A DNA stretch of 63,356 nucleotides. It comes from Chloroflexota bacterium (GTDB taxonomy: Bacteria > Chloroflexota > Limnocylindria > Limnocylindrales > CSP1-4). The stretch is from positions 1-63,356 of the forward strand of contig JAJZRQ010000007.1 in assembly GCA_021802585.1 (NCBI GenBank), given 5' to 3'. Position 1 is the stretch's first letter. Each line of letters opens with the position of its first letter. A model generated the notes under the pieces. The model had not been told where the DNA came from. It worked only from the letters and a program-made list of their open reading frames with translations, and made no database searches. A program made the position numbers and the translations under genes. This document shows, piece by piece, positions 1 to 63,356 of the stretch.

Positions 1-125
1 CCTCGCCCTCATCGATGCCGAACCCGAGGTCGAGGAGGTGGTGCCAGCGCTGCTCATGGCGAGCTGACCGATCAGACGCGAGGATGCGTTGCGCCTGCTG
101 TTACACCACGTGCTGGGACTTGACC
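1..125 (+). mobile_element. Right end of a probable IS256-family insertion sequence (transposase C-terminus 2..67 plus terminal repeat 101..125), cut by the window edge
   Basis: Frame 2 reads ...LALIDAEPEVEEVVPALLMAS* (TGA 65-67). It is followed by TTACACCACGTGCTGGGACTTGACC, which resembles the TACACCAC...GGGACTTGAC right ends I recall for high-GC IS256 elements. Confidence 0.6.
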
Positions 126-177
126 CGGTTCCTCGGCCGGTTCGCTTGATTCTCGAGGCGCCCTCGACGCGTTCGCG

Positions 178-834
178 GTGAGCCTCGGCGCGGCGGTCGA
201 CCTGTTCATCGCTGCCAGGGCCGCCGAGAGCGCCTCGGAGCGGACGGTCGAGTGGTACCGAATGATCACCGGCCGGGCCGTTCGCCGATTCGGATCGGCC
301 CGGCCAGTCGATCGGATGACGGCAGCCGAGCTGCGGGCCTGGCTCCTCGAACTGCGCGAGACGCTGGCCCCGAAGTCGATCGCCGGCTACGTCCGCGGGC
401 TGAAGGCGTTCGGCAATAGGCGCAACTTGGAGGAGCTCGCTGCGGCTGCCGGTGTCCGGGCGCTCCGTCGACCGCGGGTGCCGAACACGCTCATCGCACC
501 GTTCAGCACCCGCGAATTCGAGCGCCTCCTGGCGCTCGCCGATCCGCGCGAGCGGGCGCTCACGCATACTCCTCCTCGCCACCGGGCTCCGGCTCGCCGA
601 GGTCGCCTCGCTGCACGTCGGCGACATCCGGCCGGACGGGACGATCCGGGTCCTGGGCAAGGGCTCGAAGGAGCGGATCGTCCCGCTCGGAACGACGGAC
701 CCGCCGGGCGCTCCTCCGCTACGTTGCCGGGCGCGATCCCGTCGGCCCGGCGGACCCACTGTTCGTCGGCCGGTACGGCACGCGGCCCAGCCGTCGCGGC
801 ATCCAGTACGCGATCGCTCGGCGCGGCATAGAGA
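178..834 (+). pseudogene. Tyrosine recombinase/integrase, frameshifted and truncated
   Basis: The N-terminal SAM-like domain (SERTVEWY...ELRAWL...SIAGYVRGLKAF) is in the 178 frame. Box I (ILLLATGLRLAEVASL...VLGKGSKERIVPLG) is in a different frame (452 ORF), so there is a frameshift near 565-570 and another near 700. No HxLR/Tyr box II. Confidence 0.8.
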
Positions 835-863
835 GTGCCTACCAATCGCGGGCGGAACGGCAC

Positions 864-1742
864 CTATGGTCCGGGCAGCGTCCGCACGGTGGGCAGTCCG
901 AGCGACTGGTCAAGCAGCCATAGGGTGTCGATGAACGATGCGAAGTCGCGTGTCGGTGTGTATCCGATTGATGGTCCGCCCAACCCCGGATCGACCACGG
1001 TTGGCCGGCGGCCGATGTCGAGACCGTACCGTTCCACGAGCTCTTGGGCTGCGCCGCCGAAGATTCGGCCGCAAGCTGCCAGCGGGTCGACCTCCCAGTC
1101 GTCAACTTGGCCGGCCTCAAAGGCGTTTCTACGCACCGCATTGACGATGGTTCCCGAGGGCTCGTCGTTCGAAGGCCGTGCCAGATGGTCGATCGAGGCG
1201 ACTGCGGCGGCGACCACGTCGTCGCGATCTACGCCGCCGTAGAGCAGGCGGGTGCCATGTTCCAGGAACGTGGACGTCGGCGTGAAGTCTGCGGGCCTGA
1301 TCGCAAGGTAGCTGATCCGGTGATTCTGCCGGTAGTACTCGCACAGCTCTTCGCCGACGCGCTTGGTGAAGCCGTACTTCCCGTACGCCGAGTGCCATGC
1401 CAGGGAAGAGAGGAAGACGACTCGCTTCACGTTCCTGGCCACCGCGGCCTGAAACATCCAGAAGGTGCCGTCAACGTTGAGGCGCCAGTAATCGGCCTCT
1501 GACCGGCTCCTTTCGTGGATCCCGTGCCATGCGGGGAGATGGACGATCAAGTCGCAGCCAGCGGCCGCGTCCTCGAGCCCTCCCGCCCGCACATCGGCCG
1601 CTACGAAGCCGAGGGCAGATGAAGGCGCGTAATCCGCGGGTGCATGGAGATCAGAGAGGACGAGGTCATGTCCGTCCTCGACGAGCCGCGGGGCGAGTGC
1701 CGAGCCGAGGCGGCCGGCGGCGCCGGTGATCAGAATCCGCAT
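864..1742 (-). CDS. NAD-dependent epimerase/dehydratase family (extended SDR)
   Basis: MRILITGAAGRLG Rossmann motif, NVDGT, VVFLSS, YGFTK (YxxxK). Confidence 0.85.
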   Translation of the reverse strand: MRILITGAAGRLGSALAPRLVEDGHDLVLSDLHAPADYAPSSALGFVAADVRAGGLEDAAAGCDLIVHLPAWHGIHERSRSEADYWRLNVDGTFWMFQAAVARNVKRVVFLSSLAWHSAYGKYGFTKRVGEELCEYYRQNHRISYLAIRPADFTPTSTFLEHGTRLLYGGVDRDDVVAAAVASIDHLARPSNDEPSGTIVNAVRRNAFEAGQVDDWEVDPLAACGRIFGGAAQELVERYGLDIGRRPTVVDPGLGGPSIGYTPTRDFASFIDTLWLLDQSLGLPTVRTLPGP

Positions 1743-1850
1743 CGCTTTGCTTACTCCGTGGCCGCCGACCGTGAGCCGACGAGGGCGGTCGAGCCAGCGA
1801 GACCCTGGTACGCCTGAGGGCAGAGCGTAGGCAACAACGTCGCGGCGGCC

Positions 1851-2150
1851 TCAGACACAGCGAGCGGTGTACTCACCGTCGATCACCACAACACTGCCGG
1901 TGACTTGGTTCGCGGCGCCGGACGCAAGATAGGTGACCGCGGGCTGGATGTCGGTCGTGCTGGTGACGTCCGCACGCAGGAATACTCCTCCGGCTGCCTC
2001 GGCGACTGGAGGACTGGTCGTGTCATTCAGGTCGACGACAGCGACCTCGGCACCATCGGCCGCGAGCGCTCCACGATCGCTTTGCCGATGCCCTGGCCGC
2101 CGCCCGTGACAACGGCCACCCGACCAGCCAGCGGCCGCGGCTCGGGCCAC
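1851..2150 (-). pseudogene. Short-chain dehydrogenase remnant with frameshifts and a large internal deletion
   Basis: LAGRVAVVTGGGQGIGKAIV is in one frame. LAADGAEVAVVDLN...ADVT is in another and joins directly to the C-terminal YLAS..A.QVTGSVVVIDG. The catalytic YxxxK region is missing. Confidence 0.75.
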
Positions 2151-2180
2151 CCGAGCTTGGACCGAAGGACGCGTCGCTCG

Positions 2181-3791
2181 TCACGACTCGGCCGTTTGTG
2201 CGGCGAACGGTGCTGCGGCATCCGCCCGAGGTGCCGGATGCGCCGCCCCGGGCTGCTCGGCCAGGTTGCTTGACGATCGCTCCCAGGCTGCCAACGCGTT
2301 GACGGTCGGGCGGGAGTCCCGGTACAGCCTGCGGAAGAGTGGATACAGACTGTCGTAGGCGGCCGCGAGGGTCGGCACTGGCCGAATGCGATCGGTCAGC
2401 GTTACCCAATCGCGATCGAGCGCGTCGAGCCCGTCGATGAGCCCGGCGGCGATGCCCGCAAGGAACGCGTCACCGTAGCTCGCGCCGATGGTCCGGGCCG
2501 GCAGCTCCTGGATGACGCCGGCGGCGCTCGATACGATCTCAAGCCAGAGCTTGCTCGTCGCGCCGCCGCCCACCGCGATGACGCGCTCGATCGGCGCCCC
2601 GCTCTCGCGCATCGTTTCGATGATCTGCCGGATCCCGAACGATGTTCCCTCGAGCAGCGCCCGGTAGAGGTCAGCCCGGTCGTTCGCCAGCGACAAGCCC
2701 GCAATGACCCCTCGAGCGTCAGGATCATGCAGCGGGGTCCGCTCACCGCTCAAGTAGGGAAGGAACAGCAACCCGTTCGCGCCCGGCGGGGCCATGGCCG
2801 CCTCATGGGCGAGTTCCGCATAGCCGCCGCCCCCGCTCGCCTCGAGGTCGCGGGCCAGGTTGTCCCGGAACCATGTGGTCGCGGAACCGGTCGTGGACAT
2901 TCCGGCGGCCATTGCACGCTGCCCCCTGAAGGCACCACCTGTCGCCCAGAGGTCGCGATGAGTCCGCAGCCCGTCAGTCACGAGAATCATGAACGCCGTG
3001 CTGCCGTACATGAGCATCAGGTCGCCAGGGCGAACGGCGCCGACGCTGACGGCCTCGGCGAGCGCATCCACGGTCCCGCCCGTCACCGGCGTGCCGGCCG
3101 GGATCCCTGTCTCACGCGCCGCGTCCGGCGTCACCACGCCGACGAGCTCGTCGCTCCACGCCAGCTCGGGTAGCCGCTCGATCGGAGCGATCGCATCTGC
3201 GAACCGGTCGTCCCACGCGAGGCGACCGAGGTCGATCAACGGGTTGAAATGCGATGCCGTGTGGCGGTCGATCACGTGACGCCCCGTGAGGCGGAGGACG
3301 AGGTAGGACGACGCTGTATGGAATCGTTCGGCGCGCCGCCAGATGGCCGGCTCGTGCTGGCGGAGCCAGAGCAGCTTTGGGCCGACGGCCTGGCTCGTCA
3401 GGCGCATCCCGCCGAGGGCGAACAGCGCCTCGGGGCTGAATCGCGACTCGAGCTCGACGATCTGCTCCGTCGCCCGGACGTCGACGCCGTACAGGATGCC
3501 CGCCCGGAGCGGTCGACCGGTCTCGTCGATCGGCAGAAGACACGGGCCGATGGCGCTCGCTGCGACCGCCGCGATCCGATCGCCAGCCCGTACGGCCGAG
3601 GCGAGCTCCCGCGCGATCGAGGCGAAGTCGGTCCACCACACGGCATCGGCGTCCTGCTCGGCCCAACCAGGACGTGGGACGGCCATCCGGTGTTCGCGCC
3701 GAGCATCGGCGACGACCTGGCCGTCCGGCCGGCACAGCACCCCCTTCGAGCTGTAGGTCCCGATGTCAATCCCGAGCAAGAGCTCGCCCAT
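2181..3791 (-). CDS. FGGY-family carbohydrate (pentulose) kinase
   Basis: Start at MGELLLGIDIGTYSSK (ATG 3791). Motifs PGWAEQD, GPKLLWL, FLPYLSGERTP, RALLEG, VGGGA. Confidence 0.9.
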   Translation of the reverse strand: MGELLLGIDIGTYSSKGVLCRPDGQVVADARREHRMAVPRPGWAEQDADAVWWTDFASIARELASAVRAGDRIAAVAASAIGPCLLPIDETGRPLRAGILYGVDVRATEQIVELESRFSPEALFALGGMRLTSQAVGPKLLWLRQHEPAIWRRAERFHTASSYLVLRLTGRHVIDRHTASHFNPLIDLGRLAWDDRFADAIAPIERLPELAWSDELVGVVTPDAARETGIPAGTPVTGGTVDALAEAVSVGAVRPGDLMLMYGSTAFMILVTDGLRTHRDLWATGGAFRGQRAMAAGMSTTGSATTWFRDNLARDLEASGGGGYAELAHEAAMAPPGANGLLFLPYLSGERTPLHDPDARGVIAGLSLANDRADLYRALLEGTSFGIRQIIETMRESGAPIERVIAVGGGATSKLWLEIVSSAAGVIQELPARTIGASYGDAFLAGIAAGLIDGLDALDRDWVTLTDRIRPVPTLAAAYDSLYPLFRRLYRDSRPTVNALAAWERSSSNLAEQPGAAHPAPRADAAAPFAAQTAES

Positions 3792-3813
3792 GCCCTGAAC
3801 CTGCCTTCGTTGA

Positions 3814-5256
3814 CTAGCCGAGAACCGGTCGAGATTCGTTCCGGACGCCAGCCGCGTCCAGGACGATCGGCGTGACGTCCAGGAGCCGGCAGACCGCGAT
3901 GAGGTCGTCTGTCCGGTCGCCGTACACCGCGTGGATGTGGTTCGCCGAGAACGTCGAGAGGAACGTCTCGGGCGTCGCATCGAAGCGCGCGAAAGCGTGC
4001 GGCCACTCCCAGGTCGTATCGCGCATGTACCGCTCGTTCTCCTCGTCGCCGTAGCGGACGAGCTCGCCGGGCAGGATAGCCATCCAGTACCGGCCGTCCT
4101 TGCGGGTGAGCCGGGCGAAGGTCGCCCGGCCCGGCGCGGCCAGATGCTGGACCGATGCCCCGCCGGCCGGAAAGTAGAAGACCTCGGGCCAGAAGTGGAC
4201 TGAGGGCATGTTGTCCTTCGGGTCGGTGCTCTTCGCCGCGAAGTACGTGGCGTGCTGGCCCGAGTTGCACAGGTCGAAGATGCCGGCCGTCGCGTTGTAA
4301 TGGCGGACGTCCGCAAAGAGGACCGGGGTGTTGGCGATTCCCTTGAGGAATTGCATCGTCAGGGCGCCGTCCGTGTCGGCCTCGGTCGCGCAGACGATCG
4401 GCTCCTTCGGGCCCTCCCAGTCGTAGGCGTCGTTCATGAACGCCTCGGCCAGATCCATCGTGGCGTAGTGGTTCGTCAGCTCCGGCTGGCCCTTGATGCC
4501 GCAGAACGAGAGGTCCCACTCGGCGGCCAGCTCGCGCACGGCGTGGTACGAGCGGACCTGACGCTCGAGGATCTCGGGCGTCAGGCGATCGCCGTCGTAG
4601 TGGACATTGCCCCACGACTCAAGCCACTCGCGCCCCGCCCGGACACGGGCGTCGTCGATGAGGGCTCCGCGCCGGACGATCTCCCACTGGTCGATATGCT
4701 CGACGTCGATGCCGAACTGGCGCTGCCAGCCGGCCGGGTCCACGGTCGCGGTGTACATCCCCATCGACCGCCCACCGATCAGGCCGTAGGTCTGTCCGCG
4801 AAGCCCGTTCACGACGCCCGCCGAGCGGACGAAGCGATCGACGGTCGCGTAGACGGCGGGATCCTCGATCTCGCCCCAGGCCCGTTCGAACGGGATCCCG
4901 AGCTGGTTGAGACTGCCGCCGGCAGCGAGCATCGCGACAAGGCCCGGATGCTGAGGATTGACGTTCGAGAACGCGAGGATCGGCTTGGGCACGAAGCCCG
5001 ACGCGATCGCGGAGAAGTGGGGGAACGCCCAGACCGCGTAATTGAAGATCGTGGCCTCGCAGCCGGCGGCTGCCAGCCGCTTCGCCTCGCTCGCCGCGAG
5101 GGCAGAGGTCCACACGGTCTCGCCGGTCACGACCTCGTGGCCGTTGAGCTCGAGGCGGGCCCGAAGGCGGTTCTCGAAGCCGCGGTTCAACTCGATGAGC
5201 TCGTCGTTCACGAAGTCGCGCCCGTCGGAGAACGTAAGAATCCCGACTCTCGTCAC
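3814..5256 (-). CDS. L-fucose/D-arabinose isomerase family protein
   Basis: GGRSMGMYT, FGIDVEHIDQ, GIKGQPEL, ND.YDWEGPKEP.VCATEAD.DGALTMQ, FADVRHY, DLCNSG, WPHAF, ANHIH match FucI-family motifs. Confidence 0.85.
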   Translation of the reverse strand: MTRVGILTFSDGRDFVNDELIELNRGFENRLRARLELNGHEVVTGETVWTSALAASEAKRLAAAGCEATIFNYAVWAFPHFSAIASGFVPKPILAFSNVNPQHPGLVAMLAAGGSLNQLGIPFERAWGEIEDPAVYATVDRFVRSAGVVNGLRGQTYGLIGGRSMGMYTATVDPAGWQRQFGIDVEHIDQWEIVRRGALIDDARVRAGREWLESWGNVHYDGDRLTPEILERQVRSYHAVRELAAEWDLSFCGIKGQPELTNHYATMDLAEAFMNDAYDWEGPKEPIVCATEADTDGALTMQFLKGIANTPVLFADVRHYNATAGIFDLCNSGQHATYFAAKSTDPKDNMPSVHFWPEVFYFPAGGASVQHLAAPGRATFARLTRKDGRYWMAILPGELVRYGDEENERYMRDTTWEWPHAFARFDATPETFLSTFSANHIHAVYGDRTDDLIAVCRLLDVTPIVLDAAGVRNESRPVLG

Positions 5257-6284
5257 GAGTGGAAACCTCCGGTAGCGGAGATCGGCGGAGCCGCGGTCGA
5301 GCCTCTCACGATGAGCGTTCCTGCCAACAGGACCTTCTCGACGGTTGCGGTTGGTTCATCGAGCCGGCGGACCAGGAGCTCGGCGGCCTGGGCGCCCATC
5401 TGGTAGGTCGGCTGCTGGACGACCGTGAGAGGTGGATCGAGCAACTCGGCCGTTGGCAGGTCGTCGAATCCGACCAGTGACATCTGATCGGGCATCCGGA
5501 CACCCCGCTCGCGAAGGGCCTTCACCACGCCGATCGTCGTGAGGTTGTTGACCGAGAAGATGGCCGTGGGGGGTTCCGCCAGATCCAGCAATGCGCGAGT
5601 GTGGACGAGCGCAGCAGCCTCGCGGAAGTTGCCCTCCCGGAAGAGTTCCGGCTCCAGGTCGAGGCGGTGGTCTCGGAACGCCCGCTCGTACCCGAGGTAG
5701 CGCTCGCGGGCTGTCCGGGCGTCGTGCGGCCCGCCGACCATGGCGATCCGCCGGTGGCCAAGCCGCACGAGGTGGGTCACGGCGCCGTACGCTGCCGTCT
5801 CGTTGTCGACGGCAACGCTGTCGGTCGGCAGACCCTCGATCCGCCGGTCGACCGCAACGATCGGAACGCCGATCGACTGGAGACGGCGCAGCGCCTCGAC
5901 ACTCTCGTTCGTGGTGGCCACGATCACGCCGGCGGCCCGTTCGGCGGCCATGGCGCTCAGGGTCGAGGCCTCACGCTCGGGGCTCTCGTCGGTGTTCGCC
6001 AGCACGAGCGAATAGCCATGGCGTTGGGCGACGTCCTCGGCTCCGCGGGCGACGGCAGTGAAGAACGGGTTGCCGATATCGCTGATCACAAGGCCGAAGA
6101 TGCGCGAGCTCCCGAAGCGCATGTTTCGCGCCAGGTTGTTCGGGTAGTAGTGCAGATCCTCAGCTGCCAGGAGCACCCGTTGGAGCAAGCCCGCGCTCAC
6201 CCGCTTCCTGTCGCCCGACAGGGCGCGCGAAACGGTGGCCACGGACACCCCGGCTCGCTCGGCGACGTCGGCCATCGTGGGCAT
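5253..6284 (-). CDS. LacI-family transcriptional regulator
   Basis: MPTMADVAERAGVSVATVSRAL HTH plus sugar-binding domain (NPFF, GFDD, PPLTVV). GGGAGG lies upstream of ATG 6284. Confidence 0.93.
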   Translation of the reverse strand: MPTMADVAERAGVSVATVSRALSGDRKRVSAGLLQRVLLAAEDLHYYPNNLARNMRFGSSRIFGLVISDIGNPFFTAVARGAEDVAQRHGYSLVLANTDESPEREASTLSAMAAERAAGVIVATTNESVEALRRLQSIGVPIVAVDRRIEGLPTDSVAVDNETAAYGAVTHLVRLGHRRIAMVGGPHDARTARERYLGYERAFRDHRLDLEPELFREGNFREAAALVHTRALLDLAEPPTAIFSVNNLTTIGVVKALRERGVRMPDQMSLVGFDDLPTAELLDPPLTVVQQPTYQMGAQAAELLVRRLDEPTATVEKVLLAGTLIVRGSTAAPPISATGGFHS

Positions 6285-6312
6285 CGCGTAGTCTGCCTCC
6301 CATGGTTGCTGC

Positions 6313-6435
6313 TGCAAACCATTACATGCTATCCGTCAAGCCCCCAACCTGCAACATGTTTCATGGTTCGCTCGAGGTTCCATGATATCGATTGCACCCT
6401 CGGGCCTCTTGACACCGCATGTGTAATGGGTTTCA
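6313..6435. promoter_or_regulatory. Divergent promoter region with four LacI-type operator-like 14-mers
   Basis: TGCAAACCATTACA (6313), TGCAACATGTTTCA (6350), TGATATCGATTGCA (6383) and TGTAATGGGTTTCA (6422) are variants of TGNAANCGNTTNCA. TTGACA at 6409-6414. Confidence 0.7.
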
Positions 6436-6444
6436 CTCTCAAGC

Positions 6445-7629
6445 GTGCGACTGCCGACGAACCGAGGCACCGAGGGACGGTCCCACGAATTGGCTGAGAC
6501 ATGGGCGAGGCGCGCCACCCGACGCCAGCGCGCAGCGAAGGTGCTGCTGACTGGCTTCGTTGCAGCCATCGCCGGATGCAGCCCGCCGCAGGGAGGTCCG
6601 CTGACGAACGCTCGGAACGCGCCATTCCTCGTCGCCGGTATCTCGGGGATCGAGCGAATCTGCCAGTTGACTGGACCGGGCGCCTTCAACGAAACGTCCT
6701 CGGTCAAGGTCGCCGGCACGGATCTCGGCTCCATGTTTGAGGCGGACGGAAGAACCTGGTTCGCCTTCGGCGACACCTTTGGCGAGCGCGCCACCGACGC
6801 GTTTGGCGGGGGCGGAGGGATCTGGCGGTCGAACACGATGGCCTGGACCACGGACACCGACCCCTCGGACTGCCTTGCGCTCGATGGCTGGGTGACGGAC
6901 GACGTCGGCTGGGCGAAAGAGCTCGTGCCCGCAAGGCGTCGCGATGGCGACGAAATCACGGTGATCCCGACGTACGGGTTCGAAGCCGCTGGCGCGATGT
7001 ACCTGCATTTCATGTCGGTGAGGCACTGGGCCGATCCGGGTGAGTGGGAGACCAATTTCGCCGGACTCGCCAAGTCAACCGACGCAGGCCAGACCTGGGA
7101 AGCATTGCCCGGGGTGACGTGGCCCGGAACCGGGAGCTTCCAGCAGGTCAGCGTCGCGAAGGTCGACGGTGAGCTCTACATGTGGGGGATTCCGGCTGGT
7201 CGCCTCGGGGGCGTCCAGCTCATGAAGGTTGCCGAGAAGGAGGTCGAGCAACTCACGTCCTACCAGTACTTCGCCGGGCCGGCTGCGGACGGAGAGCCGA
7301 CCTGGTCGGCTGACGCTGGCGACGCGAAACAGGTGATTGATCGTCAGACAGGCGAGCTGTCGGTGATCTGGGACGCCGATCTCGGCCGGTGGCTGATGTC
7401 GACGATGGCCGACAACTCGGATGCGGTCCTCTACGAGGGGATCACGCCGTGGGGCCCGTGGAGCTCCGCGATTCCACTCTTCACGCAGGAGGAGCTGCCC
7501 GGCCTCTACGCGCCGTTCCTCAACGCCGCGTTCGTCGCCGACAAGGGCCGCACCATCTATTTCGGGATCTCGGTCTGGGGTCCCTACAACGTCTTCTGGT
7601 ATCGGGCCCGCCTCAGCGGGGGGAGCTGA
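6445..7629 (+). CDS. DUF4185 (GH183) endo-D-arabinanase-like lipoprotein
   Basis: GTDLG, FGDTF, WRSN, TVIPT, YLHFMSVRHW, STDAGQTW, GELSV, PWGPWS, GLYAPF, S.W..YNVF. Lipobox IAGC. True start may be 6490 or 6541. Confidence 0.85.
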   Translation: MRLPTNRGTEGRSHELAETWARRATRRQRAAKVLLTGFVAAIAGCSPPQGGPLTNARNAPFLVAGISGIERICQLTGPGAFNETSSVKVAGTDLGSMFEADGRTWFAFGDTFGERATDAFGGGGGIWRSNTMAWTTDTDPSDCLALDGWVTDDVGWAKELVPARRRDGDEITVIPTYGFEAAGAMYLHFMSVRHWADPGEWETNFAGLAKSTDAGQTWEALPGVTWPGTGSFQQVSVAKVDGELYMWGIPAGRLGGVQLMKVAEKEVEQLTSYQYFAGPAADGEPTWSADAGDAKQVIDRQTGELSVIWDADLGRWLMSTMADNSDAVLYEGITPWGPWSSAIPLFTQEELPGLYAPFLNAAFVADKGRTIYFGISVWGPYNVFWYRARLSGGS

Positions 7630-7682
7630 CGGCCGTTTCTTTCCGCAGCTGCGGAGCCGTTCAACGAAGGAGGAGGTCGTCA

Positions 7683-9059
7683 ATGGTTCGCCGATTCGGC
7701 CTGCGCTCGATCATTGCGGGTACGATGGTCGTCGCCCTATTCGCCTCGGCATGCAGCCCGAGCGCGACCCCATCGGGCGGCTCGAATGCCGCCACGGCGA
7801 CCCCCGCCGCTGGGGCGAGCGACGCGGCAATTGGCCCCAAGGTTGAGGTCGTGTTCTGGCAGCGCCAGTTCGAGGACTATCAGCAGGCCTGGTTCAAGAA
7901 GCAGGTCGCGGCATTCAACGCCGCCCACCCCGCGATCGAGGTGAAGTACACCGCCGTTCCCGGTGACGCGTGGGACGCCAAGCTCAAGGCCGCCCAGGCC
8001 GCGGGCAAGGTTCCGGACGTCCTGACGACCAACTACGGCGCGATCAAGCCCGGTGTCGTGAACGGCCAGTTCGCGAAGCTCGACGGCCTGATGAAGCCTG
8101 AGGCCTTCGCCGACATCGCCGACAATGTCAAGGACTTCGTCAGGACGAAGGACGGGTACTTCGGATATCCGATGCTCGTCGAGCCATCGACCGTTCTGTA
8201 TTACCGAAAGGATCTGTTCACCGCGGCTGGTCTCGATCCAGCCAAGCCGCCCAAGAACTGGGATGAGCTGATCGCTGACGCACGAGCTCTGACCAAGGGC
8301 GGGGTCTATGGCATGAATATCGCCCAAACCGCCCCGGATCTCGGCTGGTCCAGTTGGGGCCTGCAGTACAACGCCGCCGGGCACCTCCCGATCGCCGACG
8401 ACTGGTCGGCTCCGAGGGCGACAGATCCGGCCTACACGAAGCTGCTCCAACTCTACCAGACGCTCTACACCGAGAAGCTGATGCCGCAGGAGGCGACCTT
8501 TCCGTATGCGGACGCGTCGTTCTACGGCCAAGGCAAGGTAGCGATGAGCGCCGGAGGTTCGTGGGAGATCGGGCAGCTCAGCGCCGACTTCAAGGACACC
8601 CTCGCCAACACGGCAATCGCCGCCTTCCCCTCGGTTGATGGAGATGCGACGAAGCCGACGTCAACTCTCGGCGGCTGGACCCTGACCATCGACGCCAAGT
8701 CGAAGGTCCAGCAGCAGGCCGCCGACTTCGTGTCGTGGCTGCTCGCCGGCGACCCGGCGATCATGACGGACTTCTTCAAGGCCGCCGGATACTCCAAGTA
8801 CTCGCCCCGCGCTTCGGTGGCCGCGGCTCTCGCGGCCGACCCGGATGCGTCGCGCAATCCCTATCTTGCGATCGTGTCGAGGGATGTCCTGCCGTACGCC
8901 AAGGCCGAGCCCGCCTATCCGTGGGACGTCAGCATTGCCTTCGGGACTGCGATCGAAAAGGCCATGAAGGGTGGCGACATCGATGCGGCTCTCGCCGAGG
9001 CTGATAAGGCGATTGCCGATGTCATCACCAAGCAGAAGCTCGCGGGGACCGCACCCTAA
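7683..9059 (+). CDS. Carbohydrate ABC transporter substrate-binding lipoprotein (CUT1)
   Basis: AGGAGGT RBS before ATG 7683, lipobox ASAC, FNAAHP.IEV, LYYRKDLF..AGLDP..PPKNWDEL. Confidence 0.92.
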   Translation: MVRRFGLRSIIAGTMVVALFASACSPSATPSGGSNAATATPAAGASDAAIGPKVEVVFWQRQFEDYQQAWFKKQVAAFNAAHPAIEVKYTAVPGDAWDAKLKAAQAAGKVPDVLTTNYGAIKPGVVNGQFAKLDGLMKPEAFADIADNVKDFVRTKDGYFGYPMLVEPSTVLYYRKDLFTAAGLDPAKPPKNWDELIADARALTKGGVYGMNIAQTAPDLGWSSWGLQYNAAGHLPIADDWSAPRATDPAYTKLLQLYQTLYTEKLMPQEATFPYADASFYGQGKVAMSAGGSWEIGQLSADFKDTLANTAIAAFPSVDGDATKPTSTLGGWTLTIDAKSKVQQQAADFVSWLLAGDPAIMTDFFKAAGYSKYSPRASVAAALAADPDASRNPYLAIVSRDVLPYAKAEPAYPWDVSIAFGTAIEKAMKGGDIDAALAEADKAIADVITKQKLAGTAP

Positions 9060-9079
9060 GGCGCTGTTCTCCTCCTCTA

Positions 9080-9112
9080 CCGGTACCGGGGCCCCCAGGG
9101 CCTCGGTACCGG
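9080..9112 (+). terminator. Intergenic stem-loop after the SBP gene (mRNA stabiliser or partial terminator)
   Basis: CCGGTACCGGGGCCC-cca-GGGCCTCGGTACCGG: 15-bp stem with one G-U, followed by CTTTC. Confidence 0.6.
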
Positions 9113-9132
9113 CTTTCGCTCAGGAGGACGAC

Positions 9133-10098
9133 GTGTCAGGCATCCAAGGTGGCGCTGTTCAACCCGTCGCCCAAGTCGGCCTAGCCTCTCGCGCGACCGT
9201 CCGCCGCCGCCCGGGTTCGCTGTTGCGTGACAGCAGGACCGCCTACCTGATGATCGCGCCGATGGCGATCCTGCTGTCCATCTTCGTGATCTATCCCCTC
9301 GCCTATGCGCTCTATCTGAGCATGTTCGAGATCAGCTTCTATCGGGATCCGGTCTTCGTCGGGCCCCAGTTCTACGGATATGTCCTCGACAGCCCGCGGT
9401 TCTGGAACGCGATATCGATCGGCCTCCGGCTGGCCGTCATGGTCGTCCCGGTCATGCTTGTGATCGCATTCTTGATCGCGTCGCTCATCCGAACGCTCGG
9501 TCGGCGTCTGGCGGGATTCCTCAAGACGACGATCTACCTGCCAACGGTCGTGTCCGGCGTGGTTGCCTCGGTCGTCTTCACGTTGATGTACCGCCTGGAT
9601 GGCGGCTTGGTCAACGGGGCCCTCGGCGTTGTCGGGATCGGGCCGTTCGCCTACCTGTCCAGTCCAGACCTCGCCCTGCCCGCGATCGCCGTGCCGGCGA
9701 TCTGGCTCGGGATTGGCGTTTCGTCGCTGATCATGCTCGCCGGGATGCTCGACATCCCGGAGAGCTATTTCGAGGCCGCCGAGCTCGAGGGCGCAGGCTT
9801 CCTGGCTCAAACCCGCTACGTGACGATCCCGCTGCTCAGAAACATTCTGCTGTTCCTGTTCGTGACCGGGTTCATCCTCGCAATGCAGCAGGTGGACCTG
9901 CCGCTCGTGATGACCGGGGGCGGACCCGTCGACTCGACGATGACGCCGAACCTCTTCATCTTCACGCAGTTCAAGGACCCGACACCGTACGCGACCAGCT
10001 TCTCCCTGACGGCGGCGCTGATCCTGTTCTTCGTCCTCGGCTCGGTCAGCGCACTCATCTTCCGTCTCGTTCGGTCCGAAAAGGCGGTGGATGCGTGA
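9133..10098 (+). CDS. Carbohydrate ABC transporter permease
   Basis: AGGAGG then GTG 9133, hydrophobic helices, EAA loop (IPESYFEAAELEGA), MTGGGP. Confidence 0.92.
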   Translation: MSGIQGGAVQPVAQVGLASRATVRRRPGSLLRDSRTAYLMIAPMAILLSIFVIYPLAYALYLSMFEISFYRDPVFVGPQFYGYVLDSPRFWNAISIGLRLAVMVVPVMLVIAFLIASLIRTLGRRLAGFLKTTIYLPTVVSGVVASVVFTLMYRLDGGLVNGALGVVGIGPFAYLSSPDLALPAIAVPAIWLGIGVSSLIMLAGMLDIPESYFEAAELEGAGFLAQTRYVTIPLLRNILLFLFVTGFILAMQQVDLPLVMTGGGPVDSTMTPNLFIFTQFKDPTPYATSFSLTAALILFFVLGSVSALIFRLVRSEKAVDA

Positions 10099-10916
10099 GG
10101 CGACCCTTAGCGACGCGGATTGTCCAAGGTGCGCTGGTCATCGTCGTCGTGGCATCAGCGCTCCTTCCTGTCGCTTGGATGGCGATCGCGGGTTTCAAGA
10201 GCAAGACGGAGGTGGTCGCGACGCCCTTCCAGTTCTTCCCGAAGGTCTGGGAACTGGACAACTATGCCCAGATCCTCGGCGATCCCGTCTTCGTCCGGGC
10301 GATGACGATCACGTTCGTGGGCGCCGTGATCTTCACGATCCTGAGCCTCCTCGTGAACTCGACTGCGGCGTATGCATTCGCGCGTCTCGAGTTCCGCTTC
10401 AAGCGGGCGCTCTGGGCGTTCTGTATCGTGCCGCTGTTCATCCCGGCGTTCGCGATCCTGGTGACCTCGTTCGTCGTCGTATCGAACCTCGGCATGCTCG
10501 ATTCTCTGGCTGTCCTGATCATCCCGGGCGTGGCGTCCGCTTACCAGATGTTCTTCATCCGCCAGTTCTATCTCGGGATCCCGGTGGCCCTCGAGGAAGC
10601 GGCGATGATCGACGGGGCCAGCCGCTGGACGATCTTCCGCCGCATCTTCCTGCCTCTGTCGCGGGCGCCGTTCGTGGTCGTCGGCGTCGCCTCGTTCCTC
10701 GCCTACTGGAACGCGTACGTCTGGCCGATCCTCACGATCCAGAACCCGGACCTCTTTCAGATCCAGCAGTACATCGGCACCTTCCGCCAGGAGCGTGGGA
10801 GCGAGTGGGGGCTGCTCATGGCGGGCAGCTTCCTCTCCGCCCTTCCGCTGATCGTCATCGTCCTGATCTTCCAGCGATACATCGTCAACGGCGTCCGCAT
10901 CTCGGGCCTGAAGTGA
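10095..10916 (+). CDS. Carbohydrate ABC transporter permease
   Basis: AAYAFARLEF, IP.ALEEAAMIDGA, WNAYVWP, FQRYIV.G....GLK. Confidence 0.93.
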   Translation: MRRPLATRIVQGALVIVVVASALLPVAWMAIAGFKSKTEVVATPFQFFPKVWELDNYAQILGDPVFVRAMTITFVGAVIFTILSLLVNSTAAYAFARLEFRFKRALWAFCIVPLFIPAFAILVTSFVVVSNLGMLDSLAVLIIPGVASAYQMFFIRQFYLGIPVALEEAAMIDGASRWTIFRRIFLPLSRAPFVVVGVASFLAYWNAYVWPILTIQNPDLFQIQQYIGTFRQERGSEWGLLMAGSFLSALPLIVIVLIFQRYIVNGVRISGLK

Positions 10917-10929
10917 GCCTTCCGGCTGC

Positions 10930-13020
10930 ATGACACTCCGGGTTTCGACGGCGTCCCTGACGCTCGAGGTCGACGAAGAGACGGGCGCGATCGCCACTCT
11001 GCACAACCGTCCAGCGGGTCTCGACTTGATCACGAGGCGGCGGCGGGAGCCACCATTCCGGTTGGGCCTGGCCGGGCACGAGGTCGTGACGACCGTGCTG
11101 GCCTGCAGAGCCGTCCTGCATGACGGCCGAATCTCGATCGAATGGGACACCGACCGCGCGGTCACCCTCGTTGCCGACATCGCAGCGGGCCGCGACGACA
11201 TCCGCATCCACGTGTCGGCCACCAACTCCGGGGGCGCAACGATCGACCGGATCGAGTACCCGATCCTCGACGGGGTCGGGCGCCTCGCCGGCCCCGGCCA
11301 CGACACTCTGATCCACCCTCATGCGACGGGCATGCTCTTTCACGATCCCCTCGACCTCATCGAGCCGGATCCTGACAACCGCCGCCGCCTCGCCTCGTCG
11401 CCGTATCCGGAGGGCTTCGCCGGCTCGACGATGCAGTTCATGGCGTACGCGGCCCGCCGTCGCGGAGGGTTCTACCTCGCCACCGAGGATCCGGCCACGA
11501 ACCTGAAGTGGTTCAACGTCTTTGCCTCCGGTGACGGCCTCGCACTCTCGATCGTCCACAAGGTGGGCTTGCCGACGGCCAGTGCTTCCTTCAGTCCGGA
11601 CTATCCGGTTGTCCTGGCCGCGCTCGCGGGTGGCTCCTGGACCGATGCGGCCGACCGGTATCGGACGTGGGTTCTCGATCAACCCTTCGGGGCGGCCGCG
11701 CCGAGAGCGTCCTGGTTGCGCCGCGCGGTCGGGATCTCGACGTTCGGGATCAATGCGCGCCACGATCGATCGGCTTGGCTCGACGAGATCCATCGAATCG
11801 CCGGGACGCCGGTGTTCCATGTCCTTGGCCCGAATTGGGCGCGGACCGGACAGGACTACCAGAGCCATCTTCCGAAAGGTCGGGGCGACTGGTTCCCGGC
11901 ATCCTTCAACGACGCCAACCTGGCGACGATCCGCCGCAATGGCGATCGGTGGGCGCCGTTCGAATTCGACCTTCTCTGCGGCCACGACCCGGCCCGACCT
12001 GAGCCCGTCCTCGAGTCGCGGATCGTCCACGACCCCGACGACGTCACGCCGACCGACGCCGGTCTCCTGGGCTTTCCCTTGATGTGCGCGGGAACGGACT
12101 ACTGGCACGACTTCCACGCAGAGCGCGACGCACGACTCATCGCAGACCACGATCCGGACGCCTTGTACTACGACATCTCCGTCAGCAATCTCCTCATGGA
12201 GTGTCTGGCGGCGAACCACCGCCATCTCCCGGGCGCCGGAGCGAACATCATCGAAAGCTTCCGGAGGATGTACCGCGATACTGCGACCGCCACTGCGGCC
12301 GCGAAGGGAGCGGAGGTTCCTTCCGGCACCGAAGTGATGACCGAGGTGTTCCGGGCGCAATTCGACTACTACCAGGCGCGAGCGGAGGCGGGCCCGTACG
12401 CGCCATTCGAGGCGGCCCCATTTCGCGACTGGGTTCTCGCTGGCCGGGCGGAGAAGATCCCGCTCTTCACCTACGTGTTTGGAAGCCGGTCGCCAGTGCG
12501 GATGGACGGTTGGTCGAAGCTATCCGCGGGAACCGGCGACCTCTTCTACTGGACGGCCGCCACGGTGCTCCTGAATGGTGGGCTGTTCGAGCTCAACTAC
12601 GAGTTCAGCCCGCTCGAGGATCTCTCCGGCAGGTCGGACGAAGCCGCGGAGCACTACTACCCGTTCGCCGAGCGCCATGACCCGATCGACCCAGCCAAGG
12701 CGTCATTCGTCCGGACTGTCGCTCGGACCCGGATCGGCCCAGCCAACCGGTTTCTTGCGGACGGCGAGATGCTCCCGGCACCGCCGATCGATGCACCGCC
12801 GATCACGCTCGATTGGCGCGCCTGGAACATGAGCATGAAGGACGTCCACTACGACACGCACGGCGAAATGACGGTCCCAAGCGCCCTTGCGACCGCGTGG
12901 CAAGTCGATGGACGGACCGCCTGGTTGGTTGCCAATATCGCGCCCTCGCGCCAGACGATCCGCGTCGACGGGCGCGCCGTCGACATCGGCGGCCGAGACA
13001 TCGTTCTGATCGAAGGCTGA
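10930..13020 (+). CDS. Uncharacterised 696-aa protein, probably a DUF6259-like glycoside hydrolase fold
   Basis: Beta-rich N-terminus, then W.DAADRYR.W, MC.GT..W, DALYYD, GTE and IPLF.YV, a pattern recalling TIM-barrel GH-like proteins. It sits within the glycan operon. The family call is from memory only. Confidence 0.55.
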   Translation: MTLRVSTASLTLEVDEETGAIATLHNRPAGLDLITRRRREPPFRLGLAGHEVVTTVLACRAVLHDGRISIEWDTDRAVTLVADIAAGRDDIRIHVSATNSGGATIDRIEYPILDGVGRLAGPGHDTLIHPHATGMLFHDPLDLIEPDPDNRRRLASSPYPEGFAGSTMQFMAYAARRRGGFYLATEDPATNLKWFNVFASGDGLALSIVHKVGLPTASASFSPDYPVVLAALAGGSWTDAADRYRTWVLDQPFGAAAPRASWLRRAVGISTFGINARHDRSAWLDEIHRIAGTPVFHVLGPNWARTGQDYQSHLPKGRGDWFPASFNDANLATIRRNGDRWAPFEFDLLCGHDPARPEPVLESRIVHDPDDVTPTDAGLLGFPLMCAGTDYWHDFHAERDARLIADHDPDALYYDISVSNLLMECLAANHRHLPGAGANIIESFRRMYRDTATATAAAKGAEVPSGTEVMTEVFRAQFDYYQARAEAGPYAPFEAAPFRDWVLAGRAEKIPLFTYVFGSRSPVRMDGWSKLSAGTGDLFYWTAATVLLNGGLFELNYEFSPLEDLSGRSDEAAEHYYPFAERHDPIDPAKASFVRTVARTRIGPANRFLADGEMLPAPPIDAPPITLDWRAWNMSMKDVHYDTHGEMTVPSALATAWQVDGRTAWLVANIAPSRQTIRVDGRAVDIGGRDIVLIEG

Positions 13021-13064
13021 CGGCGGAAACCCGGCGGCACCCGGACTGAACCACACCCAGGAAG

Positions 13065-14138
13065 GTGGCGATCACGTTGGAGAGCGTTGAGTTCCTCGTT
13101 GGAAGCCCGATGTCCGGGTTGCCGCTGGTGCGCGACGCGACTTCGCGCCGAGTGTCGAGTTGGGATCGCACCGGCGGCAACGACGACCGCCTCCACATCC
13201 GGCCGGGAGAGCAGGCCATCCTCCTGGAGACCGAGCGACCGGGCTGCATCCGCCACATCTGGGTGACGATCGCCTGCGACGAGCCCGACTTCCTCCGCAA
13301 GATCGTCCTCCAGGCGTGGTGGGACGGCGAGGCCTCGCCGAGCGTCCATGTTCCGATCGGGGACTTCTTCGGGATCGGGCATGGCCAGACCCGGAACTTC
13401 GTCTCCCTCCCACTGCAGATGAGCCCCGAGGACGGTAAAGGCTTCAACTGCTGGTTCCCGATGCCGTTCGCCCGGTCGGCCCGGATCACCGCGACGAGCG
13501 AGTGCGCCGAGCACGAGGTCCTCTTCTACTACTACATCGACTACGAGGAGGTCGACGGAGTCCCGAGCGACATCGCCTACTTCCACGCCCAGTGGCGCCG
13601 CCAGAACCCGACCGACGGGATCCCGGAGAGCGGCCTGACGAATGAGGAGTACGAGTTCGGCGGGCACAACAAGACGGGCGACGGCAACTACGTGCTCCTT
13701 GAGGCCACCGGCCGCGGCCACTACGTGGGCTGCAACCTCAACATCCACAACCTCCGGGCTACGGACCAGTGGAACTGGTACGGCGAGGGCGACGACATGA
13801 TCTTCGTCGACGACGAGCCGTTCCCACCGAGCCTGCACGGCACGGGAACCGAGGACTACTTCAACACCGCGTGGTGCCCCACGCAGGGGTACTCGGCGCC
13901 GTATCACGGGATCACCATGCCGGGTGGCCCGAATTGGTCCGGCAAGATCTCGCTCTATCGGTTCCACATCGAGGACCCGGTCCGCTTCCGGCGGTCGATC
14001 CGGGCGACAATCGAGCACGGCCACGCCAACCACCGGAGCGACGACGTGTCGAGCACTGCCTACTGGTACCAGCAGGAGCCGCACGCCCCGTTCGACCTTC
14101 TGCCCGTGGCCGACCGGCTGCCGCGCGCCGACGGCTGA
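13065..14138 (+). CDS. GH172 (DUF2961) exo-alpha-D-arabinofuranosidase-like protein
   Basis: SSWDRTGGNDD, PG.IRHIW.T, PIGDFFG, FNCWFPMPF, YFHAQWRR, WYGEGDDM, GTGTEDYF, YRFHI.DP, IEHGHAN, SSTAYWYQ. Confidence 0.92.
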   Translation: MAITLESVEFLVGSPMSGLPLVRDATSRRVSSWDRTGGNDDRLHIRPGEQAILLETERPGCIRHIWVTIACDEPDFLRKIVLQAWWDGEASPSVHVPIGDFFGIGHGQTRNFVSLPLQMSPEDGKGFNCWFPMPFARSARITATSECAEHEVLFYYYIDYEEVDGVPSDIAYFHAQWRRQNPTDGIPESGLTNEEYEFGGHNKTGDGNYVLLEATGRGHYVGCNLNIHNLRATDQWNWYGEGDDMIFVDDEPFPPSLHGTGTEDYFNTAWCPTQGYSAPYHGITMPGGPNWSGKISLYRFHIEDPVRFRRSIRATIEHGHANHRSDDVSSTAYWYQQEPHAPFDLLPVADRLPRADG

Positions 14139-14141
14139 GCG

Positions 14142-14346
14142 GTGGCGTCGTCCTGGACGGACCAGCGGAGCCGGTCCTTCGACGCGAGCCACGCCGCGGT
14201 TGCATTCCCGCTGGGCGGGATCGGGACCGGCAACGTCTCGATCGGCGCGCGGGCGACGTGCGCGACTGGGAGATCTTCAACCGCCCAGCAGAGGGCAATC
14301 TGATGCCAACACGTTCTTCGCGATCCGCGCGGCCTGGCCGGCCTGA
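14142..14346 (+). pseudogene. N-terminal relic of a GH116 glycosidase with two frameshifts
   Basis: Across three frames from GTG 14142: MASSWTDQRSRSFDASHAAVAFPLGGIGTGNVSIGAR|GDVRDWEIFNRPAEGNLMP|NTFFAIRA. PLGGIGTG...RDWEIFNRP is typical of GH116 N-termini. Confidence 0.75.
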
Positions 14347-14665
14347 CCCGGCTTCCGCAGCTGGATCTCACGCGAGTATCTATGGGTGGTGACCCCGGCG
14401 GGTGGGTCGGGTGAGGCTCAGGCGCTGACTGCGTCGGTTGGCGCGAGCGCGACGTAGCGGGGCGGCTCGGCGATGTCCGCGGCCTTGAAGATCGCCGCCT
14501 GGCGCGGGGTGAGCTCGGTCCGCTGGAGAACGTCCCCGGCGGGGCCTGCGAAGCGCACGAGGTGGCGCTTCTCGAGCTCGAGCCGGAGGTTCCGCCAGGT
14601 GTCGCCAGCCGCCTGCTCGGCGATGCGGACCAGGCGCAGGGCGAGCCAGCGCCAGACCAAGACCA
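14347..14665 (-). mobile_element. IS1634-family transposase C-terminal remnant with its putative right end
   Basis: Minus strand reads WLALRLVRIAEQAAGDTWRNLRLELEKRHLVRFAGPAGDVLQRTELTPRQAAIFKAADIAEPPR (stop at 14418), like IS1634/IS1549-type C-termini. A candidate terminus CCCGGCTTCCGCAG at 14347 abuts the GH116 relic. Confidence 0.65.
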
Positions 14666-14693
14666 CCATGAATGACCCCGAAGGAGGACAGCG

Positions 14694-15251
14694 ATGAAGA
14701 TCCTTGTCGCCTACGCGACCCGACATGGCGCGACCCGGGGGATCGCCGAGCGGATCGCCCGGACGCTCGAACGACCTGGGCTCGAGGTCACGCTGCGGCC
14801 GGTCAACCAGGCGGGTGCGGTCGGCGAGCACGACGCCTTCGTCATCGGCGGCGCGGCCTACATGTTCCATTGGTTGAACGAGGCCACGAGCTTCGTGCGG
14901 CGGCATCGCTCCATCCTCGCGAGCCGTCCGGTCTGGCTGTTCAGCAGCGGCCCGCTGGGCACCGAACGGGTGGACGCGGAGGGGCAGGACGCGCTCGAGG
15001 CGGCGGAACCGCGCGAGTTCGCCGAGCTCGCGGCCGAGATCCTGCCGCGTGGCCAGCGGGTCTTCTTCGGAGCCTACGACCCGAACGCCAAGCCGATCGG
15101 CGTCATGGAGCGACTCACCCGGATGATGCCGGCGGCACGGGAGGCACTCCCCGCCGGCGACTTCCGTGACTGGCCGGAGATCGAGGCGTGGGCCGATGGG
15201 ATCGCCCGCGAGCTGCAGCGGGTTGCTGTCGGCGCGGACGCACGCGCCTGA
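14694..15251 (+). CDS. Flavodoxin-domain protein (HemG-like)
   Basis: MKILVAYATRHGATRGIAERIA, PVWLFSSGPLG, GDFRDW.EI.AWA. RBS AAGGAGG. Confidence 0.88.
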   Translation: MKILVAYATRHGATRGIAERIARTLERPGLEVTLRPVNQAGAVGEHDAFVIGGAAYMFHWLNEATSFVRRHRSILASRPVWLFSSGPLGTERVDAEGQDALEAAEPREFAELAAEILPRGQRVFFGAYDPNAKPIGVMERLTRMMPAAREALPAGDFRDWPEIEAWADGIARELQRVAVGADARA

Positions 15252-15289
15252 CTCCGACGCCCCGTCCCGAGGCCCGCTGCGGTCCCACG

Positions 15290-15590
15290 TGTTGCCGGCC
15301 GGCCCGCCGCCGAGGATGAGGAGGTCGTAGGCCGACCGGGCGGCGCGGAGCTGGAGCCCGAGCTTCTCGGCGAGCTCGGCGTTCGACGGCTCGAGGAGGT
15401 GGGTTCCGTCGCCGAAGACGATCGTGGGGATCGTCCGCCCGCCCCCCCTGGACTCCTCGACGAAGCGCCGGCCCGCCTCGTCGCGATCGATGGCGACCCA
15501 CGAGAACGGGATCCGCTGCTCGGTCAGGAACGCCTTCGAGGGGCGGTAGTCCGGGCACCACGGCGCGCCGTAGACGGTGATGCGATCCAT
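15290..15590 (-). pseudogene. Truncated glutaredoxin/mycoredoxin-thioredoxin reductase fusion
   Basis: VYGAPWCPDY (CxxC lost), TIPTIVF.DG..L.EPSN, then YDLLILGGGPAG, the start of an FAD domain. Homology breaks off there. Confidence 0.75.
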
Positions 15591-15650
15591 CGCCCCCTCC
15601 GAGGCTGGGGCCGACGGGACCGGGTGGTGCCGGATCCGGGGTCGAGCCGC

Positions 15651-16358
15651 TCAGGATGGACCCTTCGGCGAGAAGTAGTCGGGCGCGGGAGCCTCGAACG
15701 CCTGGTCGTCGATCGACCAGGCGAGGTGGACGGTCACCCCGACGACTCCGGGGACCATCTCGACCATCCGCTCGACCATCGCGACCGTCGCCCGGCGCTC
15801 GACCTCGCCGCGGATCGTCGCGACGCCGTCCGCCACCTCGACGGTGACCTTCGAGAGGTCGACCCAGAGCGCCCGGTGGAGCACCTCGCCGCGGATCGCC
15901 TCGGCGAGCTCTTCGTCGGTGCGGACGAACGTCCGCACGATGTCCGCGCGGGTGACGATCCCCACGAGGCGGCCGTCCGCGATCACCGGCAGGCGGTTCA
16001 CCTTCCGCCCGATCATGAGGGCGGCGGCCGCATGGACGGACTGCCCGGCGTCGATCGTGATCGCCGGCGCGGTCATCGCGTCGCCGGCCGTCCGCGCCTC
16101 GGCCTTCGCGAGGAGCCTCCGCGTTTCCGCGGAGTCCCCGAAGATCCGGGCGAGCGGCCGGCGCGGGAGCGCCTCGGGGTCCTGCTCCTTGACGAGCAGG
16201 TCGGCCTCGGAGACGACGCCGAGGACGCGGCCGGCGTCGTCGACGACGGGCAGCCCGCTGATGCGGCGCTCCACGAGGAGGCGGGCGACCTCCTTGAGCG
16301 GCGTCTCCGGCCGCACTGCCAGCACGGACCGGGTCATGATGTCCCCGACGGTCTCCAT
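15651..16358 (-). CDS. CBS-pair plus BON domain protein
   Basis: METVGDIMT, ISGLPVVD..G.VLGVVSEADLL, VNRLPV...GRLVGIVTRADIV, C-terminal V.V.DGVATIRGEV...VPGVVGV. Confidence 0.9.
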   Translation of the reverse strand: METVGDIMTRSVLAVRPETPLKEVARLLVERRISGLPVVDDAGRVLGVVSEADLLVKEQDPEALPRRPLARIFGDSAETRRLLAKAEARTAGDAMTAPAITIDAGQSVHAAAALMIGRKVNRLPVIADGRLVGIVTRADIVRTFVRTDEELAEAIRGEVLHRALWVDLSKVTVEVADGVATIRGEVERRATVAMVERMVEMVPGVVGVTVHLAWSIDDQAFEAPAPDYFSPKGPS

Positions 16359-16520
16359 CGCCGTCCCCTCCCTGTGCTCGTCCCGTCTGGCGCGGCGACG
16401 CCGCCGCGGGCCGCCCTCGAGCGTCCGGGCTCGCGCGCCTGTCGGCACCTCCTCCGGCCGCCCTGATCGTAGCGGCAGCAGGCGGCCCGTGACAGGGCCG
16501 AAATTCGGAGGATGACGGGC

Positions 16521-16615
16521 TGCCCGGCGCCCGGGGTCCCCTACCCGGCGCCCGGGGTCCCCTGCCCGGCGCCCGGGGTCCCCTGCCCGGCGCCCGGGGT
16601 CCCCTGCCCGGCGCC
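16521..16615. repeat. 21-bp tandem repeat, about 4.5 copies
   Basis: TGCCCGGCGCCCGGGGTCCCC repeated from 16521. The second copy has G>A, which creates the ribokinase TAG stop. Confidence 0.95.
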
Positions 16616-17521
16616 TGCGGCGTCGAGCTCGGCCGCAGTCGGCATCCCGCCGCGGGCGCCAGGGCGGGTCGTCGAGAGGCCCGCCGCCGCGACGGCGCGG
16701 CGGACGGCGACCGGGAGCAGGCGCCCGGCCGCGAGCGCCGCGGCGAGGGCGCCGTTGAACGTGTCGCCCGCGCCGGTCGTGTCGACCGGCCGGACCGGGG
16801 CGGGCGGGACCGCATCGGGGGGCGCGTCCCGGGCGACGAGGAGGGCGCCGCGCGCCCCGAGGGTCACGACGACGCTCCCGACGCCGGGGTGGGCCGCGAG
16901 GAGGCGGCGGGCCGCCGCTCCCGCGTCGCCCGGACCGGCGAGGACGGCGAGCTCGGCCTCGTTCGGCGTGACGACCGACGCCGCGTCGAGGACGGCCGGG
17001 TCGAGGCCGTCGGCCGGGGCCGGGTTGAGGATCGTCGCGGCCCCGGCGGCCCGCGCCGCGGCGAGGGCCGCGGCGACTGCCGCGGACGGGATCTCGCGAC
17101 AGGCGAGGATGACGTCGCCCGGCCCGACCGCGAGCGCGGCGAGCGCGGACACGGCCGCCGCCGGGGTGACGGCGCCATTTGCCCCGGGGGCGACGGCGAT
17201 GAGGTTCTCCGCGCGCTCGTCGACGACGACGAGGGCGACGCCGGTCGGGCGGTCGACCGTGGCGAGGTGCCGCGTGTCGATCCCCTCCGCGTCGAGGGCC
17301 GCCCGCGCCGCGTCGCCGAAGTCGTCCCGCCCGACGGCGCCGACGAACGCGACCGCGGCGCCGAGGCGGGCCGCCGCGACGGCCTGGTTGCCGCCCTTCC
17401 CGCCGTGGTGCCGGGCGACGTCGCCGCCGGTGACGGTCTCGCCGGGCCCCGGAAGGCGCGGCGCCACGACGACGAGGTCGACGTTCACCGACCCGACGAC
17501 GACGACGCGCCCGCTGCCCAT
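16541..17521 (-). CDS. rbsK: Ribokinase (PfkB family)
   Basis: VVVVGSVNVDL, GGKGGNQAVAAARLG, NPAPA, TPNEAE, DTTGAGDTFNG. ATG 17521. Confidence 0.9.
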   Translation of the reverse strand: MGSGRVVVVGSVNVDLVVVAPRLPGPGETVTGGDVARHHGGKGGNQAVAAARLGAAVAFVGAVGRDDFGDAARAALDAEGIDTRHLATVDRPTGVALVVVDERAENLIAVAPGANGAVTPAAAVSALAALAVGPGDVILACREIPSAAVAAALAAARAAGAATILNPAPADGLDPAVLDAASVVTPNEAELAVLAGPGDAGAAARRLLAAHPGVGSVVVTLGARGALLVARDAPPDAVPPAPVRPVDTTGAGDTFNGALAAALAAGRLLPVAVRRAVAAAGLSTTRPGARGGMPTAAELDAAGAGQGTPGAGQGTPGAGQGTPGAG

Positions 17522-17638
17522 CCCGACCTCCTCGGAGCCGTCCGCCAAGCGGACCAGCGTAGCGCGCGGACACAGGCCCGGCGGGCCCGGCGCGCCGGCG
17601 TAGGATGGGTGGCGGCTCCACCCGCCCGGGAGGTCACG

Positions 17639-18172
17639 ATGCTCCGGTTCCTCGCGAAGCTCTGCGGAATCCTCGTCGCGGCATCGATCGCCGCCAGCAT
17701 CGCCAGCGCCGTCGCCGCCCTCAACCTCAAGAGGCAGGCGCCACCGCGGCCGGATGACGCCGCGGACGAGATCGACCTCGTCGCGGTCATGGACGGCGCG
17801 GAGTACGCGAACCGCGCGCCCGCGTTCCGGGGCGGGCGGGTCATCTGCTGGTACGCGGGCGCCGGCGTCGACCTCCGCGAGGCGACGCTCGACCCGGGCG
17901 GCGCCGACCTCGAGGTGCGGACGGTGTTCGGCGGGACCCGGATCGTCGTCGCCCCCGGCGTCCCGGTCGACGTCAGCGGGCCGGCGATCTTCGGCGGCAT
18001 CTCCGACATGACGGCCGCCCCCGAGGCGCCCGCCGGCGCTCCCGCGCTCCGGATCACCGGCTTCACCGTCTTCGGCGGCCTCCAGATCATCGCCGCCGAG
18101 CGCGGCGAGGAGCTTGCGGCGTGGGCCACGGCGCCGGGACCCTTCCCCGGGCCCGAGGCGGCGCCCGCCTGA
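17639..18172 (+). CDS. Membrane-anchored LiaF/DUF2154-like beta-helix protein
   Basis: N-terminal TM helix. Motifs F.GG....YAG..VDLREATL, VFGG.RI.V, AIFGG, G.TVFGG. GGGAGG RBS. Confidence 0.7.
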   Translation: MLRFLAKLCGILVAASIAASIASAVAALNLKRQAPPRPDDAADEIDLVAVMDGAEYANRAPAFRGGRVICWYAGAGVDLREATLDPGGADLEVRTVFGGTRIVVAPGVPVDVSGPAIFGGISDMTAAPEAPAGAPALRITGFTVFGGLQIIAAERGEELAAWATAPGPFPGPEAAPA

Positions 18173-18218
18173 CACCGCCCGCCCCGGGCCCGAGGCGGCG
18201 CCCGCCTGACGCCGCCCG
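18145..18218. repeat. 37-bp tandem duplication spanning a stop codon
   Basis: CCCCGGGCCCGAGGCGGCGCCCGCCTGAC(A/G)CCGCCCG at 18145 and 18182. Confidence 0.85.
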
Positions 18219-18273
18219 CCTGACGCCCGGCCGCGCGGCGGCATCCCGGCCCGCGGCGCGGTAGAGTCGCGCC

Positions 18274-18879
18274 ATGGCGCGTCGCATCTTCGACCTCGGG
18301 CGACCCGACCGCTTCGTCGCCGGCACCGTCGGCGAGCCGGGCAGCCGGACGTTCTTTCTCCAGGCCCGCCGGGGCGGGACTCTCGTCTCCGTCGTCCTCG
18401 AGAAGGTCCAGGTCCAGGTCCTCGCCGAGCGGATGGCCCTCCTCCTCGGCGAGGTGGCCCGGCGCGGCATCCGCGTTCCGGAGGCCCTCGCGCCGGGCGA
18501 CGAGGACAGCGCCCCGCTCGAGGAGCCGCTCGTCGAGGCCTTCCGCGTCGGGACGATGACTCTCGCCTGGGACGGCGCGAGCGACGAGATCCTCGTCGAG
18601 GCCCGGGCCCAGGTCGAGGAGGACGAGGAGGACGAGGAGGAGGACGCGACCGCCGACGAGGAGGACGAGGAGGAGGACGAGGAGGAGGACGAGATCCCCG
18701 ACGACGACCCGGAGGGCCCCGACCTCGTGCGGGTCCGCCTCACGCCGGTCCGGGCCCGGGCGTTCGCGGAGCGCGCCCTCCGCACGGTCGCGGCCGGGCG
18801 CCCCCCGTGCCCGCTCTGCGGGCAGCCCCTCGACCCGCGCGGCCACCTCTGCCCGCGCCGCAACGGGTACGTGCACTGA
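18274..18879 (+). CDS. DUF3090 family protein
   Basis: PDRFVAGTVGEPG.RTFFLQAR, LEK.QV, FRVG.M.LAWD, V.AGRPPCPLCGQPLDP.GH.CPR.NG. Long D/E tract. Confidence 0.9.
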   Translation: MARRIFDLGRPDRFVAGTVGEPGSRTFFLQARRGGTLVSVVLEKVQVQVLAERMALLLGEVARRGIRVPEALAPGDEDSAPLEEPLVEAFRVGTMTLAWDGASDEILVEARAQVEEDEEDEEEDATADEEDEEEDEEEDEIPDDDPEGPDLVRVRLTPVRARAFAERALRTVAAGRPPCPLCGQPLDPRGHLCPRRNGYVH

Positions 18880-19628
18880 CCTCCGACCTCCCGCCCGCGA
18901 TCGCGCTTCCCCCGCAGCTCGCGATCCCGTTCCTCGGCACCGGCGAGCTGGAGATCGTCGGCCGCCTCGTCGAGGCCTCGAACGTCACCCTCTTCGTCGC
19001 CGTCCACGGCGACGTCCCGGGCGGCGGGCCGACCGTCGCGGCCGCCGTCTACAAGCCGATCCGCGGCGAGCGGCCGCTGTGGGACTTCCCGGACGGGACG
19101 CTCGCCCACCGCGAGGTGGCCGCCTTCCTCCTCTCACAGGCGAGCGGCTGGGACGTCGTCCCGCCGACCGTCTTCCGCGACGGGCCCGCCGGCCCAGGCA
19201 TGGTCCAGCTGTGGGTCGAGGTTCGCGACGACGCCGACGTCGTCGAGCTCATCCGGGCCGCCGACCCGCGCCTCCGCCGGGTCGCCCTCTTCGACGCCGT
19301 CGTCAACAATGCGGACCGCAAGGCCGGCCACCTCCTCGTCCGCGCCGACGGGCTCGTCCAGGGCGTCGACCACGGCGTCACGTTCAGCGTGGACCCCAAG
19401 CTCCGGACGGTCCTCTGGGGCTGGCGTGGGACGCGGCTCACGGAGCGCGAGGCCGGATCGCTCACGCTCCTCCAGCGGGCCCTGCCGGGGCTCCGCGGCG
19501 CCCTCGAGGCGCACCTCGCCGCCGACGAGATCGCCGCCACGACTGGCCGCGTCGAGGGCCTCCTCCGCGGCGGCCGGTTCCCCGAGCCGCTCCCCGACTG
19601 GCCGGCCGTCCCCTGGCCCTGGTCCTGA
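18876..19628 (+). CDS. SCO1664-family (PI3/4-kinase-like) protein
   Basis: G.L...SN.T, VYKPIRGERPLWDFPDGTLA.REVAA, FDAVVNNADRKAGH, DHG.TF..DPKLRTVLWGW, W..VPWP. Start uncertain (CTG 18876 or GTG 18807). Confidence 0.9.
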   Translation: MTSDLPPAIALPPQLAIPFLGTGELEIVGRLVEASNVTLFVAVHGDVPGGGPTVAAAVYKPIRGERPLWDFPDGTLAHREVAAFLLSQASGWDVVPPTVFRDGPAGPGMVQLWVEVRDDADVVELIRAADPRLRRVALFDAVVNNADRKAGHLLVRADGLVQGVDHGVTFSVDPKLRTVLWGWRGTRLTEREAGSLTLLQRALPGLRGALEAHLAADEIAATTGRVEGLLRGGRFPEPLPDWPAVPWPWS

Positions 19629-19630
19629 GC

Positions 19631-19706
19631 CGCGCCGCGATCACCCCGCGCCCGGCGGCTCCGCGCCGCGCGCCGCGATCACCCCCCGCGCGGCGGCACC
19701 GTGCCG
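19631..19706. repeat. Imperfect 38-bp tandem duplication spanning the menG stop
   Basis: CGCGCCGCGATCACCCC... at 19631 and 19669, with about four mismatches. Confidence 0.75.
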
Positions 19707-20440
19707 ACGTGGATCGTCACGATGCCGCCCGACATCCCGGTCCAGCGGACCCCGACGAGGCCGGCCTCCCGCATGACCTCCGCGATCCGCTCGGGCGGCG
19801 GGTAGCTCTGGACGCTCCGCACGAGGTACGTGTACGCGGCGCCCTGCCCGGCGACCGTCCCGAGGATGGGCACGACCCGGTCGAACCACCAGCGCATGAC
19901 CCGCGCCAGCCGGCTCCGGGGCCGGGCGATCTCCAGGCAGACGACCTTCCCGCCCGGCCGGACGACCCGCGCCATCTCGGCGAAGCCCCGCGCGTAGTCG
20001 GGCAGGTTGCGCATCCCGAAGGCGATCGTCGCCGCGTCGAAGGCGCCGTCCTCGGCCGGGAGGGCCAGTGCGTCACCGACCACGAACGTAAGGCCCGCCT
20101 GACCGTCGAACCTGCGCCGGGCGACCTCGATCATCCCCGGGCTGATGTCGACCCCGAGGACCGACCCGCCGGGAGCGGCGGCGCGGAGGAGGTCGGCGGC
20201 GACCTTCCCGGTCCCCGACGCGACGTCGATCGCCCGCCCGCCCGGCCGGAGGCCCGCGCCCGCGACCGCGCGCCGCCGCCAGCGCGGCTCCTGGAACGCG
20301 CTGATGACGAGGTTCATGGGGTCATAGACACCGCTGATCCGGTCGAACATCGAGGCGACCTCGGGGGTCGCGGCCGCGTTGCCACGGTCGGTCGCGCGGC
20401 CCGACGGGGCGTCGGCGCGCGGATCGCGCGGGGTCGTCAT
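19679..20440 (-). CDS. menG: Demethylmenaquinone methyltransferase (MenG/UbiE)
   Basis: MFDRIS..YD.MN, DVASGTG, GDALALP, TIAFGMRN, EMARVVRPGG, AYTYL..S. Confidence 0.92.
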   Translation of the reverse strand: MTTPRDPRADAPSGRATDRGNAAATPEVASMFDRISGVYDPMNLVISAFQEPRWRRRAVAGAGLRPGGRAIDVASGTGKVAADLLRAAAPGGSVLGVDISPGMIEVARRRFDGQAGLTFVVGDALALPAEDGAFDAATIAFGMRNLPDYARGFAEMARVVRPGGKVVCLEIARPRSRLARVMRWWFDRVVPILGTVAGQGAAYTYLVRSVQSYPPPERIAEVMREAGLVGVRWTGMSGGIVTIHVGTVPPRGG

Positions 20441-22692
20441 GCGGGGTCCTCCTCGGCGTCCGAGCGTCCGGCGAGGCCGGCGGCGGCGAGGGCGTCGCGG
20501 ACGGCGGCGGCGACCGGGCCCGGCTCGGTGATCGGGGCGGTGTGGCGGAGACCCGGGAGGTCCCGCCGCACGGCGGCCGGGATCCGGGCGGCGAGCGCGT
20601 CGGCGATCGGGCGGTAGAACGGCTCCGACGCCGTCCCGGCGAGGATCGCGACGGGGCACGCGATCATGGCGAGCCGCGCCGGGTCGAGGCCCTCCATCGC
20701 CGCGTCGGCGACGGCGCCGCCGCCCTCGTCGGCGAGGAACGCGCGCGAGCGCTCGGGCAGCGCCTCCCAGGCCCGGGGGCCCGCCACGCCGCCCAGGAAC
20801 GCCCGGGCAGCGGCCGCGGGACCGCCGGCGGCGGCCGCCCGCGCGGTCGCCCGGGCGACGCGCGCGAACGCGACGCGCGTGCGCTCGTCGGCGAGGGGGC
20901 CGTACGGCGGCTCGTAGGCGACGACGCCCGCGACCCGGTCCGGCAGGCGCGCCGCCGCCTCGAGGGCGACGACGCCGCCGAAGCTGTGGCCGACGAGGAT
21001 CGCCCGTCGGGCGCCCTCCGCGTCGAGGAGCGCCGCGAGGTCGGCGACGTGCGCGTCGACGGCCACGGGCCGCGGAGGGACGAGGCGGCGCTCCCCGCTC
21101 CCCCGCCGGTCGGGAGCGAGGACGCGGAGGTCGCCGGAGCCCCCGAGCGCGCGAGCGAGCGGGGCGAGCTGGCGCCCCGTCGAGAGGGTCGCGTGGAGGA
21201 GGACGACGAGCGGGGTGAGCATCTCGCGGAGCTCGGCCCGGCGGAGCTTCCCGGAGGCCGTCCGGGGCAGGGCGTCGACGCGGCGGACGGCGGCGGGCAC
21301 CTTGTACGGCGCGAGGCGCTCCCGGCACCAGGCGCGGAGCGCGCCGTCGCCGGGGTCGGGCGCACCGGGCCGGAGGACGACCGCGGCGACCGGCACGGCG
21401 CCCCACGCCGGGTCCGGGCGGGCGACGACGCCGGCCGCGGCGACCGCCGGATGGGCCTCGAGCACCGCCTCGACCTCGGGGGGCGAGACGTTCTCGCCGC
21501 CCGAGATCACGATGTCGTCGCGCCGCCCGACGACAGTGAGCCGGCCGTCGGCGTCGAGGCGCCCGAGGTCGCCGGTCCGGAGCCAGCCGTCCGGGGAGCG
21601 CGCGGCTGCCGTCGCCTCCGGTTGGCCGAGGTATCCGGAGAACGCGGCCGGCGTCCGGACCTCGATCGCCCCCACCCCGTCGGATCCCGGGGCCGCGATC
21701 CGGACGGCGACCCCCGGCAGCGGCCGGCCGGCCGACCCCGGGTGGGCGGCGGCCTCGTCCGCGGTGAGCGCCGTGACCCCCGAGCCGGCCTCGCTCAGGC
21801 CGTACGTGGGGACGACCGGCCAGCCGGCGGCGGCCGCGCGCGCGACGAGGTCGGCGGGGATCGGCGCGCCGCCGAGGAGGATCGCCCGGACGGTCGCCGG
21901 CGGGGGCGCGTCGCCGGCCGCCTCGAGGAGGCGGGCGAGCTGGGCCGGCACGAGCGAGACGTGGCTCGGAGCGGCCGCACCAGCGCCAAGCGCGCCGAGG
22001 ACGGCGTCGGGATCGGGCGCTGCGAGGACCGTGAGAGGGAGGCCGGCCCCGAGGGCCCGCCAGGCGACCCCCAGCCCGGCGACGTGGGCGAGCCCGAGGC
22101 AGAGGAGCCAGCCCGTCGCCGGCGGGAGCGCGGCGGTCCACGCGGCGGCGCTCGCGGCGAGCGCGGCATGGGAGAGGAGGGCCGCCTTCGGCCGGCCGGT
22201 CGTCCCCGACGTGAGGACGGCGACCGCGGGCGCGCCGGCATCCAGCACCACGCCCCGCGGCGATGCTCCCGCGGCGCGCCCGGCGAGCGTCGCCGGCACG
22301 ATCGCGCGCACGTCGCGGCCGCCCGCCGCGCCCCGCGTGCCGGCGGCCCCGGCGGCGAGACCCGGGTCGTGGAGGAGGAGCGCCGGCGTCGTCGCGGCGA
22401 GGGCGGCCCCGACCTCGCGGGCCGTGAGGCGCGTCCCGAGCGGCACGGCGACCGCCCCGGCGCGGAGGATCCCGGCGAGGAGCCCGATCGCCTCCGCGGA
22501 GGGGCCGGCGAGGAGGGCGACGCGGTCCCCCGGCGCCACCCCCTCCGCCTGGAGCGCCGCGGCGACGGCGTCCACGGCACGGTCGAGCCCGGCGAACGCG
22601 AGGTCGCCCGCCGCGTCGCGGATCGCGAGGGCCGCCGGCCGGGCCGCCGCGTGCCGCCGGATCGCGAGGGGGAGCGTCGGCGCGGCGCTCAC
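20437..22692 (-). CDS. menE: O-succinylbenzoate-CoA ligase (MenE) fused to a C-terminal alpha/beta hydrolase
   Basis: TSGTTGRPK, HVAGL, SLVPAQL, TYGLSE, RTGDLG, SGGENV.P.EVE, LAPYKVP, LPRTASGK. It continues in frame into VVLLHA...PDRRGSG...GHSFGG...YEPP...LRH.AP. GTG start 22692. Confidence 0.88.
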   Translation of the reverse strand: MSAAPTLPLAIRRHAAARPAALAIRDAAGDLAFAGLDRAVDAVAAALQAEGVAPGDRVALLAGPSAEAIGLLAGILRAGAVAVPLGTRLTAREVGAALAATTPALLLHDPGLAAGAAGTRGAAGGRDVRAIVPATLAGRAAGASPRGVVLDAGAPAVAVLTSGTTGRPKAALLSHAALAASAAAWTAALPPATGWLLCLGLAHVAGLGVAWRALGAGLPLTVLAAPDPDAVLGALGAGAAAPSHVSLVPAQLARLLEAAGDAPPPATVRAILLGGAPIPADLVARAAAAGWPVVPTYGLSEAGSGVTALTADEAAAHPGSAGRPLPGVAVRIAAPGSDGVGAIEVRTPAAFSGYLGQPEATAAARSPDGWLRTGDLGRLDADGRLTVVGRRDDIVISGGENVSPPEVEAVLEAHPAVAAAGVVARPDPAWGAVPVAAVVLRPGAPDPGDGALRAWCRERLAPYKVPAAVRRVDALPRTASGKLRRAELREMLTPLVVLLHATLSTGRQLAPLARALGGSGDLRVLAPDRRGSGERRLVPPRPVAVDAHVADLAALLDAEGARRAILVGHSFGGVVALEAAARLPDRVAGVVAYEPPYGPLADERTRVAFARVARATARAAAAGGPAAAARAFLGGVAGPRAWEALPERSRAFLADEGGGAVADAAMEGLDPARLAMIACPVAILAGTASEPFYRPIADALAARIPAAVRRDLPGLRHTAPITEPGPVAAAVRDALAAAGLAGRSDAEEDPA

Positions 22693-23834
22693 CCGGCGGC
22701 CTCGACCGCCTCGACGGCGAAGCGGCGGAGGGCGCGGTCGTCGAGCCGGACGCCGAGCCCCCCGCTCCCCTCCCCGCCCGGCACGGAGAGCGTGCCGTCC
22801 TCGACGAGGAGGGCGGCCTGGAGGAGGTCGTGCTCGAGGAGCCCGGCGGTCGCGAGGCCGTGGGCGCGTCCGGGAGGCAGCGGGGCGGCGCAGGCCCGGG
22901 CCGCCGCGATCCCGATTCCCGTCTCGAACAGCGTCGAGAGGACGACCGGCACGCCCCGGGCGGCGGCGGCCGCGGCGATCTCCGCCACCGCGACCGGTCC
23001 GCCGACGCGGGCCGGCTTCACGACGAGGACGTCGGCCGCCCCGGCGGCGAGGATCCCCCGCGCCGCGCCCGGCGAGCGCACGGCCTCGTCGGCGGCGACC
23101 GGCACGCCGACCCGCGAGCGGAGGTCGACCGCGCCGGCGAGGTCGTCGGGCGCGAGCGGCTGCTCGACGTGCTCGATGTCGTACGGCTCGATCGCCTCCA
23201 GCCGCTCCTCGGCGGTCGGGAGGTCCCACGCGCCATTCACGTCGATCCGCAGCCGGACGTCGGCGCCGGCGGCCCGGCGGATAGCGCGCACCCGGGCGAC
23301 GAGGTCGGCCGTCTCGCGCTCCGCGCCGGCCTTGAGCTTCAGCGTCGTGAACCCGGCCTCGAGGGCCTGGAGGGCCGCCTCGGCGCCCTCCCGGGGGGCC
23401 GCGAACCCGATCGTGCCGTTCACCGCGACCGCCGTGCCGTCGGGAGCGAGGGCGAGGTCGAGGCGGGCCGCGTCGAGGGCGGCGAGGAACGCCCGGCCCG
23501 GCCCGCCGAGGAGCTCGAGCTCGCCGGCGTCGGGGAGGTCGCCGTCGCGGGCCCGGCCGGCGGCCTCGCGGATCGCGCGGGCGAGGATCGTCTCCTCGAC
23601 CTCGGTCGCATCGGGCTCGAGGACCGCCTCCCCGACGCCGGTCCGGCCGTCCCTCGCCGCGAGGAGGACGATCCACGCCTCGCGGTGGAGCCACATCCCC
23701 GTCGCGGTCGCGAACGGGCGCCGGAACGGCACCCGGACCCGGAGCGCGGAGAGGCCGGCCACGGGGACCGCCTCGAGGAGCTGGAGGAGGGCCGCCGCGC
23801 CGCCGGGATGGACCGGACGCCCGGGCGCGCTCAC
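22689..23834 (-). CDS. menC: o-Succinylbenzoate synthase (enolase superfamily)
   Basis: KLK, LRIDVNGAW, EQP, AADE, VVKP...GG, HGLAT. Lies in the men operon. Confidence 0.88.
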   Translation of the reverse strand: MSAPGRPVHPGGAAALLQLLEAVPVAGLSALRVRVPFRRPFATATGMWLHREAWIVLLAARDGRTGVGEAVLEPDATEVEETILARAIREAAGRARDGDLPDAGELELLGGPGRAFLAALDAARLDLALAPDGTAVAVNGTIGFAAPREGAEAALQALEAGFTTLKLKAGAERETADLVARVRAIRRAAGADVRLRIDVNGAWDLPTAEERLEAIEPYDIEHVEQPLAPDDLAGAVDLRSRVGVPVAADEAVRSPGAARGILAAGAADVLVVKPARVGGPVAVAEIAAAAAARGVPVVLSTLFETGIGIAAARACAAPLPPGRAHGLATAGLLEHDLLQAALLVEDGTLSVPGGEGSGGLGVRLDDRALRRFAVEAVEAAG

Positions 23835-24775
23835 GCCGCTCCCCCGAGGGCGAGCCCGGCCCCGAACAGGAGGCCGAACAGGAGGGCGAGACGGGCGGTC
23901 CCCTTGAGCACGGGGTTCAGCTCCCGCGGATCGTCAAAGCGCCGCGCCCGGCCGAGGAGCGAGAGGGCGACCGGGACGGCGAGGAGCGGCAGCCCGGGGA
24001 GGAGCGCCGCGGGGCCGCGCCCGGCCGCGAGGCCCCCGATGACGAGCCCGACCGGGACGAGGAACGCGGCGACGAGGAGGAAGGCGTACTCAGCCACGGT
24101 CCCCTCCCGCCCGAGGATGACGGCGAGCGTGCGCTTGCCGGCCGCGGCGTCGGTCGGGATGTCGCGGAGGTTGTTCACGACGAGGATCGCCGTGACGAGC
24201 GCGCCGGCGGGGATCGCCGCGACGACGAAGAGCGGGTCGAGCCGGAGCGCCTGGAGGTACGCCGTCCCGACGACGGCGACGAGCCCGAAGAACACGAAGA
24301 CGAAGACCTCGCCGAGGGCCCGGTAGCCGTACGGGAGCGGCCCGCCGGTGTAGGCCAGGGCGGCGACGATCGCGAGCGCCCCGAGGGCGAGGAGCGCCGG
24401 CCCGCCGACGGCGACGAGCCAGAGCCCGACGATCCCGGCGAGCCCGATGACGACGACGATCGCCGCCTCGAGCTGGCGCTCGGTGACGAGCCCCGCGGCG
24501 GCGACCCGCGTCGGCCCGGCGCGGTCCGGCGTGTCCGCCCCGCGACGGTGGTCGGAGAGGTCGTTCGCGAGGTTCGCGAGGACCTGGAGGAGGAGCGCGA
24601 CGACGAGGGCCCCCACCGCAGTGTCCGCCCGGAACCGCGTCCCCGCGCCGAGGGCGGCGCCGAGGCCGACGACGACGCCCGACGTCGCCGCGGGGAGCGT
24701 GTTCGGGCGGATCGCGAGGAGCCAGGTCCGGAGCGCGGACGGACGGCCGCCGGCCGGCGCGGGGGCGTCGCTCAC
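23831..24775 (-). CDS. menA: 1,4-dihydroxy-2-naphthoate polyprenyltransferase
   Basis: [54 protein letters not shown]. Confidence 0.95.
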
Positions 24776-25608
24776 GGGCGGCGCGGGTACTTCGCGTAGT
24801 CGGGGCGCCGCTTCTCAAGGAACGCCCGCGAGCCCTCGTGCGCCTCGTCGGTCGTGTAGAAGAGGCCGGTCGCGTTGCCGGCGAACTCCTGGAGCCCGGC
24901 GAGGCCGTCGGTCGCGACGAGGAACGCGGACTTCAGGAAGCGGATCGCGGTCGGGCTCATCTCCAGGATCTCGGTCGCCCACTGGACGCCCTCGGCCTCG
25001 AGGTCGGCAAGCGGCACGACCTTGTTCACGAGGCCCATGGCGAGCGCCTCGTCGGCCGAATAGCGGCGGCAGAGGAACCAGATCTCCTTCGCCTTCTTGT
25101 CGCCGACGAGGCGGGCGAGGAGCCCGATCCCGAAGCCGGCGTCGAACGAGCCGACGCGCGGCCCGACCTGCCCGAACACCGCGTTCTCGCTCGCGATCGA
25201 GAGGTCGCAGACGACGTGGAGGACGTGGCCGCCGCCGATCGCGAAGCCGTTCACGAGGGCGATGACCGGGATCGGGAGCGAGCGGATCTGGCGCTGCAGG
25301 TCGAGGACGTTGAGGCGGGCGATCCCGTCGTCGCCGGCGTAGCCCCCGGCGTGGCTCTTGTAGCGCTGGTCGCCGCCGGAGCAGAACGCCGCGTCCCCCG
25401 CGCCGGTGAGGAGGACGCACCCGATGCCCGCGTCGTCGCGGATCCGGGCGAACGCGTCGATGAGCTCTGCGACGGTCTGCGGCCGGAACGCGTTGCGAAC
25501 GTCGGGCCGGTCGATCGTCACCTTCGCGATCCCGGTCCCCGAGTGCTCGCAGCGGATGTCGCGGTACCGGTGGACGGGCGTCCAGGAGATCGCGGCGGGG
25601 GTGGTCAT
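24772..25608 (-). CDS. menB: 1,4-dihydroxy-2-naphthoyl-CoA synthase
   Basis: [47 protein letters not shown]. Confidence 0.96.
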
Positions 25609-26471
25609 GGGGCGGCCTCCGTGAGGAACTCGAGGACGAGGGCGTGGAAGCGGTCCGGCCGCTCGAGGTGCGGGGCGTGGCCCGCGCCCTCGACGACGGC
25701 GAGACGGGCGTGCGGGACGCCCGCGGCGACCTCCTCGCCGCGGGTGCGGGCCGGGTCGCGCGAGCCGACGATCACGAGGGTCGGCGCCGCGACCGAGGCG
25801 AGACGGTCGTGGAGCGGCTCCATCGCCCCCTGGCCCCCCTGGACGAGCGAGGCGGCGAGCCCGAGGGGGGTGTTCGAGCGGCGGATCGCCCGGACCCGCG
25901 CGTGGACGGGCGGGGGCAGCGCGGCCTCGCCGGCGAGGACGGGTTCGCCCTCCCAGCGAGTCGCGAACGCCTCGATCCCCTCGGCGACGACGATGCGGGC
26001 GCGCTCCACGTCGGCCGCGGCGCGGTCCGCCCGCTCCCGGGGGTCGGCGATCCCCGCCGACGGCGCCTCGAGGACGAGGCGCCGGACGGACTCCGGGTGG
26101 GCGACCGCCAGGCGGAGGGCGATCCGGGCGCCCATCGAGTAGCCGACGACGTCGACCCTGTCGGCGACGAGGCGCCGGACGATCGTCGCGAGGTCGTCGG
26201 CCGCGCTCTCGACCGATGCCCGAGGCCGCGCGTCGCCGCCGGGTGGTGTCTGGCCGTCGCCGCGCGCCGCCTCCGGGCGGTGCCAGCCGGTCCCGCCGTG
26301 GCCGGGGAGGTCGGGGACGATCGCCCGGAAGCGCCCGCCGATCCCCGCGAGCCCCGCCCACGCGAGGCCGCTCCCGCTGAACCCGTGGAGGAAGAGGACC
26401 GGGGACCCGCGCCCGGCGACCCGGACCGTCCACGGCATCCCCGCGACCTGGAGGCGGATCCGCTCGCTCAT
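25605..26471 (-). CDS. menH: SHCHC synthase
   Basis: [27 protein letters not shown]...[14 protein letters not shown]. Lies between menD and menB. Confidence 0.9.
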
Positions 26472-28231
26472 GCGAGATCCGCCCCCGCCGTGCCGCGGAG
26501 CGCCGCCACCACCGCGGCGGCGGCGGCGCGGTGGAGCTCGATGTTCCGCGCGCGGCCGGTCCGGAGCTCGAGGACCCGGACGCCCGGCGCCCCGAGCGAT
26601 GTCCCGAGCGCCGCCCGGAGACCCCGCGGCCCGATGATCCGGTGCTCCGCGCCGAGCGCCTCGGCGAGCGGCCCGAGGTCGATCCCGTGGGGCGTCCCGA
26701 AGAGCTCCTCGAAGTGCTCCGGGAGCCCGCCGCCGGGGACGGCCGCCGCGGCCTGCGGCAGGAACGAGAAGATGCCGCCGCCGTCGTTGTGGACGACGAC
26801 GATCGTCGCCGCGAGGCCGTGGAGGCGGGCCGCGACGAGGCCCGAGAGGTCGTGGAGGAAGGCGAGGTCGCCGACGACGAGCGCCACCGGCGCGCCCGTG
26901 GCGGCCGCCCCGAGCGCCGACGACACGACGCCGTCGATCCCGTTCGCCCCCCGGTTCGCGAGCGCCCGGATCGCCCGGGGGCCGGACGGGAGCCAGGCGT
27001 CGAGGTCGCGGACGGGCATGGAGCTGCTCGCCCAGAGGATGCCGTCGTCGGGCAGGAGGTCGCCGAGCGCGGCGATCGGCGCGCCCTCGAACGCCTCGCC
27101 GGATGCCTCGATCTCCGCCAGCCAGGCGCGGAGCGCCCGGTCGGCCGCCGCGTCGGCGGCGAGCCAGGCATCGAGCCAGGCCGTCGGGCGGGCCGCGAGC
27201 CCGGCCTCGATCCGCGCGGCGACCGCGTCGGCCGTCGCGGCCGCGTCGGCATGGACGAACGTCGTCGGGACGATCGCCGGCTCGCGCCAGCCGCCGTCGC
27301 CGTCGATGACGACCTGGGCCGGCCGGTGCTCCTCGAGGAGCGCGAGGAGGGGCTTCGTCGTCGCCGGCGCGCCGACGCGGAGGACGAGGTCGGGGAGGTG
27401 CGCGTCGCGCCACGGGCCCGGCCGAAGGAGGTGGTCGCCTCGCGCGACGACCCGCGAGCGATCATGGGGGCCGCACCGGACCTGGGACAGCGGGTCGGCG
27501 ACGATCGGCCAGTTGAGGGCGGCGGCGAGGCGGGCCGCGGCCGCGGGAAGCGCCGGGTCGTCCTGTGGCCCGGCGACGAGGAGCCCGCGCTCCACGCCGG
27601 CGAGGTGTGCCGCGAGGCGGTCCGCCGCGTCGTCGGCGAGCCGCGGCACGCCCGCCTCGACCCGGACGACCGGCTCCTCGCCGAGCGGCCCGAGCGGCCC
27701 ATCGGGGACGAGCGGCTCGCGGAACGGGACGTCGAGGTGGACCGGCCCCGCCGGACCGGCGGCGGCGACGGCGAGGGCCCGCGCGGCGACGGACGACGCG
27801 TGGCGCCGCACGACGTCCGATCCGTCGAGGAGCGGCAGCTCGGCGAACCACTTCGCGTGGCCGCCGAACAGCCGGACCTGGTCGATCGCCTGGGGGGCGC
27901 CGCGGTCCCGGAGCTCCGCCGGCCGGTCGGCGGTGAGGAGGACGAGCGGCACCCGGCCGAGCGACGCCTCCACGACGGCCGGGAGGAGGTTCGCGGCGGC
28001 CGTCCCCGATGTCGTGAGGACGGCGACCGGGCGGCGCGAGGCCTTCGCCAGCCCCAGGGCGAAGAAGCCAGCGCTCCGCTCGTCGAGGAGGACCCGGACC
28101 CGGATCCCGGGATGGGCGCGGAGGGCGAGGGCGAGCGGCCCCGAGCGCGAACCCGGGCAGACGACGGCGTCCCGGAGGCCGCCGTCGACGAGCGCGTCGA
28201 CGAAGCCACGGAGCGCGGCGCGATCGGTCAT
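26468..28231 (-). CDS. menD: SEPHCHC synthase
   Basis: [63 protein letters not shown]. Confidence 0.96.
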
Positions 28232-29700
28232 CGAGCGCCGTCCTCGAGGCGGCCGAGCGCCGAGGCGACCGGCCGGAGCTTCATCCGCGACTCCTCCCAC
28301 TCGCGGGCCGGGTCGGAGTCGGCGACGATCCCGCACCCGGCGAAGAGGGTCGCCTCGCGCCCGGCGACGAGGCCGCAGCGGAGGGCGACCATGAGCTCGC
28401 CGTCGCCGTCCGCCCCGAGCCAGCCGACCGGCCCGGCGTACCAGCCCCGGTCGAAGCCCTCGTGCTCGGCGATGAGGTCGAGCGCCGCCCCCCGCGGCTC
28501 GCCGCCGACGGCCGGCGTCGGGTGGAGCCGCTCGGCGAGGGCCAGGAGGCCGCTCTCGTCGCGGAGCGTGCCCTCGATCGGCGTCACGAGGTGCTGGACG
28601 TCGCGGAGGGCGAGGATCCCCGGCGCGGGGGCGATGTCGAGGCGCTCCGCGACGGGCCGCAGGACGTCGCGGAGCATGTCCACGACGACGGCATGCTCCT
28701 CCCGCTCCTTCTCGTCGGCGAGGAGCGCGGCGGCGAGCGCGGCATCCGCGGCGGCGTCCCTCCCGCGGGGCGCCGAGCCGGCGATCGCGACGGTGCGGAA
28801 CGCCCGCCCCTCCGTCCGGGCGAGGCGCTCGGGCGTCGCCCCGAGGAACGTGACCCCGCCGCGGACGAAGGCGAACGTCGTGCTCTCGGGGGCGCCGGCG
28901 GCGAGGCGCCGGAGGGCGTTCGCCGGGTCGAGCTCGAGCGGCGAGCGGAGCGCGACGCTCCGGGCCAGCACGACCTTGTCGAGGCGCCCCCGCCCGACGG
29001 CCCCGGCGTAGAGGCCGACGAGGCGGTCCCACGAGGGGCGGTCGGGTCGCTCCCCGACGATCCCGAGGGGGGCGCCGGCGGGCCGCGCGACGAGGGCCCC
29101 GGGGGCCGGCGCGAGCTCGCGGGCGCGGCGGGCGAGGTCGTCCCACCGCCGCGCGAGCGCCCGCGTCGCGCCGCGGCCGGGCTCGGCGAGCGCCGCGGTG
29201 AGGAACGCGCCGTCGGGCGTCCGGGCGAGGGCGAGCGCCGGCAGGACGAGGGACGCGGCCCCGAACGCCCCCCAGGGGCCGTCCGCGGGTGGCCGCCGGC
29301 CGGTGAACCCGAGGCCGCCGAGGAGGACGGGCCCGGCGCCCCGCGGGAGCCCGTCGGGCCCTCCCGCGGCGGGCTCCCCGCCGCTCGTCGCCCGCGCGAG
29401 CGCGGCGCGCCACCCGTCAGCGGCCGTCGCGAACCGGCCCGGCCCCCCCGGGCCGACCTCCCAGGCCCGCCCGATCCCGACGAGGGCGAAGCCGTCCGCC
29501 GGCTGGAGCCAGAGGGCCGCCTCGAGGTCGGCCTCGCGGGCCGCCTCGAAGAGCGCGATCGCGTCGAGGGCGTCGGCGGCGACCGTCGCGAGGCGGAGCC
29601 CGCCGGGAGCGGGCTCTCCGGCGGGCTCCCGCGCGCCGTCGAGCGCGACGATGAGGTCGGGCGCGCCGAGCCCCGTGGGCGGGCGGTCGGCGACGGTCAT
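28228..29700 (-). CDS. menF: Isochorismate synthase
   Basis: KVVLAR, FLGATPERL, AIAGS, KEREEH.VV, LHPTPAVGG.P, RGWYAGPVG, VALRC, AGCGIV.DS.P..EW.E...K. Confidence 0.93.
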   Translation of the reverse strand: MTVADRPPTGLGAPDLIVALDGAREPAGEPAPGGLRLATVAADALDAIALFEAAREADLEAALWLQPADGFALVGIGRAWEVGPGGPGRFATAADGWRAALARATSGGEPAAGGPDGLPRGAGPVLLGGLGFTGRRPPADGPWGAFGAASLVLPALALARTPDGAFLTAALAEPGRGATRALARRWDDLARRARELAPAPGALVARPAGAPLGIVGERPDRPSWDRLVGLYAGAVGRGRLDKVVLARSVALRSPLELDPANALRRLAAGAPESTTFAFVRGGVTFLGATPERLARTEGRAFRTVAIAGSAPRGRDAAADAALAAALLADEKEREEHAVVVDMLRDVLRPVAERLDIAPAPGILALRDVQHLVTPIEGTLRDESGLLALAERLHPTPAVGGEPRGAALDLIAEHEGFDRGWYAGPVGWLGADGDGELMVALRCGLVAGREATLFAGCGIVADSDPAREWEESRMKLRPVASALGRLEDGAR

Positions 29701-30350
29701 CGCGCTCCCGCCGGGGACCCCGGGAGCGACGCGATCCGGGCCTCGCTCACGCCGACGCTCCGGAGGAGGAGCGCGCGGAGCGTCGGGTACGCCTCCTCGA
29801 GGTGCCCGGGGTCGTCGGCGAGGAGCCATCGGGCGACGACCTCGTTGAGGGCGCCGAACCAGGCGACGCCGGTGACGGCCGTGTCGACCGGGGGGATCGA
29901 CCCGGCGGTGATCGCCTCGTCGAGGTATCCCGCGATCATCCGGGCGAAGCGGTCGTGGAGCGCGTTCGTCTCGGCGTTGAAGGCCCGGCCCGCGCCGAGC
30001 GCGTCGACGAACAGGAGCCGGGCCATCGTCCGGTGCCCGGCGAACGTGGCGAGCACGGCGCGGAGGGCCGCGTCGGCCTTCGCGATCGGGTCGTCCTCCG
30101 CGGCGACGGCCCGGTCGACCTTCGCCGCGAGGCGGTCCGCGGTCGTGCGCATGAGCTCGCGGAAGATCGCCTCCTTCGTCGCGAAGTGGAAGTAGACGCC
30201 CCCCTTCGACGTCTCGGCCGCGGCGGCGATGTCGTCCACCGCCGTCTCGCGGTAGCCGCGCCGGGCGAACGTGTGGAACGCGGCATCGAGGATCTGCTCG
30301 CGCCGCGTCCGGCTCTTCTCGGCCTGGGCCGTCGACCGTCGCTCCGTCAT
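29697..30350 (-). CDS. TetR/AcrR-family regulator, first gene of the men operon
   Basis: ILDAA...F...GY..T.VDDIA.AA.TSKGGVYFHF.TKE. Four-base overlap with menF. Confidence 0.93.
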   Translation of the reverse strand: MTERRSTAQAEKSRTRREQILDAAFHTFARRGYRETAVDDIAAAAETSKGGVYFHFATKEAIFRELMRTTADRLAAKVDRAVAAEDDPIAKADAALRAVLATFAGHRTMARLLFVDALGAGRAFNAETNALHDRFARMIAGYLDEAITAGSIPPVDTAVTGVAWFGALNEVVARWLLADDPGHLEEAYPTLRALLLRSVGVSEARIASLPGSPAGAR

Positions 30351-30416
30351 CGCTCGTCCCGCCTCGGGCCGGCTCCGGGCTCGTCTGTCGAGCCTCCGCG
30401 CCGGACCACCTCACAA

Positions 30417-30446
30417 ACCGACCGGTCGGTCGGTTCGCCCATCATA
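30417..30446 (-). promoter_or_regulatory. Putative TetR operator and -10 box of the tetR-men operon
   Basis: Perfect 14-bp palindrome ACCGACCGGTCGGT (30417-30430), just downstream of a minus-strand TATGAT (30441-30446). Confidence 0.7.
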
Positions 30447-31788
30447 CGCGGTCGGCGTGCCGGGCCCGCGTCGCGGCCGGTTCGGGATGGGCCCGCGCCG
30501 GCATCTCGAGGACGAACCGCGCCCCGCCGCCCGGGCCGTCGCCGACGGTGAGCGTGCCGGCGTGGAGCTCGACGAGGCGCCGGGCGATCGCCAGGCCGAG
30601 GCCGCTCCCCGCGTCGGCGCGCGAGCGCGACGCGGGCATCCGGGCGAACGGCTCGAAGACCTTCTCCCGCATCGCCGGCGGGACCCCCGGGCCTTCGTCG
30701 AGGACCTCGATCCGCGCCCGGTCGCGGGGGGCCCGAGCCGCGGCGACCGTCACGGTGCCGCCCGGCGGGGAGTGTCGGAACGCGTTGTCGAGGAGGATGA
30801 GGAGGACCTGGAGGAGACGGTCCTCGTCACCGAGAACGGCGACCGCCGGCTCGGCCGGGCCGGGGCCGGCGAGACGCAGCCCGCGCTCGTCGGCGAGCGG
30901 CGTGGCCCGCCGCACGGCGGTCCGGGCGAGCCCGACGAGGTCGAGGGGAGCCGTCTCGACCGCGAGCGTCCCGCGCTCCGAAGCGGCGAGGGCGAGGAGG
31001 TCCTCGACGAGCCGGCCGAGGCGGTCGGCCTCGCCGACGATGTCGTCGACGAGGGGCCGGCCCGGCGCGGCCACGAGCTCCTCGCGCTGGAGGATCTCGG
31101 CCGACGAGCGGATGAGGGCCGCGGGGGTCCGGATCTCGTGGGAGGCGTCGGCGACGAACCGCCGCTCCGTGTCGAACGCCGCCCGGATCGGGACGAGGGC
31201 GCGCCCGGTGATCCACAGGGTGGCGAGCCCGGCGCCGGCGAGGCCCAGGAGCCCGACGAGGACGATCCCGAGGACGAGCCCCTGGGCCTGGCGGTCCCGG
31301 AGCGTGAGGACGATCCCCGTCTGGAGCCAGCCCGTCGTCGCCCGGTCTTCGGCGACCGGCAGGGTGAGGAGCCGGACCCGCGTCCCGCCGAGGTCGACCG
31401 TCCGCAGGTCGCGGCCCGCCGTCCGCGCGGCGACGACGGCCGCGACGTCGGGCAGGCTCGCGAGCGCGATCCCGGAGGGGTTCGCCACGAGCGACCCCGA
31501 CGCGTCGAGGACGAGGAAGAACGTGTCCGCCGCCTGCGGCTCGCGGATCTCGGCCGCCTCGCCGCCGTCCGACGGGGTCTCGCCGCCGAGACGCCCGAGG
31601 TACGCCGTCGCGGCCGCCTGGAGGGCGCGGTCGACCTCCTGGTCGAGGATCGAGGTCCCGATGAGGGCGGTCGCGGCGCCGAGGGCGAGGACGAGGGCGC
31701 CGACGACGACGAGCGTGCCGAGGGCGAGGCGGCGGCGCGTCCGGGCGAGGAGGGAGGCCCCCGGGGCGGCGCCGCCCGGTGCCGTCAC
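30442..31788 (-). CDS. Two-component sensor histidine kinase
   Basis: Two TM helices, RRFVADASHEIRTP H-box, LLDNA N-box, DEGPG, GSGLGLAI. GTG 31788. Confidence 0.93.
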   Translation of the reverse strand: MTAPGGAAPGASLLARTRRRLALGTLVVVGALVLALGAATALIGTSILDQEVDRALQAAATAYLGRLGGETPSDGGEAAEIREPQAADTFFLVLDASGSLVANPSGIALASLPDVAAVVAARTAGRDLRTVDLGGTRVRLLTLPVAEDRATTGWLQTGIVLTLRDRQAQGLVLGIVLVGLLGLAGAGLATLWITGRALVPIRAAFDTERRFVADASHEIRTPAALIRSSAEILQREELVAAPGRPLVDDIVGEADRLGRLVEDLLALAASERGTLAVETAPLDLVGLARTAVRRATPLADERGLRLAGPGPAEPAVAVLGDEDRLLQVLLILLDNAFRHSPPGGTVTVAAARAPRDRARIEVLDEGPGVPPAMREKVFEPFARMPASRSRADAGSGLGLAIARRLVELHAGTLTVGDGPGGGARFVLEMPARAHPEPAATRARHADRV

Positions 31789-32465
31789 GGCGGGCCGACC
31801 CGGAGCGCGTACCCGACGCCCCGGACGGTGCGCACGATCCCCTCCCGCCCGAGCTCGGCGAGCTTGCGCCGGACGTAGCTGACGTAGAGGTCGACGACGT
31901 TCGTGTAGACGTCCGGCTCGGCGCCCCAGACCGCGTCGAGGACCTGCTGGCGGGTCACGACCCGGCCCTCGTGCCGGATGAGGTACGCGAGGAGGGCGAA
32001 CTCGCGGGCCGAGAGGTCCACGGACCGCGCCCCGACGCGGGCGACGTGGCGCTCCTGGTCGAGCTCGAGGTCGCCGGCCGCGAGGGTGCCGGGGGCGGCG
32101 GCGACCGGCCGCCGACCGAGGGCCCGGATGCGGGCGAGGAGCTCGGAGAACGCGAACGGCTTGCCGAGGTAGTCGTCGGCGCCGGCGTCGAGGCCGGCCA
32201 CCCGCTCGTCCACGCCGCCGAGGGCGGTGAGCATGAGCGCCGGCGTCGCGACGCCCCGCGACCGGAGGATCCGGAGGAGCTCGAGGCCCTCGAGGTCGGG
32301 GAGCATCCGATCGAGGACGAGGACGTCGTAGGGCTCGGTGCCGGCCGCGAGCGCGAGCGCGCTCACGCCGTCGGGCGCGAGATCGACCGCGTGGTGCTCC
32401 GCCGCGAGGACACGGCGCACCAGCTCCGCCATCCGGGGCTCGTCTTCGACCACGAGGATCCGCAT
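31785..32465 (-). CDS. OmpR/PhoB-family response regulator
   Basis: MRILVVEDE, LDRMLP, GADDYL.KPF, LSAREF.LL, NVVD.YVSY.RRKL, TVRGVGY. Confidence 0.95.
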   Translation of the reverse strand: MRILVVEDEPRMAELVRRVLAAEHHAVDLAPDGVSALALAAGTEPYDVLVLDRMLPDLEGLELLRILRSRGVATPALMLTALGGVDERVAGLDAGADDYLGKPFAFSELLARIRALGRRPVAAAPGTLAAGDLELDQERHVARVGARSVDLSAREFALLAYLIRHEGRVVTRQQVLDAVWGAEPDVYTNVVDLYVSYVRRKLAELGREGIVRTVRGVGYALRVGPP

Positions 32466-32527
32466 GCGACCATCCTCGGGGCGAGCGCCGGGCGCCGTCA
32501 ACGGCCGGAGGGCGTTCCTGTGAGAAC

Positions 32528-32545
32528 GCACATCTGGGGCACATC
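32528..32545. promoter_or_regulatory. OmpR-type tandem direct repeat between the divergent two-component and apbE operons
   Basis: GCACATC at 32528 and 32539, an 11-bp period. Confidence 0.5.
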
Positions 32546-32621
32546 CGCGCTCCGGGGCGGGGCCGCGACACTGCCGCTGTCGAACCCTCCGCGGGCGATC
32601 GCCCGCCGCACCGGAGCCTCC

Positions 32622-32951
32622 ATGGAACTCCAGCCGACCCGGCGCCCGGCTCCCCGGGCCAGCCGCCCCGGCCTCCTCGCCGCGGCCCTCGCGGCCGCCG
32701 GCACGCTCGTCGCCGCGATTGCCGTCGCGGGCCTCCCGGCTTCGCCGGCCGCCAGCGCGATCGCCCTGGGCGCCACCGCCGACCCGGCGCCGGCCGGACG
32801 GATCGTCGTCGACACCGTCTACGTCGTGACGCCCGAGCGTGCGGCGGTCCCTGCGGCCGTATCCGTCCCGCTCGCGGGCCCGGCCCTCGCGGCCGCCGGC
32901 GCGGAGGTCGAGCGCGACGGCGGCGCCGAGACCGCGACGGGAGACGACTGA
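32622..32951 (+). CDS. Small membrane-anchored Ala/Pro-rich hypothetical protein
   Basis: GGAG then ATG 32622, one hydrophobic helix, acidic tail. First gene of the apbE operon. Confidence 0.6.
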   Translation: MELQPTRRPAPRASRPGLLAAALAAAGTLVAAIAVAGLPASPAASAIALGATADPAPAGRIVVDTVYVVTPERAAVPAAVSVPLAGPALAAAGAEVERDGGAETATGDD

Positions 32952-32952
32952 G

Positions 32953-33546
32953 ATGGCCCTCCGCGACGACCGCCGCGCCCGCCGGCCGGCCGGACCCGCC
33001 CGCGCCACCCCGCCAGCGAACCCGCTCGCGACGTGGAGCGAGCCGACGGGGCCCGGCCGCCCCGGGACGACGACGAGGGCCGCGGCCCTCGCCCGCGGCG
33101 GGATGCCGGCCGCGGTCCCGGGCGTCCGCCGGAGTGGGCCGCCCCCGACCGGGCGCCCCGCAGCGCCGGTTCGCGCGGGCACGCCCGGCTCCTCCGCCCC
33201 GCGGCGGCGGCCCGACCCCCGCCCGATGCGGCTCGCGATCGGCGCGAGCGGCGCCGCGACGCTCTCCGCGCTCGTCGCGCTCATCGCCGGGACCGCGGTG
33301 CCGGCGACGGCAGCCGCCCCGCCCGCCGCGCCGACCGGCGCCGGGGCGGGGGCCGCCGCATCGGCCCGCCACGTCACCCGGTACGTGACCCTCGCCCCCG
33401 GCCAGGCCCCGCCCGCCGGCGCCGCCGCGACGTCGCGGCCGGCCGTGCCGGCCGCGACCCCCAGACCGACGGTCGCCGTGCCGGTCGCGCCGCCCCAGCC
33501 GCGCCCGCAGCCGGTCGTCGTCTCGAGCCAGTCCGGCGCCCCGTAG
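32953..33546 (+). CDS. Membrane-anchored Pro/Ala-rich protein ending PVVVSSQSGAP (candidate ApbE substrate)
   Basis: Tightly packed between neighbours. TM segment IGASGAATLSALVALIA followed by a long Pro/Ala linker. Confidence 0.6.
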   Translation: MALRDDRRARRPAGPARATPPANPLATWSEPTGPGRPGTTTRAAALARGGMPAAVPGVRRSGPPPTGRPAAPVRAGTPGSSAPRRRPDPRPMRLAIGASGAATLSALVALIAGTAVPATAAAPPAAPTGAGAGAAASARHVTRYVTLAPGQAPPAGAAATSRPAVPAATPRPTVAVPVAPPQPRPQPVVVSSQSGAP

Positions 33547-34581
33547 GTGGCCGCCGGCACCCGGGCGGCGGCCGCCGCTCCCCCGGCCGCTCGCGCCGAC
33601 TCCGCCCCGCTCGTCCGCTCGAGCCACCGCGGCCGCGCGATGGGGGGCCGGCTCGGGATCCACCTGGCCCTCGACGCCGCGGAGGGCCTGCCCCGCCGGG
33701 CGCGCCACGACGCCGTGCTCGTCGAGCGCCGGGTCGTGGCCTGGGCGCGCATCCTCACGCGCCACGACCCGGCGTCGGCGCTCATGCGCCTCAACGTCGA
33801 CCCGCGCGACCCGGCCCCGGTCGGACCGACGCTCGCCGCCGTCCTCGCGTGGGCCGCGGACGCCGAGGCGATGACCGGGGGGATCGTCGACGTCACGCGG
33901 CTCGAGGAACGGCTCGCGGTCGAGACGACCGCGACGGGCGGGCACGCCGCGCCGGGCGGGCACGCAGATCCCGTGGCGGCCGGGGCGGGGCCGGCGGGAG
34001 CAGACCCGCGCGGCTGGCGCATCGCCGACGGCACGCGCCGGCGGGCACTCGTGAGCCGCACGGACGGCGTCCGCTTCGACCTCGACGGCGTGGCCAAGGG
34101 ATGGCTCGCCGACCGCGCCCTCCGGCTCCTCCGCCGGTACCCGGGCGCCGTCGTCGACGCCGACGGCGATGTCGCGGTCCGGGTGGCGCCGGGCGACCGC
34201 TGGGAGGTGGGGGTGGCCGACCCGCGGGCCGAGGGAGCCCTCCTCGCCGTCCTCGTCCTCGACGACGGGCCCGGGTCGCCGGGGCGCGGTCGACGCCGCT
34301 GGGGTGTCGCGACGTCGGGGACGACCGTCCACCGCTTCGGGCGGGGCGCCCATCACCTCATCGACCCGCGGACCGGGCGGCCGGCGGCGACGGATGTCGT
34401 CCAGGCCACGGTCCTCGCGTCCGGGGCGGCCGTCGCCGAGGCATTCGCGAAGACCGCCGTCATCCTCGGCTCGGCGGCCGGCCTCGACTTCCTCGATCGC
34501 GCCGGCGTCGCCGGCGCGATCCTCCTCCTCGAGGACGACCGCGTCCTCGCCCTCCCCCGGACCATGGAGTTCCTCGGATGA
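33547..34581 (+). CDS. apbE: FAD:protein FMN transferase (ApbE)
   Basis: AMG, S.LMRLN, T.G..D.T, DLDGVAKGW.AD, DADGD, GVATSG, HHLIDPRTG.PA.TDV.QATV, AEAFAK. Confidence 0.92.
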   Translation: MAAGTRAAAAAPPAARADSAPLVRSSHRGRAMGGRLGIHLALDAAEGLPRRARHDAVLVERRVVAWARILTRHDPASALMRLNVDPRDPAPVGPTLAAVLAWAADAEAMTGGIVDVTRLEERLAVETTATGGHAAPGGHADPVAAGAGPAGADPRGWRIADGTRRRALVSRTDGVRFDLDGVAKGWLADRALRLLRRYPGAVVDADGDVAVRVAPGDRWEVGVADPRAEGALLAVLVLDDGPGSPGRGRRRWGVATSGTTVHRFGRGAHHLIDPRTGRPAATDVVQATVLASGAAVAEAFAKTAVILGSAAGLDFLDRAGVAGAILLLEDDRVLALPRTMEFLG

Positions 34582-35312
34582 CCTATCGGGGCCTCGACCC
34601 CCGCACCCGCCTCGTGCGCTGGGGCCTCTTCGGCATCGTCGTCGCCGCCGTCCTCGCGGTGACGCTCCCGGCGGCCGCCGGCGCGCTCCTCCGCGTCGCC
34701 CAGGTCGCCCCGGACCGGCTCCCCTGGGTCGGGACGCGGCTCCTCGGGTTCCTTTCGTACTTCGCGATCGCCGGGTCGGTCGTCTACGGCCTCCTCCTCT
34801 CCACGAAGGTCCTCGACGCGATCGCCCACCGGCCGGTGAGCTTCGCCCTCCACCAGGACCTCTCGGCGATCGGGCTCGGGCTCGCCGGCGTCCACGTCGC
34901 CCTCCTCGGCCTCGACGGGAAGGTCCCCTTCACGCTCGCCGAGATGGTCGTCCCGTTCGCCGCCCCGTACCGGCCCCTGTGGGTCGGCGTCGGCCAGCTC
35001 ACCCTCTACGTCCTGGCGATCGTCTACGCCAGCTTCCACGTCCGCCGGCAGATCGGCCAGCGGGCCTGGCGGACGCTCCACTACGTGACGTTCCTCGCCT
35101 TCGCCGGGTCGACGGCCCACGGCGTCCTCACCGGCTCCGACAGCGGCACCGCGTGGGCCTGGTGGAGCTACGTCGTCGCCACCGCCCTCGTCCTCGCGCT
35201 CACGGCGTACCGCGTCGTCCAGGCCCTGGAGGCCCGCCGCGGGGCGCCGGTCCCGCCGCTCCCCGCTCGGGCCCCGCGCGGCCCGCTCGACCTCCGCACG
35301 CCCGGGCGCTGA
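34578..35312 (+). CDS. Ferric reductase-like (MsrQ-like) transmembrane heme protein
   Basis: W...R..G, LHQ.LS, VH, VPF...YRPLWVG.G, RR.IG.R.WR.LHY..F.AF....HG...GSD: four His in TM helices. Confidence 0.88.
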   Translation: MTYRGLDPRTRLVRWGLFGIVVAAVLAVTLPAAAGALLRVAQVAPDRLPWVGTRLLGFLSYFAIAGSVVYGLLLSTKVLDAIAHRPVSFALHQDLSAIGLGLAGVHVALLGLDGKVPFTLAEMVVPFAAPYRPLWVGVGQLTLYVLAIVYASFHVRRQIGQRAWRTLHYVTFLAFAGSTAHGVLTGSDSGTAWAWWSYVVATALVLALTAYRVVQALEARRGAPVPPLPARAPRGPLDLRTPGR

Positions 35313-35449
35313 CGAGGCGCCCGCCGGCAGCCGGCGGCGGCTACCCGCTCCGCAGCTCCCCGGGGGTCCGGGCACGACCGTCGGGAGGCATTCGTCCCAC
35401 CCGAACGCGAGCGCCCCGCCGGACGAGGCGGCGGTCATCGCCTCACATC

Positions 35450-36550
35450 CTAGCCTCCCGGCGGAGTCGGGAATGACCCGCACGCGTCGAGGAGTGCCGG
35501 CGGGAGGAGCGCGCGGTACGTCTCCCGCGTCACGAGCGTCCCCGGCACGAGCGTCTCCGCCGGGAGGGCGACCCCGCGGACGGCCGCGTTCCACAGGAGG
35601 GCCGCGGCGTTCGCGCCGACCTCGCCGTCCGCGACGAGGAGGCTCGCCCGGAATCCGGTCGGCGCGCCGGCCGCCCAGGCCCGGCAGGCGAGGTCCGCCC
35701 CGATCCCGACGCCGATCGCGTCGTCCGGCCCGACGTTCGCCGCGGCGAGCGCCCCGAGTGCTCCCGCGACGCCGGCGTCGTCGCAGCCGACCGCGACCCA
35801 GCGAGCCAGCTGGGGGTTCCCGGCGACGACCGGCAGGGCGGCGTCGCGCGCCGACGCGACCTGGCCGGAGTACGGGACCGCGAGGATGTTCGACGGGAGG
35901 ACCCCGGCGGCGACGAGGCGTGCCTGCGCCGCGCCGGTCCGCGCCGCGCAGGCCGCGACCCCCGGGACCGCGAGCGCGAGGACGCCGACGCGCCGGGCCT
36001 CCCAGCCGCTCGTCGCGAGGAGCCGGGCCGCGGCATCCCCGGCGGCCGCGCCGAGGCGCCCGTCGTCGAACCCGACGAACGGGACCGGCGCCCCGCCGCC
36101 GGCGTCGATCCGGGCGCCGGTCGCGACGAGGGCGACCCCGGCCTCGGTGGCGAGGCGGGCGACGGCCGGCCCGACGGCCGCGTCGGGCGCGTCGACGGCG
36201 ATCCCCCGGGCCCCGGCGGCGATCGCCTCGCCGACGAGGAGGACCGTCCGCCGCGGATCGTGACCGGCGTCGAGGATCCGGGCGGTGCCGCCGAGGGCCG
36301 CCGCTCGATCGACGAAGCCGGCGGCCGTCTCGCCTGCGCCGGGGTCGTCCGCCGACGCCTGGATCGCGACGAGGAGCGGCGCGCCGGGAGGAGCCGACAC
36401 CCCCGGGCCGGACGCCGGCGATCCCCCCTCAGGCGATCCCGTGGCGGCCGTGGGGCCTGGCGACGGGGCGCCGCCGCAGGCGGCCAGGACGATGGCGAGG
36501 GCGGCGCCGAGGGAGGCGGGGCCGAGCCGGACGCGGGCGCGTGTCGTCAC
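35450..36550 (-). CDS. Orphan periplasmic sugar-binding lipoprotein, AraF-like and divergent
   Basis: Lipobox LAAC. The GARGIAV..PD..VGP, P.VPFVG, NP....W..VG.DD.GV.G and D.IGVGIG pattern resembles L-arabinose-binding proteins. GTG 36550. Confidence 0.7.
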   Translation of the reverse strand: MTTRARVRLGPASLGAALAIVLAACGGAPSPGPTAATGSPEGGSPASGPGVSAPPGAPLLVAIQASADDPGAGETAAGFVDRAAALGGTARILDAGHDPRRTVLLVGEAIAAGARGIAVDAPDAAVGPAVARLATEAGVALVATGARIDAGGGAPVPFVGFDDGRLGAAAGDAAARLLATSGWEARRVGVLALAVPGVAACAARTGAAQARLVAAGVLPSNILAVPYSGQVASARDAALPVVAGNPQLARWVAVGCDDAGVAGALGALAAANVGPDDAIGVGIGADLACRAWAAGAPTGFRASLLVADGEVGANAAALLWNAAVRGVALPAETLVPGTLVTRETYRALLPPALLDACGSFPTPPGG

Positions 36551-36745
36551 GGGATGATCGTACGGCGGGCCCGCGTGCCGGCGGGCCGGTGGGCCGGTGG
36601 CGGCCGGCCACCGTGCGGGCCGGTGGGCCCGTGACCGGGGGCCGCTTCTCCCCTTCCGCCCGTGTGCCGCATCTGCGACGATCGCGGCGAGGCACCCGCG
36701 TCGCGTCCCGGGGCCCGTGCCGAGCCGGACGCGCCGCTCGAGGGA

Positions 36746-37465
36746 ATGAGCATGAAGGTCGCGGACGTCATGACCCGCAGCGTCGTTGCCGTGGGCCCCG
36801 GGACGCCGCTCAAGGACGTGGCGGCGCTCATGGTCGACCGCGGGATCAGCGGGGTCCCGGTCGCCGACGCCGCGGGCGCCGTCCTCGGCGTCGTCTCCGA
36901 GGCCGACTTCCTCATCAAGGAGCGCGGCGCGGGGGCGGCCCGGCCGCGGCTCCTCGCCCGCCTCCTCGGCGGCGGCCGCCGGACGAAGGCGGAGATCGCG
37001 AAGATCGAGGCGACGACCGCCGGCGAGGCGATGACGAGCCCCGCGATCACGATCGACGCGGACGAGACCCTCCAGGCCGCGGCGGAGCGGATGACTGACC
37101 GCCGCGTCAACCGGCTGCCGGTCGTCGACGACGGGCGGCTCGTCGGGATCGTCACCCGCGCCGACGTCGTCCGGGCCTTCGTCCGCCCCGACGCGGAGCT
37201 CGCGCGCCTGGTCCGCGAGGAGGTCCTCGCGAAGGCCGCCTTCGGGCTCGAGCCGGAGGCGTTCGCCGTCGCGGTCCGGGCCGGGGTCGTGGAGCTCACG
37301 GGGTGGGTCGAGCGCCGCTCGCTCGCCGACACGATCCTCGCCGAGATCCGCGACCTCGGGGGCGTCGTCGGCGTCGATCCGCACCTCTCCTGGGAGATCG
37401 ACGACGTCGAGGGGCCCGCGCCGGGCTCCGACCCCGACGTCCTCATGACCCTCCGGCCGCACTGA
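36746..37465 (+). CDS. CBS-pair plus BON domain protein (paralogue of 15651-16358)
   Basis: MKVADVMT, ISGVPV.D, GVVSEAD, VNRLPVVD.GRLVGIVTRADVV, GVVELTG.V. Confidence 0.9.
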   Translation: MSMKVADVMTRSVVAVGPGTPLKDVAALMVDRGISGVPVADAAGAVLGVVSEADFLIKERGAGAARPRLLARLLGGGRRTKAEIAKIEATTAGEAMTSPAITIDADETLQAAAERMTDRRVNRLPVVDDGRLVGIVTRADVVRAFVRPDAELARLVREEVLAKAAFGLEPEAFAVAVRAGVVELTGWVERRSLADTILAEIRDLGGVVGVDPHLSWEIDDVEGPAPGSDPDVLMTLRPH

Positions 37466-37535
37466 CCGCGGGCCCGCCGGACGGCGCGAGCGAGCACCGG
37501 CGCGGGACCCCGGGGGACCCGGACCGCGGCCCCGC

Positions 37536-39176
37536 CTACGGCGTGACGGGCGTGGGCTCGGGCGCGGGCGGGGTGGCGGGCGCGGGCGTCGCCTCGGCCG
37601 GCGGCGACGCAGCGGTCGGGGCGGGAGTCGCCTCGCCGCCGGGCCCCGGCGTGGCCGACGGCGCCGGCGGGGCCGTCGACTCCGGCGTCGGCTTCGGCGT
37701 CGGCTTCGGCGTCGGCGCCGGGAGGCACGAGGAGACGCCACTCCCCGACGCCGACGAGGCGACGGGCTTCGGCGCGAGGTACTTCGCCGCGGGCGGCGTC
37801 CCTGGGGCCGGGAAGAGCGCTTCGGCGAGCCCGCGGATCGCCGGGAAGTTCCCGACGAGGATGTAGCCCCGGGCGTCGTAGCCCGACCGGATGTAGCTCG
37901 CCCCGATGACGACCGCGCGATACGTGCTCGACCGGTCGACGGTCCGGGCGTACTCCACGAGCGTCGCCACGAGGCTCCGCGGGATGTTCGTCTCGACCGT
38001 CTGGCCCATCGCCGCGAGGAAGCCCAGGGGGTCGGCGAGGAAGCCGCCGCTCACGACCCGGTCGCGGATCCCCGAGAGGACCTCCTGCTGGCGGGCCTGG
38101 CGGGTGAAGTCCGATTCGCCCGCGGCCTTTCGCACGCGGGCGTACGCGAGTGCCTGGTTCCCGTTCAGCCTGTGGCGCCCGGCGGTGATCGCGAACCCGT
38201 TCGTGAAGCCGTACTCGTGGTACGTCGGGTCGCAGAACGCGCGGGCGACGTTCACCTCGATGCCGCCGAGGGCGTTGACGACCGCCACGAAGCCCCCCAG
38301 GTTCACCTGCGCGTAGTAGTCGATCCGGAGGCCCGTCATCTCGGAGATCGCGGCGAGGAGGACGTCATGGCCGTCGCCGCTCGAGCCCGGGAACTCGGCC
38401 GGGTTCCGGCGGGCGTACGAGAGGAGCGAGTTGACCTTGCCGGAGAACGTCCTGCCGCCAGGGAGCGGGACGTCGACGAGGTCGCGGGGGAAGGAGAGGA
38501 GCGAGACCGTGCCGCCGACCGGATCGAGCGAGGCGACGATCATCGTGTCGGTGAGGAACGTCCGCCGGCCGACGCCCGCGTCGACGCCGATGAGGAGGAC
38601 GTTGATCCGGCCCACGGCCGGGGTCGCGGTCGGCGCGGCGGTCGCGACGGGCGACGCGGCGGGGAGGCCGGCACCCTGCGACGGGGATGGCGTCTCGCTC
38701 GGGATCCAGGCGCCGGACCCGGGCCCGCCGACGAAGACTGCATCGGCGCTCTCTCGCGCGGCCTGGGTGACGTACCCCGCGTAGGCCTGCGGGGCCGCGA
38801 CGAGGAGGACGAGGGCCGCCACCGGCACGGCGTCCCGGAGCCGGAGGCGCGGCAGCCGGGGGTCGGTGAGGGCGGACCCGAGAGCGACGAGGCGCCAGGC
38901 GAGGAGCGCCCCCTGGAGGACGATGAGCGCCAGGAGGACCCTGTCGTCGAGGACGAAGCCGAGGAGCCGGTCGGCGGACGTCGCGGCGACGAGGCCGGCG
39001 GCCATCGCGGCGACGAGGACGAGGGGAAGGCCGAAGAGCGCCGCGAGGCGGGGCCGCCCGGCGACGAGGTGGCCGAGCCCCGGCACGATCGCCGTGAGGA
39101 GCGCCGGCAGGTAGCGGCCACGGGCGATGTGCGGGCGATCCGGCCCGCTGGAGGCCGTCGACGGTGTGCCGATCAC
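37536..39176 (-). CDS. LytR-CpsA-Psr (LCP) family cell-wall glycopolymer ligase
   Basis: TM N-terminus, INVLLIGVD, TDTMIV, LLSFPRDL, IDYYA.VNL.GF, ALAYARVR...SDF.R.ARQQ. Pro/Thr-rich tail. Confidence 0.93.
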   Translation of the reverse strand: MIGTPSTASSGPDRPHIARGRYLPALLTAIVPGLGHLVAGRPRLAALFGLPLVLVAAMAAGLVAATSADRLLGFVLDDRVLLALIVLQGALLAWRLVALGSALTDPRLPRLRLRDAVPVAALVLLVAAPQAYAGYVTQAARESADAVFVGGPGSGAWIPSETPSPSQGAGLPAASPVATAAPTATPAVGRINVLLIGVDAGVGRRTFLTDTMIVASLDPVGGTVSLLSFPRDLVDVPLPGGRTFSGKVNSLLSYARRNPAEFPGSSGDGHDVLLAAISEMTGLRIDYYAQVNLGGFVAVVNALGGIEVNVARAFCDPTYHEYGFTNGFAITAGRHRLNGNQALAYARVRKAAGESDFTRQARQQEVLSGIRDRVVSGGFLADPLGFLAAMGQTVETNIPRSLVATLVEYARTVDRSSTYRAVVIGASYIRSGYDARGYILVGNFPAIRGLAEALFPAPGTPPAAKYLAPKPVASSASGSGVSSCLPAPTPKPTPKPTPESTAPPAPSATPGPGGEATPAPTAASPPAEATPAPATPPAPEPTPVTP

Positions 39177-39275
39177 GGGGCGAGAGCCTAGCAGAAGCCC
39201 GCCGATCCGCCCACGGCGCTGTCCCGCCGGCGCCCCTCCCCCGCCGGCCGACGACCAGGTGGCGCAGACCGGCGT

Positions 39276-39315
39276 TTGACACGCGGGGCCGCGGCGTGGA
39301 TGCTTGACGCGTCAA
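39276..39315 (+). promoter_or_regulatory. Sigma70-like promoter with an overlapping palindromic operator
   Basis: TTGACA (39276)-N17-GATGCT (39299), then the perfect palindrome TTGACGCGTCAA (39304-39315). Confidence 0.6.
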
Positions 39316-39474
39316 CGACGCAGCCGCGCAGGGTCCGAGCACCCAACGCCACGCTCCCCGCGCGCGCGCCGCCTCATCGGTCGCCCCGGCACCACGGACG
39401 CCGGCCGCGCGATCGCACACGGATCGAGGCGCGCCCGCACCGCGGGCCCGCCCAGGAAAGGCTTCCACCACACG

Positions 39475-39684
39475 ATGATGTCCAGGAACTCCCCGGCGCG
39501 GCGGCTCTTCGCGCCCCTCGCGGTGGCCGCGCGCTCCGCCGACGCCCGCCGGCTGCGCCGCCGCCACCACGCCGACGCGCGGCTCTACTGCGGCACGAAC
39601 GGCTGTCCCACCACCCTCCGGCTCGACGCCCGCACCGGCGTCGCCACCTGCCCGATCTGCGGGTTCCGCCGCCGGCTCTCCTGA
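39475..39684 (+). CDS. 69-aa Arg-rich zinc-ribbon protein
   Basis: AGGAAAGG upstream. Sequence MMSRNSPARRLF...RRLRRRHH...YCGTNGCPTTL...TCPICGFRRRLS has a Cx4C...CxxC motif and GC3-rich codons. Confidence 0.7.
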   Translation: MMSRNSPARRLFAPLAVAARSADARRLRRRHHADARLYCGTNGCPTTLRLDARTGVATCPICGFRRRLS

Positions 39685-39814
39685 CCCGGCGCCCGCGCAG
39701 GGAACCCGGCGTCGCCGCCGGGCGTGACACCGCCGCGCCGCGGCCGCCACGGCGCCCGGTGGATGGACCGTGGATAACCCGGCGCCGAACGGCGAATCTC
39801 GTGGACGGCGCCCC

Positions 39815-39843
39815 TTGCCCTCGGGCACCCGAACGGCGATCAT
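39815..39843 (+). promoter_or_regulatory. Putative promoter of the multi-hairpin RNA
   Basis: TTGCCC-N17-GATCAT, placing +1 near 39850, the first base before the closing stem. Confidence 0.55.
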
Positions 39844-39850
39844 CCCCTCA

Positions 39851-40112
39851 GCCCGAAGGGGCCGTGATGAACGGACCGTGGTGCCGCCGCAAGGCGGCCG
39901 GGTTCCACCGCAAGGGGAGCCGGGCCCTCCGTCAGGGGGGCCGCCCTTCCGCAAGGGAGGCGTCGCGATCCGCCGGTCGCACCGGGGCCGAAAGGCGCCG
40001 GACCCGCTCGCGAGAGCGGGAGGTGTTCCGCAAGGAGCGCCACAGCTGCCCGCAAGGGTGGCGAGTCCCTCGCAAGGGGGGCGCAGCGATCGGATCGGCG
40101 GTCCCTTCGGGC
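39851..40112 (+). ncRNA. Putative novel structured ncRNA with nine GNNA-loop hairpins inside a closing stem
   Basis: 39851-39864 pairs with 40099-40112. Loops: GCAA at 39889, 39910, 39951, 40030, 40052 and 40072; GTCA 39931; GAAA 39990; GCGA 40010. Many G-U pairs work only on the + strand. Confidence 0.75.
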
Positions 40113-40217
40113 GCTTTCGTGCCCTGCGCCAGGGGGCTCGCGCCGTCCCGGTTGTAGACTCGGCGGCGACGCCCTCGCGCCGCGCCCGGCGCGCCCGTTC
40201 CCGCCGTCGAGGAGCCC

Positions 40218-41063
40218 GTGTCCGACGCGCCCCCGCCCGCCGAGACCGCGATCCGCCTCGCCGGCCTGCGCTTCGCCTTCCCCGTCGACGGACGGAGGGT
40301 CGAGGTGCTCGGCGGCGTCGACCTCGCCGTCGAGCGCCGCTCGGTCGTCGCGCTCGTCGGGCCGAACGGATGCGGCAAGAGCACGCTCCTCCGCGTCGTC
40401 GCCGGGCTGCTCCGCGCCGCCGGCACCGTGGAGGTCGAGGGCCGCCGGGTCGCCGGCCCCGACCCGCGGGTCGGGCTCGTCTTCCAGGAGCCGCGGCTCC
40501 TCCCGTGGCGGACCGCCCTCGCCAACGTCGCGTTCCCGCTCGAGGTCGCCGGGCGGGGCCGCACCGAGCGGGAGGACCGGGCGCGCGAGCTCCTCGGGCT
40601 CGTCGGCCTCCGCGAGTGGGCCGGGGCGCGGCCGGCCGAGCTGTCGGGCGGGATGCGCCAGCGCCTCGCGATCGCGCGGGCCCTCGCCCTCGAGCCGTCG
40701 GTGCTCCTCCTCGACGAGCCGTTCAGCGCCCTCGACGCGCTCACGCGGGAGCGCTTCAACGTCGAGATCCTCCGCCTCTGGGAACGGATCGGCAGCACGA
40801 TCGTCCTCGTCACCCACAGCATCCCCGAGGCGATCTTCCTCGCCGACCGGGTGATCGTCCTGTCGCCGCGGCCGGCGACCGTGGCCGCCGACGTCCTCGT
40901 CGACCTGCCGCGGCCCCGTCGCCTCGCCGACCTCGACGCGGCCGTCGTGACGCGGACGGCGGCCGCGATCCGGGCCCACCTCGCGGGCGCGACCGACGAC
41001 GCCTATGCGGTCGCCGCCGGTGAGGTCGGGCGTCACGAGGCGCTCGAGGAGGCGCCGCGGTGA
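40218..41063 (+). CDS. NitT/TauT-type ABC ATPase, probable riboflavin uptake
   Basis: GPNGCGKST, VFQEPRLLPWRT, LSGGMRQR, LLLDEPFSALDA.TR, VTHSI.EA. Confidence 0.92.
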   Translation: MSDAPPPAETAIRLAGLRFAFPVDGRRVEVLGGVDLAVERRSVVALVGPNGCGKSTLLRVVAGLLRAAGTVEVEGRRVAGPDPRVGLVFQEPRLLPWRTALANVAFPLEVAGRGRTEREDRARELLGLVGLREWAGARPAELSGGMRQRLAIARALALEPSVLLLDEPFSALDALTRERFNVEILRLWERIGSTIVLVTHSIPEAIFLADRVIVLSPRPATVAADVLVDLPRPRRLADLDAAVVTRTAAAIRAHLAGATDDAYAVAAGEVGRHEALEEAPR

Positions 41064-41815
41064 CCGTGCTCCGGGGGCGGGTCCTGCCCCCGCTCATCGC
41101 GTTCGTCGGCTTCCTCGCGACGTGGCAGGCGATCGTCTGGATCGGCGGCTACCCGACGTTCATCCTGCCCGGCCCGCTCGTGGTCGCCGAGCGCTTCGTC
41201 CAGGCGTGGGCCGACGGGACGTTCTGGCCGCACCTCACGACGACGCTCGCCGAGATCGCCGTGGGGTTCACGGCGGGAGCGGCGGCGGCCCTCCCGACGG
41301 GGTATGTCCTCGCCCGCTCGCGGCTGGCGGACCGGGTCGTCTCCCCGTACCTCGTGGCCGCCCAGGCGGTGCCGATCCTCGCCCTCGCCCCGCTCATCGC
41401 CCTCTGGTTCGGGACCGGCCTCCTCGCCCGGGCGATCATCGTCGCCCTCGTCGTCTTCTTTCCGGTCGCGATCAGCGCGATGGTCGCCGTCCGCGGGATC
41501 GACCGCCGCCTCCTCGAGATGGCGCGGAGCTACCGGGTGACCCGCCGCCAGCGGATCTCCATGGTCGAGATCCCGGCGGCCCTTCCCGGGATCATCGGTG
41601 GCCTCCGGATCGGCATCACCCTCGCGGTCGTCGGGGCGATCGTCGCCGAGTGGACGGGGGGCGAGCACGGGCTCGGCGTCCTCATCAACCTGGCCCGGGG
41701 CAGCCTCTTCGACATCCCGCTCCTGTTCGCGACGCTCGTCCTCATCGCGATCGTCGGGATCGTCCTCTACGGGAGCGTCCTCCTCGTCGAGCGCTGGGTC
41801 GTCGCCCGCTCCTGA
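41060..41815 (+). CDS. NitT/TauT-type ABC permease (RibX-like)
   Basis: FILP.P..V, Q..PILALAPL...WFG.G, FFP, P.ALP.I..GL, GAIVAEW, GLG.LI. Confidence 0.9.
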   Translation: MTVLRGRVLPPLIAFVGFLATWQAIVWIGGYPTFILPGPLVVAERFVQAWADGTFWPHLTTTLAEIAVGFTAGAAAALPTGYVLARSRLADRVVSPYLVAAQAVPILALAPLIALWFGTGLLARAIIVALVVFFPVAISAMVAVRGIDRRLLEMARSYRVTRRQRISMVEIPAALPGIIGGLRIGITLAVVGAIVAEWTGGEHGLGVLINLARGSLFDIPLLFATLVLIAIVGIVLYGSVLLVERWVVARS

Positions 41816-41911
41816 TCCCCCTCCCCGCGGGCGCCACGCCGCGCAGGCACGCGCGACACCCCGCGGCGCGCCTCGCGGGCGTCACCGGGGACCCGGTGCT
41901 ACGATCGCGGC

Positions 41912-42064
41912 GCCTTCGGGGCAGGGTGCAATCCCCGACCGGTGGTAGCGCCCCCAGGGGCGAGCCCACGAGCGCACGTCGCCCGCGCGACGGCGCAGAC
42001 CCGAGCGCGATCGCCCGCGATCGCGACAGCGGGGCCGACGGTCACAGTCCGGATGGAAGAAGGC
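41912..42064 (+). promoter_or_regulatory. FMN riboswitch (RFN element)
   Basis: CTTCGGGGCAGGGTGCAATCCCCGACCGGTGGT...AGCCCACGA...GCCGACGGTCACAGTCCGGATGGAAGAAG matches the RFN consensus. TACGAT -10 at 41900. Confidence 0.95.
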
Positions 42065-42135
42065 CGCCGCGCGTCCCCGGACGTGCGAGCGTGTCGTGTC
42101 GCCCCGGAGCCGAGCTGCGACAACGGGAGGCACGC

Positions 42136-43251
42136 GTGACCACTTCGACGACCCCCTGGCCCGCCGCGCGGCGGCGCCCCCGCCACGGCCGGCTGGGCCT
42201 GCTCCTCGGCGCGATCGCAATCCTCGGCGCCGCGTGCGGCGGGGGCGCGTCCCCGACGCCGGTTCCGACCGCATCACCCGGCGGCACGCCGGCCTCGCCG
42301 ACTCCGTCCGCCTCGCCCGCCCCCACTCCCGCGGCCGTCCGGCTCACGATCGGGCTCGGCTACATCCCAAGCGTCCAGTTCGCGCCGTTCTACCTCGCCG
42401 ACCAGGCCGGCTACTACCGCGACGCCGGCCTCGAGGTGAGCTTCGAGAACAAGATCGACCCCGAGCTCGTCACGCTCGTCGGGCAGGGCGCGATCGACGT
42501 CGGGATGGCCGACGGGACGAGCGTCATCCCGGCGGTGAGCCAGGGGATCCCCGTCCGCTACGTGTTCAGCGTCTACGCGACGTTCCCGAGCATCGTCTTC
42601 GCCAAGGCCTCGTCGGGGATCTCCGGGCCCGCCGACCTGCGGGGGAAGAAGATCGGGATCCCGGGCAAGTACGGGTCGTCCTGGATCCAGCTCCAGGCGC
42701 TCCTCGCCGGGGTCGGGATGACGACGAACGACGTCGACGTCGTGACGTTCCCGGACTACGGCCAGCTCGCCGCGCTCGAGAAGGGCGTCGTGGACGCCGC
42801 GACGGGCTTCGTGAACAACGAGCCGGTCCAGCTGGAGCTCGCGGGGACGCCCGTCGTCGTCCTCGCCCTCCCGGCCGACGCCCAGCTCCCCGGGAACGGC
42901 CTCATCGTCGGGCAGGCCGCCCTCGACGGCCCGAAGGCCGACGCGATCCGCTCCTTCGTCGCGGCGACGCGCCGGGCGATGGAGGAGATCACCGCCGACC
43001 CGCAGAAGGGCCTCGACGCGGCGATCGCCCGGATCCCCGAGCTGGCGGGCGACCGCCCGATGCAGCTCGCGGTGCTCCAGGCCACGATCGCGACGTGGCA
43101 GAGCGCGTACACGCGAGCCCACGGGACGGGCGCCGTCGACCCGGCCGAGTGGGAGCGCTCGATCGCGTTCATGAGCGGACTCCCCGACTCGCCCGTGGCG
43201 AAGCCCGTCAGTGCCGCCGACTGCATCGACGCGACGTTCGCGGCCCCGTAG
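42136..43251 (+). CDS. NMT1/THI5-like ABC substrate-binding lipoprotein, riboflavin-binding (RibY-like)
   Basis: GGGAGG then GTG 42136, lipobox AAC, GLGYIPSVQFAPFY.A...GYY...GL.V, DL.GKKIGIPG..GSS, NNEP. Directly under an FMN riboswitch. Confidence 0.9.
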   Translation: MTTSTTPWPAARRRPRHGRLGLLLGAIAILGAACGGGASPTPVPTASPGGTPASPTPSASPAPTPAAVRLTIGLGYIPSVQFAPFYLADQAGYYRDAGLEVSFENKIDPELVTLVGQGAIDVGMADGTSVIPAVSQGIPVRYVFSVYATFPSIVFAKASSGISGPADLRGKKIGIPGKYGSSWIQLQALLAGVGMTTNDVDVVTFPDYGQLAALEKGVVDAATGFVNNEPVQLELAGTPVVVLALPADAQLPGNGLIVGQAALDGPKADAIRSFVAATRRAMEEITADPQKGLDAAIARIPELAGDRPMQLAVLQATIATWQSAYTRAHGTGAVDPAEWERSIAFMSGLPDSPVAKPVSAADCIDATFAAP

Positions 43252-43380
43252 GACGCCGGGTCCGAGCGGCCCGACGGGCGGTTGGCGCTCCGCGAGCTGC
43301 CAGCGGGAGGGCGCCCGGGAATCGCGAGGCCGACGCGGGCGCCCGGGGGCGTCCGCGCCGGCCGTGGGAGCGGGGCGCGG

Positions 43381-43944
43381 CTAGGCGGACGCGGCGCCGA
43401 CCGGCTCCGCGGCGGCGACGGGAGCGACCTCGTCGGCCGCCACCTCGAGCTCGATCGCGACGTCGTCGGAGACGAGCCACCCGCCCGCCTCGAGCCCGAC
43501 GTTCCACGTCAGGCCCCAGTCGGAGCGCCGGATCTTCGTCGTGGCCTCGAAGCCGGCGTGGCGGCGCCCGTCCATCCCCTTGACGATCCCGAGGGCCTCG
43601 GTGTCGAGGACGACCGGGCGGGTCACGCCGCGGACCGTGAGGTCACCGGTGATCGCCCAGCGGTCGCCGCGGCGCTCGATCGAGGTGCTCCGGAAGGCGA
43701 GCGTCGGGTACGTCTCGGCGTCGAGGAAGTCGGCCGAGCGGAGGTGGTTGTCGCGCGGCTCCATCCCCGTCGCGACGGTCGCGGCGGGGATCGTCACCTC
43801 GACCGAGGACCGCGCCGGGTCGGCCTCGTCGTAGGCGATCGTGCCGCCGACGCTGGTGAAGATGCCGCGCACCTTCGTGATCATCATGTGCTTGGCGGTG
43901 AAGCTCACGACCGTGTGGGCCGGATCGAGCTGCCATGTGCTCAT
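43381..43944 (-). CDS. YceI-family polyisoprenoid-binding protein
   Basis: W.LDP.H..V.F..KHMM..VRG.F, RD.HLRSADF.D...YP...F.ST, GDLT.RGVT.PV, R.DWGLTWN. Confidence 0.95.
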   Translation of the reverse strand: MSTWQLDPAHTVVSFTAKHMMITKVRGIFTSVGGTIAYDEADPARSSVEVTIPAATVATGMEPRDNHLRSADFLDAETYPTLAFRSTSIERRGDRWAITGDLTVRGVTRPVVLDTEALGIVKGMDGRRHAGFEATTKIRRSDWGLTWNVGLEAGGWLVSDDVAIELEVAADEVAPVAAAEPVGAASA

Positions 43945-44006
43945 CGGGGGTCCCTGCTCCTGTGCGTGTCGCGGAGTCCTGCGCCGCCACAGCGGCCGGC
44001 TCTCGG

Positions 44007-44052
44007 TAGTTGACGGTGCAACTATATCGCGCCATAGTTGCACGTGCAACAA
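44007..44052. promoter_or_regulatory. Two MarR-type operator palindromes between yceI and marR
   Basis: TAGTTGACGGTGCAACTA (44007) and TAGTTGCACGTGCAACAA (44035). Confidence 0.8.
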
Positions 44053-44110
44053 CCCCTTCGCGCGGGCGCTATCATCCGGATCGGCGAACCCCGCACGGAC
44101 CTGGAGACCG

Positions 44111-44677
44111 ATGACCGAGACCACGACGCGTCCCCGCGACGAGGCGCGGCCGGCCGCGGCCGCGACCCACGTGGCCGCGCCTCGCCCGGACGATCCGCGC
44201 CTGCGCGCATGGGTCGCCTTCCTGCGGGCCCACGCGGCGGTGAGCCGCCGCCTCGAGGCCGAGCTCGCTGCGGAGCGCGGGCTGTCCCTCGCCGAGTACG
44301 ACGCGCTCGTCCAGCTCGCGGTCGCCGACGACCGGCGGCTCCGGATGAGCGAGCTCGCCGACCGGGTCGTCCTCTCGCGGAGCGGCATCTCCCGGCTCGT
44401 CGACCGGCTCGTCGCCGACGGGCTCGTCACCCGCCGTGCCTGCCCGAACGACGCGCGGGGCTCGTGGGCGGAGCTGACCCCGGCCGGCATCGACCGCCTC
44501 CGCGATGCCGCCCCCGTCCACCTCCGGGGCGTGGAGGCCCACTTCCTCGCCCACATCGCCGAGGGGGACCGCGACGCCCTGGCGCGCTCCCTGGAGGCCG
44601 TCCTCGCCGGCCTCGCGGCGGCCGCCGACGAGCTGCCGCCGGCGTGCACCACGGTCGCCGAGGCCCTCGAGCCCTGA
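44111..44677 (+). CDS. MarR-family regulator
   Basis: AW..FLRAH, GLSL.EYD.L..L, LRMSELAD.V.LSRSG.SRLVDRL...GLV.R....D.RG....LT..G. Confidence 0.93.
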   Translation: MTETTTRPRDEARPAAAATHVAAPRPDDPRLRAWVAFLRAHAAVSRRLEAELAAERGLSLAEYDALVQLAVADDRRLRMSELADRVVLSRSGISRLVDRLVADGLVTRRACPNDARGSWAELTPAGIDRLRDAAPVHLRGVEAHFLAHIAEGDRDALARSLEAVLAGLAAAADELPPACTTVAEALEP

Positions 44678-45435
44678 CCCGACCCGCGGGCACCCTCCGG
44701 ACCGGGACGAGCGGGTTCGCCTATCCGGCCTGGGCGCCCGCGTTCTACCCGCCGGGCACGCGCCCCGCGGACCTCCTCTCGGCCTACGGCGCCCGCCTCT
44801 CCGCGGTCGAGCTCAGCGCGACGTTCTACCGCCACCCGACCGCCGCCCAGGTCGCCGCGTGGGCGGGGCGCGTCCCGCCATCGTTCCGGTTCGCCGTCAA
44901 GCTGCTCCGCAGCGGCTCCCTCCGCGCGTTCGCGACGGATCCGGCAGGCACCGTCCCCTGGCTCGCGGCGCCGCTCGCCGCGTTTGGCGACCGGCTCGGC
45001 GTCGCGCTCTTCCGGATCCCCGGCGACCGGCCCCGCGACGACGCCCGCCTGACCGGCCTCCTCGCCGCGTGGCCGCCGGGGGTCCCGCTCGCCGTCGAGG
45101 CCCAGGATCCCTCGTGGCAGGTCGACGAGACGCACGCGCGGCTCCGCGGGGCCGGCGCTGTCCTCGTCGTCACCGAGACGGACGAGGCGCCGGAGCCGCC
45201 GCTCACGCTCACCGGCCCGTTCGTCTACCTCCGCCTCCGGCGGACGCTCTACGGGACGGCCGACCTCGACGCCTGGGCGGCCCGCCTCGAGCCGTTCCTC
45301 GCAGACGGCCGTGACGCGTTCGTCTTCTTCAGGCACGATGAGCGCGGCACGAGCGCGCGGCACGCGCTGGACCTCGCCGCGCGGCTGCCGCAGTTCGCCC
45401 CGGCGGAGGCGCACGGGCGGGGAGGCGCGCGATGA
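44674..45435 (+). CDS. DUF72 (YecE-like) protein
   Basis: GTSGF.Y..W...FYP, L..Y...L.AVEL..TFY..P, F.FAVK, YLRLRR..Y....L..W, FVFFRH. Start uncertain (CTG 44674 or GTG 44644). Confidence 0.88.
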   Translation: MTRPAGTLRTGTSGFAYPAWAPAFYPPGTRPADLLSAYGARLSAVELSATFYRHPTAAQVAAWAGRVPPSFRFAVKLLRSGSLRAFATDPAGTVPWLAAPLAAFGDRLGVALFRIPGDRPRDDARLTGLLAAWPPGVPLAVEAQDPSWQVDETHARLRGAGAVLVVTETDEAPEPPLTLTGPFVYLRLRRTLYGTADLDAWAARLEPFLADGRDAFVFFRHDERGTSARHALDLAARLPQFAPAEAHGRGGAR

Positions 45436-46454
45436 CGGAGCGAGTCCGGATCGGGCTCGTCGGGGCCGGCGGGATCGCCCGGGCGCGGCACGTCCCGGGG
45501 TTCCGGGCACTCCCCGGCGTCGAGCTCGCGGGCGTCGTGAACCGGAGCCCGGCGTCCACCGAGCGGGCCGCAGCCGAGCTCGGGATCCCCCGACGGTATC
45601 CGTCGTGGGAGGCGCTCGTCGCGGACCCCGCGATCGACGCCGTCGTCGTCGCGGCATGGCCGTACCTCCACGCCCCGGTCGCGATCGCGGCGCTCGGGGC
45701 CGGCAAGCACGTCCTCGTGGAGGGCCGGATGGCGATGGACGCCGGCGAGGCCCGGGCGATGCTCGCCGCATCCGCCGCCCGCCCCGACCGCGTCGCGATG
45801 CTCGTGCCGGCACCGTTCGGCTTCGCCGACGCGACGATCCGGCGGCTGCTCGCCGAGGGGATGCTCGGTGAGTTGCGGGTCGGGCGGGCCGCCTGGGCCG
45901 GGGGCATCGCCCCGACCGGGCGGGACCAGTGGCGGCGGGAGCGCCGCCACTCCGGCAACAACGTCATGACCCTCGGGATCCTCTACGAGACCGTCGCCCG
46001 CTGGCTCGGGCATGCGACGGCCGTGGGCGCCTCGCTCCGGACCTTCGCGACGACGCAGCCCGGCCCCGACGGGGAGCCCGTCGTGGCGGACATCCCGGAC
46101 GTCGCCGTCGTCGTCGCCTCGTTCCCCGGTGACGTCGTCGTCACGTTCGAGGTCGCCGGCTACGGGCGGCCCGACCCGGTGAACGGGGCGACGCTCGTCG
46201 GCACCGGCGGCGTCCTGCGGGCCGACTTCGCCGGCTCGCGCCTCGAATTCGCCGCGGCCGGGGCACCGGGGTTCGCCGAGGTGGAGGTCCCGGCGGGCGA
46301 GCGCTGGAGCTGGCGGGTCGAGGCCGAGTTCGTCGGCGCGATCCGGGGCGAGGAGCCGGTCCGCCTCACCGACTTCGCCACGGGCGTCCGGTACATGGCC
46401 TTCACCGACGCGGTCCACGAGGCGGCCCGGACGGGCTGCCAGGTCGCCCTCTGA
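45432..46454 (+). CDS. Gfo/Idh/MocA-family oxidoreductase
   Basis: RIGLVGAGGIAR.RH.P, DP.IDAV, H......AL.AGKHVLVE. Confidence 0.9.
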   Translation: MTERVRIGLVGAGGIARARHVPGFRALPGVELAGVVNRSPASTERAAAELGIPRRYPSWEALVADPAIDAVVVAAWPYLHAPVAIAALGAGKHVLVEGRMAMDAGEARAMLAASAARPDRVAMLVPAPFGFADATIRRLLAEGMLGELRVGRAAWAGGIAPTGRDQWRRERRHSGNNVMTLGILYETVARWLGHATAVGASLRTFATTQPGPDGEPVVADIPDVAVVVASFPGDVVVTFEVAGYGRPDPVNGATLVGTGGVLRADFAGSRLEFAAAGAPGFAEVEVPAGERWSWRVEAEFVGAIRGEEPVRLTDFATGVRYMAFTDAVHEAARTGCQVAL

Positions 46455-46466
46455 GCGGGCGCGGCG

Positions 46467-47786
46467 ATGAGCACCCTCCCCCCGCAGCGTCGCGGCCGCG
46501 TGCCGCGCGGGCCGGGCCCAGCGGTCGCCGTCGCGGCCGCGGTCGTCGCCCTCGGCGCGGCCGCCTGCGGCATCGGACCCTCGCCGGCCGGGGAGACGCC
46601 GCCCGCCCTGACGCCGACGCCGGCGAGGACGCAGGCCGGCCTCCCCTCCCCCGCCCCGCCGACCCCGGCCCCCGCGTCGCCGTCCGTCCCGCCGGCCCCG
46701 GCCGTCCCCCTCGGCTCGATCGGGCTCGACGTCGTCGTCGAGGGCCTCGACGCTCCGCTCTGGGCGAGCGGCGCCGGCGACGGGAGCGGCCGCCTGTTCG
46801 TCCTGGAGCAGGCGGGGCGGATCCGCGCCGTGCGCGACGGCGCGCTCGTCCCCGAGCCGTACATCGACCTCGGCGGGGAGATCGCCTCGGGCGGGGAGCG
46901 CGGGCTCCTCGGCCTCGCCTTCTCGCCCACGTTCGCCCGGGACGGGCTCCTCTACGTCGACTACACGGACCGCGACGGGAACACCGTCGTCAGCGAGCTC
47001 CGCGCGCCCGACCCGGCGGCCGACCGGGCCGACCCCGCGAGCGAGCGCGTCGTGCTCCGGATCGACCAGCCGTACCCGAACCACAACGGCGGGGCCCTCG
47101 CGTTCGGGCCGGACGGGCTCCTCTGGATCGCGACCGGCGACGGCGGCTCCGCCGGTGACCCACAGGGCAACGGCCAGCGCCTCGACACCCTCCTCGGGAA
47201 GCTCCTCCGGATCGACCCGCGGCCCGCCGACGGCAGGCCGTACCGCATCCCCGCCGACAACCCGTTCGTGGGGCGGGCGGGCGCTCGTGCCGAGATCTGG
47301 GCGTCCGGCCTTCGCAACCCCTGGCGGTTCTCATTCGACCGGGCGACCGGCGACCTCTGGATCGGCGACGTCGGCCAGGGCACGATGGAGGAGGTCGACC
47401 GCTGGCCGGCCGGCTCGCCGGCGGGCCCGGACTTCGGATGGAACCGGATGGAGGGGACGCTCTGCTTCTCCCCGGCGACGGGCTGCGCGACGGCGGGCCT
47501 CGTCCTCCCCGTCGCCGTGTACCGTCACGACGAGGGCTGTGCCGTCACCGGCGGGTACGTCTACCGCGGGACCGCCCTCCCCGGGCTCGCCGGGACGTAC
47601 CTCTACGCCGACTACTGCTCGGGGACGATCTGGGGCCTCGACGCGGCGGCCGCGACCCCGGCCCCGCGCGTCCTGCGGCCGGCCGACCTCCGGATCGCGT
47701 CGTTCGGCGAGGGGGACGACGGCGAGCTCTACATCGTCGACCTCGCGGGGGGCCGCGTCCTGCGGGTCGTCGCGCCCGCCACCTGA
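46467..47786 (+). CDS. PQQ-dependent glucose/sorbosone dehydrogenase-family lipoprotein
   Basis: Lipobox AAC, RLFV.EQ.G.I, GERGLLGLAF.P, NHNGG.L.FGPDG, GK.LRID, GLRNPWRFSFD, GGYVYRG. Confidence 0.92.
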   Translation: MSTLPPQRRGRVPRGPGPAVAVAAAVVALGAAACGIGPSPAGETPPALTPTPARTQAGLPSPAPPTPAPASPSVPPAPAVPLGSIGLDVVVEGLDAPLWASGAGDGSGRLFVLEQAGRIRAVRDGALVPEPYIDLGGEIASGGERGLLGLAFSPTFARDGLLYVDYTDRDGNTVVSELRAPDPAADRADPASERVVLRIDQPYPNHNGGALAFGPDGLLWIATGDGGSAGDPQGNGQRLDTLLGKLLRIDPRPADGRPYRIPADNPFVGRAGARAEIWASGLRNPWRFSFDRATGDLWIGDVGQGTMEEVDRWPAGSPAGPDFGWNRMEGTLCFSPATGCATAGLVLPVAVYRHDEGCAVTGGYVYRGTALPGLAGTYLYADYCSGTIWGLDAAAATPAPRVLRPADLRIASFGEGDDGELYIVDLAGGRVLRVVAPAT

Positions 47787-47861
47787 GGGCGGCGCGGGGC
47801 CCGTCGCGCGGCGCGGGGGCCCCGCCGAGGCGTGTCCCCGGGCGCGGGAGCCGGCCGCCGG

Positions 47862-48623
47862 CTACCCGATGAGGTAGACGACGCTGACGGACACGGAGAT
47901 CTCCGACGTGCCGGGAAGGATCGGGGTCGCGACGTCGGCGGCGCGGGCGCCTTCGTAGGCGACGGGCCACGGCGCCGGCGACGACTGCTCGCTGATCGAC
48001 GCGACGCCGACGATCGTCACGCCGGCCGCCCGGGCGAGAGCGTCGGCCTTCGCCCGGGCCTGGTCCATCGCCTGGGTCCGGGCCTGGGCCTCGGCCACGG
48101 TCGGGTCGTCGACGCGGAACGTGACGCCGTCGAGCGTCGAGCCGCCGCCCGCGAGGGCTCCGTCGACTGCGTCGGCGAGGCGCTCGAGGTCGCGGACCGT
48201 GGCGACGACGCCGTTCCGCATCTCGTATCCCGTGATCTTCGGCGCGGCGCCCGGCGTCGAGCTGTCGTAGATCGGCGACAGGGAGAGGGTCGTCGTCCGG
48301 ATGTCCTTCTCCGCCACGCCGGCCGAGCGGAGGGCGGCGACGACGCCGGCCATCGCGACGGCGGCGGCGTCGCGGGCGTCGCGGACCTTCGCCCGCTGGA
48401 CCACGACGCCGACGTGGAGGTCGGCGATGTCCGGGGCGAGCGTGACGGTGCCGGTGCCGGCGACGCTGATCGTCCGATCGGGCTCGGTCGGATCCTGCGC
48501 CCGCGCGGCGCGCGGGGCGAGCGCCGGCCCGAGGACGACCGCGAGGGCGAGGCCGGCGACCAAGCCGGCGGCGAGCCAGCCGGGGCGTGACCCGGCGGCG
48601 ATGATGGTGCGGGGGGCGGTCAT
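47862..48623 (-). CDS. SIMPL (DUF541) domain protein
   Basis: ISV.G.G.V...PD.A...GV, DI.T....L.P.Y, AR..A...AR.KA..LA.A.GV, PG......V.V.Y. Confidence 0.92.
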   Translation of the reverse strand: MTAPRTIIAAGSRPGWLAAGLVAGLALAVVLGPALAPRAARAQDPTEPDRTISVAGTGTVTLAPDIADLHVGVVVQRAKVRDARDAAAVAMAGVVAALRSAGVAEKDIRTTTLSLSPIYDSSTPGAAPKITGYEMRNGVVATVRDLERLADAVDGALAGGGSTLDGVTFRVDDPTVAEAQARTQAMDQARAKADALARAAGVTIVGVASISEQSSPAPWPVAYEGARAADVATPILPGTSEISVSVSVVYLIG

Positions 48624-48772
48624 GGGGGAGGCTCCCTCGTGGCTCTCGTCTCATCGGCGGCCCGCGGGCGACGGCCCCGCGGCCGCGACCCGGGCGGGCC
48701 GGGCCGACCTGCCCCCGAAGACGTCGCCCGCCGGGCGCGAGTTCCCGCGCGGACCCGGCCGGGCGCGACGGC

Positions 48773-51454
48773 CTACAGGTCGAGCGGGTCGCGCTTCTCC
48801 GGGTCGATCCCGAGGGCCGCGATCGCGTCGGCGAGCGCGGAGGCCGGCAGCGTGCCGGCGGCGCGGAGCCCGGTGAGGGCCGCAAGGGCGACGTGCGGCG
48901 CGTCGATCTCGAAGAGCGACCGCAGCGCCTCGCGCGTGTCGCTCCGACCGAACCCCTCCGTCCCGAGCGCCACGTAGCCGGCGGGCAGCCAGCGGCCGAG
49001 GAGGTCGGGCAGCGCCTTCAGCCAGTCCGAGACGAGGACGACCGGGCCGCCGTCCGGCCCGAGGACCTCCGCGACGTACGGGACCCGCGGCGCCGCGGCC
49101 GGGTGGAGCCGGTTCCAGCGCTCCACCTCGAGGGCGTCCCGCCGGAGGAGCTGCCAGGAGGTCGCGCTGTAGACCTCGGCCGCCACGCCGAACCGCTCGG
49201 CGAGGAGGCCCCGGGCCGCGATCGCCTGCTGGAGGATCGCCCCCGACCCGACGAGGCGGACGCGGCCCTTCTCGCCGCCCTCGACCGCCGGAGCGGGGAG
49301 GAGGCGGTAGAGGCCGCGGACGATCCCCTCGTCGACGCCCGCGGGCTTCGGCGGCTGCACGTAGTTCTCGTTGTAGATCGTCACGTAGTAGAGGAGGTCG
49401 TCGCCGCGGCCGTGCATCCGCTCGATCCCGTCGCGGACGATCGCGGCGAGCTCGTAGGCGAAGGCCGGGTCGTAGGCCCGGAGCGACGGGATCGTCGAGG
49501 CGAGGAGGTGGCTGTGGCCGTCCTCGTGCTGGAGCCCCTCCCCGTTCAGCGACGTGCGGCCGGCGGTCGCGCCCATCATGAAGCCGCGGCCGCGGGCGTC
49601 GCCGAAGGCCCAGGCCTGGTCGCCCGTCCGCTGGAACCCGAACATCGAGTAGAAGATGTAGAAGGGGATCATCGGCTCGCCGTGCGTCGCGTACGACGTC
49701 GCGGCCGCCTGGAACGAGGCCATCGAGCCGGCCTCCGTGATCCCCTCCTCGAGGACCTGGCCGTCCACCGCCTCGCGGTACGAGAGAACGAGGTCGGAGT
49801 CGACGGGCTCGTAGCGCTGGCCTCCGCTCGCGTAGATCCCGACCTCCTTGAAGAGGGGGTCCATGCCGAAGGTCCGGGCCTCGTCCGGGATGATCGGCAC
49901 GATCCGCCGCCCGAACCCCGGGTCGCGCATGAGGTTCCGGAGGAGCTTCGCGAACACCATCGTCGTGCTCACCGCGGCCGTCGAGCCGGCGGCGAACTCC
50001 GCGTCCACCTCGGGGACGGGCGCGGGGAGCGGCCGGGCCCGGACCGCGCGCCGCGGGAGCGGGCCGCCGAGCGCCCGCCGCCGCTCGAGCATGTACTCGA
50101 CTTCGCGCGACTTCGGGCCGGGGTGGTAGTACGGCGCCTCCGCGAGCTCGTCGTCGGGGATCGGCAGCTCGAGGCGGTCGCGGAAGATCCGCAGCTCGGC
50201 CTCGGACAGCTTCTTCGCCTGGTGGGTGATGTTCCGGCCCTCGACGAGGGGGCCGAGGGTCCAGCCCTTGATCGTCTTCGCCAGGATGACCGTCGGGGCC
50301 CCGCGGAACTCGGTCGCCGCCCGGTACGCGGCGTAGAGCTTGCGGTAGTCGTGGCCGCCCCGGCGGAGCCGCGTCAGGTCGTCGTTCGAGAGGTGCTCGA
50401 CGAGCTTCCGGAGGCGGGGGTCGGGCCCGAAGAAGTGCTCCCGGATGTACGAGCCCCCGGCGACGGAGTACTTCTGGAACTCGCCGTCGACAGTGTCGTT
50501 CATCTTGTTGACGAGCACGCCGTCGACGTCGCGGGCGAGGAGGTCGTCCCACTCGCGGCCCCAGATGACCTTGATGACGTTCCAGCCGGCCCCCCGGAAG
50601 ATCCCCTCGAGCTCCTGGATGATCTTGCCGTTCCCGCGGACCGGCCCGTCGAGGCGCTGGAGGTTGCAGTTCACGACGAAGGTCAGGTTGTCGAGCCGCT
50701 CGCGACCCGCGACCCAGAGCGCGCCGAGCGCCTCCGGCTCGTCCATCTCGCCGTCCCCGAGGAAGGCCCACACCCGCGAGCCCGCCGTGTCGGCGATCCC
50801 GCGGTGCTCGAGGTAGCGGTTGAAGCGCGCCTGGTAGATCGCCGAGATCGGCCCGATCCCCATGCTGACGGTCGGGAACTCCCAGAAGTCGGGCATGAGC
50901 CGCGGGTGCGGGTACGAGCTGAGCCCCCGGCCGGGCCCCACCTCGCGCCGGAAGTGGTCGAGCTGGTCCTCGCCGAGGCGCCCCTCGAGGAAGGCGCGGG
51001 CGTACATCCCCGGGGCGGCGTGGCCCTGGTAGAAGACCTGGTCGCCCGCCCCGCCGTCCTTGCCCTGGAAGAACCAGTTGAAGCCGACCTCGTAGAGGCT
51101 CGCCGAGCTGGCGTACGTCGAGAGGTGCCCGCCGATGCCGGGGAACCGGTTGTTCGCCCGGAGGACCATCGCGACGGCGTTCCAGCGGACGAGGCGGCGG
51201 ATCCGCCGCTCGAGGTCCTCGTCTCCGGGGAACTCCGGCTCCTGCTCCGGGCTGATCGTGTTGATGTACCGGGTCTGGGTGAGCGGAGGGAGCCCGACGT
51301 GGCGCTGGCGGGCGCGCTTCAGGAGCTTGTAGGCGACGAAGCGGGCCCGCTCCGGGCCTTCCTGGTCGAGCAGCTGGTCGAACGATTCGATCCAGTCCCG
51401 CGTCTCGGACGGGTCGACGTCGGGGAGCTGCTGCTTGAACTCGTCGCTGTACAT
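48773..51454 (-). CDS. aceE: Pyruvate dehydrogenase E1, homodimeric type
   Basis: D.DP.ET..W, YINTI, GGHLSTYAS, QGHA.PG.YAR, YPHPRLMP.FWEFPTVSMG, GDGEMDEPE, NCNLQRLDGPVRGN, YSMFGFQR, GEGLQH.D. ATG 51454. Confidence 0.96.
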   Translation of the reverse strand: MYSDEFKQQLPDVDPSETRDWIESFDQLLDQEGPERARFVAYKLLKRARQRHVGLPPLTQTRYINTISPEQEPEFPGDEDLERRIRRLVRWNAVAMVLRANNRFPGIGGHLSTYASSASLYEVGFNWFFQGKDGGAGDQVFYQGHAAPGMYARAFLEGRLGEDQLDHFRREVGPGRGLSSYPHPRLMPDFWEFPTVSMGIGPISAIYQARFNRYLEHRGIADTAGSRVWAFLGDGEMDEPEALGALWVAGRERLDNLTFVVNCNLQRLDGPVRGNGKIIQELEGIFRGAGWNVIKVIWGREWDDLLARDVDGVLVNKMNDTVDGEFQKYSVAGGSYIREHFFGPDPRLRKLVEHLSNDDLTRLRRGGHDYRKLYAAYRAATEFRGAPTVILAKTIKGWTLGPLVEGRNITHQAKKLSEAELRIFRDRLELPIPDDELAEAPYYHPGPKSREVEYMLERRRALGGPLPRRAVRARPLPAPVPEVDAEFAAGSTAAVSTTMVFAKLLRNLMRDPGFGRRIVPIIPDEARTFGMDPLFKEVGIYASGGQRYEPVDSDLVLSYREAVDGQVLEEGITEAGSMASFQAAATSYATHGEPMIPFYIFYSMFGFQRTGDQAWAFGDARGRGFMMGATAGRTSLNGEGLQHEDGHSHLLASTIPSLRAYDPAFAYELAAIVRDGIERMHGRGDDLLYYVTIYNENYVQPPKPAGVDEGIVRGLYRLLPAPAVEGGEKGRVRLVGSGAILQQAIAARGLLAERFGVAAEVYSATSWQLLRRDALEVERWNRLHPAAAPRVPYVAEVLGPDGGPVVLVSDWLKALPDLLGRWLPAGYVALGTEGFGRSDTREALRSLFEIDAPHVALAALTGLRAAGTLPASALADAIAALGIDPEKRDPLDL

Positions 51455-51587
51455 CGCGGATGGGCTCCTGCGCGGGAACGCCGGGTCGGGCGCGGCGTCG
51501 GCCCGGCGCGCACGCCGGGGGACCGGGCGGAGCGTAATCCATTGCGCGAGCGAACGCGCCGGCGGGCGCATGGGGTAGAGTCGAGCA

Positions 51588-52217
51588 ATGCAGGAGGAGT
51601 ACGGACCCGCCACGGCGCTCCTCGTCGTCGACGTCCAGAACGACTTCGCCGACCCCGCGGGCGGGCTCGCCGTCGGCGGCGGGGAGGAGATCCTCCCGGT
51701 CCTCGACGAGGAGATCGCGGCTGCGCGCGCCGCCGGCGCGTTCGTCGCGTACACGCAGGACTGGCACCCGCCGGCCACGCCCCACTTCGCGAAGGACGGC
51801 GGCGCGTGGCCGGTCCACTGCGTCGGCGGGACGTGGGGGGCCGAGCTCCACCCCGGCCTCGTGGCCGGCGCCGGGCCGGCGGTCCGCAAGGGAACGAACG
51901 GCGAGGACGGCTACTCCGGCTTCACGATGCGCGACCCGGTCAGCGGCGCGACCGTCCCGACGGAGCTCGCCGGGCTCCTGCGGAGCCGCGGGATCCAGCG
52001 GATCGTCGTCGGCGGCCTCGCGACGGACTACTGCGTCCGGTCCACCGTCCTCGACGCGATCGCGCTCGGCTACGAGACCCATGTCCTCGTCGAGGGCGTG
52101 CGGGCCGTGGACCTCGCGCCCGGCGACGGTGAGCGCGCCCTCGCCGAGATGGAGCGCGCCGGGGCCCGCCTCGTCCGGCGCCCCGCGGGCGCGGCGGCGG
52201 CCGACGGGCCACCGTGA
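51588..52217 (+). CDS. pncA: Nicotinamidase/pyrazinamidase
   Basis: VVDVQNDF...GGL.V, TQDWHP, WPVHCV, RKG....YSGF, GLATDYCV. Confidence 0.93.
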   Translation: MQEEYGPATALLVVDVQNDFADPAGGLAVGGGEEILPVLDEEIAAARAAGAFVAYTQDWHPPATPHFAKDGGAWPVHCVGGTWGAELHPGLVAGAGPAVRKGTNGEDGYSGFTMRDPVSGATVPTELAGLLRSRGIQRIVVGGLATDYCVRSTVLDAIALGYETHVLVEGVRAVDLAPGDGERALAEMERAGARLVRRPAGAAAADGPP

Positions 52218-52792
52218 TGGGCCTCCGGACCCTCCTCGCCCTCGCCCTCGGCGGGGTCGGGGCGACGTTCCTCGCCGACCGCTGGCTCGGCGGCCTCGTG
52301 GCCCGCGGCGAGGGGCCGGACCCCGTGATGAAGATGGCGATCACGATCGACGCCCCGATCGACGAGGTGTGGGACGCCGTCGCGGACATCGAGCGCCAGC
52401 CGCTCTGGATGGAGGAGATGAAGGCCGTCCGGCTCCGCTCGCCGGGCCCGGTCGGCGTCGGCACGCGCGCCGAGGCGGACGTCCGGGTCTTCCTCGTCGG
52501 GATCGTTGACGCGGTCGAGGTGGACGCCTACGACCCGCCGACGCGCTTCGGCATCCGCCACGTCGGCACGTACGCCGGCGAGGGCCGGATCACCCTCGAG
52601 GCGATCGACGCGCGGCGGACCCTCGTCCTCTGGGACGAGCGCCTCGTCCCGCCCGTCTTCCCGCACCTCGGCCAGCTCTTCCAGAAGCCGATCCTCGGGG
52701 CGATCTTCCAGGCCGACCTCGAGCGCCTCCGCGAGATCGTCGAGTCGCGGCACGCCGAGGCCCACGCCGGCAGCGGCACGGACGCCGGCTGA
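52214..52792 (+). CDS. SRPBCC/polyketide cyclase family protein
   Basis: I.IDAP..EVW..VAD.E..P.WM, G.VGVGTR, DL.RL...VE. Confidence 0.85.
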   Translation: MMGLRTLLALALGGVGATFLADRWLGGLVARGEGPDPVMKMAITIDAPIDEVWDAVADIERQPLWMEEMKAVRLRSPGPVGVGTRAEADVRVFLVGIVDAVEVDAYDPPTRFGIRHVGTYAGEGRITLEAIDARRTLVLWDERLVPPVFPHLGQLFQKPILGAIFQADLERLREIVESRHAEAHAGSGTDAG

Positions 52793-52812
52793 CGCCGACC
52801 CCGGACCGGCTG

Positions 52813-53700
52813 GTGCGCGTCCACCTCGTCGACGCGACGTACGAGCTGTTCCGGGCGTACCACGCCCCCCGCCCGCCCGTCCGGGGCCGCGACGGGATGG
52901 CCCTCACCGCAGTCGCCGGCCTCGCGGGCACGCTCCTCGCACTCCTCCGCGACGAGGGCGCGACCCACGTCGGGTGCGCCCACGACCGGGTCATCCGCTC
53001 GTTCCGCAACGACCTCTGGCCGGGCTACAAGACGGAGGCCGGCGTCCCCGCCGACCTCCTCGCCCAGTTCCCCGTCGCCGAGGAGGCGATCGAGGCTCTC
53101 GGGATCCCGCTCTGGCCGATGGCCGAGCTCGAGGCCGACGACGCGCTCGCGACCGCGGCGGCCCGCTTCGACGCCGATCCGGCGGTCGACCAGGTCCTCG
53201 TCTGCACGCCGGACAAGGACCTCGCCCAGGTCGTCCGCGGCCGGCGCGTCGTCCTCCGCGATCGCCGCCGGGCCCTCGACTACGACGAGGAGGGGGTGCA
53301 CACGAAGTGGGGCGTGGCGCCGTCCGCCGTCCCCGACCGGCTCGCCCTCGTCGGCGACGCGGCCGACGGGTACCCGGGGATCCCCGGCTTCGGCGCGGTC
53401 GGCGCGGCCGCGCTCCTCGCCGCGTTCGGCTCCCTCGAGGGGATCCGCGACGCCGACCCGGCCACCTGGCCGCCGGGGATCCGCGGTGCGGCCCGCCTCG
53501 CGGCGACGCTCCGGGAGCGCTGGGCCGACGCGCTCCTCTTCCGCGACCTCGCCACGCTCCGGCTCGACGCGCCCGTCCCCGAGCGGAGCGCCGCGGAGCT
53601 CCGCTGGCGCGGGGCGGACCGCGCCACCTGGACGGCGTTCTGCGACCGCTGGGGGCTGCCGGGCCTGCTGCTGCGGCCCCATCGCTGGCACGCCGCCTAG
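52813..53700 (+). CDS. Stand-alone 5'-3' exonuclease / flap endonuclease
   Basis: LVD.TYELFR.YH, SFRN.L..GYK, EADD.LAT, DKDL.Q, LALVGD.ADG.PG.PG.G. Confidence 0.92.
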   Translation: MRVHLVDATYELFRAYHAPRPPVRGRDGMALTAVAGLAGTLLALLRDEGATHVGCAHDRVIRSFRNDLWPGYKTEAGVPADLLAQFPVAEEAIEALGIPLWPMAELEADDALATAAARFDADPAVDQVLVCTPDKDLAQVVRGRRVVLRDRRRALDYDEEGVHTKWGVAPSAVPDRLALVGDAADGYPGIPGFGAVGAAALLAAFGSLEGIRDADPATWPPGIRGAARLAATLRERWADALLFRDLATLRLDAPVPERSAAELRWRGADRATWTAFCDRWGLPGLLLRPHRWHAA

Positions 53701-53743
53701 CACGCGGCGCGTCCGGCACGCCGCGTGGCCGGCGGCGATCCTC

Positions 53744-54550
53744 CTACGTCGGCTCGCGCAGCAGCTCGAGCAGGCGCGCGTGGTGGACGGGCGGGGCGGC
53801 GAGGATGCCCATCCCCTTCTCTGGCGCCGTCAGGTCGAACCAGAGGCCGCCCGCCATGTTCGTCACCGTTGCCCCGGCCCGCTCGGCGATGAGGCCGGCC
53901 GCGGCGATGTCCCACGTCGAGAGGCCCACGGTCTGGCTGTAGGCATCGAAGCGGCCGTTGGCCACGTAGGCGAGAGTGAGGGCCGCCGAGCCCATCTGGC
54001 GGGGGATCCGGATCGCCCGCCGCACGCGCCGCGTCCGGAGGGCCGGTGCCCGCCCGCCCACGGCGAGACCCATGACCAGGTCCACGAGACGTTCCTTCCG
54101 GGAGACGACCACCGGGCGCCCGTCCAGGGTCGCGGGCCCGTCGGCGGTGGCGGCGAACGTCTCCAGGCGCAGCGGGTCGTGGACCACGCCGACGACGGGG
54201 TGGCCGTCGACCACCAGGGCGAGGGAAACGCAGAAGAACGGGATCCCGTTGGCGTAGTTGACGGTCCCGTCGATGGGGTCGCAGACCCACGTGCGGTGGG
54301 CAGCCGCCGCGTCCCGCCCCGATTCCTCGCCGTAGAAGGCATCACCCGGGAAGCGCTCGGCGAGAGCGGCCCGGATGAGCGCCTCGGACGCGTGGTCGAC
54401 CTCGGTCACGATGTCGCGGACACCCTTGTACTCGACAGCGCCGGCGTCGTCGCGGCGCTCCACCAGGAGCACGCCGGCGCGGGCCGCGATCTCCATCGCC
54501 GCGGCCAGCTCCGCGGCCCAGGCGCTTCCCGACCGCGCGCTCCCGGTCAC
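53744..54550 (-). CDS. Inositol monophosphatase family
   Basis: DIVTEVD..SE, GEE, WVCDPIDGTVNY, GSAAL.LAYVA.GR.D, WDIAAAGLI..AG. Confidence 0.93.
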   Translation of the reverse strand: MTGSARSGSAWAAELAAAMEIAARAGVLLVERRDDAGAVEYKGVRDIVTEVDHASEALIRAALAERFPGDAFYGEESGRDAAAAHRTWVCDPIDGTVNYANGIPFFCVSLALVVDGHPVVGVVHDPLRLETFAATADGPATLDGRPVVVSRKERLVDLVMGLAVGGRAPALRTRRVRRAIRIPRQMGSAALTLAYVANGRFDAYSQTVGLSTWDIAAAGLIAERAGATVTNMAGGLWFDLTAPEKGMGILAAPPVHHARLLELLREPT

Positions 54551-55029
54551 CGCGAGCAGTCCACGGCGAGCGAGCGCCCCGTGGGGCCGAGCCCGGTGAC
54601 GCGCTGCTCGAAGACGAGGCCGTCACCGGCCGGGACCTCGGGCGTCCGGACGTACGTCTCCACCGGGGGGTTGCCCGGGTAGGTCGGGTCCCACACGCGA
54701 CAGCTGGCACGACCGGTCCGCGAGCCGAGGTTCTCCACGGCGACGGTGATCACCAGCCCGTCGCCGTCGGGAACGGCCTCGCGGAGCGTCGCCCGGAAGG
54801 GGCCGACGCCGCCGACGAAGACGGTCAGGGCCACGCCCAGCGCGACCACGGCCAGCGCGATCCCCAGGAAGACGGTCCCGTGGGCCTGTGACGCGGCCGG
54901 CTGCCGGAGGCCGGCTGGATTGCACGTCCCGCAGAGCGCGTCGGTGAGGGGGACAGGGGCGCCGCACCGGACGCAGCCGTGCATCGGTTCCGGCACAGCG
55001 GAGCGTTCGGGGCCGGGGGTCGTCGTCAC
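54547..55029 (-). CDS. Hypothetical membrane protein with an N-terminal CxxC-x9-CxxC zinc ribbon
   Basis: CVRCG...LCGTCNP.GL.QPAASQAHGT, a TM helix, then an Ig-like beta region. Four-base overlap with the IMPase gene. Confidence 0.75.
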   Translation of the reverse strand: MTTTPGPERSAVPEPMHGCVRCGAPVPLTDALCGTCNPAGLRQPAASQAHGTVFLGIALAVVALGVALTVFVGGVGPFRATLREAVPDGDGLVITVAVENLGSRTGRASCRVWDPTYPGNPPVETYVRTPEVPAGDGLVFEQRVTGLGPTGRSLAVDCSR

Positions 55030-55109
55030 GGCCCCGATCTTCGCACGGGCGGCGCCCGAGCGCCCGGAAGCATGTCGGCGCCGGGCGGCGTCTCGGCGCC
55101 GCGCGCAGC

Positions 55110-55979
55110 TCAGCCTCGCTCCGCCGCCGCCACCAGGAGATCCACGTCCGCCGTCGTGTTCGCCCCGACCACGGCCCCGTCGGCGCCGGCCGACACCCAT
55201 TCGGCGGCCGCTGCGGCCGGGTCCCCCACCCAGGGGCTGCCGGCGAGCGAGGCGCTCCGGGGCACGTCGAAGGCAACGAGGACGCGCTGCGCCGAGCGGT
55301 TCTTCCCCGCCGCCGCCAGCGCATCGAGGTAGGCCGGCAGGCGCTCCGCCAGCATCGCGGCCGGCGTCGTCCAGCCGTCGCCGACGCGGGCGGCCAGCTC
55401 GACCCCGGGGCGCGACTCCGCGCCGATGGTGATCGGAGGTGGAGGTACGGGGACCGGGAAGGCGTGGGCGTCGAGCAGCGGGTAGAACGGGCTCGGTCTC
55501 GTCGCCGGGCCGCCGAGCCAGAGGGCGCGCAGGACTGCGACCGCCTCCTCGAGCCGGGCGACCCGCTCGGGCACGTCGGGGAACGGGATCCCGTAGGCCC
55601 GGTGCTCGGCCGGGTGGCCGCCGATCCCGAGGCCGAGGATCAGCCGGCCGCCGGTGGCCTCCTGGAGCGTCGCGGCCATCCTGGCCAGCACCGCCGGGTG
55701 GCGGTTCATCACGTTGGCCACGAAGGTCATCAGCCCGAGCCGGGTGGTGGCGCCGCCAATCGCAGCCAGCGTCGTCCAGGCCTCGAGGACCGGGTCGTTC
55801 CGTGCGCCGCGGCTGACGAAGTGGTCCCAGGTTGCGACGCCCGCATAGCCCGCGGCCTCGAGGCGCAGGGCCTGCTCGCGCCACCAGGCGAACGGAACCC
55901 CGATCGAGCGCAGGTTGACGACGACCGGGAACGGCCCGGGCGACTCCTGCGTCGCCTCGCCGCCGGGCGTCCCCGCCAC
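55110..55979 (-). CDS. LLM-class (probably F420-dependent) oxidoreductase
   Basis: E..GY......DH, EAWTTLAA....T.RL, RHPAVLA.MAATL...GGR..LG.G.G, R..RLEE, PPP..IG. GTG 55979. Confidence 0.88.
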   Translation of the reverse strand: MAGTPGGEATQESPGPFPVVVNLRSIGVPFAWWREQALRLEAAGYAGVATWDHFVSRGARNDPVLEAWTTLAAIGGATTRLGLMTFVANVMNRHPAVLARMAATLQEATGGRLILGLGIGGHPAEHRAYGIPFPDVPERVARLEEAVAVLRALWLGGPATRPSPFYPLLDAHAFPVPVPPPPITIGAESRPGVELAARVGDGWTTPAAMLAERLPAYLDALAAAGKNRSAQRVLVAFDVPRSASLAGSPWVGDPAAAAAEWVSAGADGAVVGANTTADVDLLVAAAERG

Positions 55980-55984
55980 GGCGC

Positions 55985-56284
55985 TCAGAGGCCGGCCGTG
56001 ACGGCGGACGAGATCGCCGCCGCGAGGGCGGCCTGCAGCGTCGTCGCCGTCCGGCGCTCCAGCTCGTCGAGGGGAAGGTACGACTGCTCGGAGGTCACGC
56101 CCTCGCCCAGGACATCGCTGACCGTCAGGATCGTGGCCGCCCGGACGTCGACCCCGGTGGCCGCCGCCGGCGCGCCGATGCCGGTGGCCTGGACGCTGAT
56201 CGCCGTGGCCCGGTTCGGGTCGCCCGGCAGGAGGACGATCGGCGCGTAGTCCTCGGGCTCGGCGCGGAGATGGAGCTGCGGCAT
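55985..56284 (-). pseudogene. DeoD-type purine nucleoside phosphorylase reduced to 99 aa by in-frame deletions
   Basis: HLRAEP.DYAP.VLLPGDP.RA..I | SVQ.TG.G.P | ...RAA.ILTVSD. The central RVG..G and EME motifs are absent. Confidence 0.75.
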
Positions 56285-56402
56285 CGGCGGGATCCTCGGG
56301 TGGGTGGGCGAGGCGAGTGTATCCGTCCAGCTTGGCAGGACGCCCGCCGCGGGCGGCAGACCTGGACGGGCGGCAGGCCTCGCAGGGGACTTGCGACGGG
56401 CC

Positions 56403-56429
56403 GTAAACCGGTTCACTGTGCACTTGACG
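56403..56429 (+). promoter_or_regulatory. LacI-type operator plus -35 box upstream of the sugar ABC operon
   Basis: Near-palindrome GTAAACCGGTTCAC (56403-56416), then TTGACG (56424). Confidence 0.55.
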
Positions 56430-56527
56430 GGGGACGCGCCGTTGGCGCAATGATCCCGCATCCACGCCGCATGTCGGGGAGGACTGGCCGTGCGCGGCCG
56501 GACCCACGACCAAGGAGGAGAAGGCTT

Positions 56528-57625
56528 GTGAAGCATCGAGTCGTGTTCGCCGGCCTCGCCGCCCTCGCGATTGTCGTGAGCGCATGCGGCGGCAGCAGTG
56601 GCGGCGGCAAGGTGGCGCTGCTCCTGCCGGAGAAGCAGACCGCCCGTTACGAGGCGGCAGACCGCCCGTTCTTCGAGGCGAAGCTCAAGGAGCTCTGCCC
56701 CGACCAGTTCAAGGAGTACATCTACAACAACGCGGCCGAGGACGCCACGGCCCAGCAGCAGCAGGCCGAGGCGGCGATCACCGCCGGCGCCAAGGTCCTC
56801 GTCCTCGACCCGGTCGACGGCGAGGCGGCCGGCAAGATCGTCACCGACGCCGCGGCAAAGGGCGTGAAGGTCATCAGCTACGACCGCCTGCTCAAGGGTG
56901 GAAGCAAGCCCGACTACTACATCTCGTTCGACAACGAGGCCGTCGGCAGGCTCCAGGGCCAGGCGCTGCTCGACAAGCTGACCGCCGACGGCAAGACGAT
57001 GGCCAAGGTCATCTGGATCAACGGCTCGCCCAAGGACAACAACGCGCTCCTCTTCGCCAAGGGTGCCCACAGCGTCCTCGACGGCAAGGTCGAGATCCTC
57101 AAGGAAGACGCCATGGCCAACTGGAAGCAGGAAGAGGCCCAGCAGATCATGGAAGCCGCCATCGCCGAGTTCGGCAAGGATGGCTTCGACGCGGTCTACG
57201 TCGCCAACGACGGCGGGGCGGCAGGCGTCTACGCGGCCATGGTCGCGAACGGCGTCGATCCCAAGACCAAGCCGATCACCGGCCAGGATGCCCAGGTCGA
57301 CGCGATCCAGCGGATCCTCACCGGCGACCAGTACATGACTGTCTACAAGGCGATCCAGCCGGAGGCCGAGTTGGCCGCCCAGCTCGCCTGCAAGCTCGTC
57401 AAGGGCGAGAAGATCACCGACACGACGGTGGCGGTCAACAACGGGACGATCGACGTCCCGTCGCTCCTCCTGACGCCGGTCGCCGTCACCGTCGACGGCG
57501 CGGTCGCCGGGACCAAGTCGGTCAAGGACACGGTCGTGGCCGACAGCTTCTACGGCGCCGACACGGTCGCGAAGATCTGCACCCCCGACTTCGCGGCGGC
57601 CTGCACCAAGGCGGGGATCCAGTAG
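56528..57625 (+). CDS. D-xylose-type (XylF/ChvE family) sugar-binding lipoprotein
   Basis: AAGGAGG then GTG 56528, lipobox SAC, ALLLPE..TARYE..DRP.F, VISYDRL, YISFDN..VG.LQ, NGSP.D.NA..F, TGQDA, QYMTVYK. Confidence 0.9.
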   Translation: MKHRVVFAGLAALAIVVSACGGSSGGGKVALLLPEKQTARYEAADRPFFEAKLKELCPDQFKEYIYNNAAEDATAQQQQAEAAITAGAKVLVLDPVDGEAAGKIVTDAAAKGVKVISYDRLLKGGSKPDYYISFDNEAVGRLQGQALLDKLTADGKTMAKVIWINGSPKDNNALLFAKGAHSVLDGKVEILKEDAMANWKQEEAQQIMEAAIAEFGKDGFDAVYVANDGGAAGVYAAMVANGVDPKTKPITGQDAQVDAIQRILTGDQYMTVYKAIQPEAELAAQLACKLVKGEKITDTTVAVNNGTIDVPSLLLTPVAVTVDGAVAGTKSVKDTVVADSFYGADTVAKICTPDFAAACTKAGIQ

Positions 57626-57653
57626 GCAACTCGCCTGTCTGATCGCGTAGCAG

Positions 57654-57685
57654 CGACGGCGGGGAGCGGCAGCTCCCCGCCGTCG
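57654..57685 (+). terminator. Intergenic stem-loop after the SBP gene
   Basis: CGACGGCGGGGAGC-ggca-GCTCCCCGCCGTCG, a perfect 14-bp stem. Confidence 0.6.
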
Positions 57686-57704
57686 GCGTATTCGGGAGGA
57701 GAGG

Positions 57705-58568
57705 ATGGCCGTCTCAACCCGCGTCCCCCTGCTGGAGCTGAGTGGGGTCAGCAAACGGTTCGGCGCCGTCCAGGCCCTGACGGAGGTCCGCTTCGACGTC
57801 TTCGCCGGCGAGGTCGTCGCGCTCGTCGGCGACAACGGGGCCGGGAAGTCGACCCTCATCAAGGTCATCTCGGGCATCCATCCGGCGGACGCCGGGCAGT
57901 TCCGGTTCGAGGGCCGGGACGTCGCCATCCATGGGCCCCAGGACTCCGCCTCTCTCGGGATCGCCACGGTCTACCAGGATCTCGCCCTCTGCGACAACCT
58001 CGACGTGGTCGCCAACCTCTACCTCGGGCGCGAGGTGGGCGGCCGCGGACCGCTGGGTCGCATGAACGAGACTTCGATGGAGCAACGGTCGATCGACGTC
58101 CTGCGCCGTCTCTCGGTGAAGATCCCGAGCGTCCGCACGCCGGTCGAGTCCCTGTCCGGCGGGCAGCGCCAGTCCGTCGCGGTCGCCCGGTCGGTCCTCT
58201 GGAAGAACAAGGTCGTGCTCCTCGACGAGCCCACGGCCGCCCTCGGCGTCGCCCAGACCCACGAGGTCCTCGAGCTCGTGAAGCGGCTCCGCGACGAGGG
58301 CCACGGGGTCGTGCTCATCAGCCACAACCTCGTCGACGTCTTCGAGGTCGCCGACCGGATCACCGTGCTCCGGCTCGGGCGCTACGTCGGGACGTACAGC
58401 GCGGCGACCGTCGGCCGCGAACAGCTGGTCGCTCTCATGACCGGCGCCGTGCCCGGGGAGGCCGCCAACGGAGAGATGCCGGCTGGCGCGCTTCCGCCGG
58501 CTCCGCCGGCCTGGCGCGCGGACTCGACCGGGCCCAGCGCCGGGATCCCCGGGGAGGTGGGGCGATGA
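57705..58568 (+). CDS. Monosaccharide ABC transporter ATPase (single domain)
   Basis: GDNGAGKST, VYQDLALCDNL, LSGGQRQ, LLDEPTAALG, ISHN. Confidence 0.93.
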   Translation: MAVSTRVPLLELSGVSKRFGAVQALTEVRFDVFAGEVVALVGDNGAGKSTLIKVISGIHPADAGQFRFEGRDVAIHGPQDSASLGIATVYQDLALCDNLDVVANLYLGREVGGRGPLGRMNETSMEQRSIDVLRRLSVKIPSVRTPVESLSGGQRQSVAVARSVLWKNKVVLLDEPTAALGVAQTHEVLELVKRLRDEGHGVVLISHNLVDVFEVADRITVLRLGRYVGTYSAATVGREQLVALMTGAVPGEAANGEMPAGALPPAPPAWRADSTGPSAGIPGEVGR

Positions 58569-59779
58569 GCACCCTGGCTAACGACCCTCGCCTCATCGCC
58601 GGCGAAGCGAGCTTCCGCGGGATCGTCGCGACCTACCGTCGCCGGATCAGCTCCGGCGACGTGGGGCAGCTGCCGGTCATCATCGGCCTGGTCGTCATCT
58701 GGAGCGTCTTCGGCATCGCGTCCGGGGGCACGTTCTTCACCCCTGTCAACCTCGTGAATCTCTCGCTGCAGATGGCGGCCGTGGGGACGATCGCCGTCGG
58801 CGTCGTCTTCGTCCTGCTCCTCGGTGAGATCGACCTGACGGTCGGGGTCATGTCCGGCCTGGCCGCCGGGATCATGGCCGTCCTCAACGTCCAGGCGGGG
58901 CTCCCCGGCCCTCTGGCGGTGCTCGGCGGCCTCGTCGCCGGGCTTCTCGTCGGCGCGTTCCACGGCATGTGGATCACCCGCTTCCGCATCCCGTCGTTCG
59001 TCGTCACCCTGGCCGGCCTCATCGCCTGGCAGGGCGTCCTGCTCTTCGTCCTGGGCTCCCGCGGCACCATCAACCTGCGGGACCCCTTCATCACGGGCCT
59101 CGCCGGGACCTTCTTCACGGGCATCTGGGCATGGGTGATCGGCGCGGGGTTCGTCGTCTACGTGGGCGGGACGGCCTACATGCAGCGCCGCAACCGCGTC
59201 GCTGCCGGCCTGTCGGGTGGTCCCACGCTCCTCGTGTGGGCCCGAACCGCCATCAGCGCCGCCGTCGTGGCCTTGGCCATCGTGGTCCTGAGCCAGGACC
59301 GGGGCCTGCCGCTCTCGCTCGTCCTGCTGGTCGGCCTCGTCGTGGTCATGGACTTCGTGGCCCGGCGCACGCGCTTCGGCCGGATGGTCTTCGCCGTCGG
59401 CGGGAACGCCGAGGCGGCTCGCCGGGCGGGCATCCCGGTCGATCGCGTCCGGGTCGCCGTGTTCATCATGGCCTCGACCTTCGCCGCGTGGGGTGGCATC
59501 CTCGCCGCCTCCCGCCTCCTCGCGGTGACGCAGTCCTCGGGCTCCGGCGACGTGCTCCTCAACGCGATCGCGTCGGCGGTCATCGGCGGCACGAGCCTCT
59601 TCGGTGGTCGCGGCACCGCGTGGGCCGCCCTCCTCGGCATCCTCGTGATCCAGTCGATCTCGAACGGGATGGACCTGCTCAGCTTCGAACCCGCGATCAA
59701 GCTCACCATCACCGGCGCCGTCCTCCTCACCGCCGTGACGATCGACGCCCTGGCCAGGAGGGGACGCGAACAGCACTGA
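58565..59779 (+). CDS. Monosaccharide ABC transporter permease (XylH-like)
   Basis: LLLGEIDL.VG, IPSFVVTLAG, RT.FGR..FAVGGN.EAARRAGI, IA..VIGGTSLFGG.G. Confidence 0.93.
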   Translation: MSTLANDPRLIAGEASFRGIVATYRRRISSGDVGQLPVIIGLVVIWSVFGIASGGTFFTPVNLVNLSLQMAAVGTIAVGVVFVLLLGEIDLTVGVMSGLAAGIMAVLNVQAGLPGPLAVLGGLVAGLLVGAFHGMWITRFRIPSFVVTLAGLIAWQGVLLFVLGSRGTINLRDPFITGLAGTFFTGIWAWVIGAGFVVYVGGTAYMQRRNRVAAGLSGGPTLLVWARTAISAAVVALAIVVLSQDRGLPLSLVLLVGLVVVMDFVARRTRFGRMVFAVGGNAEAARRAGIPVDRVRVAVFIMASTFAAWGGILAASRLLAVTQSSGSGDVLLNAIASAVIGGTSLFGGRGTAWAALLGILVIQSISNGMDLLSFEPAIKLTITGAVLLTAVTIDALARRGREQH

Positions 59780-59828
59780 ACCCCGGCCGTCGTCCCGCCC
59801 GACCGCACGCCTGGCAGGGGGACGAGCC

Positions 59829-60374
59829 CTACCGGCTTGCCTGGTGCTCCGCCAGCGCGGCCACCAGCGCAGCGCAGAAGGCGGGGATGTCCTCCACGAC
59901 GCGGCCCCACACGAGGTTCCCGTCCTGGAGCGCCGGCTCGTCGACCCAGGTCGCCCCGGCGTTCACGAGATCATCCCGGATTCCGAGCGAGCCCGTGGCC
60001 CGGCTCCCATCGACGATCCGCGCGGAGATCGCCACGAGGCCGCCGTGGCAGATGATCCCGATCGGCTTCCGCGCTCCGTGCATCGCCGCGACGAAGTCCG
60101 TCACCGCCCGGTGGCGGCGGAGCTTGTCCGGCATCCAGCCGCCGGGGATCACGAGCGCGTCGTACTGGTCGGGGTCCAGGCCGCCGACCTCGACCTCCAC
60201 CGGCACGGCGAGGCCGTTCTTCCCGTGGACCGTCCCCGGCGCGAGGCCGGCCGAGGTCACCCGGGCCCCCGCCTCGCGCAGCCGCATCACGGTGACCCAG
60301 TACTCCAGGTCCTCCACGCCGTCGCCGGCGAGGACGACCACGTGCATCCCGTCGAGCTCCATCGGGGCCTCCAT
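59829..60374 (-). CDS. PfpI/DJ-1 (type 1 glutamine amidotransferase-like) protein
   Basis: EDLE.W....RL.E.G, YDAL.IPGG..PDKLR, KP.G.ICHG, D.NL..GR...D.PAF. Start 60374 or 60362. Confidence 0.9.
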   Translation of the reverse strand: MEAPMELDGMHVVVLAGDGVEDLEYWVTVMRLREAGARVTSAGLAPGTVHGKNGLAVPVEVEVGGLDPDQYDALVIPGGWMPDKLRRHRAVTDFVAAMHGARKPIGIICHGGLVAISARIVDGSRATGSLGIRDDLVNAGATWVDEPALQDGNLVWGRVVEDIPAFCAALVAALAEHQASR

Positions 60375-60454
60375 CCGCCCCGGCGGTCGGGCCGGGGTCG
60401 CCGCCCGAGGATACGCCGCTCCCGCCCCGGCGGCGCGTGCCGTACGATCGCGGC

Positions 60455-60892
60455 ATGCCGCACGACGCTCGTCTCTCCGCCGACGTCCGCGCCTTCCTGG
60501 CCGGGCCCGGCCGCTTTGCCACGCTGGCCACGATCGACCCCGACGGGGCACCCCGGCAGGCCGTGGTCTGGTACCGCCTCGATCCCGACGGGCGGATCAC
60601 CGTGAACAGCGCGGACGGCAGGCGCTGGCCGGCGAACCTGCGCCGCGACCCGCGCTGCTCGCTTGCGGTCCCCGACGGGGCTGATGGCTACGCCTTCGTC
60701 GCCCTGACCGGCCGCGTGGCCGAGGTCGTCGACGACCAGGCGGTCGCGCAGGCCGACATCGCCGCGCTCGCCCGTCACTACCACGCGGACGACCTGGCCA
60801 AGGCCGAACGGGTCATCGGCCGCTTCCGCACGCAGCATCGCGTCTCATTCCGGGTCGAGATCGTCGCCGTCCACGACCACCTCGAGGACTGA
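60455..60892 (+). CDS. PPOX-class F420-dependent split-barrel protein
   Basis: ATLATI.PDG.P....VWY, NS..GR....NLRRDPR.S..V, Y.FV...G. Confidence 0.88.
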   Translation: MPHDARLSADVRAFLAGPGRFATLATIDPDGAPRQAVVWYRLDPDGRITVNSADGRRWPANLRRDPRCSLAVPDGADGYAFVALTGRVAEVVDDQAVAQADIAALARHYHADDLAKAERVIGRFRTQHRVSFRVEIVAVHDHLED

Positions 60893-60897
60893 CTGCC

Positions 60898-61266
60898 GTG
60901 AACCGCGTCGCCCGCGCCGGCAACGCCCTCGGCGGGCGGCTCATGGCCCTGACCGGCTGGGTCGGCGAGCTTGGGACGATCGGGGCGCGGACCGGGCAGC
61001 GCCGCCGCGCCCCGATTGGGTACGTTGCGCGCCCCGACGGGTCGCTGCTCGTCGGCTCGGAGCGCGGCAACCGCGGCTGGGCGGCGAACCTGCGGGCGAA
61101 CCCCGCGGCCACGTTCACCGTGAAGGGCGTCGAGCGACGCTACCGGGCCCGCCTCGTCGGCCTCGACGAGCGCACGGCGGCGATCGCCGCGCTGCGCGCC
61201 AGGTTCGGACGCTGGGCCGCCCGCACCAACTGGGGCGACCTCTTCGTGCTCGAGCCGGAGGCGTAG
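60898..61266 (+). CDS. Deazaflavin-dependent nitroreductase (DDN)-like protein
   Basis: L.T.GARTG..R..P, W..NLRANP, RAR......ER, FVL.P. Confidence 0.82.
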   Translation: MNRVARAGNALGGRLMALTGWVGELGTIGARTGQRRRAPIGYVARPDGSLLVGSERGNRGWAANLRANPAATFTVKGVERRYRARLVGLDERTAAIAALRARFGRWAARTNWGDLFVLEPEA

Positions 61267-61268
61267 GC

Positions 61269-62204
61269 GTGCCGGACGTCCGCTTCGGCGCCCAGCTCTG
61301 GAGCCAGGCGAGCCCGTGGGACGGGTTCCTCGCGGCCGCGGTCGCGGCGGAGGACGCCGCCTGGGACGCGGTCTGGACGTGGGATCACCTCCACGCGATC
61401 TTCGGGCCGTGGGAGCAGCCGATCTTCGAGGGCTGGCTGGCAATGACGGCGGTGGCCGCGCGGACGTCGCGGGTCCGGGTCGGGCTCATGGTCGGCGCGA
61501 ACACGCTCCGGAACCCCGGCCACACGGCGAAGCTCGCGGCGACGCTCGACCACGTGAGCGGCGGGCGGGCCGTGCTCGGCATCGGCGGGGCCTGGTTCGC
61601 CCGCGAGCACGAGGCGTTCGGGATCGACTTCGGGGCGAGCGTCGGCGAGCGGCTCGACCGCCTCGACGAGGCGGTCGAGCTCATGCGCCGCCTCCTCGAC
61701 GGCGAGCGGTTCGACCACGCCGGCCGTTTCTATCGCTTCACCGACGCGCTCATCGCGCCGCCGCCGGTCCAGGCGCACCTCCCGATCCTCGTCGGGGGGA
61801 GCGGGCCGCGGAAGACGCTGCGGACGGTCGCCCGCCTCGCCGACGCCTGGAACACGAACGGGACACCCGACGAGGTCGCGGCGCGCGACGCGATCCTCCG
61901 CGACCACTGCGCGGCCGTCGGGCGCGACCCGGCCGCGATCGAGCGGACGGTGAGCTTCCCCGTGGTCATCCGTGACGACCCGGCGGCGGCGGAGCGGGCG
62001 TTCGGGGCCATCTGCGCCCGCAACGGGACGCCCGACGCGGGGAAGGTGCCGACGCTCCTCGGCCCGCCGGAGCTCATCGCCGCGGCGATCCGCCCGTACG
62101 CCGACCTCGGCTTCCGGACGGTGATCGTCCGTCTTCCCGCCCCGTACGACGCGGAGACGATCGCCCGGATCGGCGAGGTCCGGGCCGCGCTCGCGGACCG
62201 GTAG
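61269..62204 (+). CDS. LLM-class F420-dependent oxidoreductase
   Basis: W.WDH...I.G...Q..FEGW, V.ANT.RNP...AK.A.TLDH.S.GR..LG.G.AWF..EH, P.LVGGSG..KTL..VA..AD.WN. Confidence 0.9.
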   Translation: MPDVRFGAQLWSQASPWDGFLAAAVAAEDAAWDAVWTWDHLHAIFGPWEQPIFEGWLAMTAVAARTSRVRVGLMVGANTLRNPGHTAKLAATLDHVSGGRAVLGIGGAWFAREHEAFGIDFGASVGERLDRLDEAVELMRRLLDGERFDHAGRFYRFTDALIAPPPVQAHLPILVGGSGPRKTLRTVARLADAWNTNGTPDEVAARDAILRDHCAAVGRDPAAIERTVSFPVVIRDDPAAAERAFGAICARNGTPDAGKVPTLLGPPELIAAAIRPYADLGFRTVIVRLPAPYDAETIARIGEVRAALADR

Positions 62205-62211
62205 CGACGGG

Positions 62212-63162
62212 ATGCCGCGCGTCGTCGCGCTCGCGGGCGGGGTCGGCGGCTCGAAGCTCGCCCATGGCCTCGCCGCCGTCCTGGCGCCCGCCGCGCTCAC
62301 CGTCGTCGTCAACACCGCCGACGACGCGGAGTTCCACGGCCTCCTCGTCTGCCCCGACCACGACACCGTCTGCTACACCCTCGCCGGGCTCGCCGACCGG
62401 GAGCAGGGCTGGGGCCTCGCCGGCGAGACGTGGTCGGCCGCCGCCATGCTCGCCCGTCTCGGCGAGCCGTCCTGGTTCCGCCTCGGCGACCGCGACCTCG
62501 CCGTCCATGTCCACCGGACGCGCCTCCTCCGCGAGGGCGCCCGCCCGACGGAGGTCGCGCTCGGGATCCAGCGGGCGCTGGGGGTCGCGACCCCGATCCT
62601 GCCGATGGCCGACGAGCCCGTCCGGACGCGCGTCCGGACGCCCGCCGGCTGGCTCGACTTCCAGGACTACTTCGTGCGCCTCCAGCAGGCCCCCGACGTC
62701 CTCGAGGTCGCCTTCGCCGGCGTCGAGGCGGCCCGGCCCACGCCCGAGGTCGCGGCGGCGTTCGCGGCGGCCGAGGCGATCGTCGTCTGCCCCTCGAACC
62801 CGTTCGTGTCGATCGGGCCGATCCTCGCCGTCCCGGGGATCCGCGACCTCGTCGCGGCCGCCCGGGCGCGGGGCGTGCGCGTCGCCGCGGTCTCGCCGCT
62901 CGTCGGCGGCCGCGCGCTCAAGGGGCCGGCGGACCGGATGGCCGTCTCTCTAGGAGAGGAGGCGAGCGCGATCGGGATCGCCCGCCACTACGCGGGGCTC
63001 ATCGACGCCCTCCTCGTCGACGACGCCGACGCCGCCCTCGCCCCCGCGATCGCGGCGCTGGGGATCGAGCCGGTCGTGGGCCCGATCGTCATGGGCGACG
63101 ACGCGTCCCGGGCGGCGCTGGCCGCCGCAGCGGTCGCGGCGGCCTCGGCCGCGGCGTCCTGA
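62212..63162 (+). CDS. cofD: 2-phospho-L-lactate/phosphoenolpyruvate transferase (F420 biosynthesis)
   Basis: LAGGVGGSKL, VVNT.DD....GL..CPD.DTV.YTLAG, WF.LGD.DLA.H, FQ.YFV, PSNP.VSIGPIL, VSP.VGG.A.KGPA. Confidence 0.95.
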   Translation: MPRVVALAGGVGGSKLAHGLAAVLAPAALTVVVNTADDAEFHGLLVCPDHDTVCYTLAGLADREQGWGLAGETWSAAAMLARLGEPSWFRLGDRDLAVHVHRTRLLREGARPTEVALGIQRALGVATPILPMADEPVRTRVRTPAGWLDFQDYFVRLQQAPDVLEVAFAGVEAARPTPEVAAAFAAAEAIVVCPSNPFVSIGPILAVPGIRDLVAAARARGVRVAAVSPLVGGRALKGPADRMAVSLGEEASAIGIARHYAGLIDALLVDDADAALAPAIAALGIEPVVGPIVMGDDASRAALAAAAVAAASAAAS

Positions 63163-63198
63163 GCGTCGCGCTCCCGGCGGCTCGTCTACGATCGCGTC

Positions 63199-63356
63199 GT
63201 GCCGCGCCCCACGCCACCCCTCGACCGGGTCGCCGCCCTCGTGCCCGTGCGGGGCCTCGAGGGCGCGAAGGCGCGCCTCGGCGAGGTGCTCGACGCCGAG
63301 GAGCGGCGATCGCTCGTCGAGCGGCTCCTCCGGCGGACCGTCGCGGCGGCGCTGGC
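63199..63356 (+). CDS. cofC: Phospholactate/PEP guanylyltransferase (F420 biosynthesis), partial at the window end
   Basis: From GTG 63199: ...ALVPVRGLEGAKARLGEVLDAEERRSLVERLL..., matching the VP.K....AK.RL...L...ER..L motif. Follows cofD. Confidence 0.85.
   Translation, partial: MPRPTPPLDRVAALVPVRGLEGAKARLGEVLDAEERRSLVERLLRRTVAAAL

Follow-up and report, generated by a model that had tools for sequence, protein, structure and literature searches.

A probable D-arabinan utilisation locus, with a DUF6259 protein as a candidate enzyme, on a putatively acquired island of a Chloroflexota genome

The first part of the window analysed here, i.e., a 63,356-nucleotide stretch of contig JAJZRQ010000007.1 (assembly GCA_021802585.1), is probably a horizontally acquired and partly decayed island, extending from position 1 to approximately 14.4 kb (perhaps approximately 15.6 kb), which would carry a LacI-controlled utilisation locus of the Gram-positive type for D-arabinan, a cell-wall polysaccharide of mycobacteria and related bacteria, or for D-arabino-oligosaccharides; this reading, in both of its parts, is given reasonable rather than high confidence. 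The locus is of a known type, that of the Gram-positive D-arabinan loci, and includes a protein of the DUF6259 family as a new candidate enzyme. The host, a member of the Chloroflexota that is Limnocylindrales-like by its RpoB, has a small genome of approximately 75% GC, which is 95.9% complete. No description of a D-arabinan locus of this kind in the Chloroflexota was found in the literature searched, and an earlier, sequence-only reading of this DNA had known of none either.

All of the genes which that reading had named between positions 2181 and 14346 were found there, and the inventory was supported by Pfam and NCBIfam domain matches. The locus is made up of two divergent units. The minus strand carries the genes of a LacI repressor, an isomerase of the FucI type and a kinase of the FGGY family, and the plus strand carries those of a GH183/DUF4185 lipoprotein, the binding protein and the two permeases of an ABC importer, a DUF6259 protein and a GH172/DUF2961 protein, followed by a GH116 stub. 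The plus-strand genes are spaced by -4 to 74 nt, which fits a single operon, and the ten genes that are not pseudogenes are full length in comparison with their homologues. The sequence-only reading had nevertheless left out the largest gene of the operon, that of the DUF6259 protein (10930-13020), which lies between the second permease and GH172. It had also overlooked that no ATPase gene is encoded within the locus, where the ABC importer consists of the binding protein and the two permeases, and the apparently foreign, compositionally distinct character of the whole stretch. No aldolase gene is present. The lipobox, signal-peptide and start-codon calls given below were made by eye.

The first plus-strand gene (6445-7629, starting at GTG 6445 or TTG 6490) encodes a GH183/DUF4185 endo-alpha-D-arabinanase homologue (Pfam DUF4185, 276.9 bits), which is a predicted lipoprotein by its lipobox (...AAIAG/C) and which matches EndoMA1 (8HHV) at 165 bits (E 2.5e-47). 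Its residues D93, D110, E304 and W195 align with D33, D51, E243 and W138 of EndoMA1, and P198, R253, L354 and Y355 with P141, R198, L292 and Y293, so that it retains all eight of the active-site residues named in the EndoMA1 paper (PMC10509167), i.e., the nucleophile, the acid/base residue, E243 (which is essential) and five residues in contact with the substrate; the C-terminal CBM-like domain of EndoMA1 is lacking. The genes that follow encode a CUT1-type solute-binding protein (7683-9059, plus strand; SBP_bac_1, 115 bits), likewise a predicted lipoprotein by its lipobox, with syntenic homologues (38-86% identity) in 49 of 80 DUF6259 loci, and the two permeases. Permease 1 (approximately 9133-10098, plus strand; BPD_transp_1, with UgpA/GlcT-like NCBIfam matches) has a candidate start at GTG 9133, the first start codon past the stop of the binding protein, while the start of permease 2 (10095-10916, plus strand; UgpE/MalG-like NCBIfam matches) overlaps the permease 1 stop. 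Four candidates for the ATPase are found elsewhere in the genome.

Downstream of the DUF6259 gene, the GH172/DUF2961 gene (13065-14138, plus strand; Pfam 301 bits) encodes a protein with no signal peptide, which would be a cytoplasmic exo-alpha-D-arabinofuranosidase. Its PDB matches are the uncharacterised 4KQ7 (292.8 bits), DgGH172c (8AH3, 271.5 bits), alphaFFase1 (7V1V, 268 bits) and ExoMA1 (8IC8, 139.7 bits), and its E241, E263 and D264 align with the catalytic E233, E254 and D255 of DgGH172c. The last gene of the operon, which had been identified as a GH116 relic from the outset, is indeed a pseudogene (14143-14346, plus strand; subfamily-4-like). In a tblastn search with the intact GH116 of the related locus L009, residues 9-29 and 30-48 are found in different frames (joint E 3e-8) and the motif NTFF continues in a third, which indicates two frameshifts and approximately 55 N-terminal codons remaining out of 824, the remainder having been deleted. 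The relic reaches only 12.3 bits against PF12215, and the DUF608 catalytic domain was not detected anywhere in the 95.9%-complete host genome. Given that the GH116 has been reduced to this stub, the locus as it stands would probably handle linear arabinan and not the beta-capped ends, unless the DUF6259 protein acts on these.

The DUF6259 protein (plus strand, 696 aa; Pfam DUF6259, 52.1 bits) has no signal peptide and matches no other Pfam family, nor any PDB sequence, even when a 36-sequence profile is used. Its AF2 model (pLDDT 93.4, pTM 0.92) is formed by a beta-sandwich, a TIM barrel and a second beta-sandwich, the same N-terminal sandwich, (beta/alpha)8 barrel and C-terminal sandwich that are found in the retaining alpha-glycosidases of families GH129, GH101, GH36 and GH31. 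These families provide the best Foldseek matches, led by ZgGH129 (5OPQ, E 2e-23, TM 0.60) and followed by NagBb (5WZR, E 8e-19) and by GH36 and GH101 (E approximately 1e-16), whereas the sequence identity is just 9-15% and the genomic context is that of D-arabinan rather than of galactosides or mucin. The language-model neighbours are alpha-galactosidase/Melibiase clusters. The model thus permits a GH129/GH101/GH36-like glycosidase fold to be predicted confidently, and the protein is a candidate for a new cytoplasmic glycoside hydrolase, in which D415 and E468, invariant and located at strand ends, are proposed as the catalytic residues on the basis of conservation and position. GH183 and/or GH172 adjoin DUF6259 in 62 of 80 loci of the Chloroflexota, Actinomycetota and Bacillota, and of the 34 loci whose flanks extend for 8 kb or more in either direction, 32 have GH172, 26 GH183 and 14 GH116; in the Paenibacillus brevis locus, the adjoining GH172 matches ExoMA1 at 483 bits. 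Across 401 Chloroflexota genomes, DUF4185 was found in seven of the 10 that carry DUF6259 (the seven representing only three genera) and in eight of the 391 that do not. DUF6259 is not named in the literature searched.

On the minus strand, the FucI-superfamily aldose-ketose isomerase (3814-5256, 480 aa) has the Fucose_iso_N1, N2 and C domains above their cut-offs, and would be a D-arabinose isomerase that resembles FucI only distantly. Its top PDB match is 3A9R, a "D-arabinose isomerase" (76.7 bits), against 74.3 bits for E. coli FucI (1FUI), whose E337 and D361 align with its E292 and D316, and the C-terminal ANH motif is kept. On the other hand, it scores 106 bits against the NCBIfam fucI equivalog model, which has a cut-off of 775, and FucI-type isomerases have approximately 590-600 aa. 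The isomerase gene is directly followed, as in FucI-type systems, by that of an FGGY-family kinase (2181-3791, 536 aa, ATG at 3791; FGGY_N 138.7 bits, FGGY_C 115.3 bits), which is XylB-like (280 bits, under the cut-off of 380) rather than FucK-like, has 3IFR as its top PDB match (244 bits), and is 69% identical to the kinases in the same position in loci L009 and L010. This would be a pentulose (D-ribulose) kinase, and since no aldolase was found, a 5-phosphate rather than a 1-phosphate route is favoured; given the likeness to XylB, a route by way of D-xylulose is also conceivable.

The lacI gene (5253-6317, minus strand; LacI HTH and Peripla_BP_3, with ATG 6284 as its likely start) has a stop that overlaps the isomerase start, and its product is 70-72% identical to the LacI in the same position in L009, L010, L012 and L013. 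Just 5' of the gene lies the operator-like site O1 (6312-6326; CTGCAA..CATTACA), in which 13 columns do not vary when the intergenic regions of six Chloroflexota loci are aligned. In other loci, O1 fits TGnAAnCGnTTnCA, which we take to be the frame of LacI-family operators. A TTGACA-like hexamer followed by a second operator-like site, O2 (GTGTAATGGGTT.CAC), lies at 6408-6436, 9-54 nt upstream of the candidate GH183 starts, and is invariant in all six aligned loci; the TGTAATG of O2 and the CATTACA of O1 are reverse complements of each other.

Taken together, and with each step drawn from homology, these genes suggest a pathway in which the membrane-anchored GH183 enzyme would cleave extracellular alpha-1,5-D-arabinofuranan and the oligomers would be imported by the lipoprotein binding protein and the two permeases, with energy supplied by a MalK/UgpC-type ATPase whose gene would lie outside the locus. 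In the cytoplasm, the DgGH172c-like GH172 would remove alpha-linked (probably alpha-1,5) D-Araf, while the DUF6259 protein, as a TIM-barrel enzyme resembling retaining glycosidases, may add a second glycosidic activity, such as alpha-1,3 debranching, the removal of beta-1,2 caps or the removal of alpha-linked decorations. The FucI-type enzyme would then convert D-arabinose to D-ribulose, which the FGGY kinase would phosphorylate for entry into the pentose phosphate pathway, with LacI presumably binding the two conserved operator-like sites of the divergent promoter region. Related Chloroflexota operons end with a GH116 that would act as a beta-D-arabinofuranosidase, the host copy of which has degraded to the stub.

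This scheme of endo-cleavage, import, exo-hydrolysis and an isomerase-kinase route, which the sequence-only reading had already put forward, gains support from residue conservation, synteny and the D-arabinan PUL of Microbacterium arabinogalactanolyticum, for which the same scheme has been published (Shimokawa et al. 2023, PMC10509167). That PUL likewise combines secreted GH183 enzymes, a binding-protein-dependent ABC importer, a GH172 and a GH116 that both lack signal sequences, and an isomerase and kinase that lead to D-ribulose-5-phosphate. By contrast, it has four GH183 enzymes, where there is one here, devoid of the CBM-like domain, and the main text, as far as consulted, makes no mention of a DUF6259 protein; the GH172 described here falls in the DgGH172c/alphaFFase1 clade rather than that of ExoMA1, the GH116 is only a stub, and the locus lies on a probably acquired island of a Chloroflexota host. 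In PUL42 of Dysgonomonas gadei (Al-Jourani et al. 2023, PMC10115798; Ross et al. 2026, preprint, 10.64898/2026.08.13.744632), GH183 and GH172 also act jointly on D-arabinan, and the locus includes a FucI-type isomerase and a putative GH116; when D. gadei was grown on D-arabinan, no CAZyme-class protein was more abundant than a predicted fucose isomerase. DgGH172c (Dg79), from this PUL, is the closest characterised GH172, although PUL42 is a Bacteroidota SusC/D-type system with three GH172 paralogues, in contrast with the ABC importer, single GH172 and LacI control found here. Closer to the host, L009, L010 and L013 share the plus-strand order of GH183, binding protein, two permeases, DUF6259 and GH172, followed by an intact GH116 in the position of the relic, and the divergent LacI-isomerase-kinase unit is also present in L009 and L010, with LacI alone detected in L013.

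It is unlikely, if well worth weighing, that the same enzymes serve another natural furanoside, such as the D-Araf glycans of pili or LPS, alpha-D-fructofuranosides or difructose dianhydrides. The GH172 is nearly equidistant from DgGH172c and from alphaFFase1, a DFA I synthase/hydrolase, although DgGH172c itself is reported to be a selective exo-alpha-1,5-D-arabinofuranosidase devoid of DFA I activity, and no GH32 or other fructan gene was detected by Pfam in the locus. Some GH183 and GH172 enzymes cut the D-Araf oligomers of Pseudomonas pilin, and D-Araf has been reported in some LPS, so that a natural substrate from outside the mycobacteria is conceivable; the wide distribution of the DUF6259/GH183/GH172 cluster, in gut Clostridia, Paenibacillus and Chloroflexota, suggests a substrate commoner than mycobacteria. 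The isomerase is not specific to this context either, given that none of its 80 closest metagenome relatives lies beside GH183, DUF6259 or GH116, and only five lie beside GH172, which points to a generic LacI-isomerase-kinase module, and the nearest syntenic loci carry a different FucI-type isomerase (25% identical). Against this, all GH183 enzymes assayed to date are endo-D-arabinanases that do not act on galactan, the EndoMA1 active site is fully retained, and a GH116 of the type assigned to beta-D-Araf, a relic here and intact in the relatives, fits a branched, beta-capped arabinan of the mycobacterial type. We infer that the walls of Mycobacteriales are the natural substrate.

It is improbable, in turn, that the island is a decaying remnant of a transfer which the host does not use. 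Its flanking pseudogenes, i.e., the GH116 stub and a frameshifted tyrosine recombinase (integrase) at the left edge (124-931, plus strand), would agree with this, as would a GC content that has not ameliorated, the terminal beta-caps that lie beyond any known enzyme of the locus, and the fact that no RNA run holding this stretch was found among public runs. The integrase is spread over at least two frames, one of which (404-931) matches Phage_integrase at 29.6 bits (cut-off 27.1, E 7e-7), and the other (124-828) a SAM-like N-terminal domain weakly (E 0.0015, below the cut-off). However, besides the integrity of the other ten genes, all of the catalytic residues checked are intact, none of the 75 positions that are constant across the 36-sequence alignment is altered in the DUF6259 protein, the two operator-like sites are undamaged, and near-identical sequence with the same frameshifts and no further indels is found in contigs of four public runs from four studies.

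The acquisition of the island, as part of the preferred reading, is suggested by its GC content of 63-70%, where the genome has a median of 75%, and by the integrase pseudogene at its left edge; it is the longest run of 2-kb windows under 70% in the genome. Among 201 genomes sampled from the host's class, DUF6259 occurs in the host only and DUF4185 in the host and one other, and the closest copy, L004 (67% GC), shows 73-89% protein identity. A gene of the NAD-dependent epimerase/dehydratase family (864-1742, minus strand; extended SDR, Pfam Epimerase 69.1 bits, 65% GC) may also belong to the island, and has a 49% identical copy directly 3' of DUF6259 in the Gaiellaceae locus L050. The sharp rise in GC after approximately 14.4-16 kb, the location of the locus at a contig end, and the interruption of the Logan contigs of three samples (X1, X2 and X4) at 14355-14384, where a 38-base stretch is common to other contigs, might point to 14 kb of low-GC DNA from another organism, mis-joined to a high-GC contig by assembly or binning. 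Such an artefact is very improbable, since a 2067-base contig from a separate study (X12) covers 13573-15639, the junction included, and differs there by two substitutions without any gap, the depths on the two sides run parallel in the three samples (57/58.4, 10.7/12 and 21.5/19.6), and the GH116 frameshifts precede the junction and would not result from a simple mis-join.

That the GH183 enzyme remodels a D-arabinan envelope of the host itself, as do the endogenous enzymes of mycobacteria, is scarcely credible, given that neither an Emb-type (PF04602) nor an AftA-type (PF12250) arabinosyltransferase was detected in the 95.9%-complete host genome (with a positive C. glutamicum control), that the gene is part of a LacI-controlled operon for import and catabolism, and that DUF4185 was not found in 199 of the 200 other members of the class sampled. 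In the preferred reading of a D-arabinan utilisation locus, the DUF6259 protein, which is conserved and enzyme-like, may supply a component that the D-arabinan pathway has so far lacked.

The gene content of the window was determined from an ORF listing combined with Pfam and NCBIfam scans, which recovered every gene that the sequence-only reading had named, at the coordinates given there, and matched the DUF4185, DUF2961 (GH172), FucI and FGGY domains in Pfam. On the minus strand lie an FGGY kinase (2181-3791, 536 aa), a FucI-type isomerase (3814-5256, 480 aa) and a LacI regulator (5253-6317, with its likely start at ATG 6284), the stop codon of which overlaps the start of the isomerase gene. 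Transcribed divergently, on the plus strand, a DUF4185/GH183 protein (from 6445 or 6490 to 7629) and an SBP_bac_1 binding protein (7683-9059), both with a lipoprotein signal peptide recognized by eye, are followed by two permeases (at about 9133-10098 and at 10095-10916), a DUF6259 protein of 696 aa (10930-13020), a DUF2961/GH172 protein (13065-14138) and the remains of a GH116 gene (from 14143), with intergenic gaps of -4 to 74 nt and, by eye, no signal peptide on either the DUF6259 or the GH172 protein. The DUF6259 gene had been overlooked in the sequence-only reading. Compared with the Gram-positive-type D-arabinan cluster (Shimokawa 2023), the locus has five of the six components intact (GH183, importer, GH172, isomerase and kinase) and the sixth, GH116, as a relic. 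An ABC ATPase gene is missing from the locus, with four TOBE_2-type ATPase candidates found elsewhere in the host genome (2.65 Mb in 141 contigs, 95.9% complete, of which the window is one entire contig, C120).

The GH183 protein scores 276.9 bits against PF13810 (cut-off 39.5), covering 306 of the 309 model positions, and is aligned by phmmer with the crystal-structure sequence (8HHV) of EndoMA1, a characterized endo-alpha-D-arabinanase of Microbacterium arabinogalactanolyticum, at 165 bits (E 2.5e-47). In this alignment, with the positions counted by hand, D33, D51 and E243 of EndoMA1 correspond to D93, D110 and E304 of the window protein, and W138, P141, R198, L292 and Y293 to W195, P198, R253, L354 and Y355. 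PMC10509167 describes the first three as the nucleophile, the acid/base and a further essential carboxylate, respectively, and the other five as substrate contacts. Unlike EndoMA1, the window protein has no C-terminal CBM-like domain. Given both its Pfam membership and its active-site residues, it is predicted to be an endo-alpha-D-arabinanase.

The GH172 protein matches PF11175 at 301 bits, and its matches in the PDB are the uncharacterized 4KQ7 (292.8 bits), DgGH172c of Dysgonomonas gadei (8AH3, 271.5 bits) and the DFA I enzyme alphaFFase1 (7V1V, 268 bits), with ExoMA1, the GH172 enzyme of M. arabinogalactanolyticum (8IC8), more distant at 139.7 bits. The residues E233, E254 and D255 of DgGH172c, whose mutation abolishes activity according to PMC10115798, align with E241, E263 and D264 of the window protein. 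In a 2026 preprint (10.64898/2026.08.13.744632), the same enzyme, there named Dg79, is reported to be selective for exo-cleavage of alpha-1,5-linked D-arabinofuranose and to show no activity on DFA I. As the scores against the Araf-specific DgGH172c and against alphaFFase1, which is also active on Araf, are nearly equal, it is the genomic context alone that favours alpha-D-Araf over alpha-D-Fruf/DFA I as the substrate.

An intact GH116 protein of 824 aa follows the GH172 in L009, a syntenic DUF6259-bearing locus of another genome, with 189 bits for Glyco_hydr_116N and 152 bits for DUF608, and it allowed the GH116 relic claimed in the sequence-only reading to be traced by tblastn. Residues 9-29 match 14190-14252, and residues 30-48 match 14252-14308 in another frame (joint E 3e-8), after which a third frame carries on with NTFF and reaches a stop at 14346. 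The remnant thus amounts to about 55 N-terminal codons spread over three frames, scoring just 12.3 bits against PF12215, and the DUF608 (PF04685) catalytic (alpha/alpha)6 domain, expected of an exo-beta-D-arabinofuranosidase of GH116 subfamily 4, was not found in the 95.9% complete host genome. The contigs of four public sequencing runs (X1, X2, X4 and X12) show no indels at the remnant, which means that its frameshifts did not arise as mistakes in this assembly, and the window GH116 is a pseudogene.

The isomerase matches the three Fucose_iso domains of Pfam (N1 87.9, N2 64 and C 131.8 bits), and its top match in the PDB is 3A9R, named a D-arabinose isomerase (76.7 bits), with the E. coli FucI at 74.3 bits. 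The metal/catalytic residues E337 and D361 of 1FUI align with E292 and D316. The protein falls far under the cut-offs of the fucI equivalog models (106.5 against 775 bits for NF008220, and 91.1 against 850 bits for TIGR01089), and is classed here as a member of the FucI superfamily that is not a FucI orthologue. The kinase has both FGGY_N and FGGY_C, and its top subfamily model is XylB, at 280 bits (cut-off 380), with the ribulokinase models of NCBIfam scoring lower. The LacI and the kinase are 69-72% identical to their counterparts in L009 and in a further DUF6259-bearing locus, L010 (LacI 70% and kinase 69% against L009), while the isomerases found there are just 25% identical to that of the window (L009:2608-4209, 533 aa against 480 aa), a non-orthologous replacement within the FucI superfamily, inside a conserved operon. 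Among the 80 metagenome loci closest to the window isomerase, LacI was found in 37, a kinase in 40 and GH172 in 5, and GH183, DUF6259 and GH116 in none of the 80. Isomerases of this type usually belong to stand-alone modules, which counts against a specific assignment, and the sugar specificity of the isomerase is therefore not secured.

An extended-SDR gene (NAD-dependent epimerase/dehydratase family; 864-1742, minus strand) adjoins the locus, and a 49% identical copy is found at L050:8598-9482, directly after the DUF6259 gene of a Gaiellaceae MAG in which a FucI-type isomerase was not detected. This arrangement may hint at an alternative route for D-arabinose.

In the divergent intergenic region, the alignment of six Chloroflexota loci contains two invariant blocks, the first being CTGCAA..CATTACA at 6312-6326, and the second consisting of CTTGAC (6408-6413) with GTGTAATGGGTT.CAC after it (6421-6436). 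Read on the opposite strand, the TGTAATG of the second block gives the CATTACA of the first, and the first block fits, in the other loci, the frame TGnAAnCGnTTnCA, which is typical of the operators of the LacI family. The two blocks are putative LacI operators that would govern both transcription units. A repeat search found no inverted repeats in this intergenic region, and the scans of 1700-14700 for promoters (one promoter-like site against 1.0 expected) and terminators (two terminator-like sites against 5.3 expected) were uninformative.

The overlooked DUF6259 gene was followed across 185,579 species genomes, which were scanned with a DUF6259 alignment, and the best 80 of the 94 confirmed loci were analysed by tblastn of the window proteins against the stored flanks (E≤1e-8, at least 40% query cover). 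In 62 of these best 80, either GH183 or GH172 lies near DUF6259 (GH183 in 48, GH172 in 53 and both in 39), and GH116 was detected in 28. Neither GH183 nor GH172 was detected in the other 18, of which 16 have short flanks and two (L014 and L027) full flanks. When the count is restricted to the 34 of these 80 loci whose flanks reach 8 kb or more in each direction, GH172 is present in 32, GH183 in 26, both in 26, GH116 in 14 and a FucI-type isomerase in 10, the commonest pattern (10 of the 34) being GH183 with an ExoMA1-like GH172 and DUF6259, without GH116. The GH172 of the Paenibacillus brevis locus, for example, scores 483 bits against ExoMA1.

The carriers of these loci belong to the Chloroflexota (Chloroflexia, Anaerolineae, Thermomicrobiales, Limnocylindrales and Caldilineaceae), the Actinomycetota (Gaiellaceae and Jiangella) and the Bacillota (Paenibacillus, Lederbergia, Christensenella, Oscillospiraceae and others), and include cultured strains of Paenibacillus, Jiangella, Lederbergia, Anaerotaenia and Acutalibacter. 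Among 401 Chloroflexota genomes, DUF4185 was found in 15, DUF6259 above the cut-off in 10 and both in seven, which sit in only three genera and are not independent; the two genes are about 0.9 kb apart in two of the sampled genomes (G304 and G312). In P. brevis MSJ-6, an ORF of 675 aa with no Pfam family at E≤0.001 (L057:13440-15467) comes immediately after the ExoMA1-like GH172, where a GH183-ABC-DUF6259-GH172 operon without GH116 ends, and next to it lie genes for a Cache histidine kinase and a response regulator of the AraC type. This ORF may encode another uncharacterized enzyme of the D-arabinan loci.

When searched by phmmer and with a 36-sequence profile, the PDB sequences returned just a chance match of DUF6259 to tau (E 1.8 and 0.54). 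No other Pfam family was found for the window protein, and when all 36 members were scanned permissively against Pfam, no family recurred consistently, Glyco_hydro_38C appearing in three of the 36. In the confident AlphaFold2 model built from the 36-sequence alignment (pLDDT 93.4, pTM 0.92), a (beta/alpha)8 barrel (about residues 237-610) lies between an N-terminal and a C-terminal beta-sandwich. This model matches 521 PDB chains in Foldseek at E≤0.001, led by GH129, GH36, GH101 and GH31, with the GH129 structure 5OPQ at E 2e-23 (probability 1.00, TM 0.60-0.63), and with NagBb (5WZR, GH129), a GH36 galactosaminidase and GH36 alpha-galactosidases also among the matches. The language-model neighbours of DUF6259 are alpha-galactosidase/Melibiase clusters. 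The modelled fold places the protein with the retaining alpha-glycosidases, similar to GH129, GH101 and GH36, without membership of those families by sequence in Pfam or the PDB (E≤5 or E≤10). The invariant acidic residues include D415, which closes the strand 412-415 within a YYDIS motif, and E468, which closes the strand 465-468. In GH101, GH129 and GH13, the nucleophile sits where beta-4 ends, and the acid/base belongs to the next strand. By their conservation and strand position, D415 and E468 are candidate catalytic residues.

For the DUF6259 family, cluster representatives number 2,902 when counted at E≤0.001 and 1,766 at the stricter E≤1e-10, and the name DUF6259 is absent from the literature searched. 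Bacteroides thetaiotaomicron, a control genome, has a DUF6259 match above the cut-off, without DUF4185 or DUF2961, which indicates that the Pfam family is wider than the subfamily linked to D-arabinan. The wider family may thus take in other specificities.

As DUF6259 occurs in loci that have GH116 and in loci that lack it, and alongside GH172 of either clade, its activity cannot be deduced from a logic of complementation. An alpha-D-arabinofuranosidase of complementary linkage specificity is favoured, given that the fold class is alpha-retaining, and is put forward tentatively, at somewhat less than an even chance. That the protein does something else altogether is rather unlikely, the removal of alpha-GalN or Man decorations is a little less likely than that, and the removal of beta-1,2 caps is improbable.

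Proteins named Candidatus Limnocylindrales and Chloroflexota share 84-85% identity with the RpoB of the host (contig C131), which agrees with the Chloroflexota-like lineage assumed in the sequence-only reading. Closer matches, at 93-94%, include one (P0174, 93%) labelled “Patescibacteria group bacterium” at NCBI, the other named relatives being Limnocylindrales/Chloroflexota, and its source is probably a mislabelled MAG. The host RpoB is 83-85% identical to those of the Chloroflexota MAGs that contain the DUF6259-bearing loci L004, L009 and L013 (85% for L004); across the genomes of L004, L005, L009, L011 and L013, the values were 85%, 83%, 83% and 66-67%, and no match was found in the sampled genome G203. 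Self-remodelling of an arabinan made by the host itself would offer another use for these enzymes, and is unlikely, given that the Emb and AftA arabinosyltransferases were not found in the host genome, in a search for which the Corynebacterium glutamicum control was positive.

The first 14,000 nt of the window have a GC content of 63.6-69.6%, in a genome of 74.8% GC (median of 75% per 2-kb window), and nowhere else in the genome do as many consecutive 2-kb windows (seven) stay below 70%, the contig beyond this island being mostly at 75-81%. The stretch 16000-34000 reaches 77-81% per 2 kb, mostly above the 75th percentile of the genome (76.8%) and locally above the 95th (79%). The left edge of the island carries a tyrosine-recombinase gene that is broken into two or more frames (Phage_integrase, 29.6 bits). 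The left end is the contig end; searches for a tRNA (in 1-20000) and for a convincing direct repeat on the two flanks were negative. The host's class was sampled with 201 genomes from 43 genera, among which DUF6259 is found in the host only, and DUF4185 in the host and one other genome, neither being found in six sampled genomes of the same genus. Among the best 80 of the 94 loci, the closest copy is L004, in a Chloroflexota MAG, with 67% GC, like the island, and protein identities of 74% (GH183), 86% (binding protein), 88% and 89% (permeases) and 73% (DUF6259). These identities are above those expected for an RpoB identity of 85%, which points to the transfer of the island from an L004-like Chloroflexota lineage.

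Synteny with the genomes of the same genus is resumed at about 15.6-16.6 kb. A flavodoxin_5 gene (14694-15251, plus strand) has its homologue, in those genomes, in a different place from the genes found from 16.6 kb onward, and a fragment opposite it (about 15290-15590, minus strand) begins with a glutaredoxin domain plus a GGGPAG dinucleotide-binding motif, after which the sense is lost. The displacement and the fragment together suggest a rearrangement at the border of the island. Further on, at 16520-16633, four tandem GC-rich copies of 21 nt (82-100% identity) lie in a segment of 82-84% GC (250-nt windows), and would encode a Pro/Gly/Arg-rich repeat in one overlapping long ORF.

The segment 12000-17000 is nearly complete (98-99% of the sampled words) in ten public sequencing runs from three studies, and present in part in further runs, with at least part of it found in nine studies. 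In three runs (X1, X2 and X4), the assembly breaks at a branch of the graph, with a contig of about 14.2 kb reaching as far as 14384-14386 and the next one beginning at 14355-14357, and the depths on the two sides of the junction are 57 and 58.4, 10.7 and 12, and 21.5 and 19.6, respectively. A run from a different study (X12) has a single contig of 2067 bases (13573-15639) that crosses the junction with two substitutions. A chimeric contig, raised as a possibility by the step in GC, is rejected by the matched depths and this spanning contig. The break point of the de Bruijn-graph contigs in the three runs is a stretch of 38 bases (14347-14384) that recurs, apart from one mismatch, among the other short contigs of X1 and X2, and may be a short repeat or a population variant junction.

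These lines can be joined in a single reading, held tentatively and with less than even confidence, in which DUF6259 is an unrecognized glycoside hydrolase family with a fold like that of GH129, GH101 and GH36 and a core D-arabinan component, with an activity beyond those of GH183, GH172 and GH116, and the toolkit of the host was acquired by transfer. In such a reading, D415 would be the likely nucleophile, DUF6259 would be a core element of the Gram-positive-type loci in the Chloroflexota, Actinomycetota and Bacillota, and would perform alpha-1,3 debranching, beta-1,2 cap removal or the removal of alpha-linked GalN or Man, and the Limnocylindrales-like host would have received its toolkit from a Chloroflexota lineage of lower GC.

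The degradation of D-arabinan was worked out as late as 2023, in one Microbacterium, one Dysgonomonas and mycobacteria. The window locus follows the same logic as the Microbacterium D-arabinan PUL described in PMC10509167, and its enzymes are of the kinds found in the PUL42 of D. gadei described in PMC10115798. The carriers named in those texts are Actinobacteria, Bacteroidota, Myxococcus, phages and a predatory bacterium, and the sole organism near the Chloroflexota that they name is Thermobaculum terrenum, in a GH116 alignment. In agreement with the sequence-only reading, which knew of no such locus in a Chloroflexota-like lineage, the literature searched provided no description of GH183, DUF4185 or D-arabinan in the Chloroflexota, only one paper that mentions both without linking them, and the supplementary figures or phylogenies of the D-arabinan papers may show Chloroflexota members or DUF6259-like genes. 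The locus would represent a new member of a known D-arabinan system, in a phylum new to it, with each functional statement being a prediction from homology and context. Its novelty is increased by the conserved DUF6259 partner, the mobility of the island and the non-orthologous isomerase.

A D-arabinan system of the Gram-positive type, then, appears to reach the Chloroflexota, moving as a mobile island, and brings out a large, well-folded, uncharacterized glycosidase-like protein that travels with GH183 and GH172 in three phyla. If DUF6259 acts on fragments of D-arabinan, it would provide a new enzyme class for dissecting the structure of arabinogalactan and LAM, and could mark, in soils, sediments and guts, where necromass from actinobacterial cell walls is being turned over. 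Finally, if the joint reading of DUF6259 and transfer is true, the necromass of mycolate-type actinobacteria would be a carbon source for an abundant oligotrophic lineage.

What the first reader, a model, noticed from the sequence alone, without database searches (positions are those of the whole stretch)
39815..40120. Candidate undescribed ncRNA: two multibranch clusters displaying nine GNNA-tetraloop hairpins
Seen: promoter TTGCCC-N17-GATCAT, then GCCCGAAGGGGCCG (39851-64) pairing with CGGTCCCTTCGGGC (40099-112), followed by GCTTTCGT. The first cluster has four hairpins: 39883-98 GCAA, 39901-21 GCAA, 39923-42 GUCA, 39943-61 GCAA. A long-range stem (CGATCCG 39966-72 and GTCGC 39976-80 with GCGAT-CGGATCG 40086-97) encloses five more: 39982-40001 GAAA, 40003-20 GCGA, 40022-41 GCAA, 40045-62 GCAA, 40065-82 GCAA. 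Every stem sequence differs but pairing is kept, all loops are closed by C-G, eight of nine are GNRA, and the many G-U pairs fix the + strand. That pattern suggests selection on structure rather than sequence repetition. It lacks the hallmarks of tRNA, tmRNA, RNase P, SRP, 6S, rRNA and riboswitches I know. Inference: a multivalent protein sponge or scaffold (CsrB-like logic with a CGCAAG epitope resembling rRNA tetraloops), an RNA antitoxin for the adjacent zinc-ribbon protein, or less likely a structured ssDNA site.
Basis: partly seen in the sequence, partly recalled or inferred. Interest (0 to 1): 0.9.

Follow-up and report, generated by a model that had tools for sequence, protein, structure and literature searches.

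The report
Nine-hairpin RNA of new family
This is a real, previously undescribed small RNA gene of soil and sediment Chloroflexota that folds into nine tetraloop-capped hairpins, is the oversized member of a widespread new family of small RNAs whose promoters carry DnaA-box-like sites, and has an unknown job.

Summary
Window 39851-40112 (+) folds into a 14-bp closing stem around two multibranch domains with nine hairpins (z = -6.2 on +, -0.4 on -). It is single-copy. It occurs in 37 of 41 other species of its genus, including all high-quality genomes. In 34 sequences, 98.7% of cells pair and 23 pairs show double compensatory changes. Rfam 15 has no match.

It is not an isolated oddity. It is a genus-specific expansion of a wider sRNA family of 80-280 nt, mostly 81-87 nt. 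That family was found in 143 of 150 genomes of its own family and 50 of 50 of a second Limnocylindria family. It was not found in 137 other Chloroflexota genomes. All members share the closing-stem sequence, a U-rich tail and a promoter with GTGGAYAA boxes at fixed positions. These boxes match the box cluster in the genome's dnaA-dnaN spacer.

The function is unknown. My best reading is a trans-acting RNA, possibly DnaA-controlled, that displays eight or nine C(GCAA)G hairpin tips to a multivalent partner. The antitoxin, cis-leader, ssDNA and REP/MITE readings are not supported. No RNA-seq data were available.

The parts
39759..39764 (+). Distal DnaA-box-like site (GTGGAT within GGTGGATGG), 92 nt before the closing stem
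   Evidence: Sequence. 11 of 23 giant copies have GTGGAY at -112..-96 and 23 of 23 at -95..-80, the range that holds this site at -92 and the middle site at -81. The core matches the boxes of the dnaA-dnaN spacer.
39770..39778 (+). Middle DnaA-box-like site GTGGATAAC (complement of TTATCCAC), 81 nt before the stem
   Evidence: Present in 23 of 23 giant copies at -95..-80.
39798..39808 (+). Promoter-proximal box CTCGTGGACGG. Its GTGGAC starts 50 nt before the stem, the same spacing as in the small siblings.
   Evidence: 166 of 180 family copies have GTGGAY at -54..-48, and 23 of 23 giants do. Sequences.
39815..39843 (+). Putative sigma-70-type promoter: TTGCCC, 17-nt spacer, GATCAT
   Evidence: ATCAT is nearly invariant in 24 species. 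The family consensus has TAnCGT at -13..-8 and TT at about -37. The site fails the 9-of-12 consensus scan. The TSS near 39850 is inferred, not shown.
39851..40112 (+). The structured RNA core: closing stem P1 (39851-39864 with 40099-40112) around two multibranch domains with nine hairpins
   Evidence: Fold z = -6.17. 82 consensus pairs, 98.7% of cells paired, 23 pairs with double changes, 0 of 500 shuffles as high. One copy per genome in 37 of 41 other species of the genus.
39872..39965 (+). Domain 1: a stem enclosing hairpins H1-H4 (39883-98, 39901-21, 39923-42, 39943-61)
   Evidence: Helices 2-6. A weak 21-nt tandem period at 39880-39961 suggests origin by hairpin duplication.
39966..40097 (+). 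Domain 2: a long-range stem enclosing hairpins H5-H9 (39982-40001, 40003-20, 40022-41, 40045-62, 40065-82)
   Evidence: Helices 7-12. The loops of H7 and H9 are GCAA in 34 of 34 and of H8 in 33 of 34.
40113..40125 (+). Conserved U-containing 3' tail (GCUUUCGUGCCC). Presumed 3' end or terminator tract together with P1.
   Evidence: The family consensus after P1 is GTTTc..TGtcC. It is conserved in the genus. No canonical terminator is called. The 3' end is inferred.
40153..40160 (+). TGTAGACT, an extended -10-like motif between the RNA and the ABC operon
   Evidence: Present in the downstream flank of 5 of the 6 genus members printed. It suggests that the transporter has its own promoter (inference).
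39472..39684 (+). Upstream neighbour: small basic zinc-ribbon-like ORF (C-x4-C ... C-x2-C). Context only, not part of the RNA gene.
   Evidence: Found in 127 of 150 genomes of the family. No Pfam or NCBIfam family; IBR at E = 0.068 only. No sibling RNA lies beside it in the 5 loci outside the genus that were checked.
40218..41815 (+). Downstream neighbours: ABC ATPase (40218-41063) and permease (41060-41815) of the nitrate/sulfonate/taurine type. Context only.
   Evidence: Pfam ABC_tran and BPD_transp_1. Best NCBIfam hits are taurine/nitrate/sulfonate models, all below the equivalog cut-offs. Synteny holds within the genus.

Best explanation
Window 39851-40112 (+), with a tail to about 40125, is an independently transcribed, highly structured small RNA gene of about 265-275 nt.

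Shown:
- It is single-copy and strand-specific.
- It is conserved with compensatory base-pair changes throughout one genus of Limnocylindria (Chloroflexota).
- It is homologous at its closing stem (P1), 3' tail and promoter region to a family of much smaller sRNAs, mostly 81-87 nt. Those sRNAs occur in 1-6 copies per genome, often in tandem, in two families of that class.
- In this genus the interior, which is one or two hairpins in the small members, has grown to nine hairpins in two multibranch domains. Their tips are almost all C(GCAA)G.

Inferred:
- Transcription starts about 7 nt after a conserved -10 element, right at the 5' end of P1. It ends at P1 plus the U-containing tail.
- The promoter is flanked by two or three GTGGAYAA sites at fixed positions. 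These match the box cluster in the dnaA-dnaN spacer of the same genome. The family is therefore probably controlled by DnaA, or by another protein that reads that motif.

Hypothesis for mechanism:
- The RNA acts in trans as a multivalent display of identical, very stable YCGCAAGG hairpin tips held by a clamp stem. It binds several copies of one partner, most likely a protein.
- In effect it concentrates in one molecule the hairpin valency that other genera spread over several small sibling RNAs.

My confidence by layer: real structured ncRNA gene 0.9; member of the wider family 0.85; DnaA-box control 0.45; multivalent binding of a partner 0.35.
For: Structure and strand:
- z = -6.17 on + against -0.37 on -.
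- A conserved G-U pair in P1 in 34 of 34 sequences, and many further G-U pairs.

Conservation:
- BLAST finds a full-length homologue in 23 of 24 genus-mates at 71-90% identity.
- The covariance model finds one copy in 37 of 41 other species and in 13 of 13 high-quality genomes. The four without it are 56-71% complete.

Covariation:
- 24 sequences: 82 pairs, 21 with double changes.
- 34 sequences: 98.7% of cells paired, 23 pairs and 155 cells with double changes, 0 of 500 shuffles as high. Slid controls give 37-54% paired.
- All nine hairpins are present in 34 of 34. Hairpin loops are more conserved (93.2% mean identity, 28 of 38 columns invariant) than stems (89.3%) or junctions (76.1%). C(GCAA)G caps 267 of 306 tips.

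Not coding:
- 1-nt indels separate G000 from relatives that are 90% identical.

Family membership:
- Small relatives share GCCCGAAGGGGCC...GGTTCCTTCGGGC, the tail GTTTyNNTGTCC and the same upstream layout.
- The proximal box sits at the same distance from P1 in the window and in the small copies.
- Model R2 finds the family in 143 of 150 genomes (48 of 49 genera) of family f1. At class level it finds it in f1 43 of 44, f4 50 of 50, f2 0 of 6, f3 0 of 49 and f5 0 of 1. Outside f1 and f4 it finds 0 of 137 genomes of the phylum.
- G000 has a second, small sibling on contig C40 with the same boxes.
- Intermediate and other large members exist (101-112, 145, 180 and 276 nt), and some carry a CCGCAAGG hairpin.

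Boxes:
- Among 180 non-redundant copies, GTGGAY lies at -54..-48 in 166, at -95..-86 in 148 and at -110..-97 in 100, but at -45..-1 in only 2. The commonest words are TCGTGGATAAC and CTGTGGACAAC.
- 4 of 7 copies fetched from family f4 carry TGTGGAYAA boxes.
- The densest YGTGGAY cluster in G000 (7 in 245 nt) is the dnaA-dnaN spacer.

Independence from neighbours:
- Siblings sit in other contexts, often after hflX.
- A -10-like TGTAGACT lies between the RNA and the ABC genes.
Against: - No expression data exist. No RNA run holds the locus, so the transcript, its ends and its abundance are all inferred.
- The promoter hexamers are weak by the E. coli consensus, and no canonical terminator is called.
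- No binding partner is identified. CsrA, Hfq and Ro/TROVE were not found in a genome that is 95.9% complete.
- The GCAA caps could be conserved for thermodynamic stability alone. The small siblings use a different stable cap (RYUURY, mostly GCUUGC, in 107 of 133), so the loop sequence is not a family-wide recognition element.
- YGTGGAY is common in this genome (0.68 per kb). In G000 alone the boxes upstream of the RNA would not be significant. The DnaA assignment rests on positional conservation and on likeness to the presumed oriC, not on binding data.
- 3 of 7 copies fetched from f4 lack the boxes.
- The CM-fitted alignment A3 leans towards the model structure, although the MAFFT alignment A1 gives the same picture.
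Confidence: 0.55

Rival explanations
1. The RNA does the same job as its small siblings, and only the shared clamp stem, tail and promoter matter. The nine hairpins are a lineage-specific expansion segment that is kept folded and capped by the most stable tetraloop. This avoids misfolding or decay, and the hairpins do not form a binding epitope.
For: P1 and the tail are the only parts shared by the whole family. The interior varies from 55 to 250 nt between lineages. Small siblings use CUUG-type caps and giants use GCAA caps, and both are classic extra-stable tetraloops (recalled knowledge). A 21-nt period suggests simple tandem duplication.
Against: All nine hairpins are retained in 34 of 34 species, with loops more conserved than stems and stems maintained by compensatory change. 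That is more constraint than expected for a neutral insert. The two base pairs under the loop are also conserved (YCGCAAGG). The genus seems to carry fewer small siblings: 0-1 R2 matches in 5 genomes against 1-6 elsewhere. This suggests the giant replaces something.
Confidence: 0.2
2. It is a self-organising RNA. The GNRA tetraloops dock into the minor grooves of the G-C-rich stems, within one molecule or between molecules, to build a compact particle or a homo-oligomer. This would resemble the ornate RNAs recently shown to form RNA-only assemblies.
For: It has eight or nine GNRA loops and many tandem C-G pairs that could serve as helical receptors. It has two multibranch domains. GOLLD, ROOL and OLE form homo-oligomers (abstract of PMC12286853, seen in the listing). 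RNAs under 200 nt can form cages and filaments (abstract of bioRxiv 10.64898/2026.07.01.735769).
Against: I saw no recognisable 11-nt-type receptor or conserved internal-loop receptor. Junction nucleotides are the least conserved part (76.1%), whereas tertiary folds usually fix their junctions.
Confidence: 0.08
3. It is a cis-acting 5' leader (riboswitch or attenuator) of the downstream nitrate/sulfonate/taurine-type ABC transporter operon.
For: It has the same orientation as the ABC ATPase and lies about 105 nt upstream of it. The arrangement is conserved in the loci of all the genus members examined.
Against: Siblings with the same stem, tail and promoter lie in tandem and in front of unrelated genes. 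A conserved -10-like TGTAGACT lies between the RNA and the operon. The fold has no obvious ligand pocket or expression platform, and P1 closes the whole RNA. Synteny within one genus is weak evidence.
Confidence: 0.07
4. It is the RNA partner of the adjacent zinc-ribbon protein, acting as an antitoxin, chaperone target or RNP component.
For: A small basic zinc-ribbon ORF lies immediately upstream in every locus of the genus that I compared with it. Arginine-rich peptides are known to bind GNRA-like loops, for example lambda N with boxB (recalled knowledge).
Against: The ORF is found in 127 of 150 genomes (39 of 49 genera) of the family. Outside the genus it has no sibling RNA beside it: 0 of 5 loci searched, with only E > 0.5 noise. 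The flanks also differ. No toxin-like family matches it. Only a weak 21-nt period was found, not a ToxI-like repeat array.
Confidence: 0.05
5. The selected feature is DNA, not RNA. Candidates are a DnaA-box cluster (datA-like titration site), a REP/MITE-type repeat or an ssDNA structure, with the RNA fold being incidental.
For: Up to three DnaA-box-like sites lie upstream of each family member at conserved positions. Tandem copies would add up to sizeable box clusters.
Against: Conserved G-U pairs would be A-C mismatches on the other strand. Only the + strand folds well. Compensatory changes maintain RNA pairing. The giant is single-copy, and every copy carries promoter-like elements.
Confidence: 0.05

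Closest known systems
Sibling sRNA families driven by one regulator's binding site (e.g. streptococcal csRNAs/CiaR, Vibrio Qrr/LuxO, Listeria LhrC/LisR). Recalled knowledge, not tested by any search.
   Same: Several paralogous small RNA genes per genome, often in tandem. Each has the same regulator-site-plus-promoter layout and a shared 3' end structure.
   Different: There is no conserved single-stranded seed. The conserved parts are a double-stranded clamp stem and tetraloop-capped hairpins. The presumed regulator site looks like a DnaA box. One member has grown to nine hairpins. No sequence homology to these families (Rfam negative).
CsrB/RsmY/RsmZ-type protein-sponge RNAs
   Same: Many hairpins present the same short motif in one transcript, which is the logic of a multivalent decoy.
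   Different: The motif is C(GCAA)G, not GGA in a loop. CsrA was not found in the genome. No Rfam match.
Y RNAs (Ro60/Rsr-associated), including bacterial YrlA-like RNAs
   Same: The 5' and 3' ends pair in a long stem of conserved sequence, the interior is variable, the 3' tail is U-rich and there are several paralogues. Eukaryotic Y RNAs are linked to replication initiation (recalled knowledge), which echoes the DnaA-box promoters here.
   Different: No TROVE/Rsr gene in G000. No match to the Rfam Y RNA models. No tRNA-like domain.
Large ornate bacterial ncRNAs of unknown function (OLE, GOLLD, ROOL, raiA)
   Same: A multibranch RNA of more than 250 nt supported by covariation and with unknown function. 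An RNA-only assembly is conceivable (PMC12286853 abstract).
   Different: It is smaller. It is built almost only of simple capped hairpins. It is restricted to one genus (the family to two families of one class). No Rfam match.
Helix 27 '900 tetraloop' of 16S rRNA
   Same: The genome's own 16S rRNA reads GGCCGCAAGGCU at this hairpin tip. Hairpin H1 of the RNA contains the identical 10-mer GCCGCAAGGC, and most other tips are CCGCAAGG.
   Different: The identity covers only a tetraloop and two or three G-C pairs in a genome that is about 70% G+C. The rest of the hairpins differs. Any functional mimicry is speculation.

Membership tests
Any Rfam 15 family (4227 models, incl. 6S, Y RNA/YrlA, CsrB/Rsm, OLE, GOLLD, ROOL, raiA, riboswitches) | Covariance-model score at or above the gathering threshold | tested here: not met
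   0 matches at gathering in the whole window. Only chance-level hits (E >= 0.74) in 39500-40500. 0 matches at E <= 0.1 on five sibling loci.
New 'clamp-stem' sRNA family of Limnocylindria (defined here) | Closing stem GCCCGAAGGGGCC / GGTYCCTTCGGGC with conserved G-U pairs | tested here: met
   Window 39851-39864 with 40099-40112. The same stem is present in the small copies. The R2 model hits the 3' part of the window RNA at 26.4 bits.
New 'clamp-stem' sRNA family of Limnocylindria (defined here) | 3' tail G(Y)TTyNNTG(y)CC directly after the stem | tested here: met
   GCTTTCGTGCCC at 40113-40124. The family consensus is GTTTc..TGtcC.
New 'clamp-stem' sRNA family of Limnocylindria (defined here) | -10 element at -13..-8, and GTGGAY boxes at about -50 and further upstream | tested here: met
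   GATCAT lies at -13..-8. GTGGAC lies at -50, GTGGAT at -81 and at -92. 23 of 23 giants and 166 of 180 of all copies have the -50 box.
CsrB/Rsm-type sponge | Repeated GGA (A(N)GGA) motifs exposed in loops | tested here: not met
   Loops are GCAA, GUCA, GAAA or GCGA. GG occurs only in the stems.
CsrB/Rsm-type sponge | CsrA/RsmA protein encoded by the organism | tested here: not met
   PF02599 was not found in G000, which is 95.9% complete. The controls gave matches.
Y RNA | Ro60/Rsr (TROVE) protein encoded, usually nearby | tested here: not met
   PF05731 was not found in G000. The D. radiodurans control gave a match.
Type III toxin-antitoxin RNA (ToxI-like) | Tandem direct sequence repeats next to a ToxN-type endoribonuclease gene | tested here: not met
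   Only a weak 21-nt period (70-83% matches) in domain 1. The neighbours are an LCP protein, a zinc-ribbon ORF and ABC transporter genes.
REP / MITE-type dispersed repeat | Many dispersed, near-identical copies. The symmetry is at DNA level and there is no own promoter. | tested here: not met
   One copy in G000. The family has 1-6 copies per genome, each with promoter-like elements. The G-U pairs make the palindrome RNA-specific.
Riboswitch / cis-regulatory leader | Constant association with one class of downstream genes across lineages | tested here: not met
   Siblings precede unrelated genes or each other. The association with the ABC operon is confined to one genus.
DnaA regulon member | DnaA protein binds the boxes and changes transcription | not testable with these tools
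   Only sequence likeness to the box cluster in the dnaA-dnaN spacer and positional conservation.

The most novel reading that the evidence does not exclude
Replication status, read by DnaA at the promoter boxes, controls a family of clamp-stem RNAs. The giant member is an eight-to-nine-fold mimic of the 16S rRNA helix-27 '900' GCAA hairpin. It titrates a 30S assembly or quality-control factor, or docks on the tetraloop receptor of immature 30S particles. This would couple chromosome replication to ribosome biogenesis through an RNA decoy. A variant of equal novelty is that the RNA self-assembles through its GNRA loops into an RNA-only particle.
Probability: 0.07. Interest if true: 0.9.

Novelty: new variant of a known kind. 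Interest (0 to 1): 0.62.

Why it matters
Limnocylindria are abundant, uncultivated soil, sediment and freshwater Chloroflexota. A full-text search found no paper that combines Limnocylindria with 'noncoding RNA'. The recent comparative-genomics paper on the class does not contain the words sRNA, ncRNA or DnaA in its main text (its supplements could not be seen).

This finding defines a well-supported new RNA family. It is near-universal in two families of the class and was not found in the genome-reduced sister family. It also gives an unusual example of how an 85-nt hairpin RNA can grow into a 265-nt multibranch RNA while keeping its clamp stem and promoter.

If the boxes are true DnaA sites, this would be a rare case of a whole sRNA family wired to the replication initiator. 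Whether or not that holds, the family is ready for Rfam submission, metatranscriptome mining and in-vitro structural work. An array of nine nearly identical C(GCAA)G tips is also an attractive natural scaffold for RNA structural biology.

Tried and rejected
- Expression: the run search listed 24 DNA or unlabelled runs and no holder on record as RNA. Expression could therefore not be examined, and read laying was not used.
- The simple promoter and terminator scan found nothing in 39650-40300.
- I considered pairing between the upstream box GTGGAYAAC and the tail TGTCCRC (an outer helix). I dropped it because the conserved -10 element places the start at P1, so the box is not transcribed.
- I considered kissing between GCAAG loops of the giant and CUUGC loops of the small siblings (a sponge for sibling sRNAs). 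I judged it unlikely. Tetraloops are too short and constrained, and G000 has no CUUG-type sibling: R2 gives only the C40 copy and the giant itself.
- I looked for a box C/D or K-turn reading of GUGAUGA at 39864-39870. The motif is not conserved in the second subclade of the genus.
- Y RNA, CsrB and Hfq-dependent readings: TROVE, CsrA and Hfq were not found in G000.
- Orthology by synteny: the hflX-linked position of many siblings does not apply here. hflX of G000 lies on another contig, with no sibling detected near it.
- No tRNA or tmRNA gene in the window.
- Literature searches gave nothing on this RNA: 'Limnocylindria' + 'noncoding RNA' 0 papers; 'DnaA box' + 'small RNA' + 'promoter' + 'sRNA' 8 papers, none relevant by title or abstract.
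- Mapping of the anonymous families to names is an inference. f1 as CSP1-4 and f2 as Limnocylindraceae rests on genome sizes and the sister relation in passages of PMC13212565 and on record titles.
Full report
OBSERVATION

These are TTGCCC (39815-39820), a 17-nt spacer, GATCAT (39838-39843), a 14-nt 5' strand (39851-39864) complementary to 40099-40112, the tail GCTTTCGT, and nine hairpins between them.

RNAfold on 39845-40125 (+) returns the described architecture: a closing stem and two multibranch domains with four and five hairpins. The energy is -186.2 kcal/mol against a mean of -149.6 for 200 dinucleotide shuffles (z = -6.17, none as good). The reverse complement folds no better than its shuffles (z = -0.37, 76 of 200 as good). 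The signal is therefore strand-specific, as expected from the many G-U pairs.

The nine loop tips in this genome are CCGCAAGG (five times), UCGCAAGG, CCGUCAGG, CCGAAAGG and UCGCGAGA. All are closed by C-G and eight of nine are GNRA, as claimed.

The local density is exceptional. G000 holds 24 CGCAAG-capped hairpins with at least four more pairs. Five of them lie within 184 nt here, and no other locus has more than one.

IS IT A REAL, SELECTED RNA?

The element is single-copy in its 2.65-Mb genome, which is 95.9% complete.

BLAST finds a full-length homologue in 23 of 24 sampled species of the same genus (g1) at 71-90% identity. It finds none full-length in 16 genomes of a neighbouring genus with 1.0-1.4-Mb genomes.

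A covariance model built from the 24 sequences (R1) finds exactly one copy in 37 of the 41 other species of the genus and in 13 of 13 high-quality genomes. The four species without it are 56-71% complete.

Results on the MAFFT alignment A1:
- RNAalifold predicts 82 pairs, 21 of them with compensatory double changes.
- Counting on that structure gives 98.6% of cells paired. None of 500 column shuffles reaches the observed values on any of the five measures. Sliding the partners by 1-3 columns drops pairing to 37-53%.

Results on 34 distinct sequences aligned to the model (A3):
- 98.7% of cells paired, with 23 pairs and 155 cells showing double changes. This alignment leans towards the model structure, but it agrees with A1.
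- Ten of the twelve helices contain at least one compensatory pair. The exceptions are the closing stem and hairpins H1 and H4's near-invariant stems, which vary only by G-C/G-U changes.
- All nine hairpins are present in all 34 sequences.
- Hairpin loops are the most conserved class (93.2% mean column identity, 28 of 38 columns invariant), ahead of paired columns (89.3%) and junctions (76.1%).
- C(GCAA)G caps 267 of 306 tips. Of the 13 H5 'hexaloops', I read 12 as G-C-closed GCAA loops and one as G-C-closed GUGA. On that reading 294 of 306 tips are GNRA.

One-nucleotide indels between G000 and relatives that are 90% identical rule out the long ORFs that overlap the region in this high-GC DNA.

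Rfam 15 has no match at gathering thresholds anywhere in the window. It has nothing better than E = 0.74 around the locus.

WHAT IT BELONGS TO

Searching 150 genomes of the same bacterial family (f1, 49 genera) with R1 gave full-length hits only in g1. It also gave weak hits (21-38 bits) in 11 genomes of 8 other genera.

Those weak hits are much smaller RNAs that share three things with the window RNA:
- the closing stem (GCCCGAAGGGGCC ... GGTTCCTTCGGGC, with conserved G-U pairs);
- the tail (GTTTyNNTGTCC);
- the upstream region.

A second model built from 16 of them (R2) gave this distribution:
- family f1: 143 of 150 genomes, 48 of 49 genera, with 1-6 copies each;
- class level: f1 43 of 44, a second family f4 50 of 50, the genome-reduced family f2 0 of 6, f3 0 of 49, f5 0 of 1;
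- phylum level: 0 of 137 genomes outside f1 and f4.

These tallies include five genomes flagged as unpublished (G121, G175, G270, G251, G245). No sequence from them is used.

An exact-pattern scan of 185,579 species genomes with the two stem strands 55-85 nt apart returned 92 stretches. Of the 80 listed titles, 79 are Chloroflexota MAGs, labelled Limnocylindrales or Limnocylindria, 'Chloroflexia', Chloroflexota, or Anaerolinea/Anaerolineaceae. One is labelled Verrucomicrobiia and is probably a binning error.

The organism is thus a member of the class Limnocylindria. That mapping is an inference.

Five sibling loci also have no Rfam match.

From 171 loci I collected 180 non-redundant copies. 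Their lengths are:
- 79-87 nt: 133 copies;
- 92-112 nt: 13 copies;
- 145-146 nt: 6 copies;
- 180 nt: 3 copies;
- 258-268 nt: 23 copies, the g1 giants;
- 276 nt: one different large member;
- 316 nt: one regex artefact that spans two tandem copies.

The small members are imperfect rods. Their apical hairpin is capped by an RYUURY motif, mostly GCUUGC, in 107 of 133. None of them has CCGCAAGG. Some 101-180-nt members carry one CCGCAAGG hairpin. The giants carry on average 7.8 CGCAAG and 6.0 CCGCAAGG.

Copies often lie two or three in tandem, commonly downstream of hflX and a conserved ORF of unknown family. G000 itself has one small sibling on contig C40 with the same upstream layout.

So the window RNA is the genus-specific, expanded member of a multi-copy sRNA gene family. 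A weak 21-nt tandem period in domain 1 suggests that it grew by hairpin duplication.

PROMOTER AND BOXES

I anchored the 180 upstream regions on the first base of the stem. The consensus shows TAnCGT at -13..-8, TT at about -37, and two strongly conserved boxes.

GTGGAY starts at these positions:
- -54..-48 in 166 of 180 copies;
- -95..-86 in 148 of 180;
- -110..-97 in 100 of 180;
- -45..-1 in only 2 of 180.

The commonest words are TCGTGGATAAC and CTGTGGACAAC.

In the window the boxes are at -50, -81 and -92, and the -10 element is at -13..-8. The same layout is printed for six species of the genus.

Four of seven copies fetched from family f4 have TGTGGAYAA boxes in the same places. Three have a different upstream region.

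TGTGGAYAA is the complement of the classical DnaA box TTATCCACA/TTGTCCACA (recalled knowledge). In G000 the densest cluster of YGTGGAY in the whole genome, seven in 245 nt, lies in the spacer between dnaA and dnaN, which is the usual place of oriC.

I therefore read the boxes as DnaA-box-like and the family as probably DnaA-controlled. This is an inference from sequence. The motif is frequent in this genome (0.68 per kb), and no binding data exist.

The -10 position implies a transcript that starts at the stem. The stem plus the U-containing tail presumably forms the 3' end. Neither a canonical promoter nor a canonical terminator is called by the simple scan.

NEIGHBOURS

Within the genus the order is: zinc-ribbon ORF, RNA, ABC ATPase, permease. 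An LCP-family gene lies further upstream on the other strand.

The ORF (window 39472-39684) is a real gene. It was found in 127 of 150 genomes of the family. It belongs to no Pfam or NCBIfam family. Outside the genus, none of the 5 loci searched has a sibling RNA, an LCP gene or this transporter beside it.

The transporter is of the nitrate/sulfonate/taurine type. A conserved TGTAGACT lies between the RNA and the transporter.

These facts argue against the antitoxin reading and against the cis-leader reading.

MECHANISM

What is shown: a strand-specific, covarying, single-copy RNA gene that shares its ends and promoter with a large sRNA family.

What is inferred: its transcript ends and its control through DnaA-box-like sites.

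What is hypothesis: the RNA has almost no single-stranded stretch that could act as an antisense seed. Its most constrained parts are the clamp stem and eight or nine identical YCGCAAGG tips. It most likely acts by being bound, presenting many copies of one hairpin epitope to a protein or other receptor.

The five genus genomes sampled have 0-1 small-model matches, while the other genera have 1-6. This fits the idea that one nine-hairpin RNA replaces several one-hairpin siblings.

The strongest rival is that the caps are conserved only because C(GCAA)G is extremely stable. In that case the hairpins would be an expansion segment with no epitope role. The different cap in the small siblings supports that rival. 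The invariance of hairpin number, loops and loop-proximal pairs in 34 species speaks against it.

I also note that the genome's own 16S rRNA helix-27 tip reads GGCCGCAAGGCU. That is the same 8-10-mer as most tips. This is the basis of the boldest reading, rRNA-hairpin mimicry, which I rate as unlikely but not excluded.

CsrA, Hfq and Ro/TROVE were not found in the genome. The known sRNA-partner systems therefore offer no candidate.

COMPARISON AND NOVELTY

In logic it resembles sibling sRNA families under one regulator, and multivalent sponge RNAs. In shape it resembles Y RNAs (clamp stem, variable interior, U-rich tail) and the ornate orphan RNAs. It is a member of none of them; the membership table gives the tests.

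I found no description in Rfam 15 or in the full-text searches. Supplements of papers could not be read.

I class it as a new variant of a known kind: a new family of bacterial structured sRNAs with an unusual expanded member. Interest is moderate to high. The family is solid, widespread in an abundant uncultivated class, and linked to an unexpected promoter motif. Its function is open, and expression is not yet shown.

Noticed in passing
G000 contig C39:23354-23598 (not in the window; loci L173, L219): Eight GTGGAC/GTCCAC sites lie in the spacer between dnaA (ends about 23316) and dnaN (starts about 23720). This is the densest such cluster in the genome and is probably oriC.
   Followed up: partly
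G000 contig C40:24449-24540 (-), locus L079: A second, small (about 90 nt) member of the same sRNA family. It has a variant clamp stem (GACCCGGAGGGGUC/GGUUCCUCCGGGUC), three upstream GTGGAC boxes and a TAGCGT -10 element.
   Followed up: partly
window 39472-39684 (+): A small basic zinc-ribbon-like ORF (C-x4-C ... C-x2-C, then RRR) with no Pfam or NCBIfam family. It is conserved as a single copy in 127 of 150 genomes of the family.
   Followed up: partly
L038-L047 (e.g. L042:1998-2591, - strand): In many other genera the small sibling RNAs lie downstream of the GTPase gene hflX and a conserved ORF of about 190 aa (motif ...LLLE.DPDGRF.HLE...LTLHPEGDGTLHGN...). That ORF has no family match, and no homologue of it was found in G000.
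   Followed up: partly
L212-L214 (genomes G200, G196, G188 of family f4): A subtype of the sRNA family has a different upstream region without GTGGAY boxes (repeated TGATATG / GGTGATATGG words instead). Its interior carries the word CUAGUGAUC on both strands.
   Followed up: no
L101: One contig that carries the Limnocylindria-type sRNA belongs to a MAG labelled Verrucomicrobiia. This is probably a binning or labelling error.
   Followed up: no
L170: Another large family member of 276 nt, with the stem GCCCGGAGGGGCC/GGUUCCUCCGGGC. Its interior is quite different and is not built of GCAA hairpins, so large expansions arose more than once.
   Followed up: no
window 40153-40160: TGTAGACT, an extended -10-like motif conserved in the genus between the RNA and the ABC transporter genes.
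   Followed up: no
It is best matched by nitrate/sulfonate/taurine (NitT/TauT-type) ABC models, all below the equivalog cut-offs.
   Followed up: yes
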